From a virus (taxonomy: Duplodnaviria > Caudoviricetes): DNA of 59,292 bases. Numbering within the stretch: the first letter of the stretch is position 1; every line of letters begins with the position of its first letter. Under the pieces are notes generated by a model. It saw only the letters and a list, made by a program, of their open reading frames with translations. It was not told where the DNA came from and did not search any database. The stretch is from positions 1-59,292 of the IMG/VR virus record IMGVR_UViG_3300030708_002074; one strand, written 5' to 3'. Below, piece after piece: positions 1 through 59,292 of this stretch. The translations under genes and the position numbers were made by a program.

Positions 1-1926
1 TTCGCAGAAAACAACTCCACGGGGTTCCGTTTAGATTTTAGCAATAATAAGGCATATTTCTCTGGACTGAATATCGGCATTGGGACTTCGGCCCCCACAC
101 GTGAGCTACATCTTGACTCTGGTGACGCTCTCACCACTTTCAAGATCTCAAACTCTACGAGCGGAGCCACCATTACTGACGGCTTCGATATTGAACTTAG
201 CTCAACGACTGCTCGTCTAAATAACCGTGAGGGCAATATTGAACTTGCGGTCAGCAACTCAAATGTAGCCACGCTTTCAAGCGACGGACTTTCCCTTGGG
301 GACAACCTCTTTTTTAGATGCGGGGATAGCGCGGACTTAACTCTGTCACATGACGCTAGTAACTCTTACATCGCTAACGAAACAGGCGACCTCTACATTA
401 GAAACTCCGCCAACGACAAAGATATCATCTTCCAGACAGACGATGGCTCTGGTGGGATCACGGAATACTTCCGCGTAGACGGCGGAACCGAGGAGGTCTA
501 CTTCAGCCAGCCTGCAAGGTTTGCCGATTCTAAAGTGATAAGGATTGGGGATGGTTCCGACCTTCAGATCCAGCACAACGGGACTAATTCTATTTTTGAA
601 AATGTAACGGGTGACTTGATATTCACCAACTATGCCGACGACAAAGACATCATCTTCAAGTCCGATGACGGTAGTGGTGGCGTAGAGACTTACTTCTTCC
701 TAGACGGGTCCGCTAACGGAGGGTCCAACCCTTACACAATATTCCCAGACAACTCAATCCTTGCTATCGGGGACAGTAAGGATCTGTTAGTTTGGCATAA
801 CGCGACAAACAGTTACGTGCAAAACTTTGTGGGGGATTTGCACATCGAAAACTACGCCGACGACAAGGACATCCTTTTCCGGTGCGACGACGGTAGTGGT
901 GGCCTTGAGACCTACTTTTTCTTAGACGGATCCGCTTCTAGCGGGAATCCGTTGACACAATTTCCCGACCTGTCTCAATTAGCGTTTGGTGACTCGCAAG
1001 ACTTGCTTATAAGGCACGACGGGACCGATAGCATTATCCAGAACAATGGTGGTGATTTTATCATCACCCAGCACACGAACGATAAAGACTTAATATTCAA
1101 ATGTGACGACGGTAGTGGTGGGGTTGAGACTTACTTCTTTTTAGATGGGTCCGCTTCTAGCGGGAACCCTTACACGGTCTTTCCTGACAGCTCCCATTTA
1201 GCATTCGGAACAGGTCTGGATGCGGTTCTTCTGCATAATGGAACAAACACCTACTTCCAAAACTTTACAGGAGATCTTGAAATCTCCAACTACAAGGACG
1301 ACAAAGACATCATCTTCAAGTCAGACGATGGCAGCGGTGGGGTTGAGACTTACTTTTTCCTAGATGGGAGCACCGGATACACTCAATTCCCTGACAATAA
1401 ACGGTTGGCACTTGGGAGTAGCGATGACTTCCAGATCTACCACGACGCTCTTGATTCTAAGATAGAGAACAGCACGGGCCACATATATGTTACCAATTTC
1501 ACTGACGACAAGGACATCATCTTCCAGACGGATGACGGTAGCGGTGGGGTTACGCCCTACATAACCCTCGACGGTAGTGCGGAGGAGGTTGTCTTCTCTA
1601 AGCCGCTAACCGTTAGTGGGGAGATTAAAGGTGGGGTTAGCGTGTCAGAAAAAACTGCGGATTATACTCTGGTCGCCGCAGATAATGGAACATTTATCAG
1701 CGGGACTCACGCTAACTTTGATGACCTTTCAATTACGGGGGATCTCGGAGCAGGGTTTAATGTTACCGTAATGAACCCTAATGCCGATCTTGATATCACG
1801 GCTTCTAATAGCATGGTAATCAATGGCACAACCAACGGGACAGTTACACTTGCTCAAGGTTACCAGCCCGCCACGATCATCCGTATCGCAGCCAACACCT
1901 ACGCTGTATTTGGCAACCTGCTATGA
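1..1926 (+). CDS. Tail fibre, C-terminal part (continues from 57934 across the window join; ~1094 aa in total)
   Basis: Frame 1 is open from base 1 to TGA at 1924-1926. It contains the NIGIGTSAP fibre motif and six ~73-aa DKDIIFxxDDGSGG repeats. 57934-59292 is exactly 453 codons, so the frames join. Confidence 0.85.
   Translation, partial: FAENNSTGFRLDFSNNKAYFSGLNIGIGTSAPTRELHLDSGDALTTFKISNSTSGATITDGFDIELSSTTARLNNREGNIELAVSNSNVATLSSDGLSLGDNLFFRCGDSADLTLSHDASNSYIANETGDLYIRNSANDKDIIFQTDDGSGGITEYFRVDGGTEEVYFSQPARFADSKVIRIGDGSDLQIQHNGTNSIFENVTGDLIFTNYADDKDIIFKSDDGSGGVETYFFLDGSANGGSNPYTIFPDNSILAIGDSKDLLVWHNATNSYVQNFVGDLHIENYADDKDILFRCDDGSGGLETYFFLDGSASSGNPLTQFPDLSQLAFGDSQDLLIRHDGTDSIIQNNGGDFIITQHTNDKDLIFKCDDGSGGVETYFFLDGSASSGNPYTVFPDSSHLAFGTGLDAVLLHNGTNTYFQNFTGDLEISNYKDDKDIIFKSDDGSGGVETYFFLDGSTGYTQFPDNKRLALGSSDDFQIYHDALDSKIENSTGHIYVTNFTDDKDIIFQTDDGSGGVTPYITLDGSAEEVVFSKPLTVSGEIKGGVSVSEKTADYTLVAADNGTFISGTHANFDDLSITGDLGAGFNVTVMNPNADLDITASNSMVINGTTNGTVTLAQGYQPATIIRIAANTYAVFGNLL
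300..1600 (+). repeat. Six intragenic ~210-225 nt repeats in the tail fibre
   Basis: DKD(I/L)(I/L)F(K/Q/R)(S/C/T)DDGSGG starts at about 415, 640, 862, 1081, 1300 and 1507. Confidence 0.9.
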
Positions 1927-2891
1927 TAATCAGGCCATCACTCGGGGGGCTATCTCAAAAAAATGTCACCCCTCCTCTGGACATAAGCGGTATGCCCCAA
2001 GCGCGGCTTGCGTTTGGTTTAAGAAAACTACGCGCAGGCTACACCGGCTACGCGCTGAGAGCTAGGGACTCAAGTGGAAATGAAGTCGATGTTGGATTCA
2101 CTAACGGCAAAGAAGTAACTAACGAAAGCCTTACAAGCGGGGGCACAACTCTTAGAGCCTTCGCAGGAGGAGGTAATGTTACAGTTTCCAAGTGGTATAA
2201 CCAGAGCGGCAATAGCAGCACACAGGCAGGTGGGGGTTCTTGGACGGGGTTTGACACCGACCCAGATGCTGTTCAAAGCACATCTAGCAAACAGCCTGTT
2301 TTAGTTATATCTGGCACCAAAACGAAGCTCGCTTTAAAATTTGAGACCTCTGGAGGCTTCAGCACACATGGGGATTTTTTAATAGTAGATGATTACAGGC
2401 TACCAAACGCTAATACTGGTGACGCTTTTACCTTTGCGTGGGCAGGGGAGTTCCAGAACTTCGACAACCATATGGGGATGGTTGGCAATATAGATAATTT
2501 CAACGATGGAGTAGAGTTGATCTTTTTAGAACCTGATGGGTTTAGATTTTCTGTAGACTCCCACGACTTAGACACCAGCGGTTCCGTGTCCTCTGACCCA
2601 GAAGACAGGATTGTGGTTCTTGCATCATATGACCGCACCAGAGCGAGTGGTCAAGGTGGGGATGGTAATTCACAAATAATTAGAATCAACGGGACTCAAA
2701 GCACCAAGGACACGGACGAGGATAAACACATTGCCGCATCCGACAGGTTCAGGATTGGCATAAGGAAAGCAACTAATAGCCCCTTTGATGGAACTATTAG
2801 AGAGGTTATTGTTTGGGAAAGCCAACTTTCCGCCGCACTGCAAGTTTCTCTAGAAAGAAACATGGCAATCTATAACGAAGCTGATTTGTAA
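1923..2891 (+). CDS. Putative tail/receptor-binding protein with concanavalin A/LamG-like fold
   Basis: AFGLRKLRAGYTGYALRAR...VSKWYNQSGN N-terminus and FDGTIREVIVW C-terminus, typical of phage LamG-like proteins; follows the fibre gene. Confidence 0.6.
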   Translation: MIIRPSLGGLSQKNVTPPLDISGMPQARLAFGLRKLRAGYTGYALRARDSSGNEVDVGFTNGKEVTNESLTSGGTTLRAFAGGGNVTVSKWYNQSGNSSTQAGGGSWTGFDTDPDAVQSTSSKQPVLVISGTKTKLALKFETSGGFSTHGDFLIVDDYRLPNANTGDAFTFAWAGEFQNFDNHMGMVGNIDNFNDGVELIFLEPDGFRFSVDSHDLDTSGSVSSDPEDRIVVLASYDRTRASGQGGDGNSQIIRINGTQSTKDTDEDKHIAASDRFRIGIRKATNSPFDGTIREVIVWESQLSAALQVSLERNMAIYNEADL

Positions 2892-3178
2892 TGCGTTATT
2901 TAAAATTTGAAAGTTCTGGGGGTGCCGAACAGCGGAGCAGAGAGCTTTGGGTAAGCCATTTAGGGCGACCAAAGAAACCAGAAGATGCAACCGAGTTCAT
3001 GTATTCTTGGGAGGTCGCTGAAAGCGACGACGGAGGTTCCTATCTTATCATTCATGATGAGGGCACACTACTTACCAGCACCGAGACCGGCGAGCTAGAG
3101 AACGAAGACTCCTTTCAGCAGTGGCGGCAGACCCACCAGCCCGTTGAATACGCATTCGATTTAGAAGAAAATAGTTGA
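2891..3178 (+). CDS. Hypothetical protein (possible fibre-associated chaperone)
   Basis: 95-aa ORF coupled to the upstream gene by a TAATG overlap. Confidence 0.6.
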   Translation: MRYLKFESSGGAEQRSRELWVSHLGRPKKPEDATEFMYSWEVAESDDGGSYLIIHDEGTLLTSTETGELENEDSFQQWRQTHQPVEYAFDLEENS

Positions 3179-3203
3179 ACCCTGTTAATCAAACCTCTAC
3201 GGT
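3175..3203 (+). promoter_or_regulatory. Candidate sigma70-type promoter
   Basis: TTGAAC-17 nt-TACGGT, ending 9 nt before ATG 3213. Confidence 0.4.
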
Positions 3204-3212
3204 CGCCCGCGT

Positions 3213-3401
3213 ATGGCTAAAATCGAACTATCAGACGACGAACGTCGCGCTCTCGCCCAACTCATTGACATTGCGGTGAAAGCCGGTGGTATCAATGTAG
3301 CTGGGGCTGCGGCCCAACTATTTGCTAAGATCGCGGTTGCAGAACCCCAGCCTGAAGCGGTTGAGGATTCCGAAGAGCAAGAAACAGAATATGCGGAATG
3401 A
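3213..3401 (+). CDS. Hypothetical small protein
   Basis: 62-aa ORF with an ATGA overlap into the next gene. Confidence 0.7.
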   Translation: MAKIELSDDERRALAQLIDIAVKAGGINVAGAAAQLFAKIAVAEPQPEAVEDSEEQETEYAE

Positions 3402-4084
3402 GGTGCGTCTTCCTGACCCCGATAGATCATCGCGGGATTCAGGGCAAGTTGTTCCCTCAATGGCTGCGATTGCAGCAGTGGTGTGATGCGAACGACTCTG
3501 CGATCCTGTCGGTTGATGGGATGTTCCTTAATTTTGCCCGCAACCATCTTGCTTCTGGCGGCGGTGGCTTCGCGGAACCTACGCCACCGGAAGCGGATTG
3601 GTTATTCTGGATTGACTCGGATATCCAATTCACGATTAGGCAAGTAGAGGATCTTCTTAGCATTGATCCTGAAAAGAAGTTTGTCACAGGTTGGTATCGG
3701 GCTTCAAATAATGATTTCGCTATGGTTGGTGATTGGAACGAGGATTATTTCCGCAGACACCACCACATGCCCTTTCTGTCTGCTAAGGGGCTTACTAAAC
3801 TAGCGAAGGCAGACCCAGATAAGGTTCTGCCTGTAGATTGGTGTGGTTTTGGGTTCACCAAAGTCCACCGCTCTGTATATGAGCAGATGGAATACCCTTA
3901 TTTCACTCTTAATAGCTTTGATATTGAGGAGACCTCCTACCGACACAAGCATGGGGAGTTCAGCGCAAAAGACCTTGTTTTCGAGGATATCAGCTTTTGT
4001 CAAAACTGCTATAAGGCTACAGGCATACGCCCACAAGTAGTCCCACGGATCAAGGTTAACCACTTGAAATCCAGCCTCGTTTGA
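3398..4084 (+). CDS. Glycosyltransferase, GT-A fold (GT2-like)
   Basis: FARNHL, WLFWIDSDIQF (DxD), CGFGFTKVHRSVYE and EDISFC motifs. Confidence 0.75.
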   Translation: MRCVFLTPIDHRGIQGKLFPQWLRLQQWCDANDSAILSVDGMFLNFARNHLASGGGGFAEPTPPEADWLFWIDSDIQFTIRQVEDLLSIDPEKKFVTGWYRASNNDFAMVGDWNEDYFRRHHHMPFLSAKGLTKLAKADPDKVLPVDWCGFGFTKVHRSVYEQMEYPYFTLNSFDIEETSYRHKHGEFSAKDLVFEDISFCQNCYKATGIRPQVVPRIKVNHLKSSLV

Positions 4085-4091
4085 ATATAAT
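4064..4091 (+). promoter_or_regulatory. sigma70-type promoter
   Basis: TTGAAA-16 nt-TATAAT, 12 nt before ATG 4104. Confidence 0.6.
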
Positions 4092-4103
4092 TCGACTGAC
4101 TAA

Positions 4104-5495
4104 ATGCCTATACCAAGGAATCAGCCCAGCCCCCAAAGGCAATCAGTCCTTTCGTTTGCTACAGCAGACGTTGCTGACTTTTTGTTTTATGAGACTGTTG
4201 ACGCGCAAAGATTTGGTAAAGGGTCAGATGACCTTGAGGCAACCTTGCCTAAATACGGCACACCTCATCCCGACTCCAATAAGTTCCCGAATCACAAACT
4301 GTGCTACGTAAAACCAGCCGATCCAACTGGTCTGACGTATCAGTTCTTTTACGTGGCCGACAGGTCCGCACAGGAGAACAATCATAACTGGGAATACCGT
4401 CAGGCAGACTTAGGGGGTAACAAGTATGACACAGTAGTTAGGACTTATGTTACCCCTCGCGCTGACTTCAAAGATACGGACACGGGTCAGACCGCAGGAA
4501 CGGCGATGCCAAATAGCGAGGGTGGGACTACTGACAACATCCCTAATTGGAATAACGAGGATGTCACTGGCGATAACCAGTTTAATGCTGAAAATGTTTT
4601 AACTCATGATGGTTCATTCACAGGGGGTGTTGACGAAGCTGATGTAAGCACAGGGTATATTCTTTATACCCGCCAGCAAAAGAAGATTGGGGACAGGGAA
4701 CTGGATGGTTTGTTTGTTGTAGAGCAGCGCGTTTATTTCCGAAGAGTAGATATTGTTACTCAAAAGTTAGACCCTGCTACTGATGGGGTTCTTAAGTCTA
4801 TTGTTAAACTTATCTATAGGGGTGAGTCCTTTACGACTAATGGGAGTGCAAGAACTGCGGGGACACAGGGTTGGATGGACAAGACTAACTGGGGTCTAAG
4901 CAGTGACGGCCAAAACATCGAGTGCCGTCAGCTTAGTCACGACTGGTGGCAGATAAACATCCAAGACATTATCCCGCAGACGGCAGCTACTAATACCGAT
5001 TATGGTGGTCGAACGATAAGGACATACGACACCTATCAGACCTATAGGTGGCCTTCTGTTGTTGGCAGTTTATTCTTTAACACAGCTAACAAGAAAGACG
5101 GTTCTACTAGCAATACTGTCATCGTTCGTAATAAAGAAGGTAAGGATGGCTTCTCGGGTCCAACAAAGATGACCGTGACGCAGGTATGGAAGAAAGATAA
5201 GTTCGCAAGCCTCCCTGCTCCGGTCGTGTTCAAGACAGTGAGCGCGGTCTACAATGGTGTGCAGTTCAACGTCCGCGTCAGTAATGTTCTGACCGAGGCA
5301 ATCACACTGACTGACTTTATTGGTTCGGAAGATCCTGTCTACAGGCTGGGTGATTACGCAAACCCTAAACCTTGGTGCCCTGCATCTTCTCCTACTGATT
5401 GGCCAGCCGCCAATCCATTCATTGGATCTGTTTCTCAAAAACCATTTAGGGGTGGCTACTTGTTGGAAATTGTTCAAGTCCACCACCCAGATTAA
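4104..5495 (+). CDS. Putative virion (tail) structural protein
   Basis: 463-aa Thr/Gly-rich ORF in the structural block; no family recognised. Confidence 0.5.
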   Translation: MPIPRNQPSPQRQSVLSFATADVADFLFYETVDAQRFGKGSDDLEATLPKYGTPHPDSNKFPNHKLCYVKPADPTGLTYQFFYVADRSAQENNHNWEYRQADLGGNKYDTVVRTYVTPRADFKDTDTGQTAGTAMPNSEGGTTDNIPNWNNEDVTGDNQFNAENVLTHDGSFTGGVDEADVSTGYILYTRQQKKIGDRELDGLFVVEQRVYFRRVDIVTQKLDPATDGVLKSIVKLIYRGESFTTNGSARTAGTQGWMDKTNWGLSSDGQNIECRQLSHDWWQINIQDIIPQTAATNTDYGGRTIRTYDTYQTYRWPSVVGSLFFNTANKKDGSTSNTVIVRNKEGKDGFSGPTKMTVTQVWKKDKFASLPAPVVFKTVSAVYNGVQFNVRVSNVLTEAITLTDFIGSEDPVYRLGDYANPKPWCPASSPTDWPAANPFIGSVSQKPFRGGYLLEIVQVHHPD

Positions 5496-5497
5496 AC

Positions 5498-6268
5498 ATG
5501 GCTACCGAGCAGGAGATTGAAGATACCGATGCGGTTATCTCAGACAATGACACATCAACTGTGTTTCCTGACGGGACGGATAGAGGTGATATCGATGCTA
5601 GTGGCAACCCATACGACAACCCATACCTGCTCCACCGCCCACATGCGTTTGCCCTGATGCACGGTGACGGCGGTGCTAAAATTGCTTACGGTCAGTTGCT
5701 TTGGAGGATGGATACTCTCATAGTAGAGGGTTCCACTGCTGTGGGATCACCCCCTAATCAGTCGGGGGGCGATACTGAAGCAGTTGGGCAGGGATCTATT
5801 GAAGGTCTTAATGTGAAAGTTCCCACAATAGGTTCCGCTGGTGGGATATCTATGTCCCCAAATATTAACGACATTGATGAGAATGGAACGTCTACTGGAT
5901 TAAAATACCATCAGTTAGATTCATATGGGGATGTGTATCTTTACTGGACTACGGATCTTGATGCCGTAGATGCTGGCGGCACGCACGATCCGGCAAACCG
6001 TGTAGATGCTTGCTGGGTGCAAGTTGGAGCTACCCCCGCCGAGGAAGAGTTGGGTTCCGTAAACCCCGCACCTTCTGCGTTCGATAGAACATCCACTACG
6101 ACAGGCGGCTTTTGTCCCACTGAGAGTCAAAAAGTGGGGACTTATCGAGTGTTGTTGGGCACTGTAAACGAAGGTGAGCAAATTAAACAATATCATTCAT
6201 CTGATGTTTTCTGGTCTATTTTGCTTTTGAAACGCACAGGTGGGATAGCGTGTGATGCCAATGATTAG
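5498..6268 (+). CDS. Putative virion structural protein
   Basis: 256-aa acidic, Gly-rich ORF in the structural block. Confidence 0.45.
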   Translation: MATEQEIEDTDAVISDNDTSTVFPDGTDRGDIDASGNPYDNPYLLHRPHAFALMHGDGGAKIAYGQLLWRMDTLIVEGSTAVGSPPNQSGGDTEAVGQGSIEGLNVKVPTIGSAGGISMSPNINDIDENGTSTGLKYHQLDSYGDVYLYWTTDLDAVDAGGTHDPANRVDACWVQVGATPAEEELGSVNPAPSAFDRTSTTTGGFCPTESQKVGTYRVLLGTVNEGEQIKQYHSSDVFWSILLLKRTGGIACDAND

Positions 6269-6654
6269 TGAAGCCTCCTCATAGTTTGTTTATGGAGGAT
6301 TTACTTGCGTGTCCCGCTGGTTTGTTTTTGTTTTCTCCACACGACTTTATTAGTTTGTCTTCTTTTTTAAAAAGAGCGACTAATTGTGAAGCACGCCGAG
6401 TATTTAATCAGGGGATTCCTTTCTTGAGCCTACCTTATCTTCGATTGGAAAAAATATCTTCTGAATTTTACAGAGTATGTAAACATAACGGTCGGCACAG
6501 AGCTATGATTTTGCGCGATAACGACTACGAGATTATGCCTGTAAGGCTGCAAGTAAATGAGTCGCTAGATTTATCGTTGCGTATAAAAGCACAAGAAGAC
6601 GCTAAAGACCCTGATTATTCAATTCCTTTCCCTCCCCAATTCTTGACCCCTTAA
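6268..6654 (+). CDS. Hypothetical protein with ParB/Srx-like motif
   Basis: GTG start; VCKHNGRHRAM resembles the ParB-like (D/E)GxHR motif. Confidence 0.4.
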   Translation: MKPPHSLFMEDLLACPAGLFLFSPHDFISLSSFLKRATNCEARRVFNQGIPFLSLPYLRLEKISSEFYRVCKHNGRHRAMILRDNDYEIMPVRLQVNESLDLSLRIKAQEDAKDPDYSIPFPPQFLTP

Positions 6655-6671
6655 TTAGTTTGTGGTAATGT
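6643..6671 (+). promoter_or_regulatory. sigma70-type promoter, probably leaderless transcript
   Basis: TTGACC-17 nt-TAATGT with a TGn extension; ATG 6677 is only 5 nt downstream. Confidence 0.6.
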
Positions 6672-6676
6672 GGTTT

Positions 6677-7681
6677 ATGGCCACGTTCACTGTTGCTGGT
6701 GTCGATGATGCGTTACGGGAGCTTGCGGGGTCTCCAAATGCCACCCCCGCCGAGTTCATAAAAGAATTGAACTTGGCTATGCCCCGTCTCTACGACTTGG
6801 GAATGTGGCGTGATCTTCTTTTTGAGCATGTGATCACGACATCGACCAGCAGCTTTACTCTACCCAGTAATGCTGAATCTCTTATCAGCGCGATTGTTGA
6901 TTATGATTCTAGCACAGAAGATCATTCTTATCCTGAAGCCGTTCAGTCTCAGTTCCATGATTACCGAATCACTGGTCGTGATGATGACGGGGACACACTG
7001 ATTTCCTACGGCATCGTAGACGATGGGTATTCCCCGACTATTGAGCAGCCTATATCTGGGCGCACATATAAACTTAGAGCAGAAGCAGCTACTGGTATTG
7101 GGACAGCAGCCCTTCCATTATCAGGAACTGTCCATGTTAAGTATTCAGATGGCACTAATTTTTCCGATCCTGATGAACCAACTTCTGGTGCTGATGGTGG
7201 TAAGTTTGAGTTCGCCGGTTCACCCATAATTACATCAGATACAGACATAACTAGCATAAGCGAAATAAGAGTCGGTGAAACAAAACTATCACTACCCGTC
7301 AAAATCTTGTTTGAAGATACTGCGTCGGGTGCTCATTTAACCGCTGCTGACGAACTTCAACAAGCTAATGAAGTAACTCGTTATCGAAGGTATCGAATAT
7401 CAAACGACGATAATAAAACAATTTCTATTCGGTGTCTTCTTAAGAGAAAGTTCAAACCCTTTGTTTCGGATTCCGATGTTGTCTTTCTCTCTAGCTTACC
7501 AGCTATCAAGCACGCACTTCTTGGAAACATCGCAGAGGACAACGCAGATTTAGAGCGTGCCAATTACCATTGGGGCGTGTGCCAAAAACTTTTAGACCAA
7601 CAGCTCGACGCATCGAGAGGATCTGCCAAGCCTAAGTTACTTATTGTAGCTGACGGGCATAGAACACTAAACATGATGTAA
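6677..7681 (+). CDS. Putative head-tail adaptor / tail tubular protein
   Basis: Helical N-terminus (DDALRELAG...ELNLAMPRL...WRDL), beta-rich middle and helical C-terminus (AIKHALLG...LLDQQL), as in adaptor proteins. Start moved to ATG 6677 to fit the promoter. Confidence 0.5.
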   Translation: MATFTVAGVDDALRELAGSPNATPAEFIKELNLAMPRLYDLGMWRDLLFEHVITTSTSSFTLPSNAESLISAIVDYDSSTEDHSYPEAVQSQFHDYRITGRDDDGDTLISYGIVDDGYSPTIEQPISGRTYKLRAEAATGIGTAALPLSGTVHVKYSDGTNFSDPDEPTSGADGGKFEFAGSPIITSDTDITSISEIRVGETKLSLPVKILFEDTASGAHLTAADELQQANEVTRYRRYRISNDDNKTISIRCLLKRKFKPFVSDSDVVFLSSLPAIKHALLGNIAEDNADLERANYHWGVCQKLLDQQLDASRGSAKPKLLIVADGHRTLNMM

Positions 7682-7692
7682 CCCCTAATCTA

Positions 7693-7872
7693 ATGATCGA
7701 ATACATTACAGAAAACGCAGAACAACTCCTGCAAATCGCCGCCAGCGTTATCGCGGTGGCCTCTCTTGTCGCTACCATGACTCCCAACGAATCGGACAAC
7801 AAATGGGTGCAGCGCATCTCAGGAGTTATTTCGTGGCTGGCCCTTAATGTGGGCAAGGCCAAGAGTAAGTGA
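7693..7872 (+). CDS. Putative holin-like membrane protein (59 aa, not in ORF track)
   Basis: MIEYITENAEQLLQIAASVIAVASLVATMTPNESDNKWVQRISGVISWLALNVGKAKSK; hydrophobic helix and basic C-terminus at the head of the lysis cluster. Confidence 0.6.
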   Translation: MIEYITENAEQLLQIAASVIAVASLVATMTPNESDNKWVQRISGVISWLALNVGKAKSK

Positions 7873-8087
7873 AGACATTCTTTCAACTATTAACCGCAGC
7901 CCTCCACGCATATGTCGAGCACATCAAGTGGCAACGAGACAGGTATATCGACGGTTTGGAAGATCGCCTTGATGCATTGGCCGCTGATGGCGATCCCGCT
8001 AGCAAGTTGCGGATGGAACGAGTTGCCAAACGACTCAAGCGCGAACGCGAGCGCACTCTACGACCCTCCGACAGTAACTCTGATTGA
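7869..8087 (+). CDS. Putative inner-membrane spanin (Rz-like)
   Basis: Short hydrophobic N-terminus plus charged coiled coil; overlapped by a lipoprotein ORF in another frame. Confidence 0.5.
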   Translation: MKTFFQLLTAALHAYVEHIKWQRDRYIDGLEDRLDALAADGDPASKLRMERVAKRLKRERERTLRPSDSNSD

Positions 8088-8193
8088 AGGGCAGACCTAT
8101 CAGTTCAAAGAGGGCGTTCTTGTTGGGCGTAAAGACCATAAATTCCACAGCGACTACAGTTATCGTCGTGCAGTGATCATTGGGGAGAAGTAA
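7972..8193 (+). CDS. Putative outer-membrane spanin lipoprotein (Rz1-like)
   Basis: MHWPLMAIPLASC carries the lipobox LASC; overlaps the 3' half of 7869-8087. Start uncertain. Confidence 0.5.
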   Translation: MHWPLMAIPLASCGWNELPNDSSANASALYDPPTVTLIEGQTYQFKEGVLVGRKDHKFHSDYSYRRAVIIGEK

Positions 8194-8496
8194 ATGGACA
8201 CAAAGTTTCTAGTCTCCCTCGGCGTTGGCCTTGCTGTTCAAGCGGCGGGCATCGTCTGGTGGGCTAGTAAGCTCCAGAGCGAGGTGCAACACAACGACTT
8301 CCAGATCCAAATGATCGCTAAGGATGTTGAAAAGCACGCGATCTTTGTTCGTGATTGGCCTGCCGGAAAATGGGGAAGTGGGTCTTTGCCCGACGATGTG
8401 AGGCAGAACCTTAAAATCGGAGAGCTGGAGCAACAAGTAGACCAGATTATGGCCAAGCTTTACAACCGTGATCCTCTAAGCAACATAGGCGAATGA
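8194..8496 (+). CDS. Membrane-anchored coiled-coil protein (lysis cluster)
   Basis: N-terminal TM (FLVSLGVGLAVQAAGIVWW) followed by a coiled coil. Confidence 0.6.
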   Translation: MDTKFLVSLGVGLAVQAAGIVWWASKLQSEVQHNDFQIQMIAKDVEKHAIFVRDWPAGKWGSGSLPDDVRQNLKIGELEQQVDQIMAKLYNRDPLSNIGE

Positions 8497-8657
8497 TCAA
8501 CACCCGAATATTCGATTCCCTTATCGGAATGGCAGCACCCGTCATCGGACTGATCACAAGCATGCAGGAGCAATTTGAATACTGGCTGCGGGTTGGTTCT
8601 CTTGTTGTGGGTATTGCTGTGGGTCTAGCATCCCTTTACCGCATTCTTAAAAAATGA
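8493..8657 (+). CDS. Putative two-TM holin (54 aa, not in ORF track)
   Basis: MINTRIFDSLIGMAAPVIGLITSMQEQFEYWLRVGSLVVGIAVGLASLYRILKK; ATGA overlaps on both sides, directly before the endolysin. Confidence 0.6.
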   Translation: MINTRIFDSLIGMAAPVIGLITSMQEQFEYWLRVGSLVVGIAVGLASLYRILKK

Positions 8658-9205
8658 AGATTGGATTGGCAGTCGGGCATTCCCGTTTAGGAGACCAAGG
8701 AGCCTACACAACGGGCAGCTACATTCTTTCTGAGTGGGATTTCAACCGTGATATCGTGCGGCGTATTTCCAGCGTGCTGTCGGTTGATTATAAAATCTAC
8801 GACCAATACCCCGCCAAAAGCTATGTAGGTGGGATCAACTACTTAGCTCGTAAGCTGGTCGAAGACGACATCGATGCGGTGATTGAGCTGCATTTTAATT
8901 CCGCCGGTCCATCAGCCTCTGGGCACGAATGGCTTTACTGGCACACAAGCGAGGGTGGTAAGAAGTTCGCCAGTATCTTGAGCGATGAAATGTCCGCGTC
9001 CTTCCCTGACATGAAAGCCAGAGGGGCGAAGCCAAGGACACGTAATCAACGCGGCTCTTACCTGTTGCGGAAGGTGCGCCCTGTAGCTGTGATTGCTGAA
9101 CCATTTTTTGGGAGCAACGAGGAAGAGTGGGACAATATTAACCACAATCGCGGGGCCTTAGTTGGGGTCTACGCCCGTGCGATTGAAAAGTTTGCCGAAG
9201 GATGA
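8654..9205 (+). CDS. Endolysin, N-acetylmuramoyl-L-alanine amidase (Amidase_3)
   Basis: AVGH...SEWDFN...IELHFNS...SGHE...VIAEPFF zinc-amidase motifs. Confidence 0.9.
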   Translation: MKIGLAVGHSRLGDQGAYTTGSYILSEWDFNRDIVRRISSVLSVDYKIYDQYPAKSYVGGINYLARKLVEDDIDAVIELHFNSAGPSASGHEWLYWHTSEGGKKFASILSDEMSASFPDMKARGAKPRTRNQRGSYLLRKVRPVAVIAEPFFGSNEEEWDNINHNRGALVGVYARAIEKFAEG

Positions 9206-9522
9206 GCGTCCCCAAGAGCATAACAATGGGTGGGGTTCGGGTCCGAATCCGCTTCAGAGATCTAGGAGACGACGACTGCTATGGGATGTATTCCCACCGC
9301 CGCAAACTAATTGAGTTAGACAAAACCCTCAAAGGGAAAGATCTAATCGAGACGATTCGCCATGAGATGGTTCACGCGGCGTTAGGCATTTCCGGTCTCG
9401 CTTACTGCGAAACATACGAAGAGGAGGCCCTCGTTCGTTGTATTGACGAAATATTTTTCCCAGCGTGGGAGCGGTTTACGAAAAGATTCCAAGCTAATGC
9501 CAAAAAAGAAATCCAGAGTTAA
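9202..9522 (+). CDS. Small zincin-like metallopeptidase
   Basis: YGMY...IEL...TIRHEMVHA...EEALV (HExxH plus downstream Glu). Confidence 0.7.
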   Translation: MSVPKSITMGGVRVRIRFRDLGDDDCYGMYSHRRKLIELDKTLKGKDLIETIRHEMVHAALGISGLAYCETYEEEALVRCIDEIFFPAWERFTKRFQANAKKEIQS

Positions 9523-9679
9523 CGAAGCGGGTAATTACACAAAGCCAACTATGCGTAAGCGGCTCTTTGAACGGATTAAAGCCGGATCAAAAGGGGGGCG
9601 CAGTGGTCAGTGGTCTGCGCGTAAAGCGCAAATGCTCGCAAAGCTTTACAAAGAAAAAGGTGGCGGTTACCGCAATTAG
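9497..9679 (+). CDS. Small basic protein (DUF5872-like, N-terminal half)
   Basis: NYTKPTMRKRLFERIKAGSKGGRSGQWSARKAQMLAKLYKEKGGGY; start set at ATG 9497. Confidence 0.65.
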   Translation: MPKKKSRVNEAGNYTKPTMRKRLFERIKAGSKGGRSGQWSARKAQMLAKLYKEKGGGYRN

Positions 9680-9681
9680 TC

Positions 9682-9954
9682 ATGGCTAGGTTAAGAAAAT
9701 CACAGAAATCATTAAAAGATTGGACTGACCAGAAATGGCGCACCAAGAGCGGTAAAAAGTCTTCTGAAACTGGAGAGCGGTATCTTCCAGAAGCCGCCAT
9801 TAAAAAACTTTCTGCATCTGAATATGCGGCTGGGACAGCTCGAAAGCGTAAAGCAATGCGGTCAGGTAAAGGGCGAGCAAAATACACAGAGGCAGAAAAA
9901 AAAGCTTTTTTGAGTGCTACAAACCGAAGACGTAAAAAAACCAAGAGGAAATAA
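9682..9954 (+). CDS. Small basic protein (DUF5872-like, C-terminal half)
   Basis: QKSLKDWTDQKWRTKSG...RYLPEAAIKKLS. Confidence 0.65.
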   Translation: MARLRKSQKSLKDWTDQKWRTKSGKKSSETGERYLPEAAIKKLSASEYAAGTARKRKAMRSGKGRAKYTEAEKKAFLSATNRRRKKTKRK

Positions 9955-9959
9955 CCACA

Positions 9960-10169
9960 GTGAAAAAAGAAGAGTTTAAACCCCACATGATGTTTGACCC
10001 GAAAACGGGTAAAGGTGTCAAAGCAGATACTTATGAGAAGCACTTGGCGCTAAAGCAAAAAGGTTACGTGCATTCCGCACCTAAGAAAAAAGCGGCTAAG
10101 AAAAAAGCGGCTAAAAGAAAATCTTTTACTGAGAGTGTTGAAAGTAGAATGAAAAAAAGTGGCTACTAA
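9960..10169 (+). CDS. Small Lys-rich hypothetical protein
   Basis: GTG start; contains a KKKAAKKKAAK repeat. Confidence 0.65.
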   Translation: MKKEEFKPHMMFDPKTGKGVKADTYEKHLALKQKGYVHSAPKKKAAKKKAAKRKSFTESVESRMKKSGY

Positions 10170-10452
10170 AAGATTCAAAAGACTACCTTCGGGCAGGATT
10201 AGTTACCACGGGGAAACTTTTCCGGGCTTCAACAAGCCTAAGCGTGCTCCCAAAGGGAGTAAGAAGAAGTTTGTTGTGCTGGCTAAACAAGGGGACAAAG
10301 TGAAGAAAGTGTCATACGGACACAGGGATTACTCAGACTTTACAAAGCACAAGGACCCCAAACGCCGCGCTAACTTCCGCGCTAGGCACAACTGCGCCAC
10401 GGCGAAAGACAAGCTTTCAGCCAGATATTGGGCGTGTAAAAAACTGTGGTGA
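10159..10452 (+). CDS. Small basic phage protein
   Basis: KKFVVLAK...VSYG...DPKRRANFRARHNC...SARYWAC, a motif I recognise from environmental phage proteins. Confidence 0.7.
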   Translation: MATKRFKRLPSGRISYHGETFPGFNKPKRAPKGSKKKFVVLAKQGDKVKKVSYGHRDYSDFTKHKDPKRRANFRARHNCATAKDKLSARYWACKKLW

Positions 10453-10994
10453 TGCCTAGAAAGCTACCCGCCCAATTCAAAAGAGAGCGGAGTAGCAAGT
10501 ATATTGCATTCACACCCACATCGGCTGACATAAAATTAGCTTTTGAGCGAAGTCAGGCTCTTGGGATTCAGCGGAACTCTTTTACCAAAGGGCAAGGCCG
10601 TATGGTTGGCTTTCTTGGGGAGATTGCCTTTGAGTTACTTTTTACAAACGCAGTTTACGTAGGCGACAAATCTTACACACATGACTATACCATTGGTAAA
10701 AAGACCATCGATGTTAAGTCAAAGACTTGCACCACTAAACCCCTGCCACACTACACAGCTAGTGTAAACTGCCCTAAACTTAAGAAGCCACAGGCTGGGT
10801 ATTATTATTTTGTCCGTGTTCTGAAAGACTACTCTAAAGTCTGGATGCTTGGCTGGATAGGCACGCGAACACTGCTACGGGACGCAGAATACAAATTCTG
10901 TGGTGACCCTGATGATTATGGCTTTACCTACAAAGTAGATGGATACCACACGGAGATTAGTAATCTTCGTCCACCTGCCAGTTTTTCAGCCTAG
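10452..10994 (+). CDS. Putative PD-(D/E)xK nuclease-fold protein
   Basis: GFLGEIAF...HDY...TIDVKSK (E...D...DxK). Confidence 0.55.
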   Translation: MPRKLPAQFKRERSSKYIAFTPTSADIKLAFERSQALGIQRNSFTKGQGRMVGFLGEIAFELLFTNAVYVGDKSYTHDYTIGKKTIDVKSKTCTTKPLPHYTASVNCPKLKKPQAGYYYFVRVLKDYSKVWMLGWIGTRTLLRDAEYKFCGDPDDYGFTYKVDGYHTEISNLRPPASFSA

Positions 10995-11172
10995 CGTGCG
11001 TAGCTTTGAGTTTCCTCAAAGCGGATTCAAGTCGGCTTCTCTCTTGGGAATAGTATTCAATTTTTGCTGTGAGCATCGAATAATCTTCTTTAGCAAACAT
11101 TATTCGGGATTCCACAACGTCAATGTCTTCGTATTCCAAGCCGGTTTCGGTAGTGTCTTGCTCAACACTCAT
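10957..11172 (-). CDS. Hypothetical coiled-coil protein
   Basis: 71-aa ORF, last gene of the minus-strand replication operon. Confidence 0.6.
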   Translation of the reverse strand: MSVEQDTTETGLEYEDIDVVESRIMFAKEDYSMLTAKIEYYSQERSRLESALRKLKATHARLKNWQVDEDY

Positions 11173-11180
11173 AATTCTAG

Positions 11181-13334
11181 TTAAGGAGAAGATTTGGAGA
11201 TGTCAAATCTTTCCTCGACGTTAATACTCCATACCTTGCCGCCACCTTTCCCCTTTGAAGCTACTGGCCGTATCCGCACGTTTGCTTTTCCGGCTTCTTC
11301 TAAGGTGGACATCCCCCTTCTTACAAACTCAAGGTTGTTGCTCATACCCACACTCCTTCCGTTGTTCATATCATGCAAGGTCACTTGAAACTCTGTAAGC
11401 GTGCCCTCCCATGTGACTTTGTGCGGGTCAATGTCTCTGCACCTTTTAGAGAATATCTCCACCAGTTCCGCAACTGCCGACCTGCTTGAGTTGTCATATG
11501 CAGCGGACGCTACAGATTCGTCTATGAAACTAGCCACCCCGAACCTTCCGAAATCTTCTACTTCTTGCGGGGGAGTCCAGTCTAGCAACCACTTGCCGAG
11601 ATAGGGTAGTTCTTCTTGGATTGTTTTTTCCAAAGTGACATTAGGTGGGAAATCGCTGGTCGCTCCGTCCCTCACTCGTATCGCCATAAGCTTATCCCTG
11701 TTGCTGCTATCCAGAGAAGGGATTACCGAAAGACTGTTTGCGTCCATGTTTAGGGACAAGATAACGCGCCCAGACCACGGAATTGAGATCGAGTCTGCAT
11801 ATTTAGCCATGTATTCGATTCTAGGGTTGGCTACGGCCCGCTTAATCAGCTCTGTTGCCTTCCTTTGATCCTGAAATGAACTGGCACTTGTGGTGTCATC
11901 AATTACCCACGCGGCCACACGCCCGAGGTCTTTGTTAAATTTAGTGTGCCCTGACAGGTAGTCTGAAGCGTCCGAGAAACCCCCGACCAAACCAGATATC
12001 ACTCTGTTGGAGAGGAGCGATTTGCCCCGCCCCGTTGGCCCGACAAGGATCAATGCCTGTCCTTGATAAGCGTGCTTATCAACTACCGCTATGTAGAACC
12101 TCTTTAACCAAGCAAAGAAATAGTCGATGGTTGGTTGTGGTGTAGAGTTCTCAAACAACTGGTGGAGCCATTGATGGAGGAACGGCCAGTTCTTTGGGTC
12201 GCCATCCGAAGCAGGTGCAACAGGCTCAATAGTTGAGGTATTAAGAATCCTGTTGCCGTTGCATTCAACTATTCTGTCTTTTGAGAATATTACTGGGGCT
12301 ATCTCAGTTATCCTATTCTGGTTACTAATCACCAGCATAGCAGCCTCTACTTCCGAGAGTGTTTGCCCTTTCTTAAGTCTGGTTGAAAACCCGAACTGCC
12401 GCAGCTCAAGTATTAGTTGTTCGCGGGGGATTTGAACTGCCGTGTTCTGTAGCAGTTTAAAGAACGTCTTCCCGTTAAACCAATACTCATCAAGAAGGTT
12501 CCCCATTTTCTGCTGTTCATAGTCCTCAACGAAACTTGATCCAAATATTTCTCTCCAGCTCAAGAACCCTTTACCCGCTCTGTCTGAGTAACAGATCATA
12601 CCGTCCTCAGACACCTGACAACCTTCCCTGTCGATACCATCATCAACCCAAAACAACGGTCCTCTCATACCAACCTCAAATTCCCCCATCCACCTATTAG
12701 GGAACCTGTTCTCTACTTCAGCGGCTATGACTTCGATTGGGATGGATGTGTCTGTAGTTTGTGGGGCTTTGCTTGATGCCGCTTTCAATAGGGCTGTTTG
12801 GGTGACAGAAGAATCTAATGGCGCAGACATCTTTACCCAGTTCTCACCTAGTTCAAAATACTGAGCTGCCTTCAAAGAGCTACTGTCAAAACCAGCTAAG
12901 ACTTTTTGAAGTTTCAGTGTTTGTTTCATGTTGTTCATGAAGGCATCAAACAACTGCGGGGAAATAGGCAACCCTTCTTCAAATTCCCATACGAGGCGTA
13001 TGTATCCTGATTGTGTTTTAGACCGCCAAGTTGGGAGGAGTGTCCCACAAGCAATTCCAATATCGGTATCAACGGTTGCCCACTTAACAGGCGCATCGTA
13101 GTCCGCTACCACACCGTAAATTATATTAGGTGGATTGTGCCCAGAGATTCTTTCTGCTGGTGCGTCACCTTCAACAAGGCTGTAGAAAACATGATCAGTT
13201 GTCTTGGCAGCACACCATGTTCTGAAGTCTGCTTTGTTCGCAAACTTGGGTTTTACTTTTTGTATTACAGATACGTCATGGGTCTTGTGTGCTGCATTGT
13301 CTCTCAGGTTCTTTATGTATCTGTATTTAATCAT
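11181..13334 (-). CDS. Primase-helicase (AEP-like N-terminus, SF3/D5-like NTPase C-terminus)
   Basis: VVADYD and SKTQSGYIRLVW primase-like motifs; Walker A GPTGRGKS, Walker B WVIDD, motif C ILSLN. Confidence 0.8.
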   Translation of the reverse strand: MIKYRYIKNLRDNAAHKTHDVSVIQKVKPKFANKADFRTWCAAKTTDHVFYSLVEGDAPAERISGHNPPNIIYGVVADYDAPVKWATVDTDIGIACGTLLPTWRSKTQSGYIRLVWEFEEGLPISPQLFDAFMNNMKQTLKLQKVLAGFDSSSLKAAQYFELGENWVKMSAPLDSSVTQTALLKAASSKAPQTTDTSIPIEVIAAEVENRFPNRWMGEFEVGMRGPLFWVDDGIDREGCQVSEDGMICYSDRAGKGFLSWREIFGSSFVEDYEQQKMGNLLDEYWFNGKTFFKLLQNTAVQIPREQLILELRQFGFSTRLKKGQTLSEVEAAMLVISNQNRITEIAPVIFSKDRIVECNGNRILNTSTIEPVAPASDGDPKNWPFLHQWLHQLFENSTPQPTIDYFFAWLKRFYIAVVDKHAYQGQALILVGPTGRGKSLLSNRVISGLVGGFSDASDYLSGHTKFNKDLGRVAAWVIDDTTSASSFQDQRKATELIKRAVANPRIEYMAKYADSISIPWSGRVILSLNMDANSLSVIPSLDSSNRDKLMAIRVRDGATSDFPPNVTLEKTIQEELPYLGKWLLDWTPPQEVEDFGRFGVASFIDESVASAAYDNSSRSAVAELVEIFSKRCRDIDPHKVTWEGTLTEFQVTLHDMNNGRSVGMSNNLEFVRRGMSTLEEAGKANVRIRPVASKGKGGGKVWSINVEERFDISKSSP

Positions 13335-15076
13335 TTTTCATATCGTTGTATTATTGATCCTTCTGCTTCCAGAGGAAGATCGATCCACTCAGGTGGCTTG
13401 CTCATCATCTGAACAATATCTTTGTAAACTTCTTCGGCATCATTCTCGTTAGCTTGAACAACTAACTCATCATGGACATGGAATACTATGGTATGTCCTG
13501 CGGCGGCAACACGCAGCATCATGTCACTAAATATATCCCTCGCTAAAGCTTGAGAAGCATTTTCGGCAACCAGTCCTCCCCACAGTTTGATTGGAACCTT
13601 TTTTCCATTTCTTGGCATCATGGCCACCATGTTTGCTTCTTCCGCTTTGATGCGCCCGTAGTCCAGTGTTCGTCCACTGGGGAGATCCACTGTGAATGAT
13701 TTTTTCATTGAACACGCTGTTGCAATGTCCGAGCTATATTTAGCCCACAACTTAGTAACACTGGGCATAGATCTCCGATAAACATCTACGGATACATCTG
13801 CTTCTTTTGCCGTCATCCCGCTCATTTCTTTGAAGCGTTTTTTCCCAGCACCGTAACCACACCCAAGAACCATCTGTTTCACCTTGTGCCTGAGAGCAGG
13901 GTCTTTTTCTTTTAACACCCCACGGTCGTGGTCCCATACATTGAAGCGAATTGCGAATGCTTCGTAGATGTCATCCACGTTGGCAATCTCCTGTAGCATT
14001 CCAATATCCCCCGCCAGCCAACACAAGGTGCGAACTTCAATCTGACTTAGGTCTACTACGACTAACTTTTCCCCTTCTGGCGCTGCAATCAAATGCCGCA
14101 AGTTCACACCAAACATCTCACTGCGGGGGAGGTTCTGGAGGTTTAAGTTCCCACCCGATCCACTGAAGCGTCCAGTATGCGCCCCGAAATACATGATGCC
14201 TCCGTAGAATCTCTTATCGGGCATCGTTGCGTAATCAAAAGATTGTATTTTCTTTTTAAGGGCATTGATGCGCCGCCAGTTTTTCACTGCGGATACCCAC
14301 GGATGATCTTTAGAATTCTCATCAATCCACTTTTGAGACTCTTCGTTTGTTGCAGCCAGACTAGCTGGCGGCTCCAGCCCAACTTCCCTACATGCGTCGT
14401 TGAATGCTGCTCGACTCAAAAGTGGCCTGTCCCCATTCCAAGGGATTGATTTCTCGACCCGAAACAACTCCTCTTGGATGACCTCCAACTGCACCTTCAC
14501 CAGTTCAATGTCGATAGGCACTCCTGTCTGAACGATCTCCCTGTTCAGCTTGCTGATGTTCCGTTCTATTTCTGGCCATTGCCTACTGTGTTTGAGCCAG
14601 AGCTTCAGACATAGTTCCGAATCTTTCAGAGCATATTCCAGAACTTCCTTTTGAAGTTCAGGCTTCATCTTTTCCCACCGCTTACCGGACATGCGGTCAC
14701 GGGTGGTTTTGACAACAGGCTCGCCTAGCGATTCTTCTGATGCGCCTTTAAGTGAGCGAGGCAACCTGCAATACGCTGCCATATCCGCTGTGCAATACCA
14801 TGCGTGCGGCGTGACCTCCGGCCACCACTCTTGCTTAACTCCATATAGATATAGGGTCTCATCGAAAGATGCGTTATGTGAAAGGACAATATTACCGTTA
14901 AGCAGATCCCATTGAAAGAAATCAGGATGCCCGACAAACTTTGTCCCATCTGTCCCGACTACTGAAACCATGTAGGCTTCAAAGTCTGGGTGTGAAAAAT
15001 AACCTAAAGACCCAAGGTTCTTTATCGAGCAGGTCTTGTCGTAGTATGTCTCAAAGTCTAATGCGTAAATATCCAC
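13331..15076 (-). CDS. polA: DNA polymerase, family A (3'-5' exonuclease plus polymerase)
   Basis: LDFET, HNASFD, YALKD exonuclease motifs; HTGRFSG, DLSQIEVR (A), RHKVKQMVLGCGYG (B), HVHDEL (C). True start is probably GTG 15076 or 15082, because the longer ORF runs through a terminator. Confidence 0.92.
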   Translation of the reverse strand: MDIYALDFETYYDKTCSIKNLGSLGYFSHPDFEAYMVSVVGTDGTKFVGHPDFFQWDLLNGNIVLSHNASFDETLYLYGVKQEWWPEVTPHAWYCTADMAAYCRLPRSLKGASEESLGEPVVKTTRDRMSGKRWEKMKPELQKEVLEYALKDSELCLKLWLKHSRQWPEIERNISKLNREIVQTGVPIDIELVKVQLEVIQEELFRVEKSIPWNGDRPLLSRAAFNDACREVGLEPPASLAATNEESQKWIDENSKDHPWVSAVKNWRRINALKKKIQSFDYATMPDKRFYGGIMYFGAHTGRFSGSGGNLNLQNLPRSEMFGVNLRHLIAAPEGEKLVVVDLSQIEVRTLCWLAGDIGMLQEIANVDDIYEAFAIRFNVWDHDRGVLKEKDPALRHKVKQMVLGCGYGAGKKRFKEMSGMTAKEADVSVDVYRRSMPSVTKLWAKYSSDIATACSMKKSFTVDLPSGRTLDYGRIKAEEANMVAMMPRNGKKVPIKLWGGLVAENASQALARDIFSDMMLRVAAAGHTIVFHVHDELVVQANENDAEEVYKDIVQMMSKPPEWIDLPLEAEGSIIQRYEK

Positions 15077-15082
15077 AGGCAC

Positions 15083-15122
15083 AAAAAACCCCACTCCCGA
15101 GTGATGGATCAGGAGTGGGGTT
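15083..15122 (-). terminator. Intrinsic terminator directly upstream of the polA start
   Basis: Stem AACCCCACTCC/GGAGTGGGGTT with a T6 run on the minus strand. Confidence 0.7.
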
Positions 15123-15170
15123 AGGTAGCGGGTGTGGGAGAATGAACAAAAAACCCACACACCCAAAGTT

Positions 15171-15464
15171 TCACTCCTCAAACTGCACGAACGGATCGTT
15201 GGCAGGATCAGTCGCATCCACCGTTGCAGCTTCAGCAAAACTATACTGAGTCTGTTCAGGGGTGTGCTTGAGTCCCAACTCAAACGTCTCCTTCATCACT
15301 ACAAGATTAACCTTCGCGGTTTCTGCCTTGTCGATCTGAATATCAAGTTCGTTGATTGCTAAAGCCAATTTGTGAATTTCTTCTTTAATCAACTCACGGC
15401 GGGGGTCCGCTTCAGCGACTACGCCACCTGCCTCAACTTTAGCCTTACTTTTTTTCTTAGCCAT
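15171..15464 (-). CDS. Hypothetical coiled-coil protein
   Basis: 97-aa ORF in the replication operon. Confidence 0.65.
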   Translation of the reverse strand: MAKKKSKAKVEAGGVVAEADPRRELIKEEIHKLALAINELDIQIDKAETAKVNLVVMKETFELGLKHTPEQTQYSFAEAATVDATDPANDPFVQFEE

Positions 15465-15470
15465 AGGTGG

Positions 15471-16124
15471 TTAACCTTTTCTAAAGTTTTCGATAAACTT
15501 TACTACCTCCTTGGGCACCGTGTCTTCCGTATCTTGCACGGTAAGGCTGGGGGCAAAGTAGGTGACCTTGCCCTCGATCTTCACAGGGGTAAGCTCCCAG
15601 AAAACACCGTAGTATGGTTCATCCACTCGCGTGCTCATATGCGTGATAAGCCGCTTATAAGTATTTTTATAAGCTACCTTAGCCACGTTCATCGTGCCGA
15701 TCGCATACTTAGTTTTGCCGATCTTAAAAGGGAACGCACCACCCCCCTTTACATCTTCCGGCTCTGGGAACATGAGGGTAACATTAGCGAACTCGATCAA
15801 CGGATACTCTGTATCTGCCTTCAAGAGTGCAAGGTCTTCTTCCGTGTATACGGAGCGTGCCATCTCCCCGACCCCAAAAGGTTTGTCCTCACGAAAGCCT
15901 TTGACTCCTGAAACTGGAATTGCCGTGATGGGGCAATCAAGCTCAGTCAAGACATGCCTTTTATCGAGAACCACACTGCCGTGAGGGGCTTCTATCTGGG
16001 ATACCGACTGAACCACATTAAGTCGTGGGATATCGATGTCTTGTGCTGTGGGTTCAAACCCCCCAACGATAGGGGTGATTTCTGCGGGGGCTTCTTCTGC
16101 TGCAATAATATCTGTTTCGCTCAT
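15471..16124 (-). CDS. Putative single-stranded DNA-binding / annealing protein
   Basis: DIDIPRLNVVQSVS N-terminal motif, beta-rich body, position between nuclease and PolA. Start moved to ATG 16124 to remove the overlap. Confidence 0.5.
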   Translation of the reverse strand: MSETDIIAAEEAPAEITPIVGGFEPTAQDIDIPRLNVVQSVSQIEAPHGSVVLDKRHVLTELDCPITAIPVSGVKGFREDKPFGVGEMARSVYTEEDLALLKADTEYPLIEFANVTLMFPEPEDVKGGGAFPFKIGKTKYAIGTMNVAKVAYKNTYKRLITHMSTRVDEPYYGVFWELTPVKIEGKVTYFAPSLTVQDTEDTVPKEVVKFIENFRKG

Positions 16125-16144
16125 TTCTTGTAACAATGTAACAT

Positions 16145-17260
16145 TTACTTCTCCGAAAGGGTCCACCTCTCTGGAGTGCGGGTGATAATGTCTTGATCTT
16201 CGCAAGCGTCAAGAAATTCTTCCACATTTTTTCCTTTCCCCTGTTTTTTAGCTACGAGCTTAGAGATTTTTGTGACGCTCAGTGATGCTTCTGCAAGGAG
16301 ATCCTGTTCAGTAATCCCGTGCTGTTTGGCTAACTCGATCATCCCTTGGTTGTCAGATACCTTTCGAGATGAACCCATAGACCGTAGAGTGAACTGATTG
16401 TATTCAGCCCCCTCTTTTGCAACCTCGATTGCCTTCTTGCGAATCATATCCGCCCACTTTGAGAGCACAGCACTGACCGCAAACATCTTCTCAAGCTCCA
16501 CGGGGTCATCGACTTTGCCTACATCGAATTGTGGGAGGTCCGCATCAAGTTGTTCCGCAACTTGCTTTGCTAATCCACCAAGAGCAGGACACCGTTCTTC
16601 GTGGCGACAAAAACCACAAACAGCAGTGGGCTTAAGAGCTTTCCTTTCTGGGGTTCCACTGTCCCATTTTGGGCGTGAGATTTGCGCGGACTTAATCACT
16701 CCAGTGATTGCTGCTTGTAAAGCGAGAGTGTCCTTTCGTTTAAATGTGTGGTGGAGGGTAGCCGATCTCTGTGGAACGTAGAACACAAACGTGATTTGCG
16801 TAAGATCTGGGAACCGTTGGAACGCACCGATTGTGTATGCCCAAGCTTGCCAGTTACATTCTGGAGAATCAATTTTTGATACCCCCGTTTTGTAATCAGC
16901 CATAACCGCTGTCCCGTTATTGAAAATTGTCAGGCGGTCGCATGTCCCCCATGTAAGCACGCCATCGTTGAGTTGGATGTCCAACGCAATCTCCATGTGA
17001 TCTTCCTCAACTTCGTCCTTCCCTTGTGCAATTCGCAGGAACTCGTCCTCCTCCTCTACGATCTGCTGATAGATATCTACCTCGTCGGCACCTCTAAGCG
17101 CAGAAGGGTCTCTTACTTCAAGAGCCTCATGGATTCGCGTCCCCTTTTCAGCCGCTTGCGAAGTTCCATCCTTGCCGTGATACCCACTACAGGTTGCTAA
17201 ATACTTCAGTGCTGATGGGGAAAATTCGGCGTGGTCTCTGTCTGCGTGTTGAGGTTGCAT
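16145..17260 (-). CDS. Cas4-like / DUF2800-type PD-(D/E)xK exonuclease
   Basis: FSPSA...C, GTRIHEALE, WGTCDRL, ADYKTG, QAWAY, CGFC...CP. Confidence 0.8.
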   Translation of the reverse strand: MQPQHADRDHAEFSPSALKYLATCSGYHGKDGTSQAAEKGTRIHEALEVRDPSALRGADEVDIYQQIVEEEDEFLRIAQGKDEVEEDHMEIALDIQLNDGVLTWGTCDRLTIFNNGTAVMADYKTGVSKIDSPECNWQAWAYTIGAFQRFPDLTQITFVFYVPQRSATLHHTFKRKDTLALQAAITGVIKSAQISRPKWDSGTPERKALKPTAVCGFCRHEERCPALGGLAKQVAEQLDADLPQFDVGKVDDPVELEKMFAVSAVLSKWADMIRKKAIEVAKEGAEYNQFTLRSMGSSRKVSDNQGMIELAKQHGITEQDLLAEASLSVTKISKLVAKKQGKGKNVEEFLDACEDQDIITRTPERWTLSEK

Positions 17261-17268
17261 ACCCCCAT

Positions 17269-17760
17269 TTACAAACTCTTTGCTCGTTTAGTCAAACAGT
17301 AACGTGCAATCAGGAAAGCGTCGATCATCCCATCATCTGGAGTCCTGCACCGCTTATTACGTAGCCAATTCTCCTCTGGAGCCATTGTTTGGGCCATATG
17401 TAAAGCTGCTTGTTTACTTTTGCCTTTAGCAACAGGCCCCAACATTTCTTTCTGCCATTTGTGAACTGAGACCCTGCTGACCGTGTATCCGCAACATTCG
17501 GCCATGCCCATGAGTTTACCAAAACTAAGCGCCATAGATCGGACGGCTTGCGAACTTTTTGCAAAGCCGAGTGGCTCCTCAACAGCAAGAATGAAACTTG
17601 AGTTCAGAGAACCCAGCCACGCTTTGATTTTTGACGCATCGATTTCAGTTTTCTTTGATCGGTGCATCGTGGGCATTGAGCACTTGGCAAGGATGTTCCC
17701 ATCTGGCTCAGATATGGCGCAGAGACCCCCTTTCAAACCGTTGTCAATCCCTACAATCAA
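17269..17760 (-). CDS. RuvC-like Holliday junction resolvase
   Basis: IVGIDNGLKGG, AVEE, W(Q)K, DGMIDAFLIA. Confidence 0.85.
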   Translation of the reverse strand: MIVGIDNGLKGGLCAISEPDGNILAKCSMPTMHRSKKTEIDASKIKAWLGSLNSSFILAVEEPLGFAKSSQAVRSMALSFGKLMGMAECCGYTVSRVSVHKWQKEMLGPVAKGKSKQAALHMAQTMAPEENWLRNKRCRTPDDGMIDAFLIARYCLTKRAKSL

Positions 17761-17993
17761 AGCGCGTGCGCTGAAATTATTATTCCGTCTCCGTGAGCGG
17801 GTGTGAAGTAGTCGTAACCTTTTTGCAATGACCGCAGGTAAAAGACATCCTTCGTAGTTTCTGGGATCACACGGTAAAATTTCCCAACCCGTTCCTGAAC
17901 GACGAAATGAAATTCGTTCTTTGTGCTACTGTCTTTTCGCACAAGAACTTTTGGGTTGTGCTCAACCACCCTGTTTTCAAAAAAGTTACTCAT
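17757..17993 (-). CDS. Hypothetical protein
   Basis: 78-aa ORF overlapping both neighbours. Confidence 0.6.
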   Translation of the reverse strand: MSNFFENRVVEHNPKVLVRKDSSTKNEFHFVVQERVGKFYRVIPETTKDVFYLRSLQKGYDYFTPAHGDGIIISAHAL

Positions 17994-18348
17994 CGATAAT
18001 ACTTGAATCGAGGAAACACGGTGTATCTGGACCCAAATCTGTTTGCATCAACTGTTGCAAAGCCATCCCAGCTTGCTCTTCTGTAAGTCCGTGTTTTTTC
18101 TTTAGCAACGCAATCGTCATACTAGAAGAATAGCACGCAATAGATGGGTGTTGCGGGTGCTCCACAACGCCAAGCAGAGCTTCTTTTAGTTCTTCAAATA
18201 GGACCAGTGTCCTCGTTGATTCATCGTTTTCATCATCAAACCCCATATCTAGTTTTACCCCTACTTGCCGAGTAGCATAAGGGTCGTCTAGTGGGTTATA
18301 ATTAAACCCCTCTGAATCAAAGTTGTTGATCATTTGGTTCAATATCAA
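17986..18348 (-). CDS. Hypothetical protein
   Basis: ~115-120-aa ORF in the operon; the start may be ATG 18333. Confidence 0.6.
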   Translation of the reverse strand: MILNQMINNFDSEGFNYNPLDDPYATRQVGVKLDMGFDDENDESTRTLVLFEELKEALLGVVEHPQHPSIACYSSSMTIALLKKKHGLTEEQAGMALQQLMQTDLGPDTPCFLDSSIIDE

Positions 18349-18934
18349 TCACTGGTTGCACGCTCCCCCCACCTTTATCTGCTTTTGAATTATTTAGGAT
18401 TGAAATGTCTATCTGCATTTTGCTGTTACCTCCCGATTTCGCACCAAGGCCGAGACTGCGCCTGATTATCTGATCCAGTTGATCAAGATCTTTGACTGTT
18501 TTTGGACCGCGCAAGTTTTTGATATTATCGCGCATGAGCTTGATTCCTTGAGCTGCGATGTAATGCTGGTATTGTTCAGCCGGTGTCGCTTGGTTTTCCG
18601 CAATCTCTAAGATCGTTCGGTCTTCTTCAGTGCGAGCGTCATGTTGGGCACTCAAGATAGCTTCTCTAGTTCGCTTATCTAAGTTGTCCTCTAAGTCTTT
18701 AGCTAGCTCATCGGCATCAAACTCAACATTAGCTTCAGGACTAACTTCTACAGGCTTTTCGTAAGCCATCCCTTTTTGATTCTTTCGTGGTGGTAGTCCT
18801 AGTTTTTTAAACCACCTGCGGACTGTCCCTGAATGGACCCCCAGTTCTTTCGCAATGGCCACGGTTTTCCAGTCAGCGTGATACATTTTCAACGCCCTGT
18901 CCTGTAAAGTTTCTTTCGGTTTGTCAGGCAACAC
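18317..18934 (-). CDS. HTH protein, candidate terminase small subunit or regulator
   Basis: N-terminal HTH (TVAIAKELGVHSGTVRRW), helical core; head-to-head with terL. Confidence 0.55.
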   Translation of the reverse strand: MLPDKPKETLQDRALKMYHADWKTVAIAKELGVHSGTVRRWFKKLGLPPRKNQKGMAYEKPVEVSPEANVEFDADELAKDLEDNLDKRTREAILSAQHDARTEEDRTILEIAENQATPAEQYQHYIAAQGIKLMRDNIKNLRGPKTVKDLDQLDQIIRRSLGLGAKSGGNSKMQIDISILNNSKADKGGGSVQPVIDIEPNDQQL

Positions 18935-18949
18935 AGTTTTTACTAAATT
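18921..18949 (+). promoter_or_regulatory. sigma70-type promoter for terL
   Basis: TTGTCA-17 nt-TAAATT, 11 nt before ATG 18961. Confidence 0.55.
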
Positions 18950-18957
18950 ACTTAAGT

Positions 18958-18986
18958 AGTATGGCGAAGAAGAAGCGGTCCTTCAA
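18958..18986 (-). promoter_or_regulatory. sigma70-type promoter for the replication operon
   Basis: TTGAAG-17 nt-CATACT on the minus strand, lying over the terL start. Confidence 0.5.
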
Positions 18987-20748
18987 GACGATACTGGAGC
19001 CACGCATCGATCCAAAGACCAAGAAGATGGATGTTGGGGGGCTGCTCATACCCCCAACGAGTCTCTTGACAGGGTTATTGTATGGTTTTGCAAACCACGA
19101 TGCTCCACGCGCAAAGGAGTTTTACTTCTGGCGTGTGTGCGATGAGCTTTGGAACAACGCAGATTTACCAGAAAAGCTTATGGTAAAGCATCCGTGGGCT
19201 GAAAAAATGATACGGGCTGCAATAAAAAATAAATATCTGTCGATTGGTGGTTCTGCATCATCAGGAAAAAGCCACACGATGGCCGCGTGGGGCATTGTCA
19301 ACTGGTTATCGCAACCACAGGATACCCTTGTTTTGATGACATCCACTACTTTGCGGGAAGCAAGGAAACGGATATGGGGTTCTGTAATGACGCTGCTTAC
19401 CGTTATTGAAGGCGCACCAATAAAGATAAGAGACTCAATAGGTAACGCAAGTTACGTAAACGAAAATGGAACACTCATTGAGAGGGCAGGACTTTCACTG
19501 GTAGCCGCCGAGAAAGCAAGAACGCGGGAGGCGACCAATAAGCTTATCGGTATAAAGCAAAAACGAGTTATCCTGATTGGGGATGAGCTTTCTGAGATTT
19601 CTGAAAGCATCGTAAACGCTGGTCTGACAAACCTTTCTAAGAACCCCCACTTCCAAATGATTGGGATGTCTAACCCGAATAGCCGTTTCGACGCTTTTGG
19701 GGTTTGGTCTGAACCTAAGAATGGATGGGACTCTGTTGACACCAATGTCGATGACACATGGAAAACTAAGTGGGATGGTCGGTATTTAAGGCTCGATGGG
19801 GAGCGAAGCCCCAATGTCCTCGCAGGGGAGGTTATTTATCCGTGGCTTCCCACACAGCAAAAGCTTGATGAGGATAGAGCTTTGTTGGGGGAAGAGTCGC
19901 GGGGTTATATGCGAATGGTCCGTGCCGTATTTTTTGACTCTGATGAAACTACAGGCATATACACCGAGAATGAGCTGACCATGAGCGGGGCCATGAACCG
20001 TGTAGAATGGGAGGGGGCAACTACCAAAGTAGCGGGGCTTGACCCTGCATTTACAAACGGGGGTGACCGGACCATTTTATACACTGCTACTGTCGGGTAT
20101 AATAAAAACGGACATTACGTAATAGAGTTCGGCAAGGCTATTCACCTTAATGATGACGCGACAAACAAAGCGGTCCCTCGCACATATCAAATTGTCCGAC
20201 AGATTAAGGAGCACTGCGAAAAAAACAAAATTCTGGCAGAGAATGTAGCCGTTGATGCCACGGGAGCGGGCGCTCCTTTTTGTGATGTTCTCGCGGGTGA
20301 GTGGTCGAACAAATTCATGCGTGTCGGATTCGGGGGGAAAGCTAGTGACAAGAGGGTAAGTGCTAGTAGTCAGTTAGTTGGAGAAGAACTCTATATGAAT
20401 AGAGCCTCTGAACTGTGGTTCGTTGGAAAAGAATTGATGCGGACCAAGCAGGTGTTCGGAATCACTGCAAATCTGGCCAGTGAAATGACCAGCCGAAACT
20501 ACGACATGGTAAAAAGCGGAACGCTACGTGTTAAAATCGAGTCCAAGCCTGAGTTTAAATCTAGGTTTGGCAGCAGCCCAGACCTTGCAGACGCAGCGTT
20601 TCTAGCCTTGGATTGTGCTAGACAGCGTTTGGGTCTGGTAGCAGTTGACCCCCCTAAAGAGGGCGCAAAGAATTATAATAAACGCCCAAAGACAATTAAG
20701 GATCTAGGGAGAGCTTTGCAGAACTCAGGTGCTGTTTTGCTTGATTGA
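18961..20748 (+). CDS. terL: Terminase large subunit
   Basis: Walker A GSASSGKS, Walker B ILIGDE, motif III GMSNP, nuclease motifs GLDPA, VAVDATG and SPDLADA. Confidence 0.9.
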   Translation: MAKKKRSFKTILEPRIDPKTKKMDVGGLLIPPTSLLTGLLYGFANHDAPRAKEFYFWRVCDELWNNADLPEKLMVKHPWAEKMIRAAIKNKYLSIGGSASSGKSHTMAAWGIVNWLSQPQDTLVLMTSTTLREARKRIWGSVMTLLTVIEGAPIKIRDSIGNASYVNENGTLIERAGLSLVAAEKARTREATNKLIGIKQKRVILIGDELSEISESIVNAGLTNLSKNPHFQMIGMSNPNSRFDAFGVWSEPKNGWDSVDTNVDDTWKTKWDGRYLRLDGERSPNVLAGEVIYPWLPTQQKLDEDRALLGEESRGYMRMVRAVFFDSDETTGIYTENELTMSGAMNRVEWEGATTKVAGLDPAFTNGGDRTILYTATVGYNKNGHYVIEFGKAIHLNDDATNKAVPRTYQIVRQIKEHCEKNKILAENVAVDATGAGAPFCDVLAGEWSNKFMRVGFGGKASDKRVSASSQLVGEELYMNRASELWFVGKELMRTKQVFGITANLASEMTSRNYDMVKSGTLRVKIESKPEFKSRFGSSPDLADAAFLALDCARQRLGLVAVDPPKEGAKNYNKRPKTIKDLGRALQNSGAVLLD

Positions 20749-20773
20749 CATGAAAAGCCTTAAATCATAATAT
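20745..20773 (+). promoter_or_regulatory. sigma70-type promoter for the ejection-protein operon
   Basis: TTGACA-17 nt-TAATAT, followed by the inverted repeat TGCTAAA-GCAT-TTTAGCA (20773-20790). Confidence 0.7.
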
Positions 20774-20799
20774 GCTAAAGCATTTTAGCAACCTTTGCG

Positions 20800-21201
20800 A
20801 TGGCGCTTTTCCCTGACGATCTTGGTAATTACACGACGGGCAACCCCATGCTTGATTTTCTCTCAGGTGCGGACGGTGCTTCCTCTCCAACAGCCCCCGC
20901 TTCTACAAAAGGCACCGCTTCTACAAAAACAAACACAGCTACATTACCAGAAGCCGCAAAAGCAGAAGCAGAGCGGAAGAAAAAACAGGAGGAAGAAGAG
21001 GAGCGTAAAAGAAAAAAACGCGAAGCTGAAAAAAAAGCTGCGCTGAAACAAGCAGCTCCTAAACGAGACACAGGTGTGCAGGGAGCTGGAGCTTTAGGTG
21101 CTTCATCTACCTCAAGAACTTCACCTATGGCCCCCTATCGAGGACTTGGTAAGAACCCGAACACACGGATTAAGCAATACGGAGGCACTGTTGGCCTTTA
21201 A
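20800..21201 (+). CDS. Putative internal virion / ejection protein
   Basis: 133 aa, low complexity, charged helix, no Cys. Confidence 0.5.
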   Translation: MALFPDDLGNYTTGNPMLDFLSGADGASSPTAPASTKGTASTKTNTATLPEAAKAEAERKKKQEEEEERKRKKREAEKKAALKQAAPKRDTGVQGAGALGASSTSRTSPMAPYRGLGKNPNTRIKQYGGTVGL

Positions 21202-21213
21202 CAAAATTACATT

Positions 21214-23067
21214 ATGAGCACAGGAATCATTCCACTTCAAGGAGGCAACATCGGCCCATTCAACCCTTCTGCGGGAGGCAACATCGGCCCTCGTTTTTTT
21301 CCGAACGCTGGCCCAAGCATAAGAAATGTAAGAGGTCGGGTTGTTCCTCCAACCCCTCCACCTGTGCCCGCACAAGGTGGGAATTTATTGATGCGTGGTG
21401 CCCCCGCTGCTTCTGGAGGGCTTGGTGCTATAGGAAAAAGGGTTTTACTCCCAGCGTATCTTGGCTATGAAACCCAAAAACGCCTACCACACACAACCGA
21501 ACTGCTAGGGTTTCTAAAAGATGGGGAAGAAGGGGTTTTAGAAGCGAGGGAAAAAAGAGCTGAGTTGTTACAAGCAGACAGAGACACGTTTAGCGGGGGT
21601 TATAGTTTAGGTGAAATGGCAGATCGCGGCATAGCTGCGGTTTTTAATCCTGTATCTTTTGCTTCTGCTAATATTACTGGCCTTGCAGAATTGGCAGGAA
21701 TTGGAGAAGGTAACTATACAAACTTTGCTGCTACGGACCCAATGAATGTTGGAGCCAGAGGTGAAGCAGGTGAGGAGGCTAAGGAATTAGGCATAAAAAG
21801 AAGTTTGGGGAGGCGGGAAGTAATTAGTGATATGTTTCAGGGCCTTGAAAACGAGGGCCTTGAATTCACACCCCAAAAGTTTTTTGACGTAAATAGAAGT
21901 GCTTCGCGTAATGCGGGTCGTTTTTTGATGGGTCGTCCTGCTGATCCTCAGTTTTCTGAGTCTGAAAAAGAACAGATTTTAGAAACTGAAAGGCTGGCAG
22001 CAGAACGTAAAGGGCGTAGCCCACGTTCTTATGAAGAAATAATGGAAAGCAAACAAAGAGCAACTGCTAAGAGTGCTAAGTTGTTTTTTGATCAGGGCGA
22101 TAGGGAATACCTTGCAAACCTTGCAAAGAATGACCCCGAGCGGTTGATGAATAAGTTTGATGTTCGTGGCGCTAGGACTGGTTTTGATGATGATGGAAAC
22201 CCTGTTTATGACAGCACGCCAGATGGAAAACTGGACCCCGAAGAAAGAATGTTGCTGTTTAATCCTAAAACTGGGATCAAGCAGATGCGTGCTGATGATG
22301 AAGCAGTCGCTAAGAAAAAAGCAGACGAGGAAGCAGCAGCTAAAAAAGAACGTAAAAGGGAACGCAAACTAATGCGTGATTTTGATGATGAGGTTTTTGA
22401 TGATCTCATGCGTTCTGAGAAGCAGAGAGAAGACAACGAGAAAGCTCAAAGAAGAGCAGAACGTCGATTCATGCGCGACCTTGATGATGAAGCTTTCAGC
22501 GATCTGATGTATGAAGGTCGGCAAAGAGATGCGGGTCGGCGTGCCTTAGCTAAAGATTTAGAAAGCCAATTTGCTTACAGCGACCGCCCGTCGAGCGCAT
22601 TCCAAAATCCAGAGACCAGAGAGAAGTTGATGGTTGATGCGTATAGAAGGGGGAAAGAATTAGGACTTAGTGAAGGGCAGATACAAAGATTTCTTAGCAA
22701 CCGAAATCTTTTGGATAGAGGGTTCAGTGAATCTTACGAAGACTTCTATAACAGGAACACGCAAGGTGGCGGCTTGAGCATCGGCAAGCTGGGGGCCAGA
22801 CGACAAGTTGGTTCCAGAGGAGGTGCTGTAACCACCGATGCGGGTCGGCAAGCGCAATCCAGAAGGGATGAGTTAGCGCGACAAATAGCTTTACTCAATA
22901 TGCAAAGAGGTTCAAGGGTATCACAGCAACCTCTGTTTAATCCTGTGGAGTCAAATCCCCAATTCGGAATGGTGCGCCCCATTGTCGGGTATAGACAGAC
23001 AATGCCGCCCCAACCAATATATGGTCCGCCCATGTCGTCCCTTACAAACACAATGCCTAGTTCGTAA
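21214..23067 (+). CDS. Putative internal virion / ejection protein
   Basis: 617 aa, Gly/charged-rich, no Cys seen; internal duplications GGNIGP x2 and MRDxDDExFxDLM x2. Confidence 0.55.
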   Translation: MSTGIIPLQGGNIGPFNPSAGGNIGPRFFPNAGPSIRNVRGRVVPPTPPPVPAQGGNLLMRGAPAASGGLGAIGKRVLLPAYLGYETQKRLPHTTELLGFLKDGEEGVLEAREKRAELLQADRDTFSGGYSLGEMADRGIAAVFNPVSFASANITGLAELAGIGEGNYTNFAATDPMNVGARGEAGEEAKELGIKRSLGRREVISDMFQGLENEGLEFTPQKFFDVNRSASRNAGRFLMGRPADPQFSESEKEQILETERLAAERKGRSPRSYEEIMESKQRATAKSAKLFFDQGDREYLANLAKNDPERLMNKFDVRGARTGFDDDGNPVYDSTPDGKLDPEERMLLFNPKTGIKQMRADDEAVAKKKADEEAAAKKERKRERKLMRDFDDEVFDDLMRSEKQREDNEKAQRRAERRFMRDLDDEAFSDLMYEGRQRDAGRRALAKDLESQFAYSDRPSSAFQNPETREKLMVDAYRRGKELGLSEGQIQRFLSNRNLLDRGFSESYEDFYNRNTQGGGLSIGKLGARRQVGSRGGAVTTDAGRQAQSRRDELARQIALLNMQRGSRVSQQPLFNPVESNPQFGMVRPIVGYRQTMPPQPIYGPPMSSLTNTMPSS

Positions 23068-24191
23068 TGGCTACCTTCAACCCTATCGCGCCTGACGAAA
23101 TCTACGGTGCTCTCCAGCCGCAAAACATGGCTGGGGGTATGCGCGGTCAGATGTTTGGACCTGAAACAATAGCAGGTATGCTACCTACTGATGATATGAA
23201 TCAGAGGGAGCGACAAGCAGCTATGCAGGATGTGCAACAAATGCAGAGCATGTTGAATGCGGCAAGGGCACGGCAGGATAAAGCGGCTATTGACATGGAG
23301 AAGTTGCGTATGCAGCAAGAGTCCCATCGCATGGCAATGCGGGCGGCAGACATCAATGCGAGAAAGTCTTTGTTTGATTTGCAGAAAACTATGGAAGATT
23401 CCAAGCGCGAGTCTACCATCATGCAAAGGATGCCAGAAGTTTTGAGTCAGCTTGATGCAATCGATAAAGATCCTGAACTTAATAACTTCCAAAAAGCTAG
23501 CGAAGCCGCCCGTCTAAGGGGGCGTTATTCAATGGATATTGGGCAAGTTCCCTCTCTTGGTGGTCTTTTTGACGCATATCAAACTTCCATCGGATCTAGG
23601 AAAGCGAGCGAGAAAGAAAAGTTTGAGCGTGGGTTCAGATTTGGTCAGGTAGGTTTTGATCCCGACACAACAAATGCTGAGTTTGCAGCGGGTATGCGTA
23701 AGCGGACGCAGGACAAAGCTGACAAAGCGGCGGCTGCGCTAGCAAAAGAAGACGAGTTGACTTTTCTTAAAACAAGAGAAGGTCTTTTCTCAGATATTGA
23801 AAAACGTATTAACGATTTAGATACGGTTGGGGTTCTTGCTGACAAACCTGATTTAGAGGGTTTAGGAGACTTAGATGAATCAACAGCCCTTGCTATTGGA
23901 AGTTTGCTTGACGGATCTAAAATAGATCCGTCTAAGCCGAAACAATACACACCCGAAGCAAGAGTAGAAGCTGTGGACCTCGCCATCAGGATTGGCACCC
24001 TTCAAGGGATGAATAGGGCACAAATAGAAGAGTTCATTGGTCAGTCCTCTGATATGACTAAGTTTGTGCCCACGCTTAAAAGAAAACTTTACGATCTCAA
24101 GGTAGAAAATATCAAGAGACAAGGAACCATTTTTGGATACGACTCCGAAACTAACTCCAGCCCTAACAAAATAGGCGACTGGGGGCCTTAA
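23067..24191 (+). CDS. Putative internal virion / ejection protein
   Basis: 374 aa, Gln/Met/Ala-rich helical protein, no Cys seen. Confidence 0.55.
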   Translation: MATFNPIAPDEIYGALQPQNMAGGMRGQMFGPETIAGMLPTDDMNQRERQAAMQDVQQMQSMLNAARARQDKAAIDMEKLRMQQESHRMAMRAADINARKSLFDLQKTMEDSKRESTIMQRMPEVLSQLDAIDKDPELNNFQKASEAARLRGRYSMDIGQVPSLGGLFDAYQTSIGSRKASEKEKFERGFRFGQVGFDPDTTNAEFAAGMRKRTQDKADKAAAALAKEDELTFLKTREGLFSDIEKRINDLDTVGVLADKPDLEGLGDLDESTALAIGSLLDGSKIDPSKPKQYTPEARVEAVDLAIRIGTLQGMNRAQIEEFIGQSSDMTKFVPTLKRKLYDLKVENIKRQGTIFGYDSETNSSPNKIGDWGP

Positions 24192-24225
24192 TACACATAC
24201 ACCTACATAACCTAGTCTTGCTGCT

Positions 24226-27200
24226 ATGTCAGAAGAACCGTTTAACCCGCTTGATCGACTCAATCTAACAGGCCCCGATGGGCCTTTGTCTGTCAATAAA
24301 CTAGAAGTTACCAGCTACGACGATTGGTCAAGTGGTCAGCCTTCCCAAGATCCTATTCAGGCGCACCTTGGTTATGGGGATTACCTGCGCGAAGAATACA
24401 TAAAGAATAAAAGCTACAACGAAGACGTTGAAGTAAGTATTCAAAGTGAATTAGGCGAAGCACTAGCTGCAAAAGGTCTTCTCACAAATGAGAATAGTGA
24501 TGCCGTTGTATCTCAGATAGACGCATACAACGAGCCAACACTAGATCAACAAGTGCGCGACATGGTAGCGCACACTTCATTGGAGCAAGATGAATGGCAC
24601 AACGGCAACGCCTACCTTGAAAGGAATGAGGGTGTTAAAACGCCTGAAGAGATCGAGCGGTTAACGGAAAACGCTCTCGCTTCTGTCAACGCGACACGGA
24701 ACGATGTGCTCCAAGCAAAGCTAGATGCGGGCGAGATTAGTTTTGGAAGGTTTACTGACGCTCAAGGCAACAGTTTCATCAAGGCGGGTGACTCTGCTAT
24801 GGATTTGCCACTACATGAAGCCTTGCGTAGATCAAAAGCGGCAGGGGGAGGTGTTAGTCTGAGTGACGCAATAGGCATTGAGCAGGTTGGTTTGCTTAAA
24901 GTAGCTGATGGGATGAATATCCCCCGCTACAAAATGATCCAGCTTGGTGAAATTGAGAGCTTGGTAAGATCTGAAATAGCTAATGATGATAATTTGTCTA
25001 TCCAGTTAGAAGCCATTGGTAAAAGGATGGCTGAGAGAGACTATAGTTCTTTTGATCATTTTGAAGAAGGGTTCAGAAAATCAGTAGGGAGCACTGTCAG
25101 AACAATTTTTGAACCTATTATTGGAACCCTTGGAGGTTCCATGCCCTCTGGGGTAGCACGCGAAAAAGCGATTGATCAGGCAATGCTCGATGACATCGAC
25201 TCGACTGTTATGCGTGTTGCTAAGAAGTTTAATAAAAACCCAGAAGACGTTCGGTTGGCTATTCAGGAAGTAGCCATTCAAAATGCGCCACTTAAAGTAT
25301 TTAAGGATAAAGACAAATTAGCTCTTAACATACGGGATGATGGGTATGGACTGCCCTTTGTCCCTGTCGCAGTAAAACTCGATGACGATCTGTTTGAAAA
25401 GTCTCTTGCGGCTAGGACAGATCTCACTGCGGCTACAAAGAAAGCCATTATCGCAGAACGAGATTTCTTTGCTACAAATCACTTCAGTAACATTTCAAAT
25501 ATACTTGCGAACTCAGACCTTTCTAAGAAGTGGTTGGATCATTTGAATGCTGGGCGGGCTGCTAAAGTTTCCGACAAGGAAATACTTTTTTCGTTTACAT
25601 CAAACGAAGATAACAAACCGTATTTGGATCTTCCTATTTTTGGTGATCTTTATCTCAAAGGCAGCGATATCACCCGTCCATTTTCGACTGCGTTCTCTAC
25701 AGTCTTTGCATTGTCAGGGGCCGACTGGGCCAAAAAACATTTGGCTAATGTAGCCGAGGACCAGAATAACCGGAGAGAAATCGCTGAACTTTTTGGTGGC
25801 AAGTTGGGCATTGCTCAAGACCTTGCAACATTGATTCCTGAAGTAACTGTAGATATTGGGGCTACTGCACTACTAACTAGGTTCGGAGGCAAGGGTGTTG
25901 CAACCAAAGCTGCTGCTGTTAAAGCACCGCTCTACGCGAGCATGACAAAAAAAGGTGTCCTAAAAGCACTAACAACAAATGCTTTTAGGCGTGGTGTGGG
26001 TGAAACTACCGAAGAACTCGCAGAAAAGTTAGCGTCACAAAAGCTAATCCGTAGTGCTACCAGTAAAACAGCACTAGAAGCCCTTGAAGCTTACAACAAA
26101 GTAAACCTGAAGAACTTAACTGTAGGTGCTATTGGGATTACAGCAGCGAACAGATCCTCTGGGGCGACATACGGGAGTGTTTACAACTCTATGTTGAAAT
26201 CTGGGGCTTCTGAAGAAGAGGCTCATGACAGAGCACTGGGAACTGGCATGGTTGCAGGTGCCGTCACTGGATTAGTCACAGGTGGGTTCTCTTACTTTGG
26301 TCGCGGTGGTATGGAAGATGCCCTTTTGAGCGGTATGTCCTACCGCAACATGAAAACTGTCACTGAGCGTATTGTTCAAAAAGCACCTTACGCAAAATTA
26401 GATGGTGTGTCCGATGCTGTTTTCCAACAAGCAATCAAAGATTCTACGAAAGCAGTTCTGAAAGGTAACTTTTTTGGCAAGTCGTTTGTCAAAGCGGGGG
26501 CGGAAGAATTTGCGGAAGAGTCAATAGATGAATTTATAAATACCTTTGTTACGGATGCAGGTCTTGAACAAGACACTCCGTTCTTTGACCACCTCAAACA
26601 TTCCCTGTATGCAGGAACACTTGGGGGTATCTTGGGTGCTGGCGCTCCAGCGGTGAACGCAGCCGCAAGAAGACTGCGACCTGATCTTGTGGGAGATCTT
26701 ATCCAAGACGCTACCCTTGAGCAGAACCTAATCAACGATATTACAAACCGTCTTAGGGAGAGCAACAGTAGTGTTACTGCTGATGTTGTCCGAGATATTC
26801 TTACCAGAGACCTTACTCCTGACGCAGTTAGAACTCCAAGTCAGGAAGATATTGATGCACAAGAACTCGCACAGCAGGACGATAGCGAGGAGGTAAAACA
26901 ACAAGCGCAGTTTCTCCTTGAGATCATGCGGTCAACTCCCGAAGACCAGATCCAAGAAGAAGTTGATGCTGTGAGGAAACAGAGAAGATCCAGAAAATAC
27001 AGATCTGCTTACGCGCATAGTTCATTTGGTGATCAAATGGCTTACAGAGAAGATTTAGCGCAGCCCGTAATTATAAACGAGAAAGGTGAAGTGTCTGACT
27101 TGGCAGGTGTCGGGCTTACTCTAAGGACAGCGGAAGGGATAGACGAGTTTGATTACTTAGAGATGGGGATCGCTGTAGAAGATCTACCCAGATTGGAGAA

Positions 27201-30200
27201 GTTGATTCGCGCCAATCCAGATATCCTTGCGATGCCTGATTCTGAGTGGGCTACATATGACCCAGACTCTGGCGTAAGGGATTTCCGCGATCTCGATTTG
27301 ACTAAAGATCTTTTAAGTTCTTTAACAGAAACAGAATACGTTCAACTGGGGAGACTGCGTGACAGAAACAAAGTTTTCTACGCTGGCGGGGATACGGTTT
27401 ACGAAACAATGCCAGCCGAGGCAGTCCAACAAGCTATTATAAAAAGCAAGAACGTAGAAAATAAGAAGCCAACAAGCCAGATTGAGAGTGATGAATTCTT
27501 CACGGCTTACCATCTTTGGGAAATAGTTAATGAAGAAAGTGGGCAGCAAGAAGTATATTCCAGAGGGCAATACTTAACTAAAAAAGAAGCAGAGAAAGCA
27601 GCGGGCTTTAAAATGGAACTTGGTGGAGATCCTTCCGTGGAAGAGTTCCAAGCAAAGTCTAAGGTTAAGAGGGTAGATGATGACGGCAATGAAACTATAG
27701 TAGATCACCCGCTATTGGTTAAAAAAACCCGTGGAGAGGGAAAAGAAAAACCACGCACACCTAAAACGGTCACCAAGTATGAACTTGTTCGTGAAGGTGC
27801 GGTTGAAACGGAGGAGGTAGTAGAAAACATACCCGCAACAACTTTCAAAAAAGGCAATAAGGTTAAGTTTGTATTTATACTTGGCGACACAGAGTTTGAG
27901 GAGGGGGTAGTTGACAAAGATTACGATGGGGACGGGACGGTGGATGTCGCAGACTTAGATGGCAACGTATTCGGACTAGACCCAGAACAAATAATTACGG
28001 GTAAAAAACAAGCTACTAAAACCAAAGAGAAGAAAAGCGCCGATAAAGTTATCGGGACTTTTGATACTGAAGCTCAAGCACAAGCTGCGGCTAAAAAAGC
28101 AGAAGGAAAAACATTTGTTCGTAAGGTAACTAAGTCTGATAACGAGACAGTTTCTGTTGGGGATACTGTTAGTCAAGCTACTGACGAAGGTGGTGATCCT
28201 GTAATCGATAAGGTCCACGAAGAGTTGCTGGACCAAATCCAACAAAAAAATAAACGGATTAAGGTCCGAGACAAGGATGGCACTCCAAGATTTACTAAGG
28301 ACGAAGCGGCTAAGAAATTTGCAGAGCTTCTTGAGAAAGAAGAATCTAAAAAGCAGAAAAAAGAACTCACAGCGCAAGAAAAATTTGAGGCCATCCTTAA
28401 CAAGATAAATAAAGAAGAAAACAACGGGAGTCTTAGCCCCGATGCGGCTGAGATTGCTAAAGGCAAAGTATTAGGAAAACGCCTCAGAGAACTCACAAGG
28501 AAGAACAAAATAGAAGAAGCCAAGAAAATGGTGGCTGACGCAATTTCTTCTGGGAAGCCCGCTTACATTTACGATAGCAGCACTAAAAGTCTCAGGGAGG
28601 CTAAAATAAATGAGAAGACTGGGAAGGTTACTTTCAGTAAAAAGTCACGCCCCGTATTTGTAGAAAACATCGCTGGGGAAAAAGTATTCATTACGTCTAG
28701 TAGAGTTAGCGGCAAGACGGTGTTCCACAAAGTGGGAGAACAACCAGCAGACCCTGCGGGTGCCGGTGTTGTTTTCAGAACAAAAGAAAACTTTGTCAAA
28801 TTCTTGGAAGCTGGGTTAGATGTTACTGACCCAGTTAAAAATGTAAACTGGGCGGGGAATGTAAAAGCAAGCGAGCTTGAAGCGTTAAATAGAATTGTAG
28901 AAAATGGGCTACCCATAATCGGTGCTATGAGTGCCGATTCAGGCAGAACATTTGGTGTCGATACCACACGAAGAAATAAAAGACCGTTCTACAACAAGAT
29001 GCGGCAGTTAGTAGCCGAAAGGATATATAACCTGTTCCCAGTCATCAATGTGCGGCGACCCGTAAACGGGAAAGCTATTTACGCGAAGACCGCATTGACC
29101 GCTTATTCCCCGTGGGAGTTTATAAAAACCCCCGCAGGGCAAAAACTAGCGGCAAAGAAAGTAAGGACTACCTCACTTCGGCCAACAAATATTGGGGGTG
29201 TGTTCAGAGCGATTGCAGAAGCGGTCCCCATTTTAGAGCTTGATAAGAACAATAAACCTAAAGCACATAAACCTGTTGCCTTCGTTGATGAAAATGACGA
29301 GGGGGTCTTTGACAATGACCCAATATCCATGAAGGTTCTATTGGAAGAAGGCTACAGTGTTTATTTCCCAGACGATTTTGTTGGTAGGCTAAACCCAGCA
29401 TTCCGGTTTGCAAAGATAGGGACACGGCAGAAGTTGGTTGATATCAGGGGTGTTGGCTACACTGGGGATATTAGCAGCGTCAAGCAACGGAAAGCTGTAG
29501 TTGGCGATATCAATGTGGAGGGTTTCAGAAAAAAGGTAAAGTTTGCGTCTAAGTTCTTACGTAGAGGAACCGCTCAAGATGTTGAGATTGACGACCCTAA
29601 TAAGAGAGGTGCTAAGACCACACTCCGTCAAATGTTGATGGATCTCCATGACACAATCAACAACGCTTTCAAAGCTGAGACGTATGACCCCAAGGATGTT
29701 CAAGTAACTTCCATAGAAGAAACCTTTAAGTTTAGAGCTGATGAGCTTAAAGAGTTAGATGCAAGTTTAGATAGGGCGAACAAGCGTTTGGCAACTGGCA
29801 CTCCAGAAGAGCAGGAAGAAGCAGCACGGCAAATAGAAACGGTAAAAGCCAGAAGAGATCGCTTCTATGAAAACCTACGGGTTGATGTTTTAGCCGAGGC
29901 CAAAAAAATAGCTGACCCTGAAATCGAAAACCGTATTGCTACCTACGAAAATCTTTTGTTTGAACAAAGGGCCATTCAGGAGCGGCTAGGTTTAGCAGCC
30001 GGTGAAAAGGAAGTCGCTGGTAATCAAACGCAGATAGACGCTAACTATAGAATTATAGAACAAGCTGTATTCAAGAAAGAGGCAATCGCAAGGAGCGAAG
30101 GTCTTGGTGTGACACAAGATCCTTTTGTAGCACAAAATAAACTGCAAAGTTACCTCAAGCCCAAGCGTAAACAGCTCCCTTTAACTAAGGGTAATTTTGA

Positions 30201-33200
30201 ATTAGCCGCTAGGCAATTACAGGTTGAGTATGCCCAAGAAATTTTGTTTTACCAACTTAAGCTCCAGTTGGCGGACCCTAAAATTTCTGATGTGGAAGAA
30301 AACGGGGCCATCGTGATTAAGGAAGAGCAGATAGAAAAAGCCATCAATATCTTTCTTAAGAATGTAAACCCGACTGCGGGAGCAAACCCTAAAGCTAAAA
30401 AAGGAAGTGACTACAGAGGGTTGAAGTATGACGCTAAAGGAAGAGTTACTAAAGCGAGTAAGATAGAGTTTGCTTACTACATCCTTAATTCCCAGATTGA
30501 TACTAGGGTTGAGAAGGTTGAAAAAGGAGACAACTATCAAAAAGTATTCAAGCGATACTTTGAAGATCGCATCCTTCTGCGGGATGGAGTCAGCGAAAGA
30601 GATCGTATGCCTTCATTCGCTGATGTCGGGCAGAAAATCACTGACCGAATTCTTAAACAGCAAAGATTAAGAGGGTCTGCGGAAAAAGAAAGCCCCTTTA
30701 ATTCTGAGAGAGCTACAACGCCTGACGAGGTTGACGCTCTCAATTTGGAAATGGATCATTTTGTTGAAATGAGAATGGGCGTGGGGGAGATCGACGCTTT
30801 GTTAGAGGGTGTCCAAATGGATGTGGTTGATATTATCAACCAAGATCCTGCGCTAGAACAGCAACTCGATGCTCTTCTGAAAGAGGGGCCATTTGCACTG
30901 AGCACTACTGATTTCTACCTCAGATTAAATGTTGAAGAGAAATGGTCAGAACTTGTTGCGTTCAGCAGACAAGGCAACATGGAAGGTAATTCAGCTCCTA
31001 TCGCGTTCTTGCAAAACATACGTAAGCTTAATTCCCCAGCGGCAGTTAAACTGCACAGGGCATTGCGTCTTTTCAATATTGGTAATTTAGAGTTTGGGAA
31101 CAAAAACCCATTTATTCTTGAAGAGCAATTTAGGGCGTTTGATTCTGAACAGATCTTAAAAGACGAAATAGCTGCTTTGGAGGGAGAGGAAATAGACGGG
31201 GTAGTAAGAAGCAGGGACGAGCTTCTCAGGTTTGCTGATGAGATTCTCGATGCAAAGAAGTATGTGCGCTGGCTTACCGATGAGGTAAGAGCAATAGAAA
31301 CCCAAAAAGGCAGGGTTATTGATGACTTCAAGGCTAGGGCCAAAGCGTCTAGTCTGCACAAAATCATCAAAGCCTACAGTTCACACAAGAGTTTCTACTC
31401 TGGTTCAGCTGTTGAGAACGCAATAGACCGCGCTGTTGCAATAGATCGTAATAGAAAAGTGGCTATTCTTCTTGGTCTAAAAGAAGGTAGGAACGACACA
31501 GAAAGAATTCTAAATGCCCTTAAGAAAATTGCTGTAGATGATTCACTAAGCGAATCACAACAAAATGCGGCAAGGATTCTTTTGATGAAGCCAACATATG
31601 TTGAATTTATACTTGATCAAGGTGGTGGGTCATATGCGGGTAGAACCAGAATAAAAGACGATGGCCGTATTGAAGTAGTCTTAGACATAGCAGGATACAA
31701 CGGGCGTGGTCTTGTTGATGTGCTTTTGCATGAATACTTCCACGCTTCACTGTTGGATTCATTCTCTATCGACATTAACTCGACATCGAAACCACAAAGG
31801 GATGCACGCTTTGCAATAAGCCAGAAAATTCGTGAAGTCCGCGACAAGGTTGGATCTAATGTGACAACCGAACTCACAGATGGGCTTAAGAATATTCAGG
31901 AGTTCGTGTCAAATATGATGACCAACACGAAGTTCCAATCTTACTTCAGGGGTCAGGTGGGCACCCCAGAATTTAAGAAGGTTGTTCAAAATCTGTTTAA
32001 GGTGCTCGACCCGCAGAGAAGTAACTTGAGCAAGGAATTCAAGGATGCCTTTTACGATGTTGTCGATTTGCAGGGATACGAAGAGTCCACACCCATCACT
32101 CTGTCCGGTCTAAGGCAGGAGGCCGTAAACGCAGCCGTTGCTGACATAGAAGAGTCAGACGCATTCAATGCTTCTTTCAATGCCGTCACAGGAAAAGAAG
32201 GGGACATCGATACAGATACCGCTAGTCCTTTGGAGCTGGAGGACATCGCGGTAAGAGCAGCAGAACTAAAACAACTTGCTGGCATCAAGATACCTTCCGA
32301 GATCAATGTTGCATTCAGCACGCTGACTGGTGGTCGCGTAGCTAATTTTGATCCTGCTACTAACACGATTACTTTCGACGCTAATAACGCTGCGATTGGA
32401 ACATTGAACAGGGGCATGGATTCATTGCGAGCTGCCCAGATGGTGTCGAAGATACTACGCCATGAGCTTGCACACAAATCAGCTAAGTCTGCTCTGACTC
32501 CTGAAATGATTCAGCGTGTGATAGATGGTTCTTCGCTGCAAGACTTTAAGAATGACATAGACAACTACTATGGGAAGGGAACTCCAGAAGCAGAAGCTGC
32601 TCTTGCCAGATTAAATGATCCGTCAAAGGCAGCGCGTGAGAAGGAAGTCCTAGTCCAAGAGAGGCTGGCCGATCATGTTGAGCGTGCGATTGGTGGGTTC
32701 AGTTCACAACAATATGAAGCTTTCTTGATGTCAAACCCATCGCTGCTGGAAGTGGTATCATTCTACTTCAAGTCTTTTATCAATAAGTTCATAAGAGCTT
32801 TGGGAGGTGGTGTAGGCCAGCTAACAGCAGATGAAAGAATCGCAGTAAACAGGATGCTTGTTGAGCTGCGCGGGATTGAGCTGGGCTACCGTGCGCCAAG
32901 TCCCGTGTTCAATCCTGATGCAACTCCTCAAGAATCACTCAACCGTTTCTTGGTTGTTGCCACTGGCGTAGACGCGCCAGAGTTTATTGAAGATCAAGGA
33001 GCAACCAACCTACTCCCACAAGTGGGTGCTGATTCACAGATAGATCAACCACGGGCGACCGCATCTACAATGGCCACGCCAAGGGAGCTAGATGGAGTTG
33101 ATCAAGAATACATTAACCTTCTAGCCACGGCGAATGTTTCTCCTGCTAATCTACAGAAAGCCCAAGACTTGTTTGAGACACAAGCGGCAAGAATAACTTT

Positions 33201-36200
33201 GGATTCATTCCAGCAACTTGCCCACAGCGTGTTTGTTAAGCAGCTTGGTGACGGCTCTATCCTGAAAGGACAAAATGAGTTTAACAAAAAGAAAGATGAG
33301 TTCGCAAAGCTTGATCCAACCTTAGAAGTTAAGGATGAGGAGACAGGAGAGACCCGAACAATCCCAAATGAAAAGTATCAAGAGCTAAAGGAATTCTTTG
33401 AACAGAAAGAACAACTGGCTCAGAAGATGTTTGATTCGTGGAAGGTTGCAGCCAAGATCGATCAGCCTGTTGCCACAAGAGATCGCAGCACCGAGCCTTT
33501 ACCCCTAAGTGAAAGATTCAATTTCGACTTAAACACTTCCGAGGGTAGTCCACCGATCCCTGACACTGATGCACTGCTCAAGATGCTGGGCAAAGATCTG
33601 GGACTCAAGTCGCAAGACCCAAGTCTCGATGACGATGGACGTTTGTATTCCAGTTTCAGAGCAAAAAGCAGGTCTGCTAAAGACTCTGAGTTTGACGCAT
33701 TCGATTTCAACTACACAGAATTATTCGACCAGTTCAACCTACCCGTGTTAGAGGTAGGGGATGTCGAGGTGTATGGGAAAGGCTTTATCAATAAGATAAA
33801 GAAGTTCGTTAACACTCATTCAATCGGATTGTTGCAGCCTGAAGTTCATCACTGGTTGAAGCACCGGCAGGGAATGACAAAGGGATTGAGTCAGGAGCTT
33901 ATGCTGATTCGTTCAAAACTAAAAAGCCTCACGGATAAAGTTTATCCTGATGGTGTCCCTGTTGATGAGAACGGTGTGTCACTTGTGCAGAAAGCTAGTG
34001 GTTCTACAGAAGGTGTGTTCATCTCAGATGAAGCACGGAAAAGAATTGATGACCAATACGAAGCCGACATGGTTGCGGCATGGACAGAATCACATCAAGC
34101 ATCGCTCGATGGCACCGAACCCGCCACTAAGATCAAGGCTGATTTTGATGCAGCTTTGGAAGCCGCGAAAGCTAACCAAGAACTAGAGACACAAATAGAA
34201 CTTGGTAGGAGGAGAGATCAGTTGAAAGCTGAGAGGAATGAGGCGATCCAAAGAATCGCTCAAGACTCTAAAGAACTTTCTAACGCAATAGAAAAGCTAG
34301 GTGAGTTCCGCAACAAGATGTCAGAGAAGTTGCAGGAGATTCACAAAGAGTCAGGGAAGTATGATCTTAAGATAGATCAGAACAATGACATTTACCTGAC
34401 CCGTGCATACAGGATGTTCCTAGACGTTGGCTATGCCGATGCAGTCAGGAACAGTCCTGAGTATAAGAAGGAAAGAGATGCCGCCATTGCTTACTTTGAG
34501 GGCGTTCACTTGGAGATTGAGAAGAAGATCATGATGCAGAACAACCCGCAGATGACACCGACAGAAGTCGAGAGTGCCATCAGGGATGACATGCAACGGA
34601 GACAAATCGGTAAGCGTGCGCTTGAAGCATTCATCTCTACTTACGATAGAGGGTCGAACGTGAATTACTTTGGTGCGGAGGAACAGATCAAAGCTTTGGT
34701 GGACAACCTGAAGGCTAAGAAGAATATTCCTAAAGAGCTTAGGGATATCCTTGGAGAGTTGAAGGACACTAACCTACCCGACAACTTGCTGAGAACTATA
34801 ATGGTTGTTGGCAACATGGCAGCTAATCAATCTTTCTTGAACGCTGTCGCAAAGGCGGGGCTGAAGACGGAGGATAATCCAGACGGCTGGCTCTTTACTG
34901 AAGAGCAGATTGCTGGTGTGGACAACCCATCTGACTATGCAAAACTTGTAGAAGGATCAGAGTTCAATTCTGATTTCAGTCCACTCGCAGGGCTATACGC
35001 AAAAGTAAATACAGCGAACGCATTCCGTGAGACATTCAAAAGGCACGGGACTATTGTAGCCAACCCATCGGAGCAGCTATTTGAAAATGGCTTTAAGTAT
35101 TTTAGGTGGCTGACTGGATTGTCTATGGGTCTCAAGACTATGGGTTCAATACCATTCTACTACCGGAACGCCATCGGTAACGTGTTGTTCTTTGGCCCGA
35201 TGCAGGTTGGCTACATAAATATCTTTAACGTGAAGAGCGTGGGAGACCTTGTGAATGCGGGACTCCATAAAGACTTTGCAGTAAACTTCCTTAAGGAGTC
35301 GAAGAGAAACTTCCTTGGGGACAAGGCAAAGCTAGACGAATACATTGCTAAACTTCGCGTGCTACGTTTGGTCGGTGATGAATCGCACACGAATACTTTC
35401 AAGCAGTTGATGACTGGTGAAAGGGATATTGATTCTACCCTTGAAGATTTCGAGTCCATCATCCAAGGGAAGGAAGGTGACCTTAGCTTAGAAGGTAAAG
35501 TCTCAAAGGCGATAGGCGCAACAAGCAGGGCGGTGAGTCGGAGAGGGAAGATAGTCGGAACAGACTTGGCACCGAGGATGGCTGCTGCAATGGACTCCTT
35601 CTACAAGATGTCCATGTTTGAGTTTGAACTTAAACACTTAAAGGCTGCTCAAGAACATGACAGGAAGATGAATCCTGATTCGACACTGGCAAAGCAGAGT
35701 GATGATCAACTCCAGAAAGATGCAGCGCAGAAGGTTCTCAGGACAATGCAGTCCTATTCTCAAGCACCTCCGATAGCGAGAGCGGCAAGCCGATCCGTTG
35801 CCGGTGCGCTGTATGCTCCGTTCATCAGGTTCCAAGCTGATGTGATTAGGGTAATGGTAAACACTCCTAAGATAGCATTGGAGGAAATAAACTCTGGCAA
35901 CCCCATTCTCAAAAAGAGAGGCGTGCAAAGGTTTTCTGGTTTCGTGCAAACGGCAGGGTTAGCTTCTTTAGGTTTGCCACTGTTACTTAGAGCTATCTTT
36001 GGAATAAGTGACGATGAAGATGAAGCATTGAAAGCAGCGGGGCCTGCATGGGCACGCTACAATAATCCTCTGTATTACAAGGACGATAATGGGAAGTTGC
36101 AGATGCTTAACTTCACATACACTAATCCGTTTTCACCAGTTACAGATAGCATAGCAGCTACGGCGGGTGCAGTCTTCAATCCTGATGCAACACCAGAGAG

Positions 36201-36954
36201 TGCAGCCACTACGCTCTTTAACTCTTTTCTTGTTAAGAACTTTTTGAGCGATCAGATCTTTGCGGGGGCTGCCGCTGAAGCAATTAGTGGGGAGGACATG
36301 CAAACTGGTGAGCGCGTCTTTATTGATGGCATCGACAAAGGTTTCGATAAGCACATCAAACAACTAGCTCACATTGGGAAAGAAGCGTTCGCACCAAGGA
36401 CACTTCAAAATGTAGTCAAAGCTATTAGGAATTCTGACGGTGACTTCACAGAGTATCATGACTCTCCAATGGGGCTTGTCTTAAATGAGGTCAACCCAAT
36501 CAGGGCTGCGTTTAGACCGATACCCGTCAATCCTTCAGATAAGTTCAGATCGTTTTTGTTCAAAACAGAACAACGTAGGAAACAAATCCGAGAGAAGTTC
36601 AGGCCGCTATACAAGGATGACCCACTATCGCCGGAAGATATATTTGGTATATACGATGAGGTCTACAAAGACATGGAGTCCTTGAACAAGGAGGTCATGA
36701 ACAAGTTCCAAGCCTTTGAGAAGATAGGAATACCCAAGGGTAAACTCTATGCGATGGCCCGTGGTTCAGGCGGTGGACCTAAGCTGGGCAAGCGGCGATC
36801 TCAACTGCTCCTGCTTGGCTACATGGAACGTCCTGTGCTGGAGGCTAACAAAGTGCGGATCATGCTCAGTGAAAGTCCAGAGATGCAGGAGCGTGTAAGA
36901 GTTTTTGCAGAAGCAGTTAAGAGATACCCTCGCTTTAGCAAGGTTCAGGATTGA
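24226..36954 (+). CDS. Giant (4242 aa) internal virion / polyvalent protein with two zincin-like HExxH domains
   Basis: Single ORF; no Cys seen; LLHEYFHA...QEFV (31729) and LRHELAHK...QERLA (32461); Gly-rich hydrophobic segments near residues 680-820 and near the C-terminus. Confidence 0.75.
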   Translation: MSEEPFNPLDRLNLTGPDGPLSVNKLEVTSYDDWSSGQPSQDPIQAHLGYGDYLREEYIKNKSYNEDVEVSIQSELGEALAAKGLLTNENSDAVVSQIDAYNEPTLDQQVRDMVAHTSLEQDEWHNGNAYLERNEGVKTPEEIERLTENALASVNATRNDVLQAKLDAGEISFGRFTDAQGNSFIKAGDSAMDLPLHEALRRSKAAGGGVSLSDAIGIEQVGLLKVADGMNIPRYKMIQLGEIESLVRSEIANDDNLSIQLEAIGKRMAERDYSSFDHFEEGFRKSVGSTVRTIFEPIIGTLGGSMPSGVAREKAIDQAMLDDIDSTVMRVAKKFNKNPEDVRLAIQEVAIQNAPLKVFKDKDKLALNIRDDGYGLPFVPVAVKLDDDLFEKSLAARTDLTAATKKAIIAERDFFATNHFSNISNILANSDLSKKWLDHLNAGRAAKVSDKEILFSFTSNEDNKPYLDLPIFGDLYLKGSDITRPFSTAFSTVFALSGADWAKKHLANVAEDQNNRREIAELFGGKLGIAQDLATLIPEVTVDIGATALLTRFGGKGVATKAAAVKAPLYASMTKKGVLKALTTNAFRRGVGETTEELAEKLASQKLIRSATSKTALEALEAYNKVNLKNLTVGAIGITAANRSSGATYGSVYNSMLKSGASEEEAHDRALGTGMVAGAVTGLVTGGFSYFGRGGMEDALLSGMSYRNMKTVTERIVQKAPYAKLDGVSDAVFQQAIKDSTKAVLKGNFFGKSFVKAGAEEFAEESIDEFINTFVTDAGLEQDTPFFDHLKHSLYAGTLGGILGAGAPAVNAAARRLRPDLVGDLIQDATLEQNLINDITNRLRESNSSVTADVVRDILTRDLTPDAVRTPSQEDIDAQELAQQDDSEEVKQQAQFLLEIMRSTPEDQIQEEVDAVRKQRRSRKYRSAYAHSSFGDQMAYREDLAQPVIINEKGEVSDLAGVGLTLRTAEGIDEFDYLEMGIAVEDLPRLEKLIRANPDILAMPDSEWATYDPDSGVRDFRDLDLTKDLLSSLTETEYVQLGRLRDRNKVFYAGGDTVYETMPAEAVQQAIIKSKNVENKKPTSQIESDEFFTAYHLWEIVNEESGQQEVYSRGQYLTKKEAEKAAGFKMELGGDPSVEEFQAKSKVKRVDDDGNETIVDHPLLVKKTRGEGKEKPRTPKTVTKYELVREGAVETEEVVENIPATTFKKGNKVKFVFILGDTEFEEGVVDKDYDGDGTVDVADLDGNVFGLDPEQIITGKKQATKTKEKKSADKVIGTFDTEAQAQAAAKKAEGKTFVRKVTKSDNETVSVGDTVSQATDEGGDPVIDKVHEELLDQIQQKNKRIKVRDKDGTPRFTKDEAAKKFAELLEKEESKKQKKELTAQEKFEAILNKINKEENNGSLSPDAAEIAKGKVLGKRLRELTRKNKIEEAKKMVADAISSGKPAYIYDSSTKSLREAKINEKTGKVTFSKKSRPVFVENIAGEKVFITSSRVSGKTVFHKVGEQPADPAGAGVVFRTKENFVKFLEAGLDVTDPVKNVNWAGNVKASELEALNRIVENGLPIIGAMSADSGRTFGVDTTRRNKRPFYNKMRQLVAERIYNLFPVINVRRPVNGKAIYAKTALTAYSPWEFIKTPAGQKLAAKKVRTTSLRPTNIGGVFRAIAEAVPILELDKNNKPKAHKPVAFVDENDEGVFDNDPISMKVLLEEGYSVYFPDDFVGRLNPAFRFAKIGTRQKLVDIRGVGYTGDISSVKQRKAVVGDINVEGFRKKVKFASKFLRRGTAQDVEIDDPNKRGAKTTLRQMLMDLHDTINNAFKAETYDPKDVQVTSIEETFKFRADELKELDASLDRANKRLATGTPEEQEEAARQIETVKARRDRFYENLRVDVLAEAKKIADPEIENRIATYENLLFEQRAIQERLGLAAGEKEVAGNQTQIDANYRIIEQAVFKKEAIARSEGLGVTQDPFVAQNKLQSYLKPKRKQLPLTKGNFELAARQLQVEYAQEILFYQLKLQLADPKISDVEENGAIVIKEEQIEKAINIFLKNVNPTAGANPKAKKGSDYRGLKYDAKGRVTKASKIEFAYYILNSQIDTRVEKVEKGDNYQKVFKRYFEDRILLRDGVSERDRMPSFADVGQKITDRILKQQRLRGSAEKESPFNSERATTPDEVDALNLEMDHFVEMRMGVGEIDALLEGVQMDVVDIINQDPALEQQLDALLKEGPFALSTTDFYLRLNVEEKWSELVAFSRQGNMEGNSAPIAFLQNIRKLNSPAAVKLHRALRLFNIGNLEFGNKNPFILEEQFRAFDSEQILKDEIAALEGEEIDGVVRSRDELLRFADEILDAKKYVRWLTDEVRAIETQKGRVIDDFKARAKASSLHKIIKAYSSHKSFYSGSAVENAIDRAVAIDRNRKVAILLGLKEGRNDTERILNALKKIAVDDSLSESQQNAARILLMKPTYVEFILDQGGGSYAGRTRIKDDGRIEVVLDIAGYNGRGLVDVLLHEYFHASLLDSFSIDINSTSKPQRDARFAISQKIREVRDKVGSNVTTELTDGLKNIQEFVSNMMTNTKFQSYFRGQVGTPEFKKVVQNLFKVLDPQRSNLSKEFKDAFYDVVDLQGYEESTPITLSGLRQEAVNAAVADIEESDAFNASFNAVTGKEGDIDTDTASPLELEDIAVRAAELKQLAGIKIPSEINVAFSTLTGGRVANFDPATNTITFDANNAAIGTLNRGMDSLRAAQMVSKILRHELAHKSAKSALTPEMIQRVIDGSSLQDFKNDIDNYYGKGTPEAEAALARLNDPSKAAREKEVLVQERLADHVERAIGGFSSQQYEAFLMSNPSLLEVVSFYFKSFINKFIRALGGGVGQLTADERIAVNRMLVELRGIELGYRAPSPVFNPDATPQESLNRFLVVATGVDAPEFIEDQGATNLLPQVGADSQIDQPRATASTMATPRELDGVDQEYINLLATANVSPANLQKAQDLFETQAARITLDSFQQLAHSVFVKQLGDGSILKGQNEFNKKKDEFAKLDPTLEVKDEETGETRTIPNEKYQELKEFFEQKEQLAQKMFDSWKVAAKIDQPVATRDRSTEPLPLSERFNFDLNTSEGSPPIPDTDALLKMLGKDLGLKSQDPSLDDDGRLYSSFRAKSRSAKDSEFDAFDFNYTELFDQFNLPVLEVGDVEVYGKGFINKIKKFVNTHSIGLLQPEVHHWLKHRQGMTKGLSQELMLIRSKLKSLTDKVYPDGVPVDENGVSLVQKASGSTEGVFISDEARKRIDDQYEADMVAAWTESHQASLDGTEPATKIKADFDAALEAAKANQELETQIELGRRRDQLKAERNEAIQRIAQDSKELSNAIEKLGEFRNKMSEKLQEIHKESGKYDLKIDQNNDIYLTRAYRMFLDVGYADAVRNSPEYKKERDAAIAYFEGVHLEIEKKIMMQNNPQMTPTEVESAIRDDMQRRQIGKRALEAFISTYDRGSNVNYFGAEEQIKALVDNLKAKKNIPKELRDILGELKDTNLPDNLLRTIMVVGNMAANQSFLNAVAKAGLKTEDNPDGWLFTEEQIAGVDNPSDYAKLVEGSEFNSDFSPLAGLYAKVNTANAFRETFKRHGTIVANPSEQLFENGFKYFRWLTGLSMGLKTMGSIPFYYRNAIGNVLFFGPMQVGYINIFNVKSVGDLVNAGLHKDFAVNFLKESKRNFLGDKAKLDEYIAKLRVLRLVGDESHTNTFKQLMTGERDIDSTLEDFESIIQGKEGDLSLEGKVSKAIGATSRAVSRRGKIVGTDLAPRMAAAMDSFYKMSMFEFELKHLKAAQEHDRKMNPDSTLAKQSDDQLQKDAAQKVLRTMQSYSQAPPIARAASRSVAGALYAPFIRFQADVIRVMVNTPKIALEEINSGNPILKKRGVQRFSGFVQTAGLASLGLPLLLRAIFGISDDEDEALKAAGPAWARYNNPLYYKDDNGKLQMLNFTYTNPFSPVTDSIAATAGAVFNPDATPESAATTLFNSFLVKNFLSDQIFAGAAAEAISGEDMQTGERVFIDGIDKGFDKHIKQLAHIGKEAFAPRTLQNVVKAIRNSDGDFTEYHDSPMGLVLNEVNPIRAAFRPIPVNPSDKFRSFLFKTEQRRKQIREKFRPLYKDDPLSPEDIFGIYDEVYKDMESLNKEVMNKFQAFEKIGIPKGKLYAMARGSGGGPKLGKRRSQLLLLGYMERPVLEANKVRIMLSESPEMQERVRVFAEAVKRYPRFSKVQD

Positions 36955-37142
36955 TCCTCTGCTGCTGTGATCATGGCCATGAGCTGCTGGGAATGTTTGA
37001 TCCCCATGCAGTAGATTTTGCCTAACTCAGCGTGGAGTTGTTTCTTATTCCACTTTCGATTAGCTACATTTTTTAAGATGTATTGTTCTAACTTGGACAA
37101 CTCATCGGTGTGCCGTTTGGCTATAGCTTTGTCTATATTCAT
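36945..37142 (-). CDS. Hypothetical protein
   Basis: 65 aa, last gene of the early block; overlaps the end of the giant gene by 10 nt. Confidence 0.55.
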   Translation of the reverse strand: MNIDKAIAKRHTDELSKLEQYILKNVANRKWNKKQLHAELGKIYCMGIKHSQQLMAMITAAEDQS

Positions 37143-37600
37143 TAGTGTTTCTCCCCCAACTGCTTTCCAATATTCTTTATGCTGGCAGCGGCCAATGATT
37201 CCGCTTCGATCTTTGTGATCTCATTGTAGGCATCACCCCAAGGACCGTAGGTCTCATGCTTAAGCATGTTCTCCCTAACTTGTTTAAGGTCATACTCGTA
37301 GTAAGGGAATTGGTCAGGGTCCACACCGCCGAGGGCGAAGTAGGTAAGGGCGGGGATCAACCCACCCTTACCGTTCGCAATGTCGAGGACGATGCGGAGT
37401 TCCTTGTTCAGAAGGAACCCGTGCCCAAAGCGCACCCCTTCGATTGGCCCCTGTCCGAGACACATGGTATGCACTAGCCTCCAATCTTGAGGGTCCGCAT
37501 AAGGCGTGTAGTCCACCCACTTGCGGTCCACCAGAGCGTGCAGCGAGGACTCGAAACAATCTCCGTTACCCCCGTTTGTATATTCTACGTTAATGCTCAT
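37142..37600 (-). CDS. Hypothetical protein (Cys/His motifs, possible papain/transglutaminase-like fold)
   Basis: GDCFES...LVH...FGHGFL...VLD; coupled to its neighbours. Confidence 0.55.
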   Translation of the reverse strand: MSINVEYTNGGNGDCFESSLHALVDRKWVDYTPYADPQDWRLVHTMCLGQGPIEGVRFGHGFLLNKELRIVLDIANGKGGLIPALTYFALGGVDPDQFPYYEYDLKQVRENMLKHETYGPWGDAYNEITKIEAESLAAASIKNIGKQLGEKH

Positions 37601-37875
37601 GCCATGTAGTCCTGCATCCCTTCAATATTGAAGAGTTCGTTGTTAGTCACCTTGTGGACGGCGTTGATAAGCGGGAGGTAAGCCACAAGTTTGCCGAGCA
37701 CGGCAGACGCTTCGATGAACGTCTTGAATGATTCAATGTCATTCAAGTGCATCGTGCGGATTGACCCCACGGAGGTGAATACACAGATTGACCAGCGGCA
37801 CCGTGCGCTCTCTTCGCGCACGGCGGTGACAGTGATCGTGGTGTCCTTGTCGAGTTTGATTTGTTCTTTGTTCAT
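37597..37875 (-). CDS. Hypothetical protein
   Basis: 92 aa, overlap-coupled on both sides. Confidence 0.6.
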   Translation of the reverse strand: MNKEQIKLDKDTTITVTAVREESARCRWSICVFTSVGSIRTMHLNDIESFKTFIEASAVLGKLVAYLPLINAVHKVTNNELFNIEGMQDYMA

Positions 37876-38357
37876 TATACTGTTTCGGTAGATTTTACTT
37901 TAGCTATGTGGTCAGCGAGGATCAGCGACTCGTTCAAGTGCCTCTCGTATGCTTCAAGCGAATCCAACTTCTCAACAATCCTGTCGAACAGATCCACCAG
38001 TGTCACGGCAGACACGGTGACCTCACCCTCCAGCCGAAGCGGAGGTCGTTGGTCCTCATGCTTGTGCCAGTGGATCGAATCCATCCGGTAGGTGAACGTG
38101 CATTCCCACGGCTCATACGAATCGTCACCGCAGTAGTAAGGCGGCTTGTCATACTCCAGCGTCCACTTTCTGGTGGTGCCGAGGAAGGCGGCATGCGATT
38201 CAAATATCTTGCCGATGACCTTCCTCGCCTCGTCACGCATTTGATGGAAGGAGTAGCTTCCAGAGGTAGGGTAGTCCTTTTCAGGAAGCATCCCCTCTTT
38301 TTCGACCACGGTGCGGTAAGCCTTGGTTCGCTTGTTGTATCTTTGTGTTTTGCTCAT
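37875..38357 (-). CDS. Hypothetical early protein
   Basis: Start moved to ATG 38357 (MSKTQRY), after element B and a CAA-rich leader. Confidence 0.65.
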   Translation of the reverse strand: MSKTQRYNKRTKAYRTVVEKEGMLPEKDYPTSGSYSFHQMRDEARKVIGKIFESHAAFLGTTRKWTLEYDKPPYYCGDDSYEPWECTFTYRMDSIHWHKHEDQRPPLRLEGEVTVSAVTLVDLFDRIVEKLDSLEAYERHLNESLILADHIAKVKSTETV

Positions 38358-38392
38358 TTGCTTATTTGATTTGGTTTGTTGTTGTTTTGTTT

Positions 38393-38436
38393 GGTTGCCG
38401 CTTTTCTCAGGCAAGCGGCCAGCCGTCAACTCTTTT
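38393..38436 (-). promoter_or_regulatory. Element B copy 1 (promoter-hairpin)
   Basis: Minus strand TTGACG-17-GAAAAG; stem GCCGCTT/AAGCGGC around loop GCCTGAGAA. Confidence 0.75.
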
Positions 38437-38628
38437 CTAAAGTTTACTGACTAACTTCTGCAACTCCTCCACTTGGGCAAGTGCTTCATGGAGGACCGCA
38501 TCCTTGTCAACCTTGGGTTGATGCAACCCGATCAGCTTGTCGTGCAAGCTGTCGAGTTCCTGCTTGATGACCATCTGTGCAGACTTGCGTTGCATAGCTG
38601 GGAGATATTTCCTTACGTCGATAATCAT
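38437..38628 (-). CDS. Hypothetical helical protein
   Basis: Start moved to ATG 38628 (MIIDVRK), 4 nt after the upstream stop. Confidence 0.55.
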   Translation of the reverse strand: MIIDVRKYLPAMQRKSAQMVIKQELDSLHDKLIGLHQPKVDKDAVLHEALAQVEELQKLVSKL

Positions 38629-38632
38629 TTTT

Positions 38633-38803
38633 CTACTTAGGTGAGGTTGCCGCATCTTGTGCAGCCCACCGAGTTGACCACGCTCTCCGTGAGCCGTTGG
38701 TTGTTCGCCAGAACTTGCCATCTTCAAAGATGGAATAAGTCCCATGCCGCCACGGTTCTGTCGGACTCCATGAGAACTTAACTATTCTTCGTGTGGTAAT
38801 CAT
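38633..38803 (-). CDS. Hypothetical 56-aa Trp-rich protein (not in ORF track)
   Basis: MITTRRIVKFSWSPTEPWRHGTYSIFEDGKFWRTTNGSRRAWSTRWAAQDAATSPK fills the gap; CAA-rich leader. Confidence 0.5.
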   Translation of the reverse strand: MITTRRIVKFSWSPTEPWRHGTYSIFEDGKFWRTTNGSRRAWSTRWAAQDAATSPK

Positions 38804-38820
38804 TGTTCTGTTGGTTCGGG

Positions 38821-39180
38821 TTAGTGGAATTCAGGATTAGCGGGGTCCATGATGTGGTTAGCATACCGCTCCGCATCCTCCTCCTCCCATGCGGGAGAAC
38901 CGTAGACAGGATAATCGCGGGTCCAATACTTAAGTTGGATCACACCACGCGCAATGATCTTGTCGCAGAGTGCTTGTGCTTTCTCCTCTTCACTCGATTC
39001 AAAGCCCACATCCATCAGGCAGAAGCGTTCACCACGCTCTGTTGTAGCCTTGATGAATATCTTCTTTCCCCACACAGCGCCACGCGGGTTCGTCATGTCG
39101 GCGTGCTCATGGTGGAAGCACCGGATGTATTCATCCTCGAAAGGATATGCGTTACTGATTTTGATTTTGTTTTTGTTCAT
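38821..39180 (-). CDS. Hypothetical early protein
   Basis: Start moved to ATG 39180 (MNKNKIK), after element B. Confidence 0.65.
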   Translation of the reverse strand: MNKNKIKISNAYPFEDEYIRCFHHEHADMTNPRGAVWGKKIFIKATTERGERFCLMDVGFESSEEEKAQALCDKIIARGVIQLKYWTRDYPVYGSPAWEEEDAERYANHIMDPANPEFH

Positions 39181-39212
39181 TACCTTATTTGTTTTTAGTT
39201 TGTTGGTTTTAA

Positions 39213-39250
39213 GGTTGCCCCTTTTGTCAGGCAAGGGGCCAGCCTTCAGG
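39213..39250 (-). promoter_or_regulatory. Element B copy 2
   Basis: Stem GCCCCTT/AAGGGGC, loop GCCTGACAA; the -35 position is degenerate (CTGAAG). Confidence 0.7.
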
Positions 39251-39252
39251 TT

Positions 39253-40587
39253 CTATTCGTGAAGATCACTGTGATTAGCAATCTTGCGGTTGATGCTACG
39301 CATCACATGCTCCTCGATGGAGTTGGCAGCGACCAGCACTTGTTGCAGGGCATCTGACTTAGCACCGTTGCGGTGAATCCTGCCGAGAACCTGCTGGTAA
39401 TCCTTGCTGTTGAATGTAGGGCAGATGAAGGAGACACGCGGGCGATTGCCTTGGGTGTCATGCAACGATATGCCGGTTCCCCCCGCACTGATGTTACATA
39501 TGATGCAGTGCGACTCGTCACGTTGGAACGCATCGATTGCAGCCTGACGTTCATGCGGTGTTTGTGAGCCGTCAATCTTTCCACAATGGAGACGGGCGGT
39601 GAGCGCGTCCACCGTATCAGAAAAGTTCACAAACAAGACAACGCTACTTCCTGCGGCCATTGCATTCTCTGCCATGTCAGCCAGATCGACTGCCTTGTAA
39701 CTCTCAGCAAGCTGTCGAGCACGTAGCAGGTTCACCAGAACATACTCACTGTCAGTCACCGTGCCCTTTTGAATGAACTCATCGATGATTTTAGGAGTCA
39801 GGCCAATGTCGTTGTAAGCCTTCAGAATCTTAGCGTTGGATCTGAAGTTCACAGGAGTAGTGAAGACACGGTTGTTCCTGAATGAATCAGGGAAATCCTC
39901 AATAGCGAGGCGGTGTGTGCTCACCCCATACATCTTGGAACGGAGGAGTGGTAGCTTGGTGCGATCAGTCATCTTGTAGCTTCCCCACTGATCTTGCGTT
40001 ACTCCATGCTGCTTCATGAAAGACCAGAAGTGATACAGCGTGCCCTTGCTATGCTTGTTAGAATGAAGACCAAGGATGTAACCCAGTGCCTTCATCTCAC
40101 TGGCATCCTCGCAAGGTGTGCCCGACATGCAATGAATGCGGTAACCCTGATCAACAAGTTGGATAGCCATCTTGCTGTTGGTGGTGTTCATGCCTTTGCA
40201 CTTGTGAACCTCATCGATCAGGACGAGTGTGTCAGTTGGGAGTTCCTGTTCGTTCCAGACAAAGGAGACAAACTTCTTACCAGTCTTGGTGACCTTGGTA
40301 ACCTTGTCCAAATAAGGAGTGTTACCTGTCTTTAGTCTCTCCAAGTTAAGAATGAAGGTAGGCTTGATGCCAACTTCCTCCATCTCTCGCTCCCATGACG
40401 GGAGCACTGCCTTCGGCGCGATGATTGCCACCGGCTTCCCATAGTCACGCGCAAGGTGACAAGCTACGATTGTCTTGCCCGTTCCCATGTGAGAGGAGTC
40501 GAGCGTGTTACCCCCAGAGAGGAGTCTCTTCAGGAAGAAGAGCACAGCTTGGACTTGCGGCGGGAATAATGTTTTTGGTATTCTCAT
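39253..40587 (-). CDS. SF2 (SNF2/ResIII-like) helicase
   Basis: HMGTGKT, IAPK, LIDEVH, MSGTP, AGGTGISL, QVLGRIHR; start moved to ATG 40587. Confidence 0.9.
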   Translation of the reverse strand: MRIPKTLFPPQVQAVLFFLKRLLSGGNTLDSSHMGTGKTIVACHLARDYGKPVAIIAPKAVLPSWEREMEEVGIKPTFILNLERLKTGNTPYLDKVTKVTKTGKKFVSFVWNEQELPTDTLVLIDEVHKCKGMNTTNSKMAIQLVDQGYRIHCMSGTPCEDASEMKALGYILGLHSNKHSKGTLYHFWSFMKQHGVTQDQWGSYKMTDRTKLPLLRSKMYGVSTHRLAIEDFPDSFRNNRVFTTPVNFRSNAKILKAYNDIGLTPKIIDEFIQKGTVTDSEYVLVNLLRARQLAESYKAVDLADMAENAMAAGSSVVLFVNFSDTVDALTARLHCGKIDGSQTPHERQAAIDAFQRDESHCIICNISAGGTGISLHDTQGNRPRVSFICPTFNSKDYQQVLGRIHRNGAKSDALQQVLVAANSIEEHVMRSINRKIANHSDLHE

Positions 40588-40613
40588 TTTTTGTTTTGTT
40601 GTTTTGTTCTTAA

Positions 40614-40657
40614 GGGTGCCCCTTTTATCAGGCAAGGGGCCAGCCGTCAATTCTTTT
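40614..40657 (-). promoter_or_regulatory. Element B copy 3
   Basis: AAAAGAA-TTGACG-17-TAAAAG with TGn; stem GCCCCTT/AAGGGGC, loop GCCTGATAA. Confidence 0.8.
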
Positions 40658-40662
40658 CGCGA

Positions 40663-41199
40663 TTAGTAACCCTCCAACTGAGGAGGGTGCTTTGCGTCCC
40701 ATTCTTCCATAGAGCAACGAGCCGACTCATACAGTTCACGATCTACCCTCTGAAGGATAGAGTAGTGAACTGCGTCGAGCAGTGAACGGAAGCACCCGCA
40801 ATCATCGTCAGGGTTGACGGGTTCCGGTGGTTCCGGTGGTTCCCAACGGGAGACGTAGCCGCCCCCTTCGTAAGTCCCGCGAACCCAAACAGGATAGCGT
40901 TTGGTTTCCGGTCCCCCGATCCGCTTGCGTGGTGGCGGGATCTCCGCTTCCACTTGGTAGTAGACAACCTCACCATCCGTCAGGCAATGCTCTGCACCCG
41001 TTCCGGTGTAAGGGATAAGCTCCCAGCCTCCACCTAATGTGTCCCGTTGGGCGGATGGTAGCGAGGAAAGATTGCACTTTGTCTTGAGCAATTCAGAAGC
41101 AACGAACACATCCCGTTCGTCTGCGGGGATGCAGGTTACTTCTCCATCTTCCACCTCATGGAAGGCGGGGAGTTCAATAGCATGTATTGGAGTTATCAT
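40663..41199 (-). CDS. Hypothetical early protein
   Basis: 178 aa, lying between element B copies. Confidence 0.65.
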   Translation of the reverse strand: MITPIHAIELPAFHEVEDGEVTCIPADERDVFVASELLKTKCNLSSLPSAQRDTLGGGWELIPYTGTGAEHCLTDGEVVYYQVEAEIPPPRKRIGGPETKRYPVWVRGTYEGGGYVSRWEPPEPPEPVNPDDDCGCFRSLLDAVHYSILQRVDRELYESARCSMEEWDAKHPPQLEGY

Positions 41200-41228
41200 C
41201 TTATTCTGGTTTGTTGTTCTGTTCTTAA

Positions 41229-41264
41229 GGTTGCCCCTGTTTGTCAGGCACAGGGGCTGAAGCC
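41229..41264 (-). promoter_or_regulatory. Element B copy 4
   Basis: Stem GCCCCTGT/ACAGGGGC, loop GCCTGACAA; no -35 match. Confidence 0.7.
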
Positions 41265-41276
41265 TTTGGGTTGTTT

Positions 41277-42830
41277 TCAGCCAAGGTCAACTGGAAGCCA
41301 AGTGCCCCAAGGATAGAGCTTCTCTCCCTGCCAGCCGTAGTCCAGCCAGACAACCTTGTAATCATACGGTTCCTCATCAGGCATCTGACTCCAATCAGTC
41401 TCACCATCCGTGAAGAAGAACAATGCACTGATCTCCTGATCAAGTTGCTCCTTCTCGATATAGGTGAACACCTTGTCCAACTCAGTCCACCCGTTCCCGA
41501 GGCTGGTGAGCTTATCAGGAAATGGATCACCGTAGTTAAGGTCCACAACCTCACCGACCTCATCGTCAATGGGGATCAGGATCACTCTTGAGAACTCCTT
41601 GTTAAGAGCAAACTCTTGAGCACGGGCGATCTGATCTTTCAACTCAGACTCACCAATGGAGCCAGACATATCGAATGCGAATGCAACCGTGCCAAGGGTT
41701 GGCTTGTCCCGTGCATCCCCAAGGCATCCCGTTGTGACATACGTATCATGATCGTATGGTGAACCCCACTTGGGATCGGTCATGTCATCCAGCACATCGG
41801 ACAGCAGTTCATCCCAAGGAACGGGATCACCGTGAACCTCATGCGCTGCTTCAGCGGCCCTTGCTTCCTTTAGATCTTTCTCAGATAAGAAAGTCTCACC
41901 CTTCATCTCAGCAATGGAGGAGCTGAGAACTACGGAGTTGATATTCTCTCGCTCCTGCTTCTCGACCTCTTCCAGTGTGGAGCCTTCAGGAATCTCAGGG
42001 GGGAGAACATCACCACCAAGTGAAGAGTCACCATGATCTGATTGGCTGGCACCGATGGAGTTGGCAATGGATTGTCCATCGTCACCGTCCTGCTGGTCGT
42101 CACCACCATCTTGCTGGTCGTCACCACCATCTTGCTGGTCGTCACCGTCCTGCTGGTCATCGTCACCACCATCTTGCTGGTCGTCACCGTCCTGCTGGTC
42201 ATCGTCACTGCCACCTTGCTGGTCGTCATCCTTGGGAGGATCAGGACTCTTCATGAGCAGTTGGTAGATGCCCCTGATTGTCATGTTCCCATACCCACTG
42301 ATCACTTGCTCACGGGGGTCCATGTTCTGCTTCTTGCCTTCAGCAAGGAGAGCATCATGGCAGGGTGTGAACTTACCATGCTCATCCTCAAACTCTATGA
42401 TCGGGAATGGAGTGAAGCCGATCTTAGGTTCAAGGCTAAGGTTCCGCTGGTGGATAATCCAGTTGTGATGGAAGTCCATAGCACGATTCGCATTCGCTCT
42501 GTCCTTCAGATCCGCAAACCTGATAGAGTCCATGCTGAATTTGTGGGAACCTTCATGAACCCAGAGGAATGAAACATTCCCTTCAGGATCATCCAATGCC
42601 TCCAGCCGCGACATCCCCTTGGGGTTGACCAGCACTGAGGTGTTACTGATAGCAGCGAAGTGCCCACATATCTCAGGATAGGGGCACCAATACCACTTCA
42701 TGCCAATGAGACCATCATAGATCTCAGGGGCATACCGCTTGCACCTACGCAACCCAGCAGCAGTCAGGTCATTACCCCTGACTGATGGTGAGAAACGCTC
42801 AAGCACATCTTCTATTTTCTTCTTAGCCAT
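41277..42830 (-). CDS. Metallopeptidase-vWA protein (DUF2201-like)
   Basis: WVHEGSH zincin motif with NRAMD; acidic linker; vWA MIDAS AFDMSGS...GWT...FFTDG. Start ATG 42830. Confidence 0.85.
   Translation of the reverse strand: MAKKKIEDVLERFSPSVRGNDLTAAGLRRCKRYAPEIYDGLIGMKWYWCPYPEICGHFAAISNTSVLVNPKGMSRLEALDDPEGNVSFLWVHEGSHKFSMDSIRFADLKDRANANRAMDFHHNWIIHQRNLSLEPKIGFTPFPIIEFEDEHGKFTPCHDALLAEGKKQNMDPREQVISGYGNMTIRGIYQLLMKSPDPPKDDDQQGGSDDDQQDGDDQQDGGDDDQQDGDDQQDGGDDQQDGGDDQQDGDDGQSIANSIGASQSDHGDSSLGGDVLPPEIPEGSTLEEVEKQERENINSVVLSSSIAEMKGETFLSEKDLKEARAAEAAHEVHGDPVPWDELLSDVLDDMTDPKWGSPYDHDTYVTTGCLGDARDKPTLGTVAFAFDMSGSIGESELKDQIARAQEFALNKEFSRVILIPIDDEVGEVVDLNYGDPFPDKLTSLGNGWTELDKVFTYIEKEQLDQEISALFFFTDGETDWSQMPDEEPYDYKVVWLDYGWQGEKLYPWGTWLPVDLG
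42077..42229 (-). repeat. Intragenic 18/21/24-nt tandem repeat encoding (D)DDQQDG(G) x7
   Basis: Seven TGCTGGTC cores between 42091 and about 42225. Confidence 0.9.
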
Positions 42831-42866
42831 TATGTTGTTTTGTTGTTTTTGCGTTAACACTCGGGA

Positions 42867-42886
42867 GGGTTAACGGGCGTTAACCC
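42867..42886. repeat. Element A palindrome copy 1
   Basis: GGGTTAACGGGCGTTAACCC; contains the TAA stop of 42880-43875. Confidence 0.95.
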
Positions 42887-43875
42887 CACGACATCATGTC
42901 GTCCTTTGCCTCCTCGATAATTGCAGCACCCTGCACGATGAGATCGATTGCCTCTTCCCTTTCAGGCGGTGCGGCATTCTTCATGTCCACATGCTGAATG
43001 CTACTTGCAGCCGTGTTGAACACCTTGCTGAGTTTATCCGCTACAACGTCTGAGATATTGTAGCGTGCCATAAGATCCTTGGCACCAGTGAGCGCATCTT
43101 GAATCTCATCCACCCTTTTCTGAGTCACCCTGCCATTCGGCTCGGTGTGGGACTTGTGGAGTGACTTGGCATTGTCCCGCATGGTCTTCACAAGATACTC
43201 CACCGCATTCAGCATGTTGTTATCTTGCAGCGTCTTGTTGTGATGCACTTGGGCAGCCGTCTTGTTCTTCACCTCATCAGCAATGGCCGTGAGGAATCCA
43301 CTACGTCCAACCTCTTCAGGCTCCGTGTAGAAGATAGCCTCGATACGGAACCAGTTCTTGAGATCATCTACATCAGGGTAGTTCATCTCCCTTGCGTTCA
43401 TACCGAGGCGTGCTTTCGATCTTGCGATCATCGTATCGTATTCCAACTCAAGGTCAGGACGAACCCTGTTGATCTCAGCATTGTGCTTGTCAATCCAATG
43501 CTCCATTGCAGCACGCTCTGAAGCAGCGATGCTGTAACCACCAGCAGCACTTGGCATGAGCCTCCCGATGAAGCCCGCCGCCTTTGCCGCTTCCCCAAGG
43601 TGATCCTTGGGATCGAAGATGGAGTTGAATGATCGTCCGATCTTGGCGATCTTACCAAGGGCACACTTGGGTTCCTCTTGTTTTTTGTAAGGAACAGGTT
43701 TGAACATCGTGTCCCTACAACGGGCACTGGTAGAACCCGTGAGTTCCTTGATCGTGGACGAGGCGTTCTTCAGATTCTTACTATTCTTGGACCATGTTGA
43801 TTTGACCTTCGTCTCAACACGGAGGGTGGAATGGATGGAATTTGGAGCCGACAATTTGTTGAATGATTGTTTCAT
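42880..43875 (-). CDS. DUF3150-like protein (third component of an AAA-vWA module)
   Basis: EYDTMIARSKARLG...NYPDVDDLKNWF pattern; position between the AAA+ and vWA genes. Confidence 0.55.
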   Translation of the reverse strand: MKQSFNKLSAPNSIHSTLRVETKVKSTWSKNSKNLKNASSTIKELTGSTSARCRDTMFKPVPYKKQEEPKCALGKIAKIGRSFNSIFDPKDHLGEAAKAAGFIGRLMPSAAGGYSIAASERAAMEHWIDKHNAEINRVRPDLELEYDTMIARSKARLGMNAREMNYPDVDDLKNWFRIEAIFYTEPEEVGRSGFLTAIADEVKNKTAAQVHHNKTLQDNNMLNAVEYLVKTMRDNAKSLHKSHTEPNGRVTQKRVDEIQDALTGAKDLMARYNISDVVADKLSKVFNTAASSIQHVDMKNAAPPEREEAIDLIVQGAAIIEEAKDDMMSWG

Positions 43876-43904
43876 TTCTCTTTTTACTTTTGATTAAACC
43901 GAAA

Positions 43905-43943
43905 CCGCTTTTGTCAGGCAAGCGGACAGCCGTCAATTCTTTT
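43905..43943 (-). promoter_or_regulatory. Element B copy 5
   Basis: TTGACG-17-CAAAAG; stem CCGCTT/AAGCGG, loop GCCTGACAA. Confidence 0.75.
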
Positions 43944-43957
43944 CTAAAAAAGTAGAT

Positions 43958-43992
43958 AGGGGGAAGGTTAACGGGCGTTAACCCTCCCCCCT
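43958..43992. repeat. Element A copy 2, extended into a longer GC hairpin (possible terminator)
   Basis: AGGGGGAAGGTTAAC-GGGC-GTTAACCCTCCCCCCT; a T6 run follows 6 nt later on the minus strand. Confidence 0.85.
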
Positions 43993-43996
43993 GATG

Positions 43997-45295
43997 CTAC
44001 TTGAGGGAGGAGGCAGTCGCGCACTGAGCAAGATCCACTCCCTTGTATTGGCACTGATCGTAAAGATACTCAGCCACTCCCTTGTGCAAGGCACCAAGGA
44101 GATCGTGAGTGAACCATCCAGTCAGTTGCTTGTTGTGCAAGGCAACCTCCAATCCCTGATCAGAGATGTCCTGCTCCTGACAGAGCAGATCAAGCGCACC
44201 GATACAGAATCGATACTGTTTGTCAGGACTGCTAGGCAAGGCAGTGAGGTCACCGGCCTTGAACTTCTTCACATCTTCAATGATGTGACGAGTGGTTCCG
44301 ATCCACTGAGCACACTTCTCACCCTGCTCTCTTCCGAGGTAGCCAATCAGCATTGCCTCGAAAGCGTCAGAGCGGTAGTCGCCCCAAGGTAACATGGCAG
44401 CACGGGCGGCACGCTCATACGTTCTCCCCGTTGCAGCTTGTTGTCCACGGTAGGACTCAATCTCCTTGAGAGGATCATGCTTCTTACTACGCTTCTCAAA
44501 CTCCAGCCACTGGGTAACCTTGCTGGTCGCACACTTGTGACCGGCAGGATCTTCAATGACTGCTTTGACAGCAAGCACATCCTTCATCCTGAAGGGAAGT
44601 GACTCAAGCATGGACTCCAGACTGAGTGAAGGATCGTTCTTCAGATCAGCAAGGAGAACGTCCAGATCCGGTTTGCTGGTAGTAACCAGCGCCCTGTTCT
44701 GGAATGGAAGCGGAACGATCTTGGAGTTGGCACCATCATAAGGACGGTTACCCGTTCCAACAATCAGCATGTTGTCAGCACACTTGAACCCTCCCAGCAT
44801 CGGACCTTCCCATTCAGTCCCGACTCTGATCGGCATCATGTCATCATCAAGAACAACCTTACCTGCTTTGTTCCTTTTGTATTTAACAACCTCGCCGTCA
44901 GGATGAAACATATCCTGAAACTGATTGTATGAATGAGCCGATCCGTTTCCGATCTCCTCAATATTGTAGATGCCACGGTCACTGCCATGCTCATCGTAGA
45001 GCGGGACATCAACCCTGTTGGGAGCACCCTTGAGAAGTGGACCACCGGGATCTGCTGGGTTGGGGTAGATCTGCCCCCCATACACGGAGTAAGGTTGCTC
45101 CGTGAAGTTAGTCCGTTTGATCCATACCGCTCCAATCACTTGAGCCAGTTTCTTAACCAGCCAACTCTTACCGGAGCCAGCAGCTCCAAGCTGAATGAGG
45201 AAGGGATCTTTCTGGACCATGCACGCAAGTGCAAGGATCAGCATTGTGTGGAGGGACACATCGTTGCCCATACGGGCTTCGTCTTGTGGTTTCAT
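43997..45295 (-). CDS. MoxR-like AAA+ ATPase
   Basis: Walker A GAAGSGKS, Walker B variant IYNIEE, sensor-1 VGTGN, Arg finger PFQNR, ATGRTYE. Confidence 0.85.
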   Translation of the reverse strand: MKPQDEARMGNDVSLHTMLILALACMVQKDPFLIQLGAAGSGKSWLVKKLAQVIGAVWIKRTNFTEQPYSVYGGQIYPNPADPGGPLLKGAPNRVDVPLYDEHGSDRGIYNIEEIGNGSAHSYNQFQDMFHPDGEVVKYKRNKAGKVVLDDDMMPIRVGTEWEGPMLGGFKCADNMLIVGTGNRPYDGANSKIVPLPFQNRALVTTSKPDLDVLLADLKNDPSLSLESMLESLPFRMKDVLAVKAVIEDPAGHKCATSKVTQWLEFEKRSKKHDPLKEIESYRGQQAATGRTYERAARAAMLPWGDYRSDAFEAMLIGYLGREQGEKCAQWIGTTRHIIEDVKKFKAGDLTALPSSPDKQYRFCIGALDLLCQEQDISDQGLEVALHNKQLTGWFTHDLLGALHKGVAEYLYDQCQYKGVDLAQCATASSLK

Positions 45296-45326
45296 TATTA
45301 CGTTTTGTTTTGTTGTTGTTTAGGTT

Positions 45327-45370
45327 GGGTGCCCCTTTTGTCAGGCAAGGGGCCAGCCGTCAATTCTTTT
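45327..45370 (-). promoter_or_regulatory. Element B copy 6
   Basis: AAAAGAA-TTGACG-17-CAAAAG; stem GCCCCTT/AAGGGGC, loop GCCTGACAA. Confidence 0.8.
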
Positions 45371-45387
45371 CGAGAGGGGTTGGTGTA

Positions 45388-45407
45388 GGGTTAACGGGCG
45401 TTAACCT
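45388..45407. repeat. Element A copy 3
   Basis: GGGTTAACGGGCGTTAACCT; overlaps the TAG stop of the upstream gene. Confidence 0.95.
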
Positions 45408-46083
45408 ATTCGGTAAATCCTTTTGTTCCTTTGCGAATGAGGTGAGCAAGATGCTGCTGGTCTTTCTCTTCATCGGTTAGAGCCACAGCAGTGTTGATCA
45501 TGTAGTCATTCAGTATCTCCTCCCAATCAGGACCATAGTGCATCCACCTGCTGGGAAATGGGTTGATGTCATCCAACCTCTGCTTCAAGCGGCTTTCGTC
45601 TACCTGCACATCACACCCATTGATGAATGCAAAGGGTAGGCAGGTAGCTTTGCTGCCGTCCTCTTCATTATTGCCAAAGTCCATTGGGAGAAGGTTCGGT
45701 TTGTAGAACGGTTCATAGGACTCAGTTTGATATCTCTTGAAGATGGCAGTGTGCTTTGCCAGATCGTCATCAAGTTCCTTGTGCATACACTCATGTGCTT
45801 CAATCAACTTGTTCCCCAGACTGTGAGTCTCATCATACGATTCGATCTGCTTCTCGACCTCTTCATCAATCAGCAGATCTATATGCTCAAGATCCCACTC
45901 CGTTGCCCAACTAAAACCCGCCGCCAAGATGGCGAGGATATAGGACAGGGCGATGCCCGTGAGTCCAGCGTAATAGTCCCCATGAAAAATGGGGATCGCC
46001 CAGATGCAGGCTGATGCAATCGACATTACACATGCCGAACGTAACAGCCACATTTTCACTGTGAGTTTAGTTCTCAGTTTCAT
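45406..46083 (-). CDS. Hypothetical two-TM membrane protein
   Basis: Two hydrophobic N-terminal segments followed by an acidic domain; start ATG 46083. Confidence 0.65.
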   Translation of the reverse strand: MKLRTKLTVKMWLLRSACVMSIASACIWAIPIFHGDYYAGLTGIALSYILAILAAGFSWATEWDLEHIDLLIDEEVEKQIESYDETHSLGNKLIEAHECMHKELDDDLAKHTAIFKRYQTESYEPFYKPNLLPMDFGNNEEDGSKATCLPFAFINGCDVQVDESRLKQRLDDINPFPSRWMHYGPDWEEILNDYMINTAVALTDEEKDQQHLAHLIRKGTKGFTE

Positions 46084-46087
46084 TATC

Positions 46088-46180
46088 TCGTTTTGTGTTT
46101 TCGTTTTAACATGCTTGCACTTTGCAAACACAATACCGCCTAGGGTTAACGGGTGTTAACCCTAAGCGGAATGTATCTAC
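46088..46180. repeat. Long repeat copy 1, containing element A copy 4 (46143-46162)
   Basis: 93 bp, 91/93 identical to 46792-46884. Confidence 0.95.
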
Positions 46181-46557
46181 TAACGCACTACCCCAAAGGT
46201 GACGGTGTTACTCTCATGCTCCGCACCACTCCCTTCAGGACCAAAGGAGGTAATGGTGATACAGGCACCGTTCTTTATGGTTTCCACATACCACTTCCCC
46301 TTTCTCTGGCTCACCTTGAAACCCAAATCAAAAAGGTCACTGGCTTGGTTGATTCTCTGCATGGTGAGTTTAGTCCAATGCCCTTTGCCATCTTCATCCG
46401 CACCAGTGTTCAAGGTCACTGCATAATGAGGGTAAGCAGCGAAATCTGATTCAGCAGGTTCAAATGAAACGATATCAGTTTGATACAGGCGGATGATGGT
46501 CTTGCGACCTTCATACCGGATGGATGTAGCTTTCTTATACTGTAATGGAGTTCCCAT
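46180..46557 (-). CDS. Hypothetical early protein
   Basis: 125 aa bracketed by element A copies. Confidence 0.7.
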   Translation of the reverse strand: MGTPLQYKKATSIRYEGRKTIIRLYQTDIVSFEPAESDFAAYPHYAVTLNTGADEDGKGHWTKLTMQRINQASDLFDLGFKVSQRKGKWYVETIKNGACITITSFGPEGSGAEHESNTVTFGVVR

Positions 46558-46595
46558 TTTCTTATGTTGTTTTGTTCTGTTCTGTTTTACGTTGA

Positions 46596-46615
46596 GGGTT
46601 AACGGGTGTTAACCT
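46596..46615. repeat. Element A copy 5
   Basis: GGGTTAACGGGTGTTAACCT; overlaps the TAG stop at 46614. Confidence 0.95.
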
Positions 46616-46790
46616 ACGGGTTGAAAGGCAGTCCCATCTTGCGACCAAGATGGTAACTGATCTCGTCAATCTTTCGCGACAGTTGCTGCCGCGTAGCCGG
46701 TGTGAGGACCGGCCCACTATCAGCCAGCCTCATCTTATAGTTTGCAAGGAGTGCTTTCAGCTCTTCCTTGCTCATATCTTCCAGTTTCAT
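46614..46790 (-). CDS. Hypothetical 58-aa helical-hairpin protein
   Basis: MKLEDMSKEELKALL...GPVLTPATRQQLSRKI, loosely LEM/SAP-like; start ATG 46790. Confidence 0.6.
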   Translation of the reverse strand: MKLEDMSKEELKALLANYKMRLADSGPVLTPATRQQLSRKIDEISYHLGRKMGLPFNP

Positions 46791-46791
46791 T

Positions 46792-46884
46792 TCGTTTTGT
46801 GTTTTCGTTTTAACATGCTTGCACTTTGCAAACACAATACCGCCTAGGGTTAACGGGTGTTAACCCTAGGCAGAATGTATCTAC
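46792..46884. repeat. Long repeat copy 2, containing element A copy 6 (46847-46866)
   Basis: Near-identical to 46088-46180. Confidence 0.95.
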
Positions 46885-47237
46885 CTAGCAATGGTTACGA
46901 TCCCAGCACGGGACTCATCAATCTGGTAAACCAAGGTGGTGTAGTGATTGTCCCTACCCGCGATAACCAGTTTCTTGTTATCGTAATGGTAAACCTTTTT
47001 GTTCACCCAGAAACGGTGACGACCTATGTTCTCTATGAGACGGCGAGCCACATCAAGAGAGATAAGGGTGTGCCGAGCGAAACCCCCGTTGGCGGAAAGA
47101 TGCTCGATAAGATCCTTCACCCACCAATCGTGCATGTCGCACACTTCCTCCCCAATGGGCAGATCGTGGATGTCAATCTTCGGAACGATCCAATGACCGT
47201 TGCTTCCAGATTCCAATAGTCTTTTGAATTTCTTCAT
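46881..47237 (-). CDS. Hypothetical early protein
   Basis: 118 aa bracketed by element A copies. Confidence 0.65.
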   Translation of the reverse strand: MKKFKRLLESGSNGHWIVPKIDIHDLPIGEEVCDMHDWWVKDLIEHLSANGGFARHTLISLDVARRLIENIGRHRFWVNKKVYHYDNKKLVIAGRDNHYTTLVYQIDESRAGIVTIAR

Positions 47238-47263
47238 TACTTTGTTTTTGGTTTTACGTTTGA

Positions 47264-47298
47264 GGGTTAACGGGTGTTAACCCTAAGCGAAATGTATC
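47264..47298. repeat. Element A copy 7 with the right arm of the long repeat
   Basis: GGGTTAACGGGTGTTAACCC followed by TAAGCGAAATGTATC. Confidence 0.95.
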
Positions 47299-47767
47299 AG
47301 GCATAAACAACGTGAGGATGCCCATCCTCATGCGCCTCCAAGGCAAGGTCCCTGCTGCTGGACTCAAGTTCCTTGGCAGAGGATGGCTTCTCAATGTGCC
47401 ACCATTGCGGTCCTTCTGCTCCCTCCATGTAATCATCCACCCACTTTTCCACATGGGTTACGGTCGCGGGAACATAGGACACACGGTTGTCCCATTGGGA
47501 CATATCGCAGTCTCTCCCGCCATATACGATGGCGACCATTTCTTCCTGCGCGTTCTCCTCAATTTTAAAGGCTAGCTTCTCCCTGCGAGAGAGCCTGTCG
47601 GAGAGTGATCTCTTTTCGAGATACTCTCTATTTGATATCCTTCCCAGCTTCCCGCAGAGCCAGCGGGTTTTAATGCTGGGATGGAGGTGCAATTTTCCAT
47701 CCACCACGTTCACCAGACCTTGCCTGATCCACCTAGTTGGGATGTAGGCAGTTGTTTGTTTCTTCAT
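47297..47767 (-). CDS. Hypothetical early protein
   Basis: Start ATG 47767 (MKKQTTAY). Confidence 0.65.
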   Translation of the reverse strand: MKKQTTAYIPTRWIRQGLVNVVDGKLHLHPSIKTRWLCGKLGRISNREYLEKRSLSDRLSRREKLAFKIEENAQEEMVAIVYGGRDCDMSQWDNRVSYVPATVTHVEKWVDDYMEGAEGPQWWHIEKPSSAKELESSSRDLALEAHEDGHPHVVYA

Positions 47768-47787
47768 TATATCGTTTTGTTCTTTTT

Positions 47788-47886
47788 GTTTTAACATGCT
47801 TGCCTTTGCAAACACAATACCGCCTAGGGTTAACGGGTGTTAACCCTAAGCGGAATGTATCGGAAAGGGTTAACGGGCGTTAACCT
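47788..47886. repeat. Long repeat copy 3 (element A copy 8, 47827-47846) plus element A copy 9 (47867-47886)
   Basis: About 74 bp matching copy 1 with a 1-nt deletion; a second palindrome 20 nt away supplies the TAA stop of 47870-48550. Confidence 0.95.
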
Positions 47887-48550
47887 CAGCATGACCAGCG
47901 GCAAGATAAATCAGATCGTCAATCGCCTTCTTCCGGCCCTTGCCTTTCAACTCGGGCAGGTTCTTCCGAAGGATCTTGAGCGCAAGCTCCACGTTTTCCT
48001 TTGGCGTGTTTGCCTTTGCAGGAGCAGGAGCAGGAGCAGGAGCCGGAACAACCGTGGAAGTCACGACTGCCTTTACCTTGTCCTTGTTGTCTTTGTTTCC
48101 TCCGTTCTGCTTGTAGTCGATTTCAAGATCCTGAGATCGGACCTTGCTCCACGTTGCGTCTGACCCTTTGTCAGCCTTGGTGACCTTGGCACCATGTGCC
48201 TTCAACGCATCCATCGCTCTCTGCCATGCTTTCTTCATCCGATTGGAAATGTCATACTGATCTTTCGGGGTTTTGGCGTGGAATCCAGAATAGTCTACCC
48301 AGATTTTCATTGCGGGCCTGAGCAGGGCGTGCATGCCGGTAGCGGCATACGTTTTCACAACGTGGATAGCGGCCGCATCTTCCATGCTGAACTTCTTTGC
48401 ATACTTGAATGACCTTTCTGCAAAGGATTCAATGGACTTGCTAAGTTTGATGCAGGAGGCTCCAAGTTCCTTGAACTCTTTGGAATCCATGCCAGCAACT
48501 CCAAGTTCCTTGAGAACGGCGATTGCGGTAGTATTGATATGCTTACTCAT
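47870..48550 (-). CDS. Hypothetical Lys/Ala-rich protein with PAPAPAPAPA linker (first early gene)
   Basis: 226 aa; (AACA/AAC)n leader. Confidence 0.7.
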   Translation of the reverse strand: MSKHINTTAIAVLKELGVAGMDSKEFKELGASCIKLSKSIESFAERSFKYAKKFSMEDAAAIHVVKTYAATGMHALLRPAMKIWVDYSGFHAKTPKDQYDISNRMKKAWQRAMDALKAHGAKVTKADKGSDATWSKVRSQDLEIDYKQNGGNKDNKDKVKAVVTSTVVPAPAPAPAPAKANTPKENVELALKILRKNLPELKGKGRKKAIDDLIYLAAGHAEVNAR

Positions 48551-48586
48551 CTTTTTCTGTTGTTTGTTGTTTGTTGTTTGTTGGAT

Positions 48587-48618
48587 GGGGCAGGTTAACG
48601 GGTGTTAACCCTCTCCCC
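48587..48618. repeat. Element A copy 10 (extended hairpin)
   Basis: GGGGCAGGTTAAC-GGGT-GTTAACCCTCTCCCC. Confidence 0.9.
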
Positions 48619-48795
48619 TTCAGTATTAGGAGCGAGCCGACCAGCGGAAACCCCTTGTTTTGTAGGGTAGGGGGGAAGCGGTAAAGGTGGGGCCGATCTA
48701 CAGGGAAAGGGCAATCGGACCATGCGACCGTGCAAAATGGCGTTTGATCGGCCCTATATAGTCCTGCAAAGTATTTTTGGCATAAACCGGATAGG

Positions 48796-48808
48796 TAACC
48801 CATTGATA
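48796..48808 (-). promoter_or_regulatory. IHF-consensus site in the divergent intergenic region
   Basis: TATCAATGGGTTA matches WATCAANNNNTTR exactly. Confidence 0.45.
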
Positions 48809-48926
48809 ATGAGTCAGTTAGCCCATAACTTCAAACAAGATGTGTAATGCAGACTTGCACGCCACGGGGGGGTATGCGCTTTTTGTGCGCGTGCGCGTGT
48901 ACATATATACCTGTCTGTGAAAAAAT

Positions 48927-48954
48927 TTGACAAGTGTTGTTCTGCACGAATAAT
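48927..48954 (+). promoter_or_regulatory. sigma70-type promoter
   Basis: A-tract, then TTGACA-16 nt-AATAAT, 10 nt before ATG 48965. Confidence 0.55.
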
Positions 48955-48964
48955 GCACGCGACC

Positions 48965-49204
48965 ATGGCATCGAAGGAATATTACCGCAAAAATAGAGAA
49001 GCCCGTCTCAAATACCAACGAGATTACTACAAGGCGAACAAGGGGCGAATCGCTAGAAAACGTGAGGTTGCGGAAGCTGTGAACCCAAAACTTAAGGAGA
49101 AGCGTAAAGAATATCAGCGTGCATATTACCGGAAAAACCGTGCGCGTATTCTCAAAATGCGTGCAGAGGATTACGCGAGGAAGAAGTCCGCAAATCCGAA
49201 ATGA
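48965..49204 (+). CDS. Arg/Lys/Tyr-rich helical nucleic-acid-binding protein
   Basis: Repeated YYRKNR and YQR(D/A)YY motifs; start moved to ATG 48965. Confidence 0.65.
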   Translation: MASKEYYRKNREARLKYQRDYYKANKGRIARKREVAEAVNPKLKEKRKEYQRAYYRKNRARILKMRAEDYARKKSANPK

Positions 49205-49275
49205 AAAGTCTCCTAATATATATATATCTCAGTGTTGATCAATACTAGTATATATAGCCCCAGAAAAACTTTTCA
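49202..49275. other. AT-rich nested inverted repeat (candidate origin/cruciform)
   Basis: TGAAAAGT...TATATATAT..AGTGTTGATCAATACT..TATATA...ACTTTTCA. Confidence 0.45.
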
Positions 49276-49284
49276 ACCACGCTC

Positions 49285-49758
49285 ATGCACATCCCAGAAG
49301 GCTTCACCTTGATTCCTAGGACAAAACACTACTACCTCTCTAAAGAGGGCTTCGTTTATAACCTAAAAACACGCAAGCGACTTAAGAAGTCTTTTGACGG
49401 GCATGACATTTGCACATGGGTAGTGGATAGCGATGGGAAGAAGTTTAAGTTCTTTCACAACAAAAAGAATAAGACGCCACTCCCACACTACCCCCTTGAG
49501 CGCGTCATGGAGGAGTGCATGGAAATACCCGATTACCCTGACTACGCGATCAACCCGAGGGGCTTGGTGTGGCGCATCACTCCCCGTGAGAAAGGACCGA
49601 ATGCAGGTCGCATCTACGTTCTGAGTGAACACATATGGCAGGGCAAGGCGCATGTCTGGCTAGTGCATCCCGACAATTCTTTGCTCCGCAAGCGTGTCCG
49701 GCCCTACAATCTGGCCAAGCAAGTCTGGGGGGACGACGCCGATGTGGATGACGAGTAA
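49285..49758 (+). CDS. Protein with two NUMOD4-like motifs and no visible HNH catalytic motif
   Basis: IPRTKHYYLSKEGFVYN...KRLK and IPDYPDYAINPRGLVWR. Confidence 0.6.
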   Translation: MHIPEGFTLIPRTKHYYLSKEGFVYNLKTRKRLKKSFDGHDICTWVVDSDGKKFKFFHNKKNKTPLPHYPLERVMEECMEIPDYPDYAINPRGLVWRITPREKGPNAGRIYVLSEHIWQGKAHVWLVHPDNSLLRKRVRPYNLAKQVWGDDADVDDE

Positions 49759-49760
49759 TT

Positions 49761-49877
49761 ATGGAAAAGCCGCTTACCTTCGTTAAGGCTGTTGCGGTTG
49801 TTGCAATCGCAATGGTCCTTACAGCCCTCGCCATTGAAGCTGCTTTTTACTTCTGCAAGTGTCGATTTTCTCACTAG
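49761..49877 (+). CDS. Putative 38-aa single-TM peptide (not in ORF track)
   Basis: MEKPLTFVKAVAVVAIAMVLTALAIEAAFYFCKCRFSH, 2 nt after the upstream stop. Confidence 0.4.
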   Translation: MEKPLTFVKAVAVVAIAMVLTALAIEAAFYFCKCRFSH

Positions 49878-49915
49878 AAATCTACACATTTGCGTAACGT
49901 GTATACCATGTAGGC

Positions 49916-49962
49916 ACAAAAAACCCCCGCTGCGTATGACAGAACCGCAGCGGGGGTTTGTT
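49916..49962. terminator. Bidirectional intrinsic terminator
   Basis: AAACCCCCGCTGCG...CGCAGCGGGGGTTT with A/T runs on both sides, between convergent ORFs. Confidence 0.8.
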
Positions 49963-50046
49963 CTAGCCCTTGCCCTTACCCTTGCCCCCAGATGGTTTGG
50001 GTTTGGGCATAGGCTTCGATTTTTTTCCTCCCTTGCCGTAAGCCAT
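49963..50046 (-). CDS. 27-aa Gly/Lys/Pro peptide (not in ORF track)
   Basis: MAYGKGGKKSKPMPKPKPSGGKGKGKG; starts 3 nt after the upstream stop and ends at the terminator. Confidence 0.55.
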   Translation of the reverse strand: MAYGKGGKKSKPMPKPKPSGGKGKGKG

Positions 50047-50049
50047 AAC

Positions 50050-50259
50050 TTATTTTGCCCCCTCTTCTTCAGTGGGCACCAAGTCGAGTCCGATGCAGAA
50101 TTTTGGGGGGAGTGGGCGAAGTTCCAGATCCAACTTTGCACTGGTGGCTGGTTCGGTGAACGGGAGTGGGACAGCCCCACCCAGATCAGCCGTGGAGCAT
50201 GACACACCAAACAGGACGCATGGTGTGCTTGCTGCGAATATTTTCCAGAATTTGGTCAT
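50050..50259 (-). CDS. Small lipoprotein
   Basis: Signal MTKFWKIFAASTPCVLFGVSC with a lipobox-like end. Confidence 0.6.
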   Translation of the reverse strand: MTKFWKIFAASTPCVLFGVSCSTADLGGAVPLPFTEPATSAKLDLELRPLPPKFCIGLDLVPTEEEGAK

Positions 50260-50310
50260 AGTCTTTTTTGTATTTTATGCCCCCCGCCATGTCCAGAGAA
50301 ATATACAGAA

Positions 50311-50347
50311 TTGACTAAAGGCTTGGAAAAATGTATTAGCTTATAAT
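50311..50347 (+). promoter_or_regulatory. Candidate promoter for portal
   Basis: TTGACT-17-TATTAG; also TATAAT at 50342. Confidence 0.45.
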
Positions 50348-50348
50348 A

Positions 50349-52610
50349 ATGAGCAGCACCTACGCCATTGATGGCTTAGAACTCGCTTCCTTGGACGATA
50401 AAGGAAAGCCCGTGGAGACGCGCTTGAAAGATGTTAAAAGCGCCCTTTCCATTTTTTCAACCCTGCTAAGATCTGACGAGAAGTCATCTATTAACAGAGC
50501 AAGGATTGATGCCATGTTTGATGGCGCTGCCCCATACGAACAGTCCAGTCTAGTAACCAGTGGGCAAGGGCTTAAAACGAACCTGAATTTTGGCGATGCA
50601 CAACGACTCCTCGATGTGGCTTTGTCTGCTTATGTTGACCTTTATAGTTCTTTGGAGAGACTTGTCCAAGTGCGCGGGACGCAAGGAGAAGCGGCAGAGA
50701 TCAAACCGGCGGAAGAAATAGTAGCTGATGAACTGACGCAGATGATGCGGGCGTGGCCCGAGTTTCATAGTGCGTATCTTCGTTTATGTACAACCTTTAT
50801 TAAGCACGGCGTTTCTGCTGCTTTCTTTGACACACCTGACGATTGGCGTTTCAGGGTTGGCGGCTTCAATGATTTGCTCATCCCCCGACAGACTCCCTCT
50901 AACGAAGAGTGCATCGATGTGGCGGTGGGGCGTAGGCAATACCTGCTGCATGAACTTTACGCCCACATCAAGAATCCTGAAGCCGCCGCCAAGGTTGGCT
51001 GGGATGTCGATGAGGTAAAACGAGTTATTGAGAAAACAGCTTCTACAAATGGGCGGTCTGGGAAAACTGGAACTTACAGCACCCGACAGTTTGAGGAGTT
51101 GCAGCAGGAGATGAAGAACAATGATCTCTACACTGGGATTCAAAACCCGACAGTTTCTGTCCTGCATTTCTGGGTTCGTGAGATGGACGGTAGTGTCAGC
51201 CACTACATTGCTTCGGAGCACTCCCCTAAAGACTTTATGTATAAGAAAGTTAGCCGCTACGCCAGTGTGGAACAGGCTTACATTCTTTTCACCTATGGTG
51301 TCGGCAGTAATGGGACATACCATTCTATCCGTGGCCTAGGCCAACGCATCTTCGCCCACGTTCAGACCAGCAACAGGCTGCGCTGCCAGCAGATCGACGG
51401 AGCGATGCTTGCCTCTGCTGTAATGATCCAGCCTGAGAACCAAAGGTCACTGGACGAACTACAGTTTACCTATTACGGGGCGTATGCTGTGCTTTCTCCG
51501 AACGTAAAAATTGTTGAGAAAGCTATTCCGAACCTCGGCACAGCGGTGCAACCAGCGTTGCAGGATCTTACCAACCAGTTGCAGTTGAACACTGACACGG
51601 TAAGCACGTATGGCCCGAACCAGAGTTCACCATACCGCAACAAGATGCAGGTAGTCGCGGACATGGATGTTACGACCCGCCTTTCTGGAGCGAGCCTTAA
51701 CTTGTTTTATTCAAGTTGGACTAGGCTTTTGCGGGAGATGGTTCGTCGGATTGTCACAACCAAGAAGCCAGATGCTGCTGTAAAAGACTTCTTTGATCGT
51801 TGCGCTGCAAAAGGGGTTTCAAAAGAGTTCATTAAGACCTTGGACCTTGACCGGACCAAGGCTGTCCGCTCCATTGGTAATGGTAGTCACGCCAACCGCA
51901 TGGTTGCCCTCAAAGAACTCCAAGGTATTAGCGGCCAGTTTGATGACGTTGGCAGGCGCAACCTGACAAGAGACATTGTATCCACCCGTGTGGGGCACGA
52001 TCTTGCGGATCGATACGTTCCTTCCGATATCCAGAAGCGACCTACTGTGGATGTTAAGATCGCGTTCTTTGAAAACCAGCAACTTGCATCAGGGCAACCT
52101 GTTCCTGTTGTGGGTAATGAACTACATGGCACACATCTAAGTATTCATGTCCCGGCTCTTAACCAGTTAATAGAACAACTGAATACGGGTGTGGTTGATC
52201 CGATGCAGTCTCTTCCTGCGTTGCAAGCGTTCTACGAGCACATCAGTCAAACAGTTCAACTTGCTGCTGGAGACCCCGCGCTGCAAGATGAAGTTGGTCA
52301 GGCTAATCAAGTGCTCCAGTTTGCTGAAGAGGCTATTAACAACGCAACCAAAGCGGCCCAAAAAATCCAAAGAGACCAGCAACGTGCTGCCCAAGAAGAA
52401 GCTGAGTTTGCTGCTGCCCAAGGACAACCCGCACCCGCTCCTGAACAACCACAGGTCGATACCAAGATGATGGAGCACGAAATAAAAATGCGGATCGCGC
52501 AGGAGAAGGCACAAGTGGACATGGCGATTAAGCAGCAGAAACATGACCAAGAGATGGCTATGCGTGACGCTAAGGCCGCTCTTGAATTCCGCGAGAACAG
52601 TGACATCTGA
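50349..52610 (+). CDS. Portal protein
   Basis: 753 aa, first gene of the head module; RGLGQRI motif and long Gln-rich C-terminal coil as in P22-type portals. Confidence 0.75.
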   Translation: MSSTYAIDGLELASLDDKGKPVETRLKDVKSALSIFSTLLRSDEKSSINRARIDAMFDGAAPYEQSSLVTSGQGLKTNLNFGDAQRLLDVALSAYVDLYSSLERLVQVRGTQGEAAEIKPAEEIVADELTQMMRAWPEFHSAYLRLCTTFIKHGVSAAFFDTPDDWRFRVGGFNDLLIPRQTPSNEECIDVAVGRRQYLLHELYAHIKNPEAAAKVGWDVDEVKRVIEKTASTNGRSGKTGTYSTRQFEELQQEMKNNDLYTGIQNPTVSVLHFWVREMDGSVSHYIASEHSPKDFMYKKVSRYASVEQAYILFTYGVGSNGTYHSIRGLGQRIFAHVQTSNRLRCQQIDGAMLASAVMIQPENQRSLDELQFTYYGAYAVLSPNVKIVEKAIPNLGTAVQPALQDLTNQLQLNTDTVSTYGPNQSSPYRNKMQVVADMDVTTRLSGASLNLFYSSWTRLLREMVRRIVTTKKPDAAVKDFFDRCAAKGVSKEFIKTLDLDRTKAVRSIGNGSHANRMVALKELQGISGQFDDVGRRNLTRDIVSTRVGHDLADRYVPSDIQKRPTVDVKIAFFENQQLASGQPVPVVGNELHGTHLSIHVPALNQLIEQLNTGVVDPMQSLPALQAFYEHISQTVQLAAGDPALQDEVGQANQVLQFAEEAINNATKAAQKIQRDQQRAAQEEAEFAAAQGQPAPAPEQPQVDTKMMEHEIKMRIAQEKAQVDMAIKQQKHDQEMAMRDAKAALEFRENSDI

Positions 52611-52917
52611 AGAACTTTTGGAGCTGCATAAGGAGACTTGCGAGTCTTGTCTCAATATTATGCGTCAGAAAAATTCTGACTACACGGGGGGTAAGAATGC
52701 TACAGATCCGTTCGCAAATTTTAAGTGTAGCAAAGTCCTAGATATACACCCTGTGCATGGCCTGTTGATAAGGGTGATGGATAAGATCAAGCGCATCCAT
52801 TCGTTTGTGAACGACAAAGAGCTACAGGTTTCCAATGAGACTGTAGATGATGCCTGTGAGGACATAATTAACTACGCTATTTTGGCTAAAGCCATGCTCC
52901 GCGAAGAGCGGAAGTAA
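52600..52917 (+). CDS. DUF1599 / Nmad1-like (all-alpha NTP pyrophosphatase fold) protein
   Basis: KNSDY...FANF...IRVMDKIKRI...ETVDDACEDIINYAIL; GTG start 52600. Confidence 0.75.
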   Translation: MTSEELLELHKETCESCLNIMRQKNSDYTGGKNATDPFANFKCSKVLDIHPVHGLLIRVMDKIKRIHSFVNDKELQVSNETVDDACEDIINYAILAKAMLREERK

Positions 52918-52969
52918 TTTTTCCAATATTTCCTTTGTCAGTTCTTCTCTGCTGTGGTATCGAGATGCC

Positions 52970-53143
52970 GTGAGTCTGAAGCGTGGTAGATATAACAAGG
53001 AAAGCTCTAGTGGCTCCAGAGGAGTCTATATGAGGAATCTTTCGACTTCCGTCAATAAAGCCTGTGATGCTTGGTTGAAGAAAAAAGGTGTTGAGGCTCC
53101 GACTTGGACACCGTGGAAGGTGAAAAAAACAAAAGGGGAATGA
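52970..53143 (+). CDS. Hypothetical 57-aa basic protein (not in ORF track)
   Basis: GTG start 6 nt after TTGTCA-17-TATCGA (52935-52963); ATGA overlap with the next gene. Confidence 0.5.
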   Translation: MSLKRGRYNKESSSGSRGVYMRNLSTSVNKACDAWLKKKGVEAPTWTPWKVKKTKGE

Positions 53144-53436
53144 CCAAGCATCCTAAACCTCCCGTCCCCATAGATCGATGGTTTAAGGATTTAGCTTCTG
53201 TTGAATCTTTACGTGATGTCTTAGACAACGCTTCATTTCAACAAGCGGTCGCTATTTTAAAAGAAGTGGCAGGTCCATCGTTTGGCACGTTACAAGACAA
53301 TGACACAAACAGCTTAAGGCACGCTTGGTATGCAGGTTACCGAGATGCGTTCAACGACCTTCAAAAACTAACCAAACTACCAGTAAACGAAAACAAGAAT
53401 ACCCAGCCTAACGAGTGGCTACACATTGATCAATGA
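53140..53436 (+). CDS. Conserved-position small head-module protein
   Basis: Start moved to ATG 53140; lies between portal and scaffold. Confidence 0.6.
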   Translation: MTKHPKPPVPIDRWFKDLASVESLRDVLDNASFQQAVAILKEVAGPSFGTLQDNDTNSLRHAWYAGYRDAFNDLQKLTKLPVNENKNTQPNEWLHIDQ

Positions 53437-54647
53437 GTGAAGAAACAGCAGCAGTAGAAGAAGCACCACAGGTAGAACAGCTACCTGACGCACAGCCAGA
53501 ACCAAGCCAAGATTCTTTCCTTGATGCTCTGGACAATGCTTTTGCCGGTTTAGACGCGGGCGCGGACTCTATCGAGTCCGTCGATGGGGATTCTGGTGAC
53601 CCCGAACCCGAAGCTGCGCCAGAACCTGAAGCAGAGCAAGCGTCTGAGCCGGAACCGGAACCCGAGTCAGAAAAAGAAGAACCAGAAGCAGAAGAGGTTG
53701 ACACAACATTTGACCCAACAAATGATTTAGATGAGTCCCTTGAAGATGGCTGGACCCCGAAAGCAGCAAACAGGTTCAAACAGCTCAAGTCTGAGCTAAA
53801 AGAAACTGCTTCAGAGCTGGAAAAGATCCGGCTTCTTAACGAGCAGAACGAACAAAAAATCAAGGAGCTTGCTGGTTCAACTGAGAGTTCTGACCTTGAA
53901 GCCCTTCAGGAGAAGCTTAAATCTTATGAGCAAGCGGACATGCTCAATAATCTTGAGCAGACTGAAGCATTTCAGAATGCTGTGACCAGACCCCTCACAG
54001 CTCTCCTTGAGCAATCCTCACAGATTGCAGCCAAGTATGACCTTGATGAGAACGAGATTATTGATCTTATCTCTCTTGATGACCAAGATGCACAAGATGA
54101 AAAGATGTCTGAGCTTCTTGAGTCTGCTTCTGATCGAGATAAAGCCACCCTTTATCAGATCATGAACTCAATTAACCCTATTCTTGAGCACAGACAAAAA
54201 TTGTTTGAGAATGCGGAGCAAGCCATGCAAGAAGCTCAATACCTTGACGAGCAAGTTGCGAACCAAAAAGCTGCCGAGCAGATGGAGCTTAGGAAGAATG
54301 CTACACGGAATGTTGTAGAACGTGTTAAGCAAAAGCTCCCATTCTTGGCTGGTATTGAAGGTTTAGATCTAGCAGCGGTAGAGCAAAAAGCTGCCGAGAA
54401 TGACCCATCTGTAGTTCACCCTGTTGATTTTGCCTATAATTCTGTATCAGCTCAGATCCTTCCGTCAGTGGTGCGTGAATACGTTGTCATGCGGAAAGAA
54501 GTTGAAGAGTTGACAGACAGACTTGCTGAATATGAGGGCGCAGAACCTAAGATGTCTGGGGCCTCTCCCGCAGACTCGACTTCTCCGGTTTCTTCAGACG
54601 ACTCATTTATGGACCGTGTGAACAAAGAGCTTGCTGGCATGGGGTAA
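53433..54647 (+). CDS. Capsid scaffolding protein
   Basis: Very acidic, coiled-coil 404-aa protein directly before the capsid gene. Confidence 0.75.
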   Translation: MSEETAAVEEAPQVEQLPDAQPEPSQDSFLDALDNAFAGLDAGADSIESVDGDSGDPEPEAAPEPEAEQASEPEPEPESEKEEPEAEEVDTTFDPTNDLDESLEDGWTPKAANRFKQLKSELKETASELEKIRLLNEQNEQKIKELAGSTESSDLEALQEKLKSYEQADMLNNLEQTEAFQNAVTRPLTALLEQSSQIAAKYDLDENEIIDLISLDDQDAQDEKMSELLESASDRDKATLYQIMNSINPILEHRQKLFENAEQAMQEAQYLDEQVANQKAAEQMELRKNATRNVVERVKQKLPFLAGIEGLDLAAVEQKAAENDPSVVHPVDFAYNSVSAQILPSVVREYVVMRKEVEELTDRLAEYEGAEPKMSGASPADSTSPVSSDDSFMDRVNKELAGMG

Positions 54648-54693
54648 TATAAATCCACAGGCACCCCTCAAGTGAGGGCACCCCATCCTGCAA

Positions 54694-54741
54694 ACCCCCC
54701 TATCGGTTTCTTTGTTTTCCGGTAGGGGGGTGTTCTTTTTT
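54694..54741 (+). terminator. Intrinsic terminator after scaffold
   Basis: ACCCCCCTATCGG...CCGGTAGGGGGGT followed by GTTCTTTTTT. Confidence 0.75.
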
Positions 54742-54746
54742 CATTG

Positions 54747-54775
54747 TTGACATTTTTAATAAAATGCTTAAGTAT
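54747..54775 (+). promoter_or_regulatory. Candidate promoter for the capsid gene
   Basis: TTGACA at 54747; -10 ambiguous (TTAAGT, TAAGTA or AAGTAT). Confidence 0.5.
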
Positions 54776-54780
54776 GGCGG

Positions 54781-54940
54781 CATAAGCGAAGGTTGCTCTA
54801 GCCACAAATAGTTCTACACCGCTTCCCATTGGGCTGAGTTCCAATACACACATAGATTTGATCCGGTTGCTCTAGCCACAAATAGTTCTACGAAAGGTCA
54901 ATCGCCCTACCCTTTTTTAACCTGCCCGATAACAGGGCGC
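54781..54940 (+). ncRNA. Candidate structured 5' leader with a tandem 27-nt motif
   Basis: GGTTGCTCTAGCCACAAATAGTTCTAC at 54791-54817 and 54865-54891, each closed by a different stem. Confidence 0.55.
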
Positions 54941-54970
54941 ATTTCTTTATCTATTTAACACCACAATCAA

Positions 54971-56296
54971 ATGGCTGGACAATTCGCAAACAGCACTGCT
55001 GCGATTGATAACATTCTGACTCAGGAAGCTAATCGTATCGGTGACGACATTCACAAGGCAACCCTCCACACTTCACCGTGGATGGACCTTGTTAAACAGA
55101 GCGCATTCCCCGAGGGAATGGGCTATGAGCTTAACACTCTTATTTACGACAGGGCACTTCCACTGAAGAGCGGAACTCTCGGCACAGACCCTGTTCTTGG
55201 AGTCAACTGGAAAGCACTTCAGACTGGCACAGCCAGTAGTGCTGTTGGTTTCACTGACGGGCAGACTACCGCTAGTCAGGCTCTTAGCGCCGAAGGCAAA
55301 GCAACCATCGACTTCACCAAGAAGCTCAAAAGCTACAGCCTGAAAAAAGCTGTGGTCGAGTCTCCTCGGCTTAACGTCGAAGACCTACGTTATGCTGCTC
55401 ACCGTAATGATCAGCTCAGTGCGATCATGGACCTCATGCAAGAGTCCGTGCGTCACACTTGGGAGAATCGTTACCGCGACGAGTATGACCGCCTTGCTGA
55501 TAACTGCGTTCTTTGTAAGTCTGCTAGCACGACCTTTATCTCTTCTGTAGAGGACAAGCAGTCGTTCGTAGAAGACACTACCGATGGTTTGGCACAAGCT
55601 GGGTCTACCGTAAAGACTGGTGATCTTGACGCCAACAATGATGGAACTGGAGAACTGGAGCCTGATGCTAACATCTCCAACGCCATCATGGACAAGATTT
55701 ACTTTAAGCTTGTCCGCGCTGGCGCAGGTGCGAAGGCTTACGGTCGTGAGAACGGTCGTCCGATCTTCTCTGTGGTCATGTCTTCTGAGGCTTCTTATCA
55801 GCTCCAGACTGAATCCGGCTTCCGTGATGATGTCCGCTACAACAACGCTAAGGTTGGCGAGCTGATCGCACCCCTTGGAGTTGAGAAGTCCTTCCGTGGT
55901 TTCTACCACTTGGTTGACGATCTCACCACTCGTTATAAGAGTCGCGGAGGAGAGGCAAACACTCTCGTCAGAGTCGATCCTTATACTGTATCTGGTGGAG
56001 TTGTTATCCCGAACGCAGATTACGAAAGTGCTGAGTTTGAAGCCGCTTACGTTCTGGTAGACGATGTGATGGAGTCTTTGATCCCAGCACCCACAGCAAC
56101 TGCTCCGGGGCTGACCTTCGATCCCGTCAACTTTAAGGGCGAGTTTCGCTGGACCAACATCGCGGACGCAGAAATCAATCCAGATAAAACGATTGGTTTC
56201 TTCCGTGGCATCATGGCTAGTGCATCCAAGCCGATTAAGACTCAGTTTGGTTACGTTGTTATCTTCAAGAGAGACACCTCTACTGTTGCTGCCTAG
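54971..56296 (+). CDS. Major capsid protein
   Basis: 441 aa after the scaffold, with its own promoter and terminator and a strong C/T-ending codon bias. Confidence 0.8.
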   Translation: MAGQFANSTAAIDNILTQEANRIGDDIHKATLHTSPWMDLVKQSAFPEGMGYELNTLIYDRALPLKSGTLGTDPVLGVNWKALQTGTASSAVGFTDGQTTASQALSAEGKATIDFTKKLKSYSLKKAVVESPRLNVEDLRYAAHRNDQLSAIMDLMQESVRHTWENRYRDEYDRLADNCVLCKSASTTFISSVEDKQSFVEDTTDGLAQAGSTVKTGDLDANNDGTGELEPDANISNAIMDKIYFKLVRAGAGAKAYGRENGRPIFSVVMSSEASYQLQTESGFRDDVRYNNAKVGELIAPLGVEKSFRGFYHLVDDLTTRYKSRGGEANTLVRVDPYTVSGGVVIPNADYESAEFEAAYVLVDDVMESLIPAPTATAPGLTFDPVNFKGEFRWTNIADAEINPDKTIGFFRGIMASASKPIKTQFGYVVIFKRDTSTVAA

Positions 56297-56321
56297 TATC
56301 CCATAACACCCTAACATAGTT

Positions 56322-56364
56322 ATCCCGAACCCTGAATGACCCTTCGGGGTTCGGGATTTCTTTT
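56322..56364 (+). terminator. Intrinsic terminator after the capsid gene
   Basis: ATCCCGAACCCTGAA...TTCGGGGTTCGGGAT followed by TTCTTTT. Confidence 0.85.
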
Positions 56365-56370
56365 AGAGCT

Positions 56371-56922
56371 ATGCCGAACACGCCAAAAAGCGAAGACGAG
56401 ATGAGCTTTCTCGAAAGGATTCAATCTCTTATGAGTTTTGCTCCTGTTAAGATTGCTGAAATTAAAAGTGACCCACCTCCCTCTGGAGATGACGGTGAAG
56501 ACGAAGACGAAGAGTTTGAAGACTTCGATTCTCTTTCTCCTGAAGAAAAAGCTGCTTTTCAAGAGCGTAAAAAAGCAAGGAAGAATGATCCTGAGCTTCA
56601 AGCGCGAGTTGCAAAAACGGGAGCCGAGATGGAACGCAGCAGAGCCGAGCGTCGTGCAAGGTTAGGCAAAGGCCCAGCCCCTGAACCAGAGGTTGATGCT
56701 GAAGAAGCAGAAGCCCGAGGGGCAATGGAAACGGCAAAAGAGTTGTTCCAAACAACCCACGGCGGTGCTTTTGACCCTAAGTCTAAGACGGATCTCAGGA
56801 AAATGGGTGTAATTCAAAAGCTGATGGAATCAGGAGAAGATTTTGGAAATCTTGGTGGCGACAGCGACGAAGCCAAAAAAAACAGAACTAAGTTTGCACT
56901 TAAGATTTACCGAATGGGATAA
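56371..56922 (+). CDS. Hypothetical charged protein
   Basis: 183 aa in the structural block. Confidence 0.65.
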   Translation: MPNTPKSEDEMSFLERIQSLMSFAPVKIAEIKSDPPPSGDDGEDEDEEFEDFDSLSPEEKAAFQERKKARKNDPELQARVAKTGAEMERSRAERRARLGKGPAPEPEVDAEEAEARGAMETAKELFQTTHGGAFDPKSKTDLRKMGVIQKLMESGEDFGNLGGDSDEAKKNRTKFALKIYRMG

Positions 56923-57524
56923 TGGCAACAAACATTTCAGGATCTGTCTCTCTGGTGTATGGGTCGCATAGTCATAGCGAGAATTTTTCTACGACTGCTA
57001 CTACACTAGTCTACTCAAATAAATCTCATGAGTATGCTGCGGGGGCCGCTATTGCATTAGATGAGGGTGCAGCTCTTGATGTGGGGACCATAAACAGCCA
57101 TGAAGGTTTGTTGCTTATTAAAAACAACAATAACATCGGGTCTTTAAGTATCAGTGTAGACGGGGTTGCTTACGATATTAGTATCCCCGCAAAGGTGCCT
57201 AATCTTATTTCTGTAGGTCCAGACCACCCTATCAGTGTCAAATGCCCCAACGCCGATATTGACGGTAAAGGTATCACTTCGGCTTCAGCCGCTGGAGTTA
57301 TAACTTTAGATGACGCAGCTACTATTGGCACTGCTTACATGACAGCCGCGACGAACTCATCCGATACAAGCCCCTACATTGTAGAATTTGACACTACTAC
57401 TACTGGCATTGCCTACGAACTAGATGGTGTAACTAAAAAAGACCTCAGTTCGGTTTATGGTGGCACCACTACAGTTAATTTACAATACTTCGTTAAGTAT
57501 CGATACACTCTTACAGAGGCTTAA
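56922..57524 (+). CDS. Putative virion structural (decoration/tail) protein
   Basis: 200 aa, Thr/Ser/Ala beta-rich. Confidence 0.5.
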   Translation: MATNISGSVSLVYGSHSHSENFSTTATTLVYSNKSHEYAAGAAIALDEGAALDVGTINSHEGLLLIKNNNNIGSLSISVDGVAYDISIPAKVPNLISVGPDHPISVKCPNADIDGKGITSASAAGVITLDDAATIGTAYMTAATNSSDTSPYIVEFDTTTTGIAYELDGVTKKDLSSVYGGTTTVNLQYFVKYRYTLTEA

Positions 57525-57529
57525 TCAAA

Positions 57530-57934
57530 ATGGCCAACATCCAGTTACAGCGCGGACAACACCAGCAGATCGACGTTACGTTTAAAAACCCAGCGGGGAG
57601 TGTAATTGATCTTGCTGGTGGCGTTACTTACGATGCGGAGTTAGTGCTAAGGCAAAAAGAAAAAAACAAGTTTGCCGGTGCTGTTGTTGATGTTCTCAGG
57701 CATGGCACATCCAGCCCAGCACGCCCCGAGGCTGATAGCCGTATTACTTTTGCGTCTACCGCACCCAATATTTCCCTTAAGTGGAGCACTGCTCAAGCGA
57801 ATCTTTTACCGAATTCATCTCAAACTATTGCTGGGGACTTGAAGATAACACAAACTTCATCTGGATCTTTGCAGAACGAAGTAGTCTATCACATAAATCT
57901 TAAGTTTGATATCATCCCTGAAATTATAGAATAA
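57530..57934 (+). CDS. Putative fibre adaptor (BppU-like) protein
   Basis: IQLQRG...VTFKN...VIDL...ISLKWST...GDLKIT pattern; coupled to the fibre gene. Confidence 0.5.
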   Translation: MANIQLQRGQHQQIDVTFKNPAGSVIDLAGGVTYDAELVLRQKEKNKFAGAVVDVLRHGTSSPARPEADSRITFASTAPNISLKWSTAQANLLPNSSQTIAGDLKITQTSSGSLQNEVVYHINLKFDIIPEIIE

Positions 57935-59292
57935 TGTCTAATGAGTCAGTAACGATTACACAGACTACCAACTCAGTTTCTGCCACACAAACCACTGATT
58001 CGGTAACAGTAGTTTCTGAAGGGCCAGTAGGTCTAAATGCGGGGGGCACCATTGAAGGTGCCCTTAATCTTACTGGTGCGCTCACTGTTGGTGTTGACGG
58101 CACTGGCCACGACGTAAAGTTCTTCGGTGACACCGCTGGCAAATACATGCAGTGGGATCAGAGCGCCGATAAGTTGTTCGTCAATGGTGAGATTGAAGTC
58201 AATGGGACCGCCACCACTTTTAACTCAACCGTCATCACGATTGATGACCCGATCTTCACTCTTGGTGGTCAGCAGCGGACTGACGCGCTTGATGACTCAA
58301 AAGATCGCGGCATAGAATTCTTTTACCACGACGGTGCCCAGAAGACTGGCTTCATGGGTTACGACGACAGTGCAGATGCGTTTACATTCCTGACGAGCGC
58401 GACAAACTCAAACGAGGTCTTTAGTGGGACGGCTGCATCTGTCCAGATGGGCCATCTTAATTTCGTCGAGGGTTCCGGCGGTCAGATCCAGTTCAATGGG
58501 ACCGAAAAGATCAACATCGGCACAAACAATATCGGACTCCGTAAGCCTCTTTACGGCATGACTGGAACGGTTGACATCGGCCTTTCGAGCAATCCGTTTC
58601 GCGATGGTTATTTTAGTGGGGCGCTTAACGCAGGGTCTCTGGACATTTCAGGGGATGCTGACATCGACGGCACACTAGAAGCGGACGCGATTACTGTCGA
58701 TGGAGTCACACTATCCGAAACCATCGCAGATACGGTTGGCGCGATGGTGAGTGGTAATACTGAGTCTGGTATTACCGTCACGTATGATGACAGTGATAAC
58801 ACTTTAGATTTCGCACATAACGATACTTCGTCTGTGAGTTCCGCTGACCTTAGTGATGGGGTCGTAATTCAAGATCTCACGGTTGACACTTATGGCCATG
58901 TTACAGGCATCGGTTCGGTAAACTTAGATTCGCGGTTCCTTGCGTTGTCTGGTGGAAACATTGTGGGCAATGTGGACATCGATGGCGACCTATCTATAGA
59001 TGGGTCTCACCAGATTAAACTTGGGACGGGTAGTTCAGGTCTCCAGAGGAGAACAGATGCAAACCTTGAACTTGTTGTAAGTGACAACAGTGGCCAAATA
59101 AATCTTGTCACGCTAGGGAGTGCGGGAGGTAAAGCTGTTAATTTTAAAACCCACACTAGTAGCGCAGCTTCCGCTACTACTGTTGCTTCTGTTGATGAAT
59201 CTGGAAATTTTACTCTTTCAGGAGACCTTGACATCAGCGGAGACATCAACCTTGATGGTAATACTGAGAACCAGATATATTATGCCGGAACG
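57934..59292 (+). CDS. Tail fibre, N-terminal part (not in ORF track because it runs off the end)
   Basis: 453 open codons from ATG 57934: LTVGVDGTGHDVKFFGD, TIDDPIFTLGG, DRGIEF, SLDISGDADIDGTLEADAITV. Confidence 0.88.
   Translation, partial: MSNESVTITQTTNSVSATQTTDSVTVVSEGPVGLNAGGTIEGALNLTGALTVGVDGTGHDVKFFGDTAGKYMQWDQSADKLFVNGEIEVNGTATTFNSTVITIDDPIFTLGGQQRTDALDDSKDRGIEFFYHDGAQKTGFMGYDDSADAFTFLTSATNSNEVFSGTAASVQMGHLNFVEGSGGQIQFNGTEKINIGTNNIGLRKPLYGMTGTVDIGLSSNPFRDGYFSGALNAGSLDISGDADIDGTLEADAITVDGVTLSETIADTVGAMVSGNTESGITVTYDDSDNTLDFAHNDTSSVSSADLSDGVVIQDLTVDTYGHVTGIGSVNLDSRFLALSGGNIVGNVDIDGDLSIDGSHQIKLGTGSSGLQRRTDANLELVVSDNSGQINLVTLGSAGGKAVNFKTHTSSAASATTVASVDESGNFTLSGDLDISGDINLDGNTENQIYYAGT

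Follow-up and report, generated by a model that had tools for sequence, protein, structure and literature searches.

Promoter-like units with a covarying stem-loop in an uncultured marine phage resemble the PeSL cassettes of T4-type phages

The T4-type phages RB49/phi1, PST and nt-1 carry promoter-early stem-loop (PeSL) sequences (PMC2839356, Arbiol et al. 2010; PMC4122927, Comeau et al. 2014). In the passages of the 2010 report drawn on here, a PeSL begins with the stop codon of the upstream gene in an AT-rich region and continues with sigma70-like -35 and -10 boxes, and its stem-loop, whose stems contain G-T pairs, lies most often between the two boxes or overlaps the -10 (PMC2839356). The same passages describe ORFan cassettes that have a PeSL on either side in one phage and a single PeSL in their place in a relative (PMC2839356). 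Both stem-loop terminator and promoter activities of PeSLs have been measured, according to the parts of the two papers used here (PMC2839356; PMC4122927).

Two further systems combine some of these features. The early promoters of phage N4, as set out in excerpts of PMC4496689, are inverted repeats centred near -10/-11 that occur several times per genome and have a conserved 3-base loop and a partly variable stem of up to 7 bp in which only pairing matters. It is the template strand that forms these hairpins, with the help of gyrase and single-strand-binding protein (SSB), and a T7-like virion polymerase recognises them; an N4 hairpin placed between the -35 and -10 of the sigma70 promoter rrnB P1 switched it off in a gyrase-dependent manner (PMC4496689). 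The middle promoters of the crAss-like phage phi14:2 consist of a phage-specific extended motif with blocks resembling a -35 and a -10, located upstream of non-early genes and read by the host primary-sigma RNA polymerase; in the text considered, no stem-loop is described and the word "hairpin" occurs 0 times (bioRxiv 10.1101/2020.03.07.982082).

The uncultured marine phage studied here carries six copies of a short control sequence, termed element B, that resembles a host-type promoter wrapped in a small hairpin. The window is the whole 59,292-nt stretch of phage DNA that was analysed. All six copies are intergenic and, as an earlier note on this DNA had proposed, precede ATGs on the minus strand; a covariance model (R1) finds exactly these six in the window (E 1e-16 to 3e-9) and, up to E = 1, no further element B match. 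The distance to the ATG is 29-39 nt from the stem end and 35-46 nt from the loop end. The start positions first given for the copies hold at 43905, which coincides with a 6-bp stem, while the other five lie 4 nt outside the stems. A 27-nt degenerate pattern for the element matches the reverse strand five times and the forward strand 0 times, with 0 matches to a reversed-pattern control; it misses the sixth copy, B4, whose stem is 8 bp long. Shuffles predict 3.05 occurrences of the motif GCCTGANAA in the window, where 11 are present; eight of them are on the minus strand, and six of these eight fall within 38404-45346.

Each unit is ordered as an A-rich block, TTGACGG, 17 nt, the -10-like hexamer NAAAAG and then GC-A-CC, after which comes a CA-rich leader of 29-39 nt that lacks a Shine-Dalgarno sequence. 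The A-tract adjoins TTGACGG, and the 17-nt spacer ends in TG. A stem of 6-8 bp brackets the -10 position, its 5′ arm lying inside the spacer and its 3′ arm comprising the final three bases of the -10-like hexamer and extending into the discriminator. The listed stems and the loop GCCTGA(N)AA match the sequence, with N being C in four copies, T in one and G in one. It was also correctly noted that TTGACG stands exactly 17 nt from NAAAAG in four copies (B1, B3, B5 and B6); a recognisable -35 is missing in the other two (B2 and B4). The stop codon of the upstream gene lies inside or adjoins the A-rich block in B1 (TAG), B2 (TAG), B3 (TAA) and B4 (TGA). The hexamers CAAAAG, GAAAAG and TAAAAG are poor -10 boxes with G at the usual T position, and a sigma70 consensus scan listed none of the six units as sigma70-like. 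No T-run follows the element B hairpins, which are not classical intrinsic terminators, and an Rfam search with the element gave no match.

The units are described here in plus-strand coordinates, all on the minus strand. B6 (45320..45371) has an A-rich block with TTGACG at 45363-45358, the -10-like CAAAAG at 45340-45335 and the hairpin GCCCCTT / GCCTGACAA / AAGGGGC at 45331-45353; a CA-rich leader separates it from a gene for a 432-aa ATPase-like protein (43997-45295, ATG 45295). B5 (43893..43944) carries TTGACG at 43936-43931, CAAAAG at 43913-43908 and the weakest hairpin of the set, a 6-bp CCGCTT/AAGCGG stem at 43905-43925, ahead of a 331-aa ORF (42880-43875, ATG 43875). B4 (41223..41277) has the variant upstream block GAAAACAACCCAAAGG without TTGACG and an 8-bp hairpin, GCCCCTGT/ACAGGGGC, at 41233-41257, and precedes a 178-aa ORF (40663-41199, ATG 41199). 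B3 (40607..40658), with TTGACG at 40650-40645, TAAAAG at 40627-40622 and a hairpin with the loop GCCTGATAA at 40618-40640, precedes a 444-aa SNF2-like helicase gene (39253-40587, ATG 40587). B2 (39206..39257), with the variant upstream block GAATAGAACCTGAAGG and its hairpin at 39217-39239, precedes a 119-aa ORF (38821-39180, ATG 39180). Finally, B1 (38386..38437) has TTGACG at 38429-38424, GAAAAG at 38406-38401 and the hairpin GCCGCTT / GCCTGAGAA / AAGCGGC at 38397-38419, in which a C-G pair has become G-C with compensation, ahead of a 160-aa ORF (37875-38357, ATG 38357).

Another minus-strand hairpin, element A, borders two of these units. The copy at 43958..43991 is a 15-pair hairpin with the conserved core GGTTAAC-GCCC-GTTAACC and then a T-rich tail, which makes it terminator-like; B5 follows it directly, forming a predicted terminator-then-promoter junction. 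The copy at 45383..45415 adjoins B6 upstream and consists of the core hairpin without a T-run.

The claim that the stems differ yet always pair is borne out by 13 elements with eight stem variants, which differ at five of seven pair positions and all pair, seven with no mismatch and one, the 8-bp reading of B5, with a single mismatch. The stems that replace one another with compensation are GCCCCTT/AAGGGGC, GCCGCTT/AAGCGGC, GCCCCTGT/ACAGGGGC, GCTCATC/GATGAGC, GCTCATC/GATGGGC (G-U), GCTTCT/AGGAGC (G-U) and GCCGCC/GGCGGC. The alignment A4 has a covariation score of 0.285 compared to 0.156 in shuffles, a value that 0 of 500 shuffles reach and that beats all six slid registers. Both sides change in five of its seven pairs, counts that are approximate because the 3′ arms of longer-loop variants are out of register. 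When stem length is tested by shuffling single elements, the results are weak, with p 0.004-0.40 in the 12 elements that have a bracketing stem and p 0.37-0.56 in the hairpin-less T6 and the mismatched G005 copy; the case for the stem rests on the comparison between copies. On that comparison of sequences the covariation is real, and selection would act only on pairing. The sense (non-template) strand carries two G-T (G-U) wobbles, one in G001 T2′ and one in G004 T3, and also a C-A mismatch in the B2-type copy of G005.

The promoter reading is decided by seven related virus records, which hold 25 element B family members. Among these, 15 have an exact TTGACG, 4 differ from it by one base and 6 have a degenerate -35; TG precedes the A-rich box in 21; and the bracketing hairpin is absent in 2 and mismatched in 1. 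The exact 15-nt block GAAAAGAATTGACGG is kept in G003, G004, G006 and G007 despite protein identities of 23-31%. The ATPase orthologue is 28% identical in G003 and G004 and 23% in G007, and the giant protein is 24-31% identical in G006 and G007; the ATPase of G006, which is 86% identical to G007, had no direct match to the window phage (G000). In front of the ATPase orthologue, the same four relatives also have GCC or ACC and YAAAG 16-19 nt downstream of the -35. The G004 T2 copy of the block carries a 5-nt insert, and its box is TGGACG.

This persistence of A-tract, TTGACGG and an A-rich box about 17 nt downstream in deep relatives strengthens the initial description of the element as promoter-like, and the idea that the hairpin is the more conserved part fails in the wider family. 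In G001 (47586) and G005 (1956), the -35, GCC and CAAAG are kept and the bracketing hairpin is absent. Nor did B2 and B4 simply lose their -35, as had been supposed; they carry a shared variant block that recurs in G003, G004 and G005. The near-invariant 9-nt loop holds for the window phage and its closest kin, but across the family loops measure 9, 11, 12 or 13 nt and differ in sequence. G001 has GCCTGACAA, GCCGCTCTAAAG and hairpin-less GCCTGTCACAAAG versions side by side. Such mixed and variable loops fit loose recognition of the RNA polymerase type, not one loop-specific binder, and the most plausible view of the "invariant loop" is that it consists of promoter sequence, namely TG and a weak -10.

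On balance, element B appears to be a family of composite cassettes in which a promoter for sigma70-type (host) RNA polymerase is combined with a stem-loop around the -10. Each cassette would sit between the preceding gene's stop codon and the leader of the following gene. Transcription would start a few bases past the hairpin, which would place the hairpin outside the cassette's own mRNA, and conservation of the loop would be conservation of promoter sequence. For transcripts that come in from upstream, the stem may serve as an attenuator, a pause site or a stabiliser of the 3′ end, a role carried over from the PeSL cassettes, where it has been proposed and in part tested. Because the -10 does not end in the usual T, the units could be middle promoters that act with a delay, either dependent on a phage factor or driven by the strong -35, the A-tract and TG. 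Among 40 ORFs compared with Pfam, 20 of them also with PHROGs, none matched a family of phage RNA polymerases or sigma factors, which leaves the host enzyme. As for attenuation, a second attenuator looks redundant at B5 and B6, each of which follows an element A hairpin.

The copies of element B are real, although no new kind of signal. Judged from text descriptions of PeSLs, both are intergenic units that open at an upstream stop codon, pass an A/T-rich stretch and a sigma70-like -35 and reach as far as a downstream start; both place a stem-loop between -35 and -10 or over the -10 and allow G-T pairs; and both occur as many same-orientation copies among small ORFs of unknown function, with two-unit-flanked cassettes corresponding to a single unit in a relative (PMC2839356). 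In contrast to the near-consensus -10 described for PeSLs, that of element B is non-canonical (NAAAAG/YAAAG) and lies within a loop of 9-13 nt; the leader is CA-rich and has no Shine-Dalgarno sequence, and the promoter and attenuator activities of element B are predicted. The phage itself (59 kb, with a 4242-aa ORF) is not T4-like, and its terminase had no match in cultured phages. With the phi14:2 middle promoters, element B shares an extended motif with blocks resembling -35 and -10, and unlike phi14:2, which has a proven virion RNA polymerase, this phage has none evident (bioRxiv 10.1101/2020.03.07.982082).

A structure-dependent DNA promoter is unlikely, and less likely than a sigma70 promoter with a stem-loop cassette. 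N4 hairpin stems range from 5 to 7 bp. Like the N4 promoters, element B has an inverted repeat centred near -10/-11, a conserved loop, a partly variable stem in which pairing is what counts, and several copies in the genome. On this reading, negative supercoiling, or a single-strand-binding protein of the phage or its host, would let the inverted repeat of element B extrude into a hairpin or cruciform. The extruded loop would then either activate the promoter by exposing the weak -10 in single-stranded form on the non-template strand, or act as a timing switch that upsets the -35/-10 geometry for as long as the DNA stays supercoiled. A stem that always brackets the -10-like box, the survival of pairing through compensating changes and a -10 too weak to look self-sufficient all suit this reading, as do single-stranded DNA folds of -5.7 to -9.1 kcal/mol (z -2.0 to -3.2) for the six hairpins and, for N4, both the extrusion of small promoter hairpins in vivo and the gyrase-dependent switching-off of rrnB P1 described in the excerpts of PMC4496689. 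However, loops of 9-13 nt would make extrusion much costlier than the 3-base N4 loop, and the N4 hairpin within a sigma70 promoter abolished activity (PMC4496689). Element B also has a sigma70-type -35 17 nt upstream, no N4-type or T7-like polymerase was found in the ORF scans, and two family members keep the linear motifs without the hairpin. The two sense-strand wobbles are set against one sense-strand mismatch, and the PeSL anatomy, as described, equals that of element B without requiring extrusion (PMC2839356).

Slightly more doubtful is a phage-specified apparatus, such as an unrecognised RNA polymerase, sigma-like factor or activator, that would read GAAAAGAATTGACGG and possibly start at or before the hairpin, making the hairpin a protective 5′ mRNA end. 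The exact identity of the 15-nt block at such low protein identity exceeds the normal needs of a -35 hexamer and could reflect a dedicated factor. Other points in favour are the non-canonical -10, the lack of a known family for most scanned ORFs, among which a novel factor could hide, and the recurrence of the layout of hairpin, CA-rich leader and ATG after several element A copies. Against this, the scanned ORFs gave no polymerase or sigma match, and the single DYDGD of the 4242-aa protein is not kept even in G001 (87% identity). The constant distance of about 17 nt from TTGACG to the A-rich box fits sigma70 geometry, and at 48927 (plus strand) the same A-tract and TTGAC module, with TTGACA-16-AATAAT (11 of 12 matches) and a near-consensus -10, points to the host enzyme.

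Least probable is that element B works as RNA in transcripts that read through it, with a phage protein recognising the loop GCCUGA(N)AA of what would be a translational operator or an antitermination site of the nut/boxB type. Lambdoid nut sites consist of boxA and boxB, and the boxB of P22 has a GACAA pentaloop, which CUGACAAA of element B presumably resembles. Like nut sites, element B has a small GC-rich stem, an A-rich loop, an operon crossing several terminator-like element A hairpins, where antitermination would make sense, and a small basic early protein encoded nearby, the very basic, repeat-rich 79-aa product of 48965-49204 behind the near-consensus promoter, which is the candidate binder; covarying stems with a constant loop in the window phage and sense-strand G-U wobbles would also suit RNA. 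The boxB-like reading is nevertheless not supported, given six sites with one unit per gene, no boxA-like partner, a 9-nt open loop in predicted folds in place of a closed pentaloop, 11-13-nt loops of other sequences in relatives and three loop/box types in G001, the lack of an Rfam match, and overlap with a -35-like box that is the best-conserved part in deep relatives and whose sigma70-type start would leave the hairpin upstream of +1.

The proposed composite promoter cassettes also mark sites of gene gain and loss. B4 and B3 form the upstream and downstream borders of a cassette with the 178-aa gene that is absent from G001 and G004. G001 has a single element in place of B4, the gene and B3, and the two window-G001 alignments flanking the cassette overlap on G001 49046-49116; G004 has a single element where G003 has a cassette of ~700 nt. 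In two lineage pairs, the elements are the exact points at which an "element plus ORF" cassette is either present or missing. The conserved repeats of ~50 nt may serve as crossover points at which such cassettes are gained, lost or swapped. The ATPases of the window phage and G001 are 96% identical, yet the elements upstream of them differ in both stem and loop.

Element B is a unit of about 52 nt that occurs six times on the minus strand of the window (B1-B6, 38386-45371). It consists of GAAAAGAATTGACGG, 3-4 nt, a stem of 6-8 bp enclosing the loop GCCTGA(C/T/G)AA, CA(A/C)CC, and a CA-rich leader, and the distance from the loop end to the first ATG is 35-46 nt in the six copies. The string GCCTGANAA occurs 11 times in the window compared to 3.05 expected, with six occurrences on the minus strand within 38404-45346. 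A covariance model trained on 15 family members returns exactly six matches in the window (E 1e-16 to 3e-9) and none further up to E=1, and the stems listed in the earlier note agree with our reading and alignment of the six copies. The Element B finding is real and clean.

The geometry of the conserved linear parts of the unit, judged by sequence, is that of a sigma70-type promoter, comprising a proximal A-tract, a -35 box with 5 of 6 matches, a 17-nt spacer, TG, and an A-rich hexamer. In four of the six copies GAAAAGAA precedes TTGACG, which gives a sigma70-like -35 box with an A/T-rich upstream region, and the spacing of exactly 17 nt between TTGACG and NAAAAG reported earlier is found in B1, B3, B5 and B6. 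B2 and B4 had been described as copies that lost the -35 box; instead, their upstream blocks are similar to each other and recur in relatives, and therefore represent a variant and not random decay. Family-wide, TTGACG is exact in 15 of 25 members and differs by a single base in 4 of 25. The -10-like box lies at 17 nt with TG immediately upstream, and it has A at its second position and G instead of the final T. A consensus promoter scan lists none of the six units. The terms “UP element” and “extended -10” denote promoter parts with consensus sequences, and we take the TG before the A-rich hexamer to be in the “extended -10” position.

The stem surrounds the -10-like box in all six window copies, and the hairpin is the MFE structure predicted for each in RNA (folding energies -7.2 to -14.8 kcal/mol, with the 9-nt loop open) as well as in DNA (-5.7 to -9.1 kcal/mol). 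When the stem variants are compared, five of seven pair positions are altered on both sides with pairing retained; two variants contain a sense-strand G-T wobble, and one copy, in the related record G005, contains a C-A mismatch. In the model-fitted alignment, 80.3% of cells are paired compared to 70.6% in shuffles, a level that none of 500 shuffles attains. The covariation score of this alignment is 0.285 compared to 0.156 when shuffled (0 of 500), and is above that of every slid register. Both sets of figures are approximate, because variants with long loops have their 3′ arms aligned out of register. Stem-length shuffle tests on single elements are weak, with p values of 0.004-0.40 where the bracketing stem is present and 0.37-0.56 in two elements without it.

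Seven related IMG/VR records (G001-G007) were reached by pattern and protein scans and examined at full length. Pattern scans of viral contigs returned 25, at least 119, 2 and 32 stretches, and the true relatives among the matches listed are G001-G007 only. A metagenome pattern scan with a gap of N{12,16}, narrower than the common unit type, which needs 11, returned 3 stretches including one true relative (the G001-like locus L168). Protein-seeded locus searches gave close kin only, and one locus with a helicase 54% identical (L033) has a Shine-Dalgarno (SD) sequence instead of an Element B unit. Identity to the giant protein of the window is 87% in G001, 42-63% in G005, 30-57% in pieces in G003 and G004, and 24-31% in G006 and G007, and the 19-kb fragment G002 has no match to it.

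Element B family members are found in all seven related records, with 25 matches at E <= 4e-9. Close copies have stems identical to those of the window, while others join the exact upstream block to a different stem and loop: GCTCATC-GCCATGTAAAG-GATGAGC and GCTTCT-CACCGTTCAAAGA-AGGAGC in G003/G004, GCTCATC-GCCGCTCTAAAG-GATGGGC in G001 and at L168, GCCGCC-CGCCTGTAAAGT-GGCGGC in G006, and GCCGCC-CGCCAGCAAAGT-GGCGGC in G007. A further type, at G001 47586 and G005 1956, is without the bracketing hairpin and retains TCGACG, GCC and CAAAG. All types share the A-tract and a TTGACGG sequence, exact or nearly so; GCC/ACC follows after 10-11 nt, and an A-rich box (YAAAG/NAAAAG), itself followed by GC-A-CC, lies 16-19 nt past the -35. 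TG is usual (21 of 25 rows). In every lineage, a unit of Element B type lies upstream of the orthologous ATPase gene. The ATPase of G003/G004 is 28% identical to that of the window and the ATPase of G007 23%, and that of G006, 86% identical to G007's, gives no direct blastp match to the window's protein. The ATPases of the window and G001 are 96% identical, yet their upstream units differ in stem and loop. It is the related records that decide how Element B should be read.

The A-tract and TTGAC module is also present in other promoters of the distant relatives, at 9040-9320 and 14020-14075 in G006 (L162) and 18930-19010 in G007 (L165), with tandem copies at G006 9095-9121. In these two records TTGACA-17-CATCCT precedes a 499/516-aa gene, and CCTGAA(A/T)C repeats are abundant in the leaders of those promoters.

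The genes that follow the units encode a 432-aa ATPase-like protein (phrog_1297), a 444-aa SNF2-like helicase, and ORFs of 331, 178, 119 and 160 aa. One of these genes differs in presence between relatives. In G001, a single unit (49046-49116) can be aligned to B3 and to B4, and the intervening 178-aa gene is missing. In G003 two units, one of them of B4 type, enclose a 49-aa ORF and a homologue of the 178-aa gene, a cassette of about 700 nt; G004 has a single unit (38876-38941) at this place, and it aligns to both flanking units. From the comparisons of the window with G001 and of G003 with G004, it follows that two lineage pairs differ by the same cassette, whose borders lie within the units. 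Contigs of other marine samples, from four DNA runs, match until the units and then diverge, for example at 38383, 38389, 39177, 39203, 40690, 43952, 43960 and 45407, and one is without 40703-41198. Because the units are repeats and the contigs come from metagenomes and were placed at 80% likeness, this divergence is only a weak hint of mosaic borders.

The anatomy of Element B points to the promoter-early stem-loop (PeSL) cassette of T4-type phages as the closest described kind. In PeSLs the stop codon of the upstream gene falls in AT-rich sequence, the -35 and -10 boxes are sigma70-like, and the stem-loop serves as a terminator or attenuator of upstream transcription, as backed by a lacZ read-through test (PMC2839356). 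An excerpt of the same paper describes ORFans between two PeSLs in one phage and a single PeSL instead in its relative (PMC2839356), and an excerpt of a second describes lineage-specific stems and promoter variants of PeSLs in other T4-like phages (PMC4122927). In the window, the stop codons of the preceding genes lie within or adjoin the A-rich block, and stop and start codons are placed around Element B as around PeSLs, but its leader is CA-rich and has no SD. The two elements are thus alike in stop-codon placement, the -35 box, a stem-loop within or overlapping the promoter, and cassette indels bordered by units. They differ in that Element B has a non-canonical -10 box, a larger loop and the CA-rich, SD-less leader, and in that its phage is not T4-type.

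We lean towards the view that Element B would be a PeSL-like composite of promoter and stem-loop that is read by host polymerase. Transcription is predicted to start a few bases past the stem, and the hairpin would therefore be missing from the unit's own mRNA and occur solely in transcripts that come in from upstream. This would account for the constancy of the loop, as promoter sequence, for a stem that needs only to pair, and for the coexistence of several loop types in one phage (G001). What we infer about the function of Element B draws on its anatomy, on comparison, and on the PeSL precedent.

A structure-dependent promoter in the DNA is unlikely. The earlier note had proposed a DNA hairpin promoter like those of phage N4 but for host polymerase, and the analogy holds for a hairpin around the -10 box and breaks down on loop size and polymerase type. 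As described in an excerpt of PMC4496689, N4 hairpin promoters have a 3-base loop, form on the template strand, require gyrase and SSB, and are used by a virion polymerase of T7-like type; the same excerpt reports that a sigma70 promoter lost its activity when an N4 hairpin was put between its -35 and -10 boxes. The N4 loop is made of three conserved purines on a short stem, whereas loops in the Element B family are 9-13 nt. For an N4-type promoter to initiate, its hairpin has to extrude from supercoiled DNA. In addition, N4 encodes a T7-like virion RNA polymerase in its genome, whereas none was found in the window by a sequence-level Pfam, PHROG and PDB search of the 4242-aa ORF. A shade less probable is that the hairpin forms part of the host-polymerase promoter, as a non-template-strand stem-loop that would hold the T-less -10 box in its loop, either pre-melted for sigma or shut until supercoiling or a phage single-strand-binding protein changes. 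If true, this would give the middle genes of a deep-branching group of marine phages a timing switch that works without protein. Because the N4 hairpin abolished the sigma70 promoter, a DNA-level role of the Element B hairpin is, by analogy, more likely to be inhibitory than activating.

That Element B is the site of a phage-specific transcription factor or polymerase is about as improbable as a hairpin within the host promoter, and a scan of 40 ORFs recognised neither a phage RNA polymerase nor a sigma factor. Still more doubtful is an RNA signal bound by protein, for which the stem-loop had been likened to boxB; the likeness breaks down in loop size and copy number as well as in position and in the mixture of loop types. 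A nut/boxB site has a five-base GNRA-like loop that is the same at all sites, whereas Element B has a 9-nt open loop, with three loop/box types in G001. This mixture of loop types in G001 argues against a loop-specific RNA-binding protein. Moreover, nut/boxB lies in the transcript after the promoter and has boxA as a partner, whereas Element B overlaps its own -35/-10-like boxes and occurs once per gene, and apart from the -35 block no further conserved single-stranded box appears in its alignment. The boxB hairpin is bound by an Arg-rich N-like protein, a role for which a basic 79-aa protein of the window is a candidate. Finally, an intrinsic terminator is dismissed since the terminator scan does not list Element B and a T-run is missing on both strands, sigma54 and sigma28 sites by an apparent misfit in spacing (compared by eye with their consensus sequences), and an alternative -10 box by the absence of a consistent -35 box upstream. 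This alternative is AAGAAT within the A-rich block; with it, the RNA would begin with the hairpin.

Read as a PeSL-like cassette, Element B would extend a type so far known from T4-type myoviruses to an unrelated, uncultured marine lineage. Units that border cassettes gained or lost between relatives support the idea of conserved regulatory linkers as drivers of modular shuffling, and they offer a practical handle for annotating transcription units where most scanned ORFs are without a known family. The expression design appears unusual, joining a very strong, deeply conserved A-tract/-35 to a T-less -10 box in the loop and a CA-rich leader lacking SD.

Leaders of 30-45 nt that are nearly all C/A, (CAA)n-like and without Shine-Dalgarno precede the ATGs at 38357, 39180, 40587, 41199, 45295, 46557, 47237 and 48550. 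GGAG/GGGG is nevertheless present before a few genes elsewhere, among them those of the DNA polymerase (15283) and of an ORF at 17260. The CA-rich leaders suggest that this gene block may be translated independently of SD.

A second hairpin family, Element A, has nine copies at 42862-48619 (minus strand), all with the core GGTTAAC-RCCC-GTTAACC, which is invariant, while the paired extensions around it vary. Of the nine, four have 15-pair stems followed by T-rich tails, and resemble intrinsic terminators. B5 and B6 are each directly preceded by Element A, which at other sites is followed by a CA-rich leader of the Element B kind and an ATG. A 527-aa VWA-like (DUF2201) gene (41277-42860, minus) lies after an Element A hairpin, between the genes of B5 and B4. 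Three Element A copies are inside repeats of about 96 nt (46085-46180, 46789-46884 and 47769-47864), and G006 and G007 contain the same design with a different core, CTTAGTGC-NNNN-GCACTAAG.

The window is an entire IMG/VR virus record of 59,292 bases with an estimated completeness of 98%, and it is present in DNA runs labelled marine metagenome; all listed runs are DNA. Megablast of 38000-46000 found no cultured close relative, tblastn found no match of the large terminase (18961-20748) among cultured phages, and the best matches of the DNA polymerase are below 60% identity. This family A polymerase is encoded with primase-like and PD-(D/E)XK genes on the minus strand at 11-17 kb, and an amidase gene is also recognised. 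The window gave no Rfam match at the gathering threshold and no tRNA in a tRNA scan. The Element B loop sequence GCCTGACAA recurs on the minus strand at 18921-18929, in the interval that separates the terminase ATG (18961) from the minus-strand block, without stem or TTGACG; this copy is missed by the covariance model and kept only in G001 and G005, both close in that region.

The 4242-aa ORF (24226-36954, plus strand) lies downstream of the terminase and two ORFs of 617 and 374 aa without family match, and homologues of 4166-4693 aa are found in every full-length relative. It has no Pfam or PHROG match at the sequence level, and its only two matches to PDB sequences are at chance level (E 0.17 and 0.68), neither polymerase-related. 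HMMER against 1.84 billion representatives finds six proteins, none of them named, and a word-index search finds two. A virion RNA polymerase was considered and rejected, as the single DYDGD (residue 1232) is missing in all relatives, even in G001 at 87% identity. Most relatives retain a pair of HExxH motifs (near residues 2500 and 2750), which suggest that this giant multidomain protein, possibly carried in the virion, has a metallopeptidase-like domain.

A near-consensus sigma70-type promoter at 48927(+), TTGACA-16-AATAAT with 11 of 12 positions, also contains the A-tract and TTGAC module of Element B, and a second is found at 49276(-). Near-consensus promoters thus face each other at 48900-49290, an arrangement that may be an early switch. 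The promoter at 48927(+) is upstream of the very basic 79-aa protein (48965-49204), which has YY-x-x-N-R repeats, and the predicted promoters 49276(-) and 49242(-) are directed antisense to its gene, towards the minus-strand operon. Two related GC-rich hairpins, at 15077-15120 and 49912-49955, share the plus-strand flank AGGCACAAAAAACCCC, and with a minus-strand T-run after each they are classical intrinsic terminators. At 348-1575, six repeats of about 136 nt, spaced 207-225 nt, lie within an ORF running off the window start (1-1926) and probably encode a tandem domain array of a structural protein. Six to seven 21-nt tandem repeats are found at 42062-42228 within the 527-aa gene; their number varies between populations, since one metagenome contig is without 63 nt of this array.

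Follow-up and report, generated by a model that had tools for sequence, protein, structure and literature searches.

A palindrome repeated at the gene boundaries of a phage gene block: a probable intercistronic RNA stem-loop bordering single-gene cassettes

Stem-loops between cistrons, like REP elements, stabilise the mRNA 5' of them; transcripts end at intrinsic terminators. The RNase III sites of the T7 early region are hairpins that differ from site to site, are irregular and span at least about 20 bp; stems of 7-15 bp are too short for this enzyme. Integron attC sites are imperfect structures of 57-141 nt with bipartite boxes and extrahelical bases, and the promoters of N4 use a hairpin on the template strand. 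Stoperators show an orientation bias, and phiC31 has conserved inverted repeats. Mycobacteriophage stoperators lie in intergenic gaps throughout the phage genome (PMC9283540). The closest described counterpart of the locus presented here is the PeSL (promoter-early stem-loop) cassette of T4-like phages (Arbiol et al. 2010, PMC2839356; Comeau et al. 2014, PMC4122927).

The window analysed here is a whole viral record of 59,292 bp (98% complete), and its source is an uncultured marine phage. Its minus strand carries a leftward block of nine genes, small genes that are presumably early, as judged from position and content. A scan of the window for GGGTTAACNNNNGTTAACCC, allowing up to two mismatches, returned exactly the ten copies that the initial annotation had listed, at the same positions and all on the plus strand (left-hand coordinates of H1-H10 in Table 1). 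Five matches are perfect and five carry one mismatch, always in the outermost pair, while 100 shuffled sequences gave a mean of 0.00 matches and a largest count of 0. Over the whole 59-kb record, the ten copies on a single strand yield the consensus GGGTTAAC-GGGY-GTTAACCC; the 18-nt core occurs ten times forward and never in reverse and is confined to the block, as had been claimed. GTTAAC occurs only six times in the window outside the palindromes. Among 250 loci (2.79 Mb), dispersed arrays of at least four identical perfect palindromes are found solely in this phage family.

The ORF map places a palindrome at all nine boundaries, from 5' of gene 47870-48550 to 5' of gene 41277-42830, in agreement with the earlier statement that every gene boundary carries one; the only boundary with two copies is that of 47867 and 47827. 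The distance from hairpin to start codon is 26-92 nt for all nine genes, including the first. Four overlaps with stop codons (at 42880, 45406, 46614 and 47870) had also been proposed, and each can be seen in the ORF coordinates. The TAA at 42880-42882 lies within the 5' arm of the palindrome, the TAG codons at 45406-45408 and 46614-46616 share the first two core bases, and gene 47870-48550 is translated across arm and loop to a TAA (47870-47872) in the 3' arm. The copies were originally read on the plus strand. The strand that matters biologically, however, is the minus strand: because the genes of the block lie on it, the hairpin is present in the sense RNA, where the loop reads RCCC.

Table 1. 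Positions and context of the palindromes, cassettes and intergenic modules, with predicted fold stabilities
Feature	Position	Strand	Context	Fold, sense; antisense
H1	48592..48611	-	palindrome 5' of the block's first gene; 41 nt from ATG 48550	z -2.8
H2	47867..47886	-	short; encodes final five codons and TAA of gene 47870-48550; then H3
H3	47827..47846	-	apex of ~24-bp sense-strand hairpin; U-rich tail, then module D3	-42.0 kcal/mol (z -5.1); -33.8 kcal/mol (z -2.3)
H4	47264..47283	-	short; ATG 47237 at 26 nt
H5	46847..46866	-	long-hairpin apex; U-rich tail, then D3	-39.1 kcal/mol (z -6.1); -27.0 kcal/mol
H6	46596..46615	-	short; fused with TAG of gene 46614-46790; ATG 46557 at 38 nt
H7	46143..46162	-	long-hairpin apex; U-rich tail, then D3	-39.2 kcal/mol (z -7.4); -25.5 kcal/mol
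H8	45388..45407	-	short; fused with TAG of gene 45406-46083; then element B
H9	43965..43984	-	apex of 23-bp hairpin; UUUUUU, then element B	-45.1 kcal/mol (z -4.4); -38.1 kcal/mol (z -1.4)
H10	42867..42886	-	short; TAA of gene 42880-43875 in 5' arm; 36 nt from ATG 42830 of VWA/DUF2201 gene 41277-42830
Single-gene cassette	47284..47866	-	gene 47297-47767, H3 and D3; borders are cores H2 and H4; missing in close relative
Single-gene cassette	46616..46846	-	58-aa gene 46614-46790 and D3; borders are cores H5 and H6; missing in close relative
Single-gene cassette	40659..41195	-	gene 40663-41199, element B copies at borders; missing in close relative and L182; in L180 and L181 at 82% aa
Module D3	46085..46142	-	3' part of 96-nt repeat
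Further D3 copies	46789-46846, 47769-47826	-	repeat family D3, 80-97% identity
Element B	45327..45375	-	second intergenic repeat: AGAAAAGAATTGACGGCTGG, hairpin, A/C-rich leader
Other element B copies	43900-43948, 40614-40662, about 38398-38440		repeat search
Hairpin-only element B copies	41235-41255, 39193-39248		repeat search

The hairpins adopt two distinct forms. In a scan of the minus strand for terminator-like structures, four of the ten copies pass (47827, 46847, 46143 and 43965, that is H3, H5, H7 and H9). These long forms have stems of 23-25 bp, a U-rich tail and the upstream stop codon in the 5' arm, they are more stable on the sense strand than on the antisense strand by 7-14 kcal/mol, and they are the copies that precede D3 or element B. 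The initial annotation was right that most copies lack a U-tract, as the other six fail the scan; the four long forms look like ordinary terminators. H9, judged by its predicted fold, looks like a classical terminator 3' of an ATPase gene. A similar division is seen in the related record L182, where the two UUUU-tailed copies (7185 and 8689) are the two that precede B-like modules. The six short copies are bare hairpins of 7-8 bp, with the exception of H1, which has an added lower stem beyond an internal loop; the H1 orthologues in L012 and L182 fold with z-scores of -5.1 and -4.6, and their lower-stem sequences differ. Past H1, H4, H6 and H10, the next start codon follows after 26-41 nt, via an A/C-rich leader.

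Three parts make up module D3: the long stem's 3' arm, the conserved block TTTGCAAAGTGCAAGCATG and a leader rich in A and C. The element B hairpin has a covarying stem and a conserved loop, GCCTGACAA. Element B is almost identical in a distant clade of relatives, where it forms family D5. By position alone, D3 and B are promoter-like; sigma-70-type matches in D3 are weak (9/12), and the Bacteroidota-type motif TAnnTTTG is absent from the sense strand of the array. This lack of an evident host-type motif, together with a hairpin ahead of all nine genes at the spacing given above, would fit a promoter for a virion-carried, N4-like phage RNA polymerase at each early gene, and the structural module does encode a giant 4242-aa protein with no assigned function. 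We nevertheless regard this as extremely improbable. The 4242-aa protein gives no RNA polymerase signal: it falls into no Pfam or PHROG family, no PDB sequence matches it at an E-value under 0.17, and its single DxDGD string lies in a context that we read as a calcium-binding loop. A Pfam RNA_pol search of the genome gave no match, but neither did its positive control, so this search says nothing either way. Moreover, the G.T pairs stand on the non-template strand, opposite to the N4 arrangement, and the U-tails after four copies fit termination.

Evidence for a role at the RNA level comes from the pairing pattern. In an alignment of 45 copies from five records (32 distinct rows), every one of the 32 rows has Watson-Crick pairing at 2:19 to 7:14. 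At pairs 5:16 and 6:15, both partners are swapped from one clade to the other, a compensatory change. In the extended-stem rows, leaving out the H1 type, the non-Watson-Crick pairs of the sense strand comprise 18 G.U and no A.C, counts that overstate the number of independent events because the copies are related by descent. One pair position reads G-C, G.U and A-U among orthologues, and the orthologue of H7 at L012 9314 retains the long stem despite altered bases. The compensatory changes and the sense-only G.U pairs support an RNA-level role of the palindrome.

The distant clade (clade 2) shows the same layout, with 12 copies of a 20-nt unit, GGGTATA-ACCRAC-TATACCC. The invariant stem had been taken to imply sequence-specific recognition, which is not compelled, because another stem sequence occupies these positions in the distant clade; the identity of cores within a genome could also stem from recombination at the cores. 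One alternative is that the core is an operator in double-stranded DNA to which a dimeric, phage-encoded regulator that co-evolves with it binds; bound at every boundary, this regulator would shut off or block transcription of the block, in the manner of mycobacteriophage stoperators or the phiC31 inverted repeats. Within a genome, the two 7-8-bp arms are the same in every copy, while the 4-nt centre varies in clade 1 (loops ACCC, GCCC, AGCC, GCTT and GACC), the pattern of an operator with two half-sites. The clade-specific cores recall immunity specificities, H1 lies in the regulatory region ahead of the first gene, and no copies lie outside the block. Still, an operator appears unlikely. The pairing runs far past the core, in sequences that differ by copy and with G.U pairs confined to the sense strand (18 vs 0), which a DNA-binding site does not need, and clade 2 conserves its 6-nt centre too. 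Searches of Pfam and PHROGs with the 10 array and 10 neighbouring proteins gave no repressor-like gene in or beside the array; the sole helix-turn-helix match (18317-18886) adjoins the terminase. With no integrase found in the genome, there is no sign of lysogeny.

A sense-strand structure at each cistron boundary could also be a processing site, where the polycistronic RNA would be cut into single-gene messages, either by an RNase III-type enzyme of the host or by a dedicated endoribonuclease of the phage, much as at the T7 early RNase III sites or as Cas6 does on CRISPR repeats. The four stems of 23-25 bp would suffice for RNase III, the six non-terminator copies are strictly conserved all the same, and a sequence-specific nuclease would account for both the identity within a genome and the clade-specific cores. 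The remaining six copies, however, measure just 7-8 bp and the clade 2 copies 10-15 bp, and no nuclease or RNA-binding family was found among the array proteins in Pfam and PHROGs, which makes processing an improbable explanation.

Comparison with relatives reveals where genes have been gained and lost. The close relative, with a genome of 68 kb, carries seven palindrome copies and lacks two single-gene cassettes of the block, whose borders all fall no more than 1 nt from a palindrome core. A whole-genome comparison with this relative gave 15 gaps, among them four clean one-sided indels: two run core to core, one runs from B to B and one lies elsewhere. The proposal that gains and losses among relatives break at the palindrome is borne out by two of the four clean indels. 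The crossovers that separate the window from the relative fall inside the 20-nt core, and the flanks are unrelated. Traces of such exchange are visible in the flanks of single copies. Those of H4 are chimeric, the 5' side being of the long-hairpin arm type and the 3' side of the plain leader type; the L012 copy at 8859 combines the left flank of H5 with the right flank of H6, and the one at 8419 the left flank of H2 with a plain leader on the right. Similarly, L182 and L180 share a backbone of 97-98% identity and differ in five places, all in the array or at B, and metagenome contigs from four of four runs change sequence exactly at 45407, the edge of the H8 core. The 58-aa ORF 46614-46790 alone is ~92% identical in DNA to an ORF of the distant clade; that exchange did not proceed via core homology, because the distant-clade copy is flanked by the other core type.

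The earlier interpretation holds in part: the indel borders and the second pair of relatives support an array of single-gene cassettes bounded by the palindrome, but the analogy with integrons fails the defining tests. If single genes were excised and inserted via the core by a dedicated site-specific system of the integron or REP/RAYT kind, this would agree with the crossovers inside the core, with a conserved module that starts at the upstream stop codon and with cassettes that all point in one direction. In addition, the core (GTTAACC) resembles the integron core site at six of seven positions. This likeness is absent in clade 2, and the repeated module there (families D1 and D2) spans 70-90 nt, enough for ordinary homologous recombination. 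The perfect 20-nt hairpin has neither the bipartite boxes nor the extrahelical bases of attC, and its conservation lies at the apex of the stem instead of the base. Genome-wide searches at E<=1, with positive controls, found no tyrosine or serine recombinase (PF00589, PF00239), consistent with the initial report of a genome free of integrase, and no RAYT or Y1 HUH transposase. Taken together, such a system is very unlikely.

On balance, we lean slightly toward intercistronic RNA stem-loops (terminators, attenuators or stabilisers) that double as recombination points for ORF shuffling, as a variant of the PeSL cassette. The palindrome would then be the conserved apex of a stem-loop in the minus-strand RNA between cistrons. 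H3, H5, H7 and H9 most likely close transcription units, while the short forms inside operons might serve as attenuators, as barriers to RNA decay or as insulators before unstructured A/C-rich leaders; a gap of 26-41 nt leaves no room for a promoter, so transcription would have to read through. Since the same sequence stands at every boundary, ordinary recombination, whether homologous, short-homology or template-switching, would cross over at the palindrome, and whole ORFs would be gained, lost or replaced. Several observations are at odds with this model. Six of the ten copies lack a U-tract, and a stem of 8 bp forms a weak barrier. On its own, the model does not account for 10-12 identical cores per genome alongside a variable clade 1 loop; in the same region, the stems of element B do covary, whereas the palindrome cores do not. 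The two core-to-core indels needed a crossover in ~20 bp of identity, a short stretch for homologous recombination, and because H1 lies 5' of the first gene, there is no preceding cistron for it to terminate or protect.

Set against the known systems, the array shares features with each of them. Like stoperators, it consists of many copies of one short, lineage-specific sequence in the intergenic gaps of a single phage; stoperators are asymmetric 13-bp DNA sites for a known repressor of temperate phages, whereas the evidence here favours RNA structure, with neither repressor nor integrase found. Integrons likewise combine a one-directional array of single ORFs, palindromic sites that start at the stop codon and variable gene content, and differ in the integrase missing here, in the 20-nt perfect hairpin and in a core-site likeness that is lost in the sister clade. 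As in the T7 early region, hairpins separate the cistrons of a polycistronic RNA that is presumably early, but six of the ten measure only 7-8 bp. With REP elements and terminators, the copies share GC-closed sense-RNA hairpins just past stop codons, a subset of them with U-tails; ordinary elements of this kind share no single sequence throughout an operon, and no RAYT is present here. The PeSL differ by having a strong sigma-70 promoter as the conserved part and a stem-loop whose sequence and position vary. In the array, the stem-loop core is invariant, identical per genome with compensatory changes between clades, D3 and B are separate add-ons, the copies at 26-41 nt leave no promoter room and the phage lineage is unrelated to T4. 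Nonetheless, the PeSL match the array in a repeated intergenic stem-loop motif clustered in a hyperplastic region made up of small orphan genes, an upstream stop codon at the start of the motif, some stem-loops that act as terminators (presumably so in the array), and motif-bordered insertion, deletion and replacement of single genes among close relatives without a dedicated recombinase.

The repeat that punctuates the presumed early gene block, a palindrome termed element A, occurs in a single orientation and is confined to that block. A search of the window with GGGTTAACNNNNGTTAACCC, allowing 2 mismatches, returned exactly ten matches, all on the + strand, and none in 100 shuffled sequences. 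These are the ten copies that the initial annotation had placed, and their occurrence is far beyond chance. All ten fall within 5.7 kb; the 18-nt core is found ten times forward and never in reverse in this 59,292 bp, 98% complete viral record, in agreement with the earlier claim that no copy lies elsewhere. The hexamer GTTAAC occurs only six times in the window outside the palindromes. The surrounding genes are encoded on the minus strand, and the sense RNA of the element reads GGGTTAAC-RCCC-GTTAACCC. One copy precedes the first gene (47870-48550) and each later boundary is marked, through to the start of the VWA/DUF2201 gene, one boundary carrying two copies 40 nt apart. The four overlaps between stop codons and palindromes that had been noted are real, with one detail differing from the + strand reading: the frame of gene 47870-48550 crosses hairpin arm and loop, and its TAA stop sits in the 3' arm. 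Among ten proteins of the array and its neighbourhood, eight have no Pfam family and six no PHROG.

Positions of the repeats, indels and other features discussed in the text
Feature	Position	Strand	Remark
Element A copies	48592 (H1), 47867 (H2), 47827 (H3), 47264 (H4), 46847 (H5), 46596 (H6), 46143 (H7), 45388 (H8), 43965 (H9), 42867 (H10)		numbered along the minus-strand block
Clean indel	46614-46846		58-aa gene; palindrome core to core, within 1 nt at both ends
Clean indel	47282-47866		156-aa gene; palindrome core to core, within 1 nt at both ends
Clean indel	40658-41195		178-aa gene; between element B copies
Clean indel	8185-8492		border elsewhere than at A or B repeats
Element B, full copies	45327-45375, 43900-43948, 40614-40662, about 38398-38440	-	intergenic module
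Element B, hairpin-only copies	41235-41255, 39193-39248	-
Element B in L182	11385, 12779, 14001
ATPase gene	43997-45295
331-aa protein gene	42880-43875
VWA/DUF2201 gene	41277-42830
21-nt tandem coding repeat	42062-42228		within the VWA/DUF2201 gene
Non-coding stretch	48700-48950		upstream of H1
189-aa protein gene	18317-18886	-	divergent from the large terminase gene
4242-aa ORF	24226-36954	+	structural module

Reading and folding the sense-strand copies (H1 to H10) resolves two forms. At H3, H5, H7 and H9, the 8-bp core tips a 23-25-bp hairpin of -39 to -45 kcal/mol (z -4.4 to -7.4), with the upstream stop codon inside the 5' arm and a U-rich tail after the 3' side. These four pass a scan for terminator-like structures (stable hairpin plus U-tract) and the six others fail it, bearing out the initial observation that most copies lack a U-tract. 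Each long-form copy is followed by a longer conserved module, either D3, a promoter-like module present in three copies, or element B, a second intergenic repeat. The outer stem of the D3-type hairpins is rich in G.U pairs, so that folding of the opposite strand is 8-14 kcal/mol less favourable. The remaining six copies are bare 7-8-bp hairpins, to which H1 adds a lower stem across an internal loop. At H1, H4, H6 and H10, the next ATG follows a 26-41 nt A/C-rich leader, which leaves no space for a promoter; after H2 comes H3, and after H8 element B. In the array, the best match to a sigma-70-type consensus, which may not be that of the host, reaches only 9/12, in the three D3 copies, with the hairpin as the -35 box. 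Rfam and tRNA scans of the genome gave no family and no tRNA.

The long, U-tailed form coincides with the start of promoter-like modules, and the short form does not. Which of the two structural forms a boundary carries appears to determine whether a transcription unit ends there: long copies would terminate it, while short copies would be read through and may serve as attenuators, decay barriers or insulators before unstructured leaders. Cleavage by a dedicated RNA nuclease was kept as a rival explanation. T7-type RNase III sites are intercistronic stretches of double-stranded RNA some 20 bp long or longer; by this comparison of lengths, four of the ten copies offer 23-25 bp and six only 7-8 bp. 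Upstream of H1 lies a stretch of ~240 nt that is non-coding and better conserved against a 68-kb relative than the neighbouring genes. It displays back-to-back sigma-70-like boxes (TTGACA-16-AATAAT on the + strand, 11/12) and runs of alternating GC and AT. Possible readings are a divergent early promoter region and a non-coding RNA ending at H1.

A profile of VWA homologues led to a distant clade (loci L180, L181 and L182, with record G002). Helicase, portal and downstream genes of this clade, and the rest of the genome in general, are 75-99% identical to those of the window, whereas VWA (38-39%), ATPase (28%) and the 331-aa protein (25%) form a divergent trio inside the hairpin array, with identities given as 25-47% between the clades; the trio was either exchanged along with the core sequence or diverged with it. 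The layout is the same, with another unit, GGGTATA-ACCRAC-TATACCC, again of 20 nt and in a GGGT...ACCC frame. In G002, which is 97% complete, this unit has 12 copies, all confined to 6.2 kb and to a single strand. In the L182 array, the two UUUU-tailed copies are the two with B-like modules after them, and each of the other ten precedes either a leader with its ATG or a further copy. Within the VWA/DUF2201 gene of the window, the tandem coding repeat forms a D/Q/G-rich linker, and its copy number varies in metagenome contigs (a 63-nt-skipping joint, 3-nt indels).

In each of 32 distinct rows, from 45 copies, pairs 2:19 to 7:14 of the unit are Watson-Crick, as counted by script on ungapped 20-nt units because the gaps of a MAFFT alignment break the pairing register, and at 5:16 and 6:15 both sides have been exchanged between the clades. 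The stems run past the unit in several sequence versions, with G-C, G.U and A-U at one position among orthologues. Without the H1-type rows, the extended stems hold 18 G.U and no A.C pairs on the sense strand, in the same direction in both clades, the 18 pairs representing fewer than 18 independent events since copies share descent. H1-type rows seemingly pair better antisense in the ungapped count; folding reveals their internal loop, and a sense-strand fold here too. Selection has kept the element as a sense-transcript hairpin, conserved in structure and position and clade-specific in sequence. Recognition of the palindrome as a double-stranded DNA operator was retained as a rival to this transcript hairpin; no repressor-like family was found among the 20 proteins of the block and its neighbours, many of which are orphans.

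The direction of the wobble pairs also bears on an N4-like hairpin promoter, likewise kept as a rival. N4-type hairpin promoters form on the template strand, whereas here it is the non-template (sense) strand that holds the wobble pairs (18 versus 0). A virion RNA polymerase was sought in the 4242-aa ORF, which has no Pfam, PHROG or PDB sequence match. The crAss-like virion RNA polymerase is described as carrying a DFDxD motif (bioRxiv 10.1101/2020.03.07.982082). The nearest string in the 4242-aa ORF is DYDGD, within D-x-D-x-D-G-x-V-D-x-x-D; we read this stretch as a calcium-binding loop between low-complexity linkers, and the candidate was weakly rejected on this ground. A search with PF00940 (T7-like RNA polymerase) was empty, but its control gave no match either. 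The same ORF also has HExxH twice, at residues 2502 and 2746, and its EF-hand-like D-x-D-x-D-G loop is at 1232.

Comparison with close relatives offers a view of how the array changes. The 68-kb IMG/VR relative (G001, locus L012) has an ATPase 96% identical to that of the window and exactly seven element A copies, all within the homologous block, with the same arms and differing loops (AGCC, GCCC, GCTT, GCTT, GACC, GCCC, GCCC). Whole-genome blastn of the two records leaves 15 gaps, of which four are clean one-sided indels, three of these bordered by element A or B repeats. Flank comparison shows the L012 copy at 8859 to combine the left flank of H5 with the right flank of H6, and the copy at 8419 to combine the left flank of H2 with a plain leader; H4 of the window and L012 8859 retain the 5' arm of a long hairpin whose 3' partner is missing. 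These mixed flanks and orphan arms place the crossovers inside the shared core. For gene 45406-46083, contigs from four independent metagenome runs carry an alternative 3' part starting exactly at 45407, the edge of the core. The four DNA runs were available as assembled contigs, which break at repeats. Two joints in run X7 (46784 to 47223 and 47825 to 47263) were given no weight, their shorter side being just 34-35 letters, and a joint from 45362 to 40000 was dismissed as an artefact of 96%-identical element B copies.

In the distant clade, L182 and L180 have backbones 97-98% identical and five differences, all five in the array or at element B. Homology restarts a few bases before each hairpin and stops at the leader end, indicating that the exchanged unit is the ORF and the constant unit the repeated module of 70-90 nt (stop codon, hairpin and leader). 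Across the clades, an ORF of 58-61 aa (58 aa in the window, 46614-46790; L182 6091-6276) is ~92% identical in DNA amid unrelated surroundings, each copy among the modules of its own clade. The similarity extends from a few codons past the start as far as the stop codon, which makes this an ORF-precise mosaic unit. The initial proposal of a cassette array, to be judged by whether gain and loss borders in relatives fall on the palindrome, holds up in these comparisons: where close relatives differ by a gained, lost or replaced gene, the element stands at the borders.

General recombination between the repeated modules probably shuffles the ORFs in this manner. Site-specific recombination is the rival. 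The 98%-complete genome gave no match at E<=1 to the tyrosine recombinase family PF00589 (control positive in 14/14 genomes), upholding the earlier statement that it lacks an integrase; nor does it encode a serine recombinase or match the Y1 HUH transposase (RAYT) family PF01797 at E<=1 (control positive in 10 genomes).

Within any one genome the cores are all the same, but the loops vary in clade 1, that is, the window and its 68-kb relative. The relative has the shared derived loop GCTT at two loci, and the window has ACCC at H3-H7, five of its six small-gene boundaries, indicating that copies are homogenised within each genome. This homogenisation could stem from frequent recombination at the cores or from a factor that reads the sequence. 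We consider it rather unlikely that a dedicated phage factor, whether an RNA-binding protein or endonuclease or a structure-specific recombination protein outside the family libraries, reads the hairpin sequence and so accounts both for the identical core and for its wholesale replacement, with compensatory changes, in the sister clade. The genes that open the block in the two clades, of 226 aa and 174 aa, have no detectable relationship and thus supply no candidate for a co-evolving factor. Should such a factor exist, the block would express accessory genes and also capture them, as a self-contained system without an integrase.

Element B consists of a conserved box AGAAAAGAATTGACGGCTGG, a hairpin with a conserved 9-nt loop GCCTGACAA and an A/C-rich leader, in this order. 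Its stem covaries (CCCCTT/AAGGGG, CCGCTT/AAGCGG, CCCTGT/ACAGGG), and its loop and upstream box are almost identical in the distant clade, though the flanked proteins are only 25-47% identical. Element B may combine a promoter with a protein-binding hairpin in the 5'-UTR. It also stands where the mosaic changes from the divergent ATPase-VWA segment to the conserved helicase segment.

The phage itself is remote from known isolates. Its region has no DNA match among 50,697 phage records, and for its DNA polymerase the identity to isolates does not exceed about 28%, Bacteroides phages ranking first. The genome encodes a family A DNA polymerase, a primase-like protein, a PD-(D/E)XK exonuclease, an SNF2 helicase and a large terminase. 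The 189-aa product encoded next to the terminase gene carries an N-terminal MerR/HTH_23-like helix-turn-helix, the only DNA-binding signature found, and may act as a small terminase or as a regulator. In the 37-48.6 kb block, the genes follow A/C-only leaders (AACAAAACAACA...), which late genes lack, and a Shine-Dalgarno-like 4-mer precedes only 6 of 52 called genes. We take this scarcity of Shine-Dalgarno-like motifs, together with the A-rich leaders, to point to a Bacteroidota-type host. The Bacteroidota-type promoter -7 motif, TAnnTTTG, is absent from the array sense strand. Sequencing runs listed as containing the phage are marine metagenomes, with no RNA run among them.

Searches of other collections extended this picture to a limited degree. 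The ATPase has only three homologues in a set of 5.8 billion proteins; contigs of its 52-54% homologues were not found among viral, metagenome and genome contigs (the metagenome search gave near-identical short contigs only), and VWA homologues at 51-60% identity (P0005-P0009) are not in IMG/VR. A helicase-profile scan added, among the matches listed, only relatives at 19-35% identity. The palindrome with any loop occurs in at least 119 IMG/VR stretches; those listed are all single-copy except the known relative and one unrelated contig with two, and beyond that relative none of the contigs listed is related by tblastn. In bacterial genomes, the 18-nt core with loop was found once in each of 43 contigs, against a chance estimate of ~35. 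Most or many of these are Alphaproteobacteria, several being orthologous intergenic sites, and the palindrome may be a regulator site there. The CtrA box, TTAA-N7-TTAA, was discarded as the identity of the palindrome, whose spacing is N6. In a rough control of 250 loci (2.79 Mb), dispersed arrays of at least four identical perfect palindromes were found only in this phage family.

Hypervariable regions hold the most changeable genes of phages, often for host takeover or counter-defence, and gene traffic through them is poorly understood outside T4-like phages. The array presented here adds a second, unrelated lineage, uncultured and marine, that uses stem-loop modules as gene punctuation and exchange points. 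Its layout is unusually clean, with one invariant 20-nt hairpin per boundary and lineage-specific cores, and offers a simple sequence signature for spotting such regions in viromes. It is also a compact test case for whether recombination alone maintains identical intra-operon hairpins or a recognition factor does so.

Among known systems, integron cassettes had been proposed as an analogy. Integron cassette junctions carry a conserved GTTRRRY core, and attC sites are imperfect palindromes with paired R and L boxes, extrahelical bases and conserved sites at the stem base. In contrast, the element A unit is a perfect 20-nt hairpin whose conserved part is the apex; GTTAACC fits the integron core at 6 of 7 positions in clade 1, and TATACCC stands at the same place in clade 2. 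With no IntI-type recombinase, no attC architecture and a core that is not kept in clade 2, the analogy fails. REP/RAYT systems differ in their associated Y1 HUH transposase, absent here.

The closest likeness is to the promoter-early stem-loop (PeSL) cassettes of T4-like phages. PeSLs are described as composite promoter-terminator motifs that flank orphan genes, mediate RB49/phi1 indels and yield mini-circles (PMC2839356; PMC4122927). The array resembles them in its repeated intergenic motif within a variable region of small genes of no known function, in the indels and replacements between close relatives that the motifs border, and in the proposed logic of termination and ORF shuffling. It departs from them in that the PeSL sigma-70 promoter is conserved and the stem-loop variable, whereas here the stem-loop is invariant, most copies are promoterless and the motif includes no conserved sigma-70-type early promoter. 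The element is best classed as a PeSL variant from a marine phage lineage that is uncultured and unrelated to the T4-like phages, its cores being strictly, and puzzlingly, identical within each genome.

Follow-up and report, generated by a model that had tools for sequence, protein, structure and literature searches.

The stretch of DNA analyzed here (the window; 59,292 nucleotides, positions 1–59,292 of IMG/VR record IMGVR_UViG_3300030708_002074, Caudoviricetes) encodes a 441-aa protein at positions 54971–56296 on the plus strand, and the leader of this gene contains an exact 27-nt direct repeat, first noticed in a sequence-only reading of the locus (54791–54817 and 54865–54891; start-to-start distance 74 nt, gap 47 nt). 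When up to three mismatches were allowed, no match beyond these two copies was found on either strand of the window, and none of 100 dinucleotide-preserving shuffles of the window gave any match to the repeat. The upstream unit, which includes a 404-aa acidic ORF (53433–54647), ends in a terminator-like hairpin on the plus strand (54694–54740; 13-nt arms, 92% complementary, followed by a T run), and a terminator-like hairpin was seen by eye at the same place in relatives. A sigma-70-like promoter follows on the same strand at 54748–54775, with a TTGACA box at 54748–54753, a spacer of 16–17 nt, and a −10-like TAAGTAT/AAGTAT at 54769–54775. This pair was missed by the consensus scan, the rule of which demands a better −10 element; of 59 distinct upstream regions, 55 nevertheless carried a TTGACA-like box 40–53 nt ahead of the first repeat core, with the exact sequence TTGACA in 42. 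From the promoter geometry, transcription is predicted to start at around 54782–54784, and the TTGACA box, the −10-like AAGTAT (54770–54775), and the ATG at 54971 together suggest a leader of approximately 190 nt. A transcription start downstream of the repeats would have spoken against the sequence-only reading; the conserved promoter lies upstream of them, with the start itself being a prediction. Of 24 sequencing runs listed, two were RNA libraries (0.05 share of words); examined alongside two DNA runs, these gave only contigs of relatives, at less than 95% likeness, over the capsid ORF, and nothing that covered the leader. Directly 3′ of the gene, a strong intrinsic terminator is located on the plus strand at 56322–56363 (15-pair stem, then TTCTTTT), 13 nt before the next ATG, and no promoter-like site was listed in the gap between the two genes.

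The gene downstream of the repeats had been proposed to encode the major capsid protein, and its predicted structure bears this out. The AlphaFold model of the 441-aa protein (pLDDT 60, pTM 0.63) was most similar in Foldseek to the phage N4 capsid (9e99_A; E 3.8e-10, TM 0.45/0.50), followed by Moo19 and DEV, identifying the modeled protein as an HK97-fold major capsid protein with N4-type capsids as its nearest counterparts among solved structures. Pfam and PHROGs searches with the capsid, portal-sized, and scaffold-like ORFs and their neighbors gave no useful family, so the capsid assignment rests on the predicted fold. The repeats adjoin head-morphogenesis genes, namely, a portal-sized ORF, an acidic scaffold-like ORF, and the capsid gene. 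Elsewhere in the genome, a 4242-aa ORF had no Pfam match and no PDB sequence match (best E 0.17), and calling it a virion RNA polymerase, from its size and the N4-like capsid, would be a guess. No SSB or RNA-binding protein was recognized with PHROGs or Pfam among the 36 window ORFs that were scanned.

A search for the repeat pattern detected 67 viral contigs. In 62 of them, a capsid homologue follows immediately in the same orientation, and the other five are cut there. Among genome contigs representing one genome for each of 185,579 species, searched with the canonical pattern only, the pattern occurred in five contigs from metagenome-assembled genomes (MAGs; 3–29 kb), and all five matches preceded a capsid homologue. 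A pattern designed for a variant in a distant clade matched only three contigs, all of which had already been found, and neither blastn with positions 54300–55400 nor tblastn with the 441-aa protein gave a match among 50,697 phage records. A protein search identified 152 capsid relatives, and when 80 relatives were chosen by protein alone, two repeat-containing modules were found in 50 and one in 20, and 10 were not parsed. The motif and its stems are thus present in the capsid leaders of relatives, and the core of the repeat is nearly invariant while the capsid protein falls to approximately 52% identity. The motif represents a widespread RNA family of an uncultured group of marine phages that have N4-like capsids and genes lacking Shine–Dalgarno sequences.

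The 5′ untranslated leader of the capsid mRNA contains two copies of an RNA module, and the repeat forms the invariant core of each. With filters off, a covariance model run on the whole window scored the second module (54855–54903, core 54865–54890) at 52.3 bits and the first (54784–54824, core 54791–54816) at 41.7 bits, both on the plus strand, and found no third copy in the whole genome, the next best match being 9.3 bits (E = 4). Each module is approximately 45 nt long, including a closing stem (P1), with a core of 26 nt. In the first module, P1a pairs AAGCG (54784–54788) with CGCTT (54820–54824) through five pairs, and in the second, P1b pairs GATTTGATC (54855–54863) with GGTCAATC (54896–54903) through eight pairs with one bulged T, both as originally proposed. 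The view that an unchanging core is enclosed by variable closing stems also held across relatives, in which 106 distinct units contained 79 different stems. When P1 was tested by constrained folds against swapped-flank controls, at least five cross-flank pairs were present in 99 of the 106 units, and the mean energy was −6.66 kcal/mol, versus −2.39 kcal/mol for the swapped flanks (Mann–Whitney p = 7e-39). RNAalifold on a MAFFT alignment of 34 leaders recovered two 5-bp hairpins only, because the offsets of P1 vary.

Within the core, the sequence-only reading had suggested a GGUUG-CUC-UAGCC hairpin followed by an unpaired A-rich tract. The lower three pairs of this hairpin were retained in the comparative analysis, whereas the upper two compete with a pseudoknot stem that is supported by covariation. 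Specifically, stem S1 pairs G1-G2-U3 with G11-C12-C13 of the core, and stem S2 pairs C8-U9-A10 with U19-A20-G21. In the first module, S1 corresponds to positions 54791–93 with 54801–03 and S2 to 54798–800 with 54809–11, with loop 1 (TGCT) at 54794–97, loop 3 at 54804–08, and the tail TTCTA at 54812–16; in the second module, S1 corresponds to 54865–67 with 54875–77 and S2 to 54872–74 with 54883–85, with loop 1 at 54868–71, loop 3 at 54878–82, and the tail at 54886–90, all on the plus strand. In 34 diverse leaders, 98.8% of the S1 and S2 cells were paired and both sides changed in 5 of 12 pairs, values that were reached by none of 500 shuffles, with slid controls only 11–51% paired. Among the relatives chosen by protein alone, S2 was fully paired in 54 of 56 distinct units, whereas 2,000 shuffles averaged 35.2 such units and never exceeded 42, and the two units without a full S2 look like parse errors. 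Seven versions of S2 were observed (CUA/UAG, CUG/CAG, CCA/UGG, CCG/CGG, UCG/CGA, UUG/CAA, and UUA/UGA), and the third pair of S1 was U·G in 36 units, C-G in 11, and U-A in 5. This covariation indicates that the core is an H-type pseudoknot. Its loop 2 spans 0–2 nt, and its A-rich loop 3 accommodates hairpin insertions of 15–25 nt in relatives, whereas the unpaired GCU of loop 1 and the UUCUA tail showed no variation across relatives.

The strand of the RNA was assigned from S1, because its commonest third pair, the U·G wobble, is possible on the capsid-sense strand only and becomes C·A on the other. P1 did not discriminate between the strands: its energies differed little between sense and antisense (Wilcoxon p = 0.02), with 91 G·U pairs on the sense strand versus 116 on the antisense strand. 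The single-sequence fold of positions 54781–54975 was not unusually stable relative to shuffles (z = +0.89), which means that the evidence for structure is comparative and not thermodynamic; a weak single-sequence fold would be expected if a partner stabilizes the RNA.

The other parts of the leader were less constant than the modules. The linker between the modules ranged from 28 to 63 nt across relatives, with copy spacings of 54–90 bp. The ATTGG/CCAAT hairpin previously noted between the copies is present in the window on the plus strand (ATTGGGC-TGA-G-TTCCAAT, 54828–54845) but is optional among relatives, being absent in 10 of the 49 distinct linkers listed, which were short ones (28–37 nt). 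Similarly, the CGCCCT (54903–54908)/AGGGCG (54934–54939) pairing suggested downstream can form, but it is an alternative to a G+C-rich TGCCC/GGGCG hairpin at 54923–54939 on the plus strand, which is followed by a T-rich stretch, and a hairpin here is optional in relatives. The distance to the AUG ranged from 50 to 122 nt; of 57 distinct regions after the second module, 7 folded over their whole length at no better than −6 kcal/mol, and a hairpin intervened in the others. The translation-initiation region (54940–54970, plus strand) is G-poor and lacks a Shine–Dalgarno sequence; G made up 11% of the last 40 nt before the ATG in 53 distinct leaders, none of which had GGAG, GAGG, AGGA, or AAGG within 20 nt of the start codon. 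Inspection by eye likewise showed no Shine–Dalgarno sequences before the 34 ORFs in the window. The possibility that the UUCUA tail pairs with a UAGAA near the start codon was also considered and was rejected as a general mechanism, with such pairing possible in only 8 of 53 leaders.

The family had not been recognized in the sequence-only reading, and no Rfam 15 family matched the repeats. Specifically, a search of positions 54000–55600 at E ≤ 10 gave six chance-level matches, none on the repeats and all far below the gathering thresholds, and a search of the leaders of 18 diverse relatives at E ≤ 1 gave two chance-level matches. The preQ1 model matched neither this part of the window nor the 18 leaders. 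The motif was not described in the full-text literature searched, although the supplementary alignments of PMC10690425 may already contain it: that study drew on IMG/VR, from which the record analyzed here also comes, and catalogs 8,495 candidate structured RNAs, five of which are said in the main text to lie upstream of a major capsid protein domain.

We tentatively favor, at a little under an even chance, a reading in which the modules are docking sites for a protein or the ribosome that control capsid translation, a function that we infer from the features above. The host polymerase appears to transcribe the leader from the sigma-70-like promoter, which would set P1 of the first module only a few nucleotides into the transcript, and each module places its 26-nt H-type pseudoknot, displaying GCU and UUCUA, within a sequence-variable closing helix. 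The folded pseudoknots may then work in cis and post-transcriptionally as docks for a conserved macromolecule, the candidates being a nucleic-acid-binding protein of the phage and, on the host side, the 30S subunit/protein S1. The docked partner would govern access to the 50–122 nt of G-poor, unstructured, Shine–Dalgarno-less RNA before the AUG, and the output of capsid protein would thereby be controlled, through either repression or enhancement. A docking site accounts better than a structure-switching platform would for the variable distance to the AUG and the dispensable downstream hairpin. As to the partner, the near invariance of the core, set against a capsid identity of approximately 52%, favors a host machine or a small ligand, and a co-evolving phage protein is disfavored because more drift of the RNA would be expected.

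Two known systems resemble this arrangement in part. In the E. coli rpsA leader, a structured initiation region without a Shine–Dalgarno sequence recruits the ribosome through S1. The capsid leader similarly presents structured elements and then single-stranded, Shine–Dalgarno-less RNA before a very highly expressed gene; however, its elements are pseudoknots with other conserved nucleotides and lie at a long and variable distance from the AUG. The second is the T4 gene 32 operator, in which a pseudoknot located 67 nt before the start codon nucleates binding that extends through A+U-rich, unstructured RNA (PMC3014915). Both leaders have a small H-type pseudoknot tens of nucleotides ahead of the start of a phage gene, and in both, unstructured G-poor RNA continues into the initiation region (PMC3014915); in 7 of 57 capsid leaders this holds for the whole stretch after the second module, and in the others a hairpin comes first. 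In contrast, the module here is doubled and sits inside a closing stem, and its sequence does not resemble that of the T4 operator; according to PMC10690425, Rfam is without a gene 32 model to compare against. The analogy is architectural only, because the gene downstream encodes a capsid fold, and not an SSB or other nucleic-acid-binding protein that binds its own message.

If the conserved partner were instead a small molecule or ion, the pseudoknots would be aptamers of a tandem riboswitch, two of them giving a sharper response, that gates capsid synthesis. We consider this unlikely, even though several properties of the modules agree with it. In small H-type pseudoknot riboswitches, the third loop is A-rich, there are unpaired nucleotides that do not vary, and the fold is weak when the partner is absent; in glycine-type tandem riboswitches, a single leader carries two homologous structured modules one after the other. 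The capsid-leader module likewise combines a compact H-type pseudoknot and an A-rich loop 3, which accepts the hairpin insertions, with invariant unpaired nucleotides inside freely covarying stems, and folds weakly alone; furthermore, its core has remained nearly invariant over deep protein divergence, as in ligand-constrained aptamers, and two homologous modules stand serially in the leader. Class-I preQ1 and similar riboswitches are also comparable in size (approximately 26–34 nt) and in their H-type topology (PMC7038950). However, the module here differs from the preQ1 type in its additional closing helix, its invariant 3′ tail, and its short loop 2, and has no Rfam riboswitch match, metabolic gene context, bacterial copies (by the canonical pattern), or expression platform of that kind. 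Wherever the downstream sequence is present, the gene is always that of the capsid and never a queuosine/preQ1 gene, so that the motif occupies a single gene context in phage-like DNA only, including all five matches from the cellular search. The likeness to glycine-type riboswitches is similarly limited, one module sufficing in 20 of 80 relatives and the linker length not being fixed. In particular, the riboswitch reading is weakened by the lack of a consistent expression platform: 7 of 57 leaders have a weak downstream hairpin or none, the AUG lies anywhere from 50 to 122 nt away, and no Shine–Dalgarno sequence is available to be sequestered. A phage-only riboswitch class, whose ligand would report the state of the infected cell (e.g., nucleotide or replication status), is likewise conceivable but unlikely; gating of capsid synthesis might then operate through access of the ribosome or Rho to the C-rich, Shine–Dalgarno-less leader, and not through a classical hairpin platform.

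The position of the first module immediately after the promoter bears on two further readings. 5′-terminal stem–loops stabilize bacterial mRNAs, and a structured 5′ end might passively shield a very abundant mRNA from 5′-end-dependent decay without any specific partner. The predicted start 1–3 nt before P1a, the fixed distance of the −35 box from the first module, and a locus built as a high-output unit of its own, running from a terminator through the promoter, leader, and capsid gene to a strong terminator, would suit such a role. It would, however, require a stable stem and not a nucleotide-conserved 26-nt core with a covarying pseudoknot and an invariant GCU and UUCUA, and P1a in the window has only five pairs in a leader that is not unusually stable as a whole; we therefore regard it as quite unlikely. 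It is less probable still that the modules are a processive antitermination RNA, in which the nascent modules would bind the elongating polymerase, or load a factor onto it, and cause terminator read-through. The nascent RNA of HK022 put binds the elongating polymerase and nut loads a factor onto the polymerase, and the capsid leader resembles put and lambda nut, in layout, as a promoter-proximal, two-part structured RNA able to act at a distance. Two stem-closed modules immediately 3′ of a promoter, which would need neither a fixed distance nor a local platform, and a strong terminator just before a next gene for which no promoter-like site was listed, speak for this reading. Nevertheless, antitermination would defeat a terminator that is more simply read as keeping capsid output above that of the downstream genes, the genome contains no second motif site, and the elements are pseudoknots, not the plain stem–loops of put and nut.

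The last two readings place the function outside the capsid message. A free-standing noncoding RNA cut from the leader, acting in assembly or packaging or as a decoy for a host RNA-binding protein, would match the site among head-morphogenesis genes and its expected high abundance, and the third hairpin with its T run could end a short RNA in some lineages (L048 and L050), but in several others (L014 and L030) nothing lies between the modules and the capsid ORF, making this reading very improbable. N4 virion-polymerase promoters are hairpins of five stem pairs and three loop nucleotides, and we give hardly any credence to a DNA-level element, either such a promoter or an operator pair for a DNA-binding regulator: despite the direct repeat just downstream of a promoter, the 5-pair stem and 3-nt loop of the potential core hairpin, and the N4-like capsid fold, the pairing-preserving changes in the flanks and the covarying pseudoknot stem would serve no purpose in the recognition of duplex DNA, the copy spacing does not keep helical phase, the two wobble pairs of the core hairpin become C·A on the other strand, and the capsid gene is the only one that the core precedes. 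A better candidate for N4-type promoters is another hairpin, a perfect one that recurs 10 times in the minus-strand region of the genome.

The motif constitutes a covariation-backed RNA family without an Rfam 15 match, found by pattern in at least 67 viral contigs, and it heads what we take to be the most heavily expressed late message of these marine phages. If the docking-site reading is correct, a pseudoknot would control a capsid gene post-transcriptionally, something new among tailed phages; a ribosome-recruiting module would bear on how translation starts in hosts without Shine–Dalgarno pairing, and a ligand-binding one would be a riboswitch whose only target is a viral structural gene. 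The small size of the module and its clear invariant nucleotides make probing, a search for the partner, and reporter experiments straightforward.

The exact 27-nt repeat (the core) that the sequence-only reading had placed before the capsid gene was present at 54791–54817 and 54865–54891 of this one virus record, which is 59,292 bases long with an estimated completeness of 98%. With up to three mismatches allowed, these copies were the sole matches on both strands of the window, and none of 100 dinucleotide-preserving shuffles contained a match. A covariance model of the module (the core plus its closing stem, P1), run over the whole window with filters off, returned the two copies only, with the next score at 9.3 bits. 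The proposed closing stems of copy 1 (AAGCG/CGCTT) and copy 2 (GATTTGATC/GGTCAATC, with one base bulged), the ATTGG/CCAAT hairpin between the copies, and the G+C hairpin downstream were all confirmed in the window. The single-sequence fold of the leader was no more stable than its shuffles (z = +0.89), and the structural claims therefore rest on comparisons between genomes.

The leader is preceded by an acidic ORF of 404 amino acids (ending at 54647), a terminator-like hairpin and T run 3′ of that ORF (54694–54740), and a predicted promoter made up of TTGACA at 54748 and, 17 nt downstream, a −10-like AAGTAT. From the geometry of these boxes, the transcript is likely to start at around 54782–54784, 1–3 nt 5′ of the first closing stem. 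Among 59 distinct regions, 55 kept the predicted box at 40–53 nt 5′ of core 1, and 42 of the 59 had it as exact TTGACA, which points to a start upstream of both repeats. The leader is followed by the 441-amino-acid capsid ORF (54971–56296) and, directly 3′ of it, by a strong intrinsic terminator on the plus strand (56322–56363; a 15-pair stem and then TTCTTTT), with the next ATG 13 nt on. The capsid gene, with its flanking terminators, promoter, and leader, thus forms its own unit, and the genes downstream of its terminator would depend on read-through. The 441-amino-acid ORF had no Pfam or PHROG match, and the locus had no relative in 50,697 deposited phages (blastn of 54300–55400; tblastn of the protein). 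The AlphaFold model of the ORF product, built with 37 homologues (pLDDT 60, pTM 0.63), gave 167 structure matches with E ≤ 0.001; it matched HK97-fold capsid proteins, best those of N4 (E = 3.8e-10), Moo19, and DEV, so the predicted structure justifies the label "major capsid" at the level of the fold. Two RNA libraries, one a marine metatranscriptome and the other made with oligo-dT, yielded contigs that matched the ORF over 55016–55688 at <95% likeness; these contigs represent relatives, not this phage, and DNA carry-over is possible.

A capsid-protein search identified ten viral loci (31–86% identity), and all nine loci with at least 53% identity carried two motif copies upstream, with differing flanking stems. 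An exact IUPAC pattern of the core matched 67 viral contigs; a capsid homologue lay directly downstream on the same strand in 62, and the locus ended there in the other five. In one genome each of 185,579 species, the pattern matched five contigs, all short and MAG-binned and all with a capsid homologue downstream. The bins of these contigs (L087–L091), namely Opitutae (2), Verrucomicrobiales, Blastopirellula, and Acidimicrobiaceae, may be a hint of the host or the result of mis-binning. The covariance model gave 117 hits over 69 sources (713 kb), one or two per source and at the pattern-matched sites as read from the hit table, and exactly two copies were found in 59 of 61 non-identical leaders. 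Because a pattern search selects intact cores, we also took a protein-defined sample, consisting of the best 80 (52–86% identity) of 152 relatives from a capsid-alignment search, in which modules were parsed from anchors only, with no complementarity imposed. Two modules were found in 50 of these relatives, one in 20, and none was parsed in 10, indicating that the motif and its stems are kept among relatives.

The combination of an invariant core with variable closing stems, put forward from the window alone, was borne out. When the 18-nt flanks of 106 distinct units were folded with the core held unpaired, 99 units formed at least five cross-flank pairs, using 79 different 5′ strands, and the mean energy was −6.66 kcal/mol vs −2.39 kcal/mol when 3′ flanks were swapped between leaders (Mann–Whitney p = 7e-39). 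Weak stems containing one mismatch were among the seven failures. Of 39 distinct flanks of core 2, 13 had ATAG in the 22 nt upstream, mostly at 11–13 nt (54852–54856 in the window), as did 11 of 46 for core 1; of 43 distinct flanks on the 3′ side of module 2, 20 had (G/A)TTC. Pairing of UAGA with the tail UCUA could be an alternative to P1.

The core itself had been drawn as a five-pair hairpin, GGUUG-CUC-UAGCC. Its lower three pairs stand as stem S1, but the bases of its upper two pairs covary with the segment preceding UUCUA and belong to a second stem, S2. In 49 distinct canonical cores, positions 10/19 were A-U in 38, G-C in 10, and mixed in none, the remaining core being a one-base deletion variant; U9-A20 was replaced by C-G in one core. 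The third pair of S1 was U·G, C-G, U-A, or G-C, and the second was A-U once. Across 34 diverse leaders, 98.8% of the S1 and S2 cells were paired and both sides changed in 5 of 12 pairs; none of 500 shuffles reached these values, and slid controls were 11–51% paired. S2 was fully paired in 54 of 56 distinct units of the protein-defined sample (shuffle mean 35.2, maximum 42 in 2000), in seven versions (CUA/UAG, 37; CUG/CAG, 6; CCA/UGG, 4; CCG/CGG, 3; UCG/CGA, 2; UUG/CAA, 1; UUA/UGA, 1). The two exceptions look like parse errors (L134 has an additional UUCUA, and the match in L145/L150 is spurious). A more distant clade used CUGA/UCAG and GUGA/UCAC. On the basis of this covariation and these pairing counts, the core is an H-type pseudoknot, ordered as S1, a loop 1 ending in invariant GCU, S2, a loop 2 of 0–2 nt, and an A-rich loop 3 of 5–9 nt (15–25 nt where a hairpin is inserted), followed by an invariant tail (UUCUA in 49 of 54 units and UUCAG in five). 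Since the commonest S1 pair is a U·G wobble, the fold is one of the capsid-sense strand; P1 by itself did not discriminate the strand.

Among the ten unparsed relatives, two had <210 nt of upstream sequence, five carried a third module variant with the same topology, as found with an ad hoc pattern, and L159 and L162 carried it by eye, the remaining one being L158. This variant (L123, L126, L139, L144, L147, L159, and L162) lay 100–175 nt upstream of the capsid ATG and had a four-pair S1 (GACC/GGUC or GUCC/GGAC), loop 1 UGC, tail CGCUA, and S2 CAGU/ACUG (CAGU/GCUG in L159 and CAAU/AUUG in L162). Single-module relatives, often with a hairpin in loop 3, carried a second, different element about 60–130 nt upstream of the ATG (L107, L114, L122, L125, L133, L145, L146, L149, L165, and L168). 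Judged by eye, this element too folds as an H-type pseudoknot, with stem A GAAGC/GCUUC (GGA-GC/GCUCC in L122) and stem B GUCGC/GCGAC (variants GUUGC/GCAAC, GUCGU/ACGAC, and AUCGC/GCGAU).

The start-to-start spacing of the copies ranged from 54 to 90 nt, and module 2 lay 50 to 122 nt from the AUG. Of 44 distinct combinations, 4 had two identical copies in the same leader, vs 0.84 expected (8/2000 shuffles). The perfect repeat of the window is the exception; it hints mildly at concerted evolution. The middle hairpin (54828–54845 in the window) was absent from 10 of 49 distinct linkers; its pattern is G-R-R-C, a 3-nt loop, G, one bulged base, and Y-Y-C, with compensatory changes seen by eye (GGG/UCC, GAG/CUC, GGA/UCC, and GGG/CCC). 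In 7 of 57 distinct leaders, the folding energy of the region 3′ of module 2 was no stronger than −6 kcal/mol. The last 40 nt before the AUG were G-poor (11% G), and in none of 53 leaders did a Shine–Dalgarno-like tetramer fall within 20 nt of the AUG. By eye, the remaining 33 window ORFs also lacked a Shine–Dalgarno sequence, with A/C/T-rich upstream regions (34 starts inspected); this absence is a property of the host system and not of the capsid gene.

What stands at the very start of the predicted capsid message is a structured RNA whose single-stranded nucleotides include invariant ones, present at one site per genome, at a variable distance from the AUG, and with no fixed local platform. 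Such a set of features is better matched by a docking site for a conserved macromolecule than by a structure-switching riboswitch. In the proposed mechanism, the partner that docks on the pseudoknots and controls initiation on the open leader would be a phage nucleic-acid-binding protein, or the 30S subunit or S1; we infer both the partner and the sign of its effect, and consider such control of capsid initiation possible, a little short of an even chance. PHROGs and Pfam searches of 36 window ORFs recognised no candidate partner. That the core hardly varies while the protein diverges by about 50% speaks for a host machine or a small ligand over a co-evolving phage protein. The nearest worked example of the proposed docking mechanism is the T4 gene 32 operator. 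There, as outlined in PMC3014915, a pseudoknot 67 nt upstream of the start codon nucleates cooperative binding, which extends through an unstructured A+U-rich leader and into the ribosome-binding site. A tandem riboswitch would share the compact pseudoknot, the invariant loops, and the tandem arrangement, but is unlikely given the single, phage-only gene context and the lack of a platform. Passive stabilisation of the 5′ end would leave the invariant core unexplained and is a poor prospect; put-like antitermination is improbable, and processing into a free RNA very improbable. Action as a DNA-level site is scarcely credible, being contradicted by P1, the S2 covariation, the variable copy spacing, and the wobble pair.

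Rfam 15, against which a comparison had been proposed, gave no family match for the window leader or for the leaders of 18 diverse relatives. Full-text literature searches turned up no description of the motif, and a catalogue (PMC10690425) of 8,495 structured-RNA candidates drawn from IMG/VR may list it in its supplements. The stem-enclosed, usually doubled pseudoknot matches the architecture of none of the families tested, and we class it as a new family within a known general kind of RNA, the cis-acting structured leader. The finding holds and is on firmer ground than it was in the sequence-only reading, with its structure revised.

Elsewhere in the genome, an ORF of 4242 amino acids (24226–36954, plus strand) matched neither a Pfam family nor a PDB sequence (best E, 0.17). 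From its size and the N4-like capsid, it may be a giant protein packaged in the virion, perhaps a virion RNA polymerase. Ten perfect 18-nt hairpins, GGTTAAC(A/G)CCCGTTAACC, each with a 7-pair stem and a 4-nt loop, lay on the minus strand at 42868–48610, where none is expected by chance. In view of the N4-like capsid fold, they may be N4-type hairpin promoters, or else terminators, belonging to the early region. Three of the ten lay 10–30 nt before the starts of minus-strand ORFs (41277–42860, 45406–46131, and 47297–47815).
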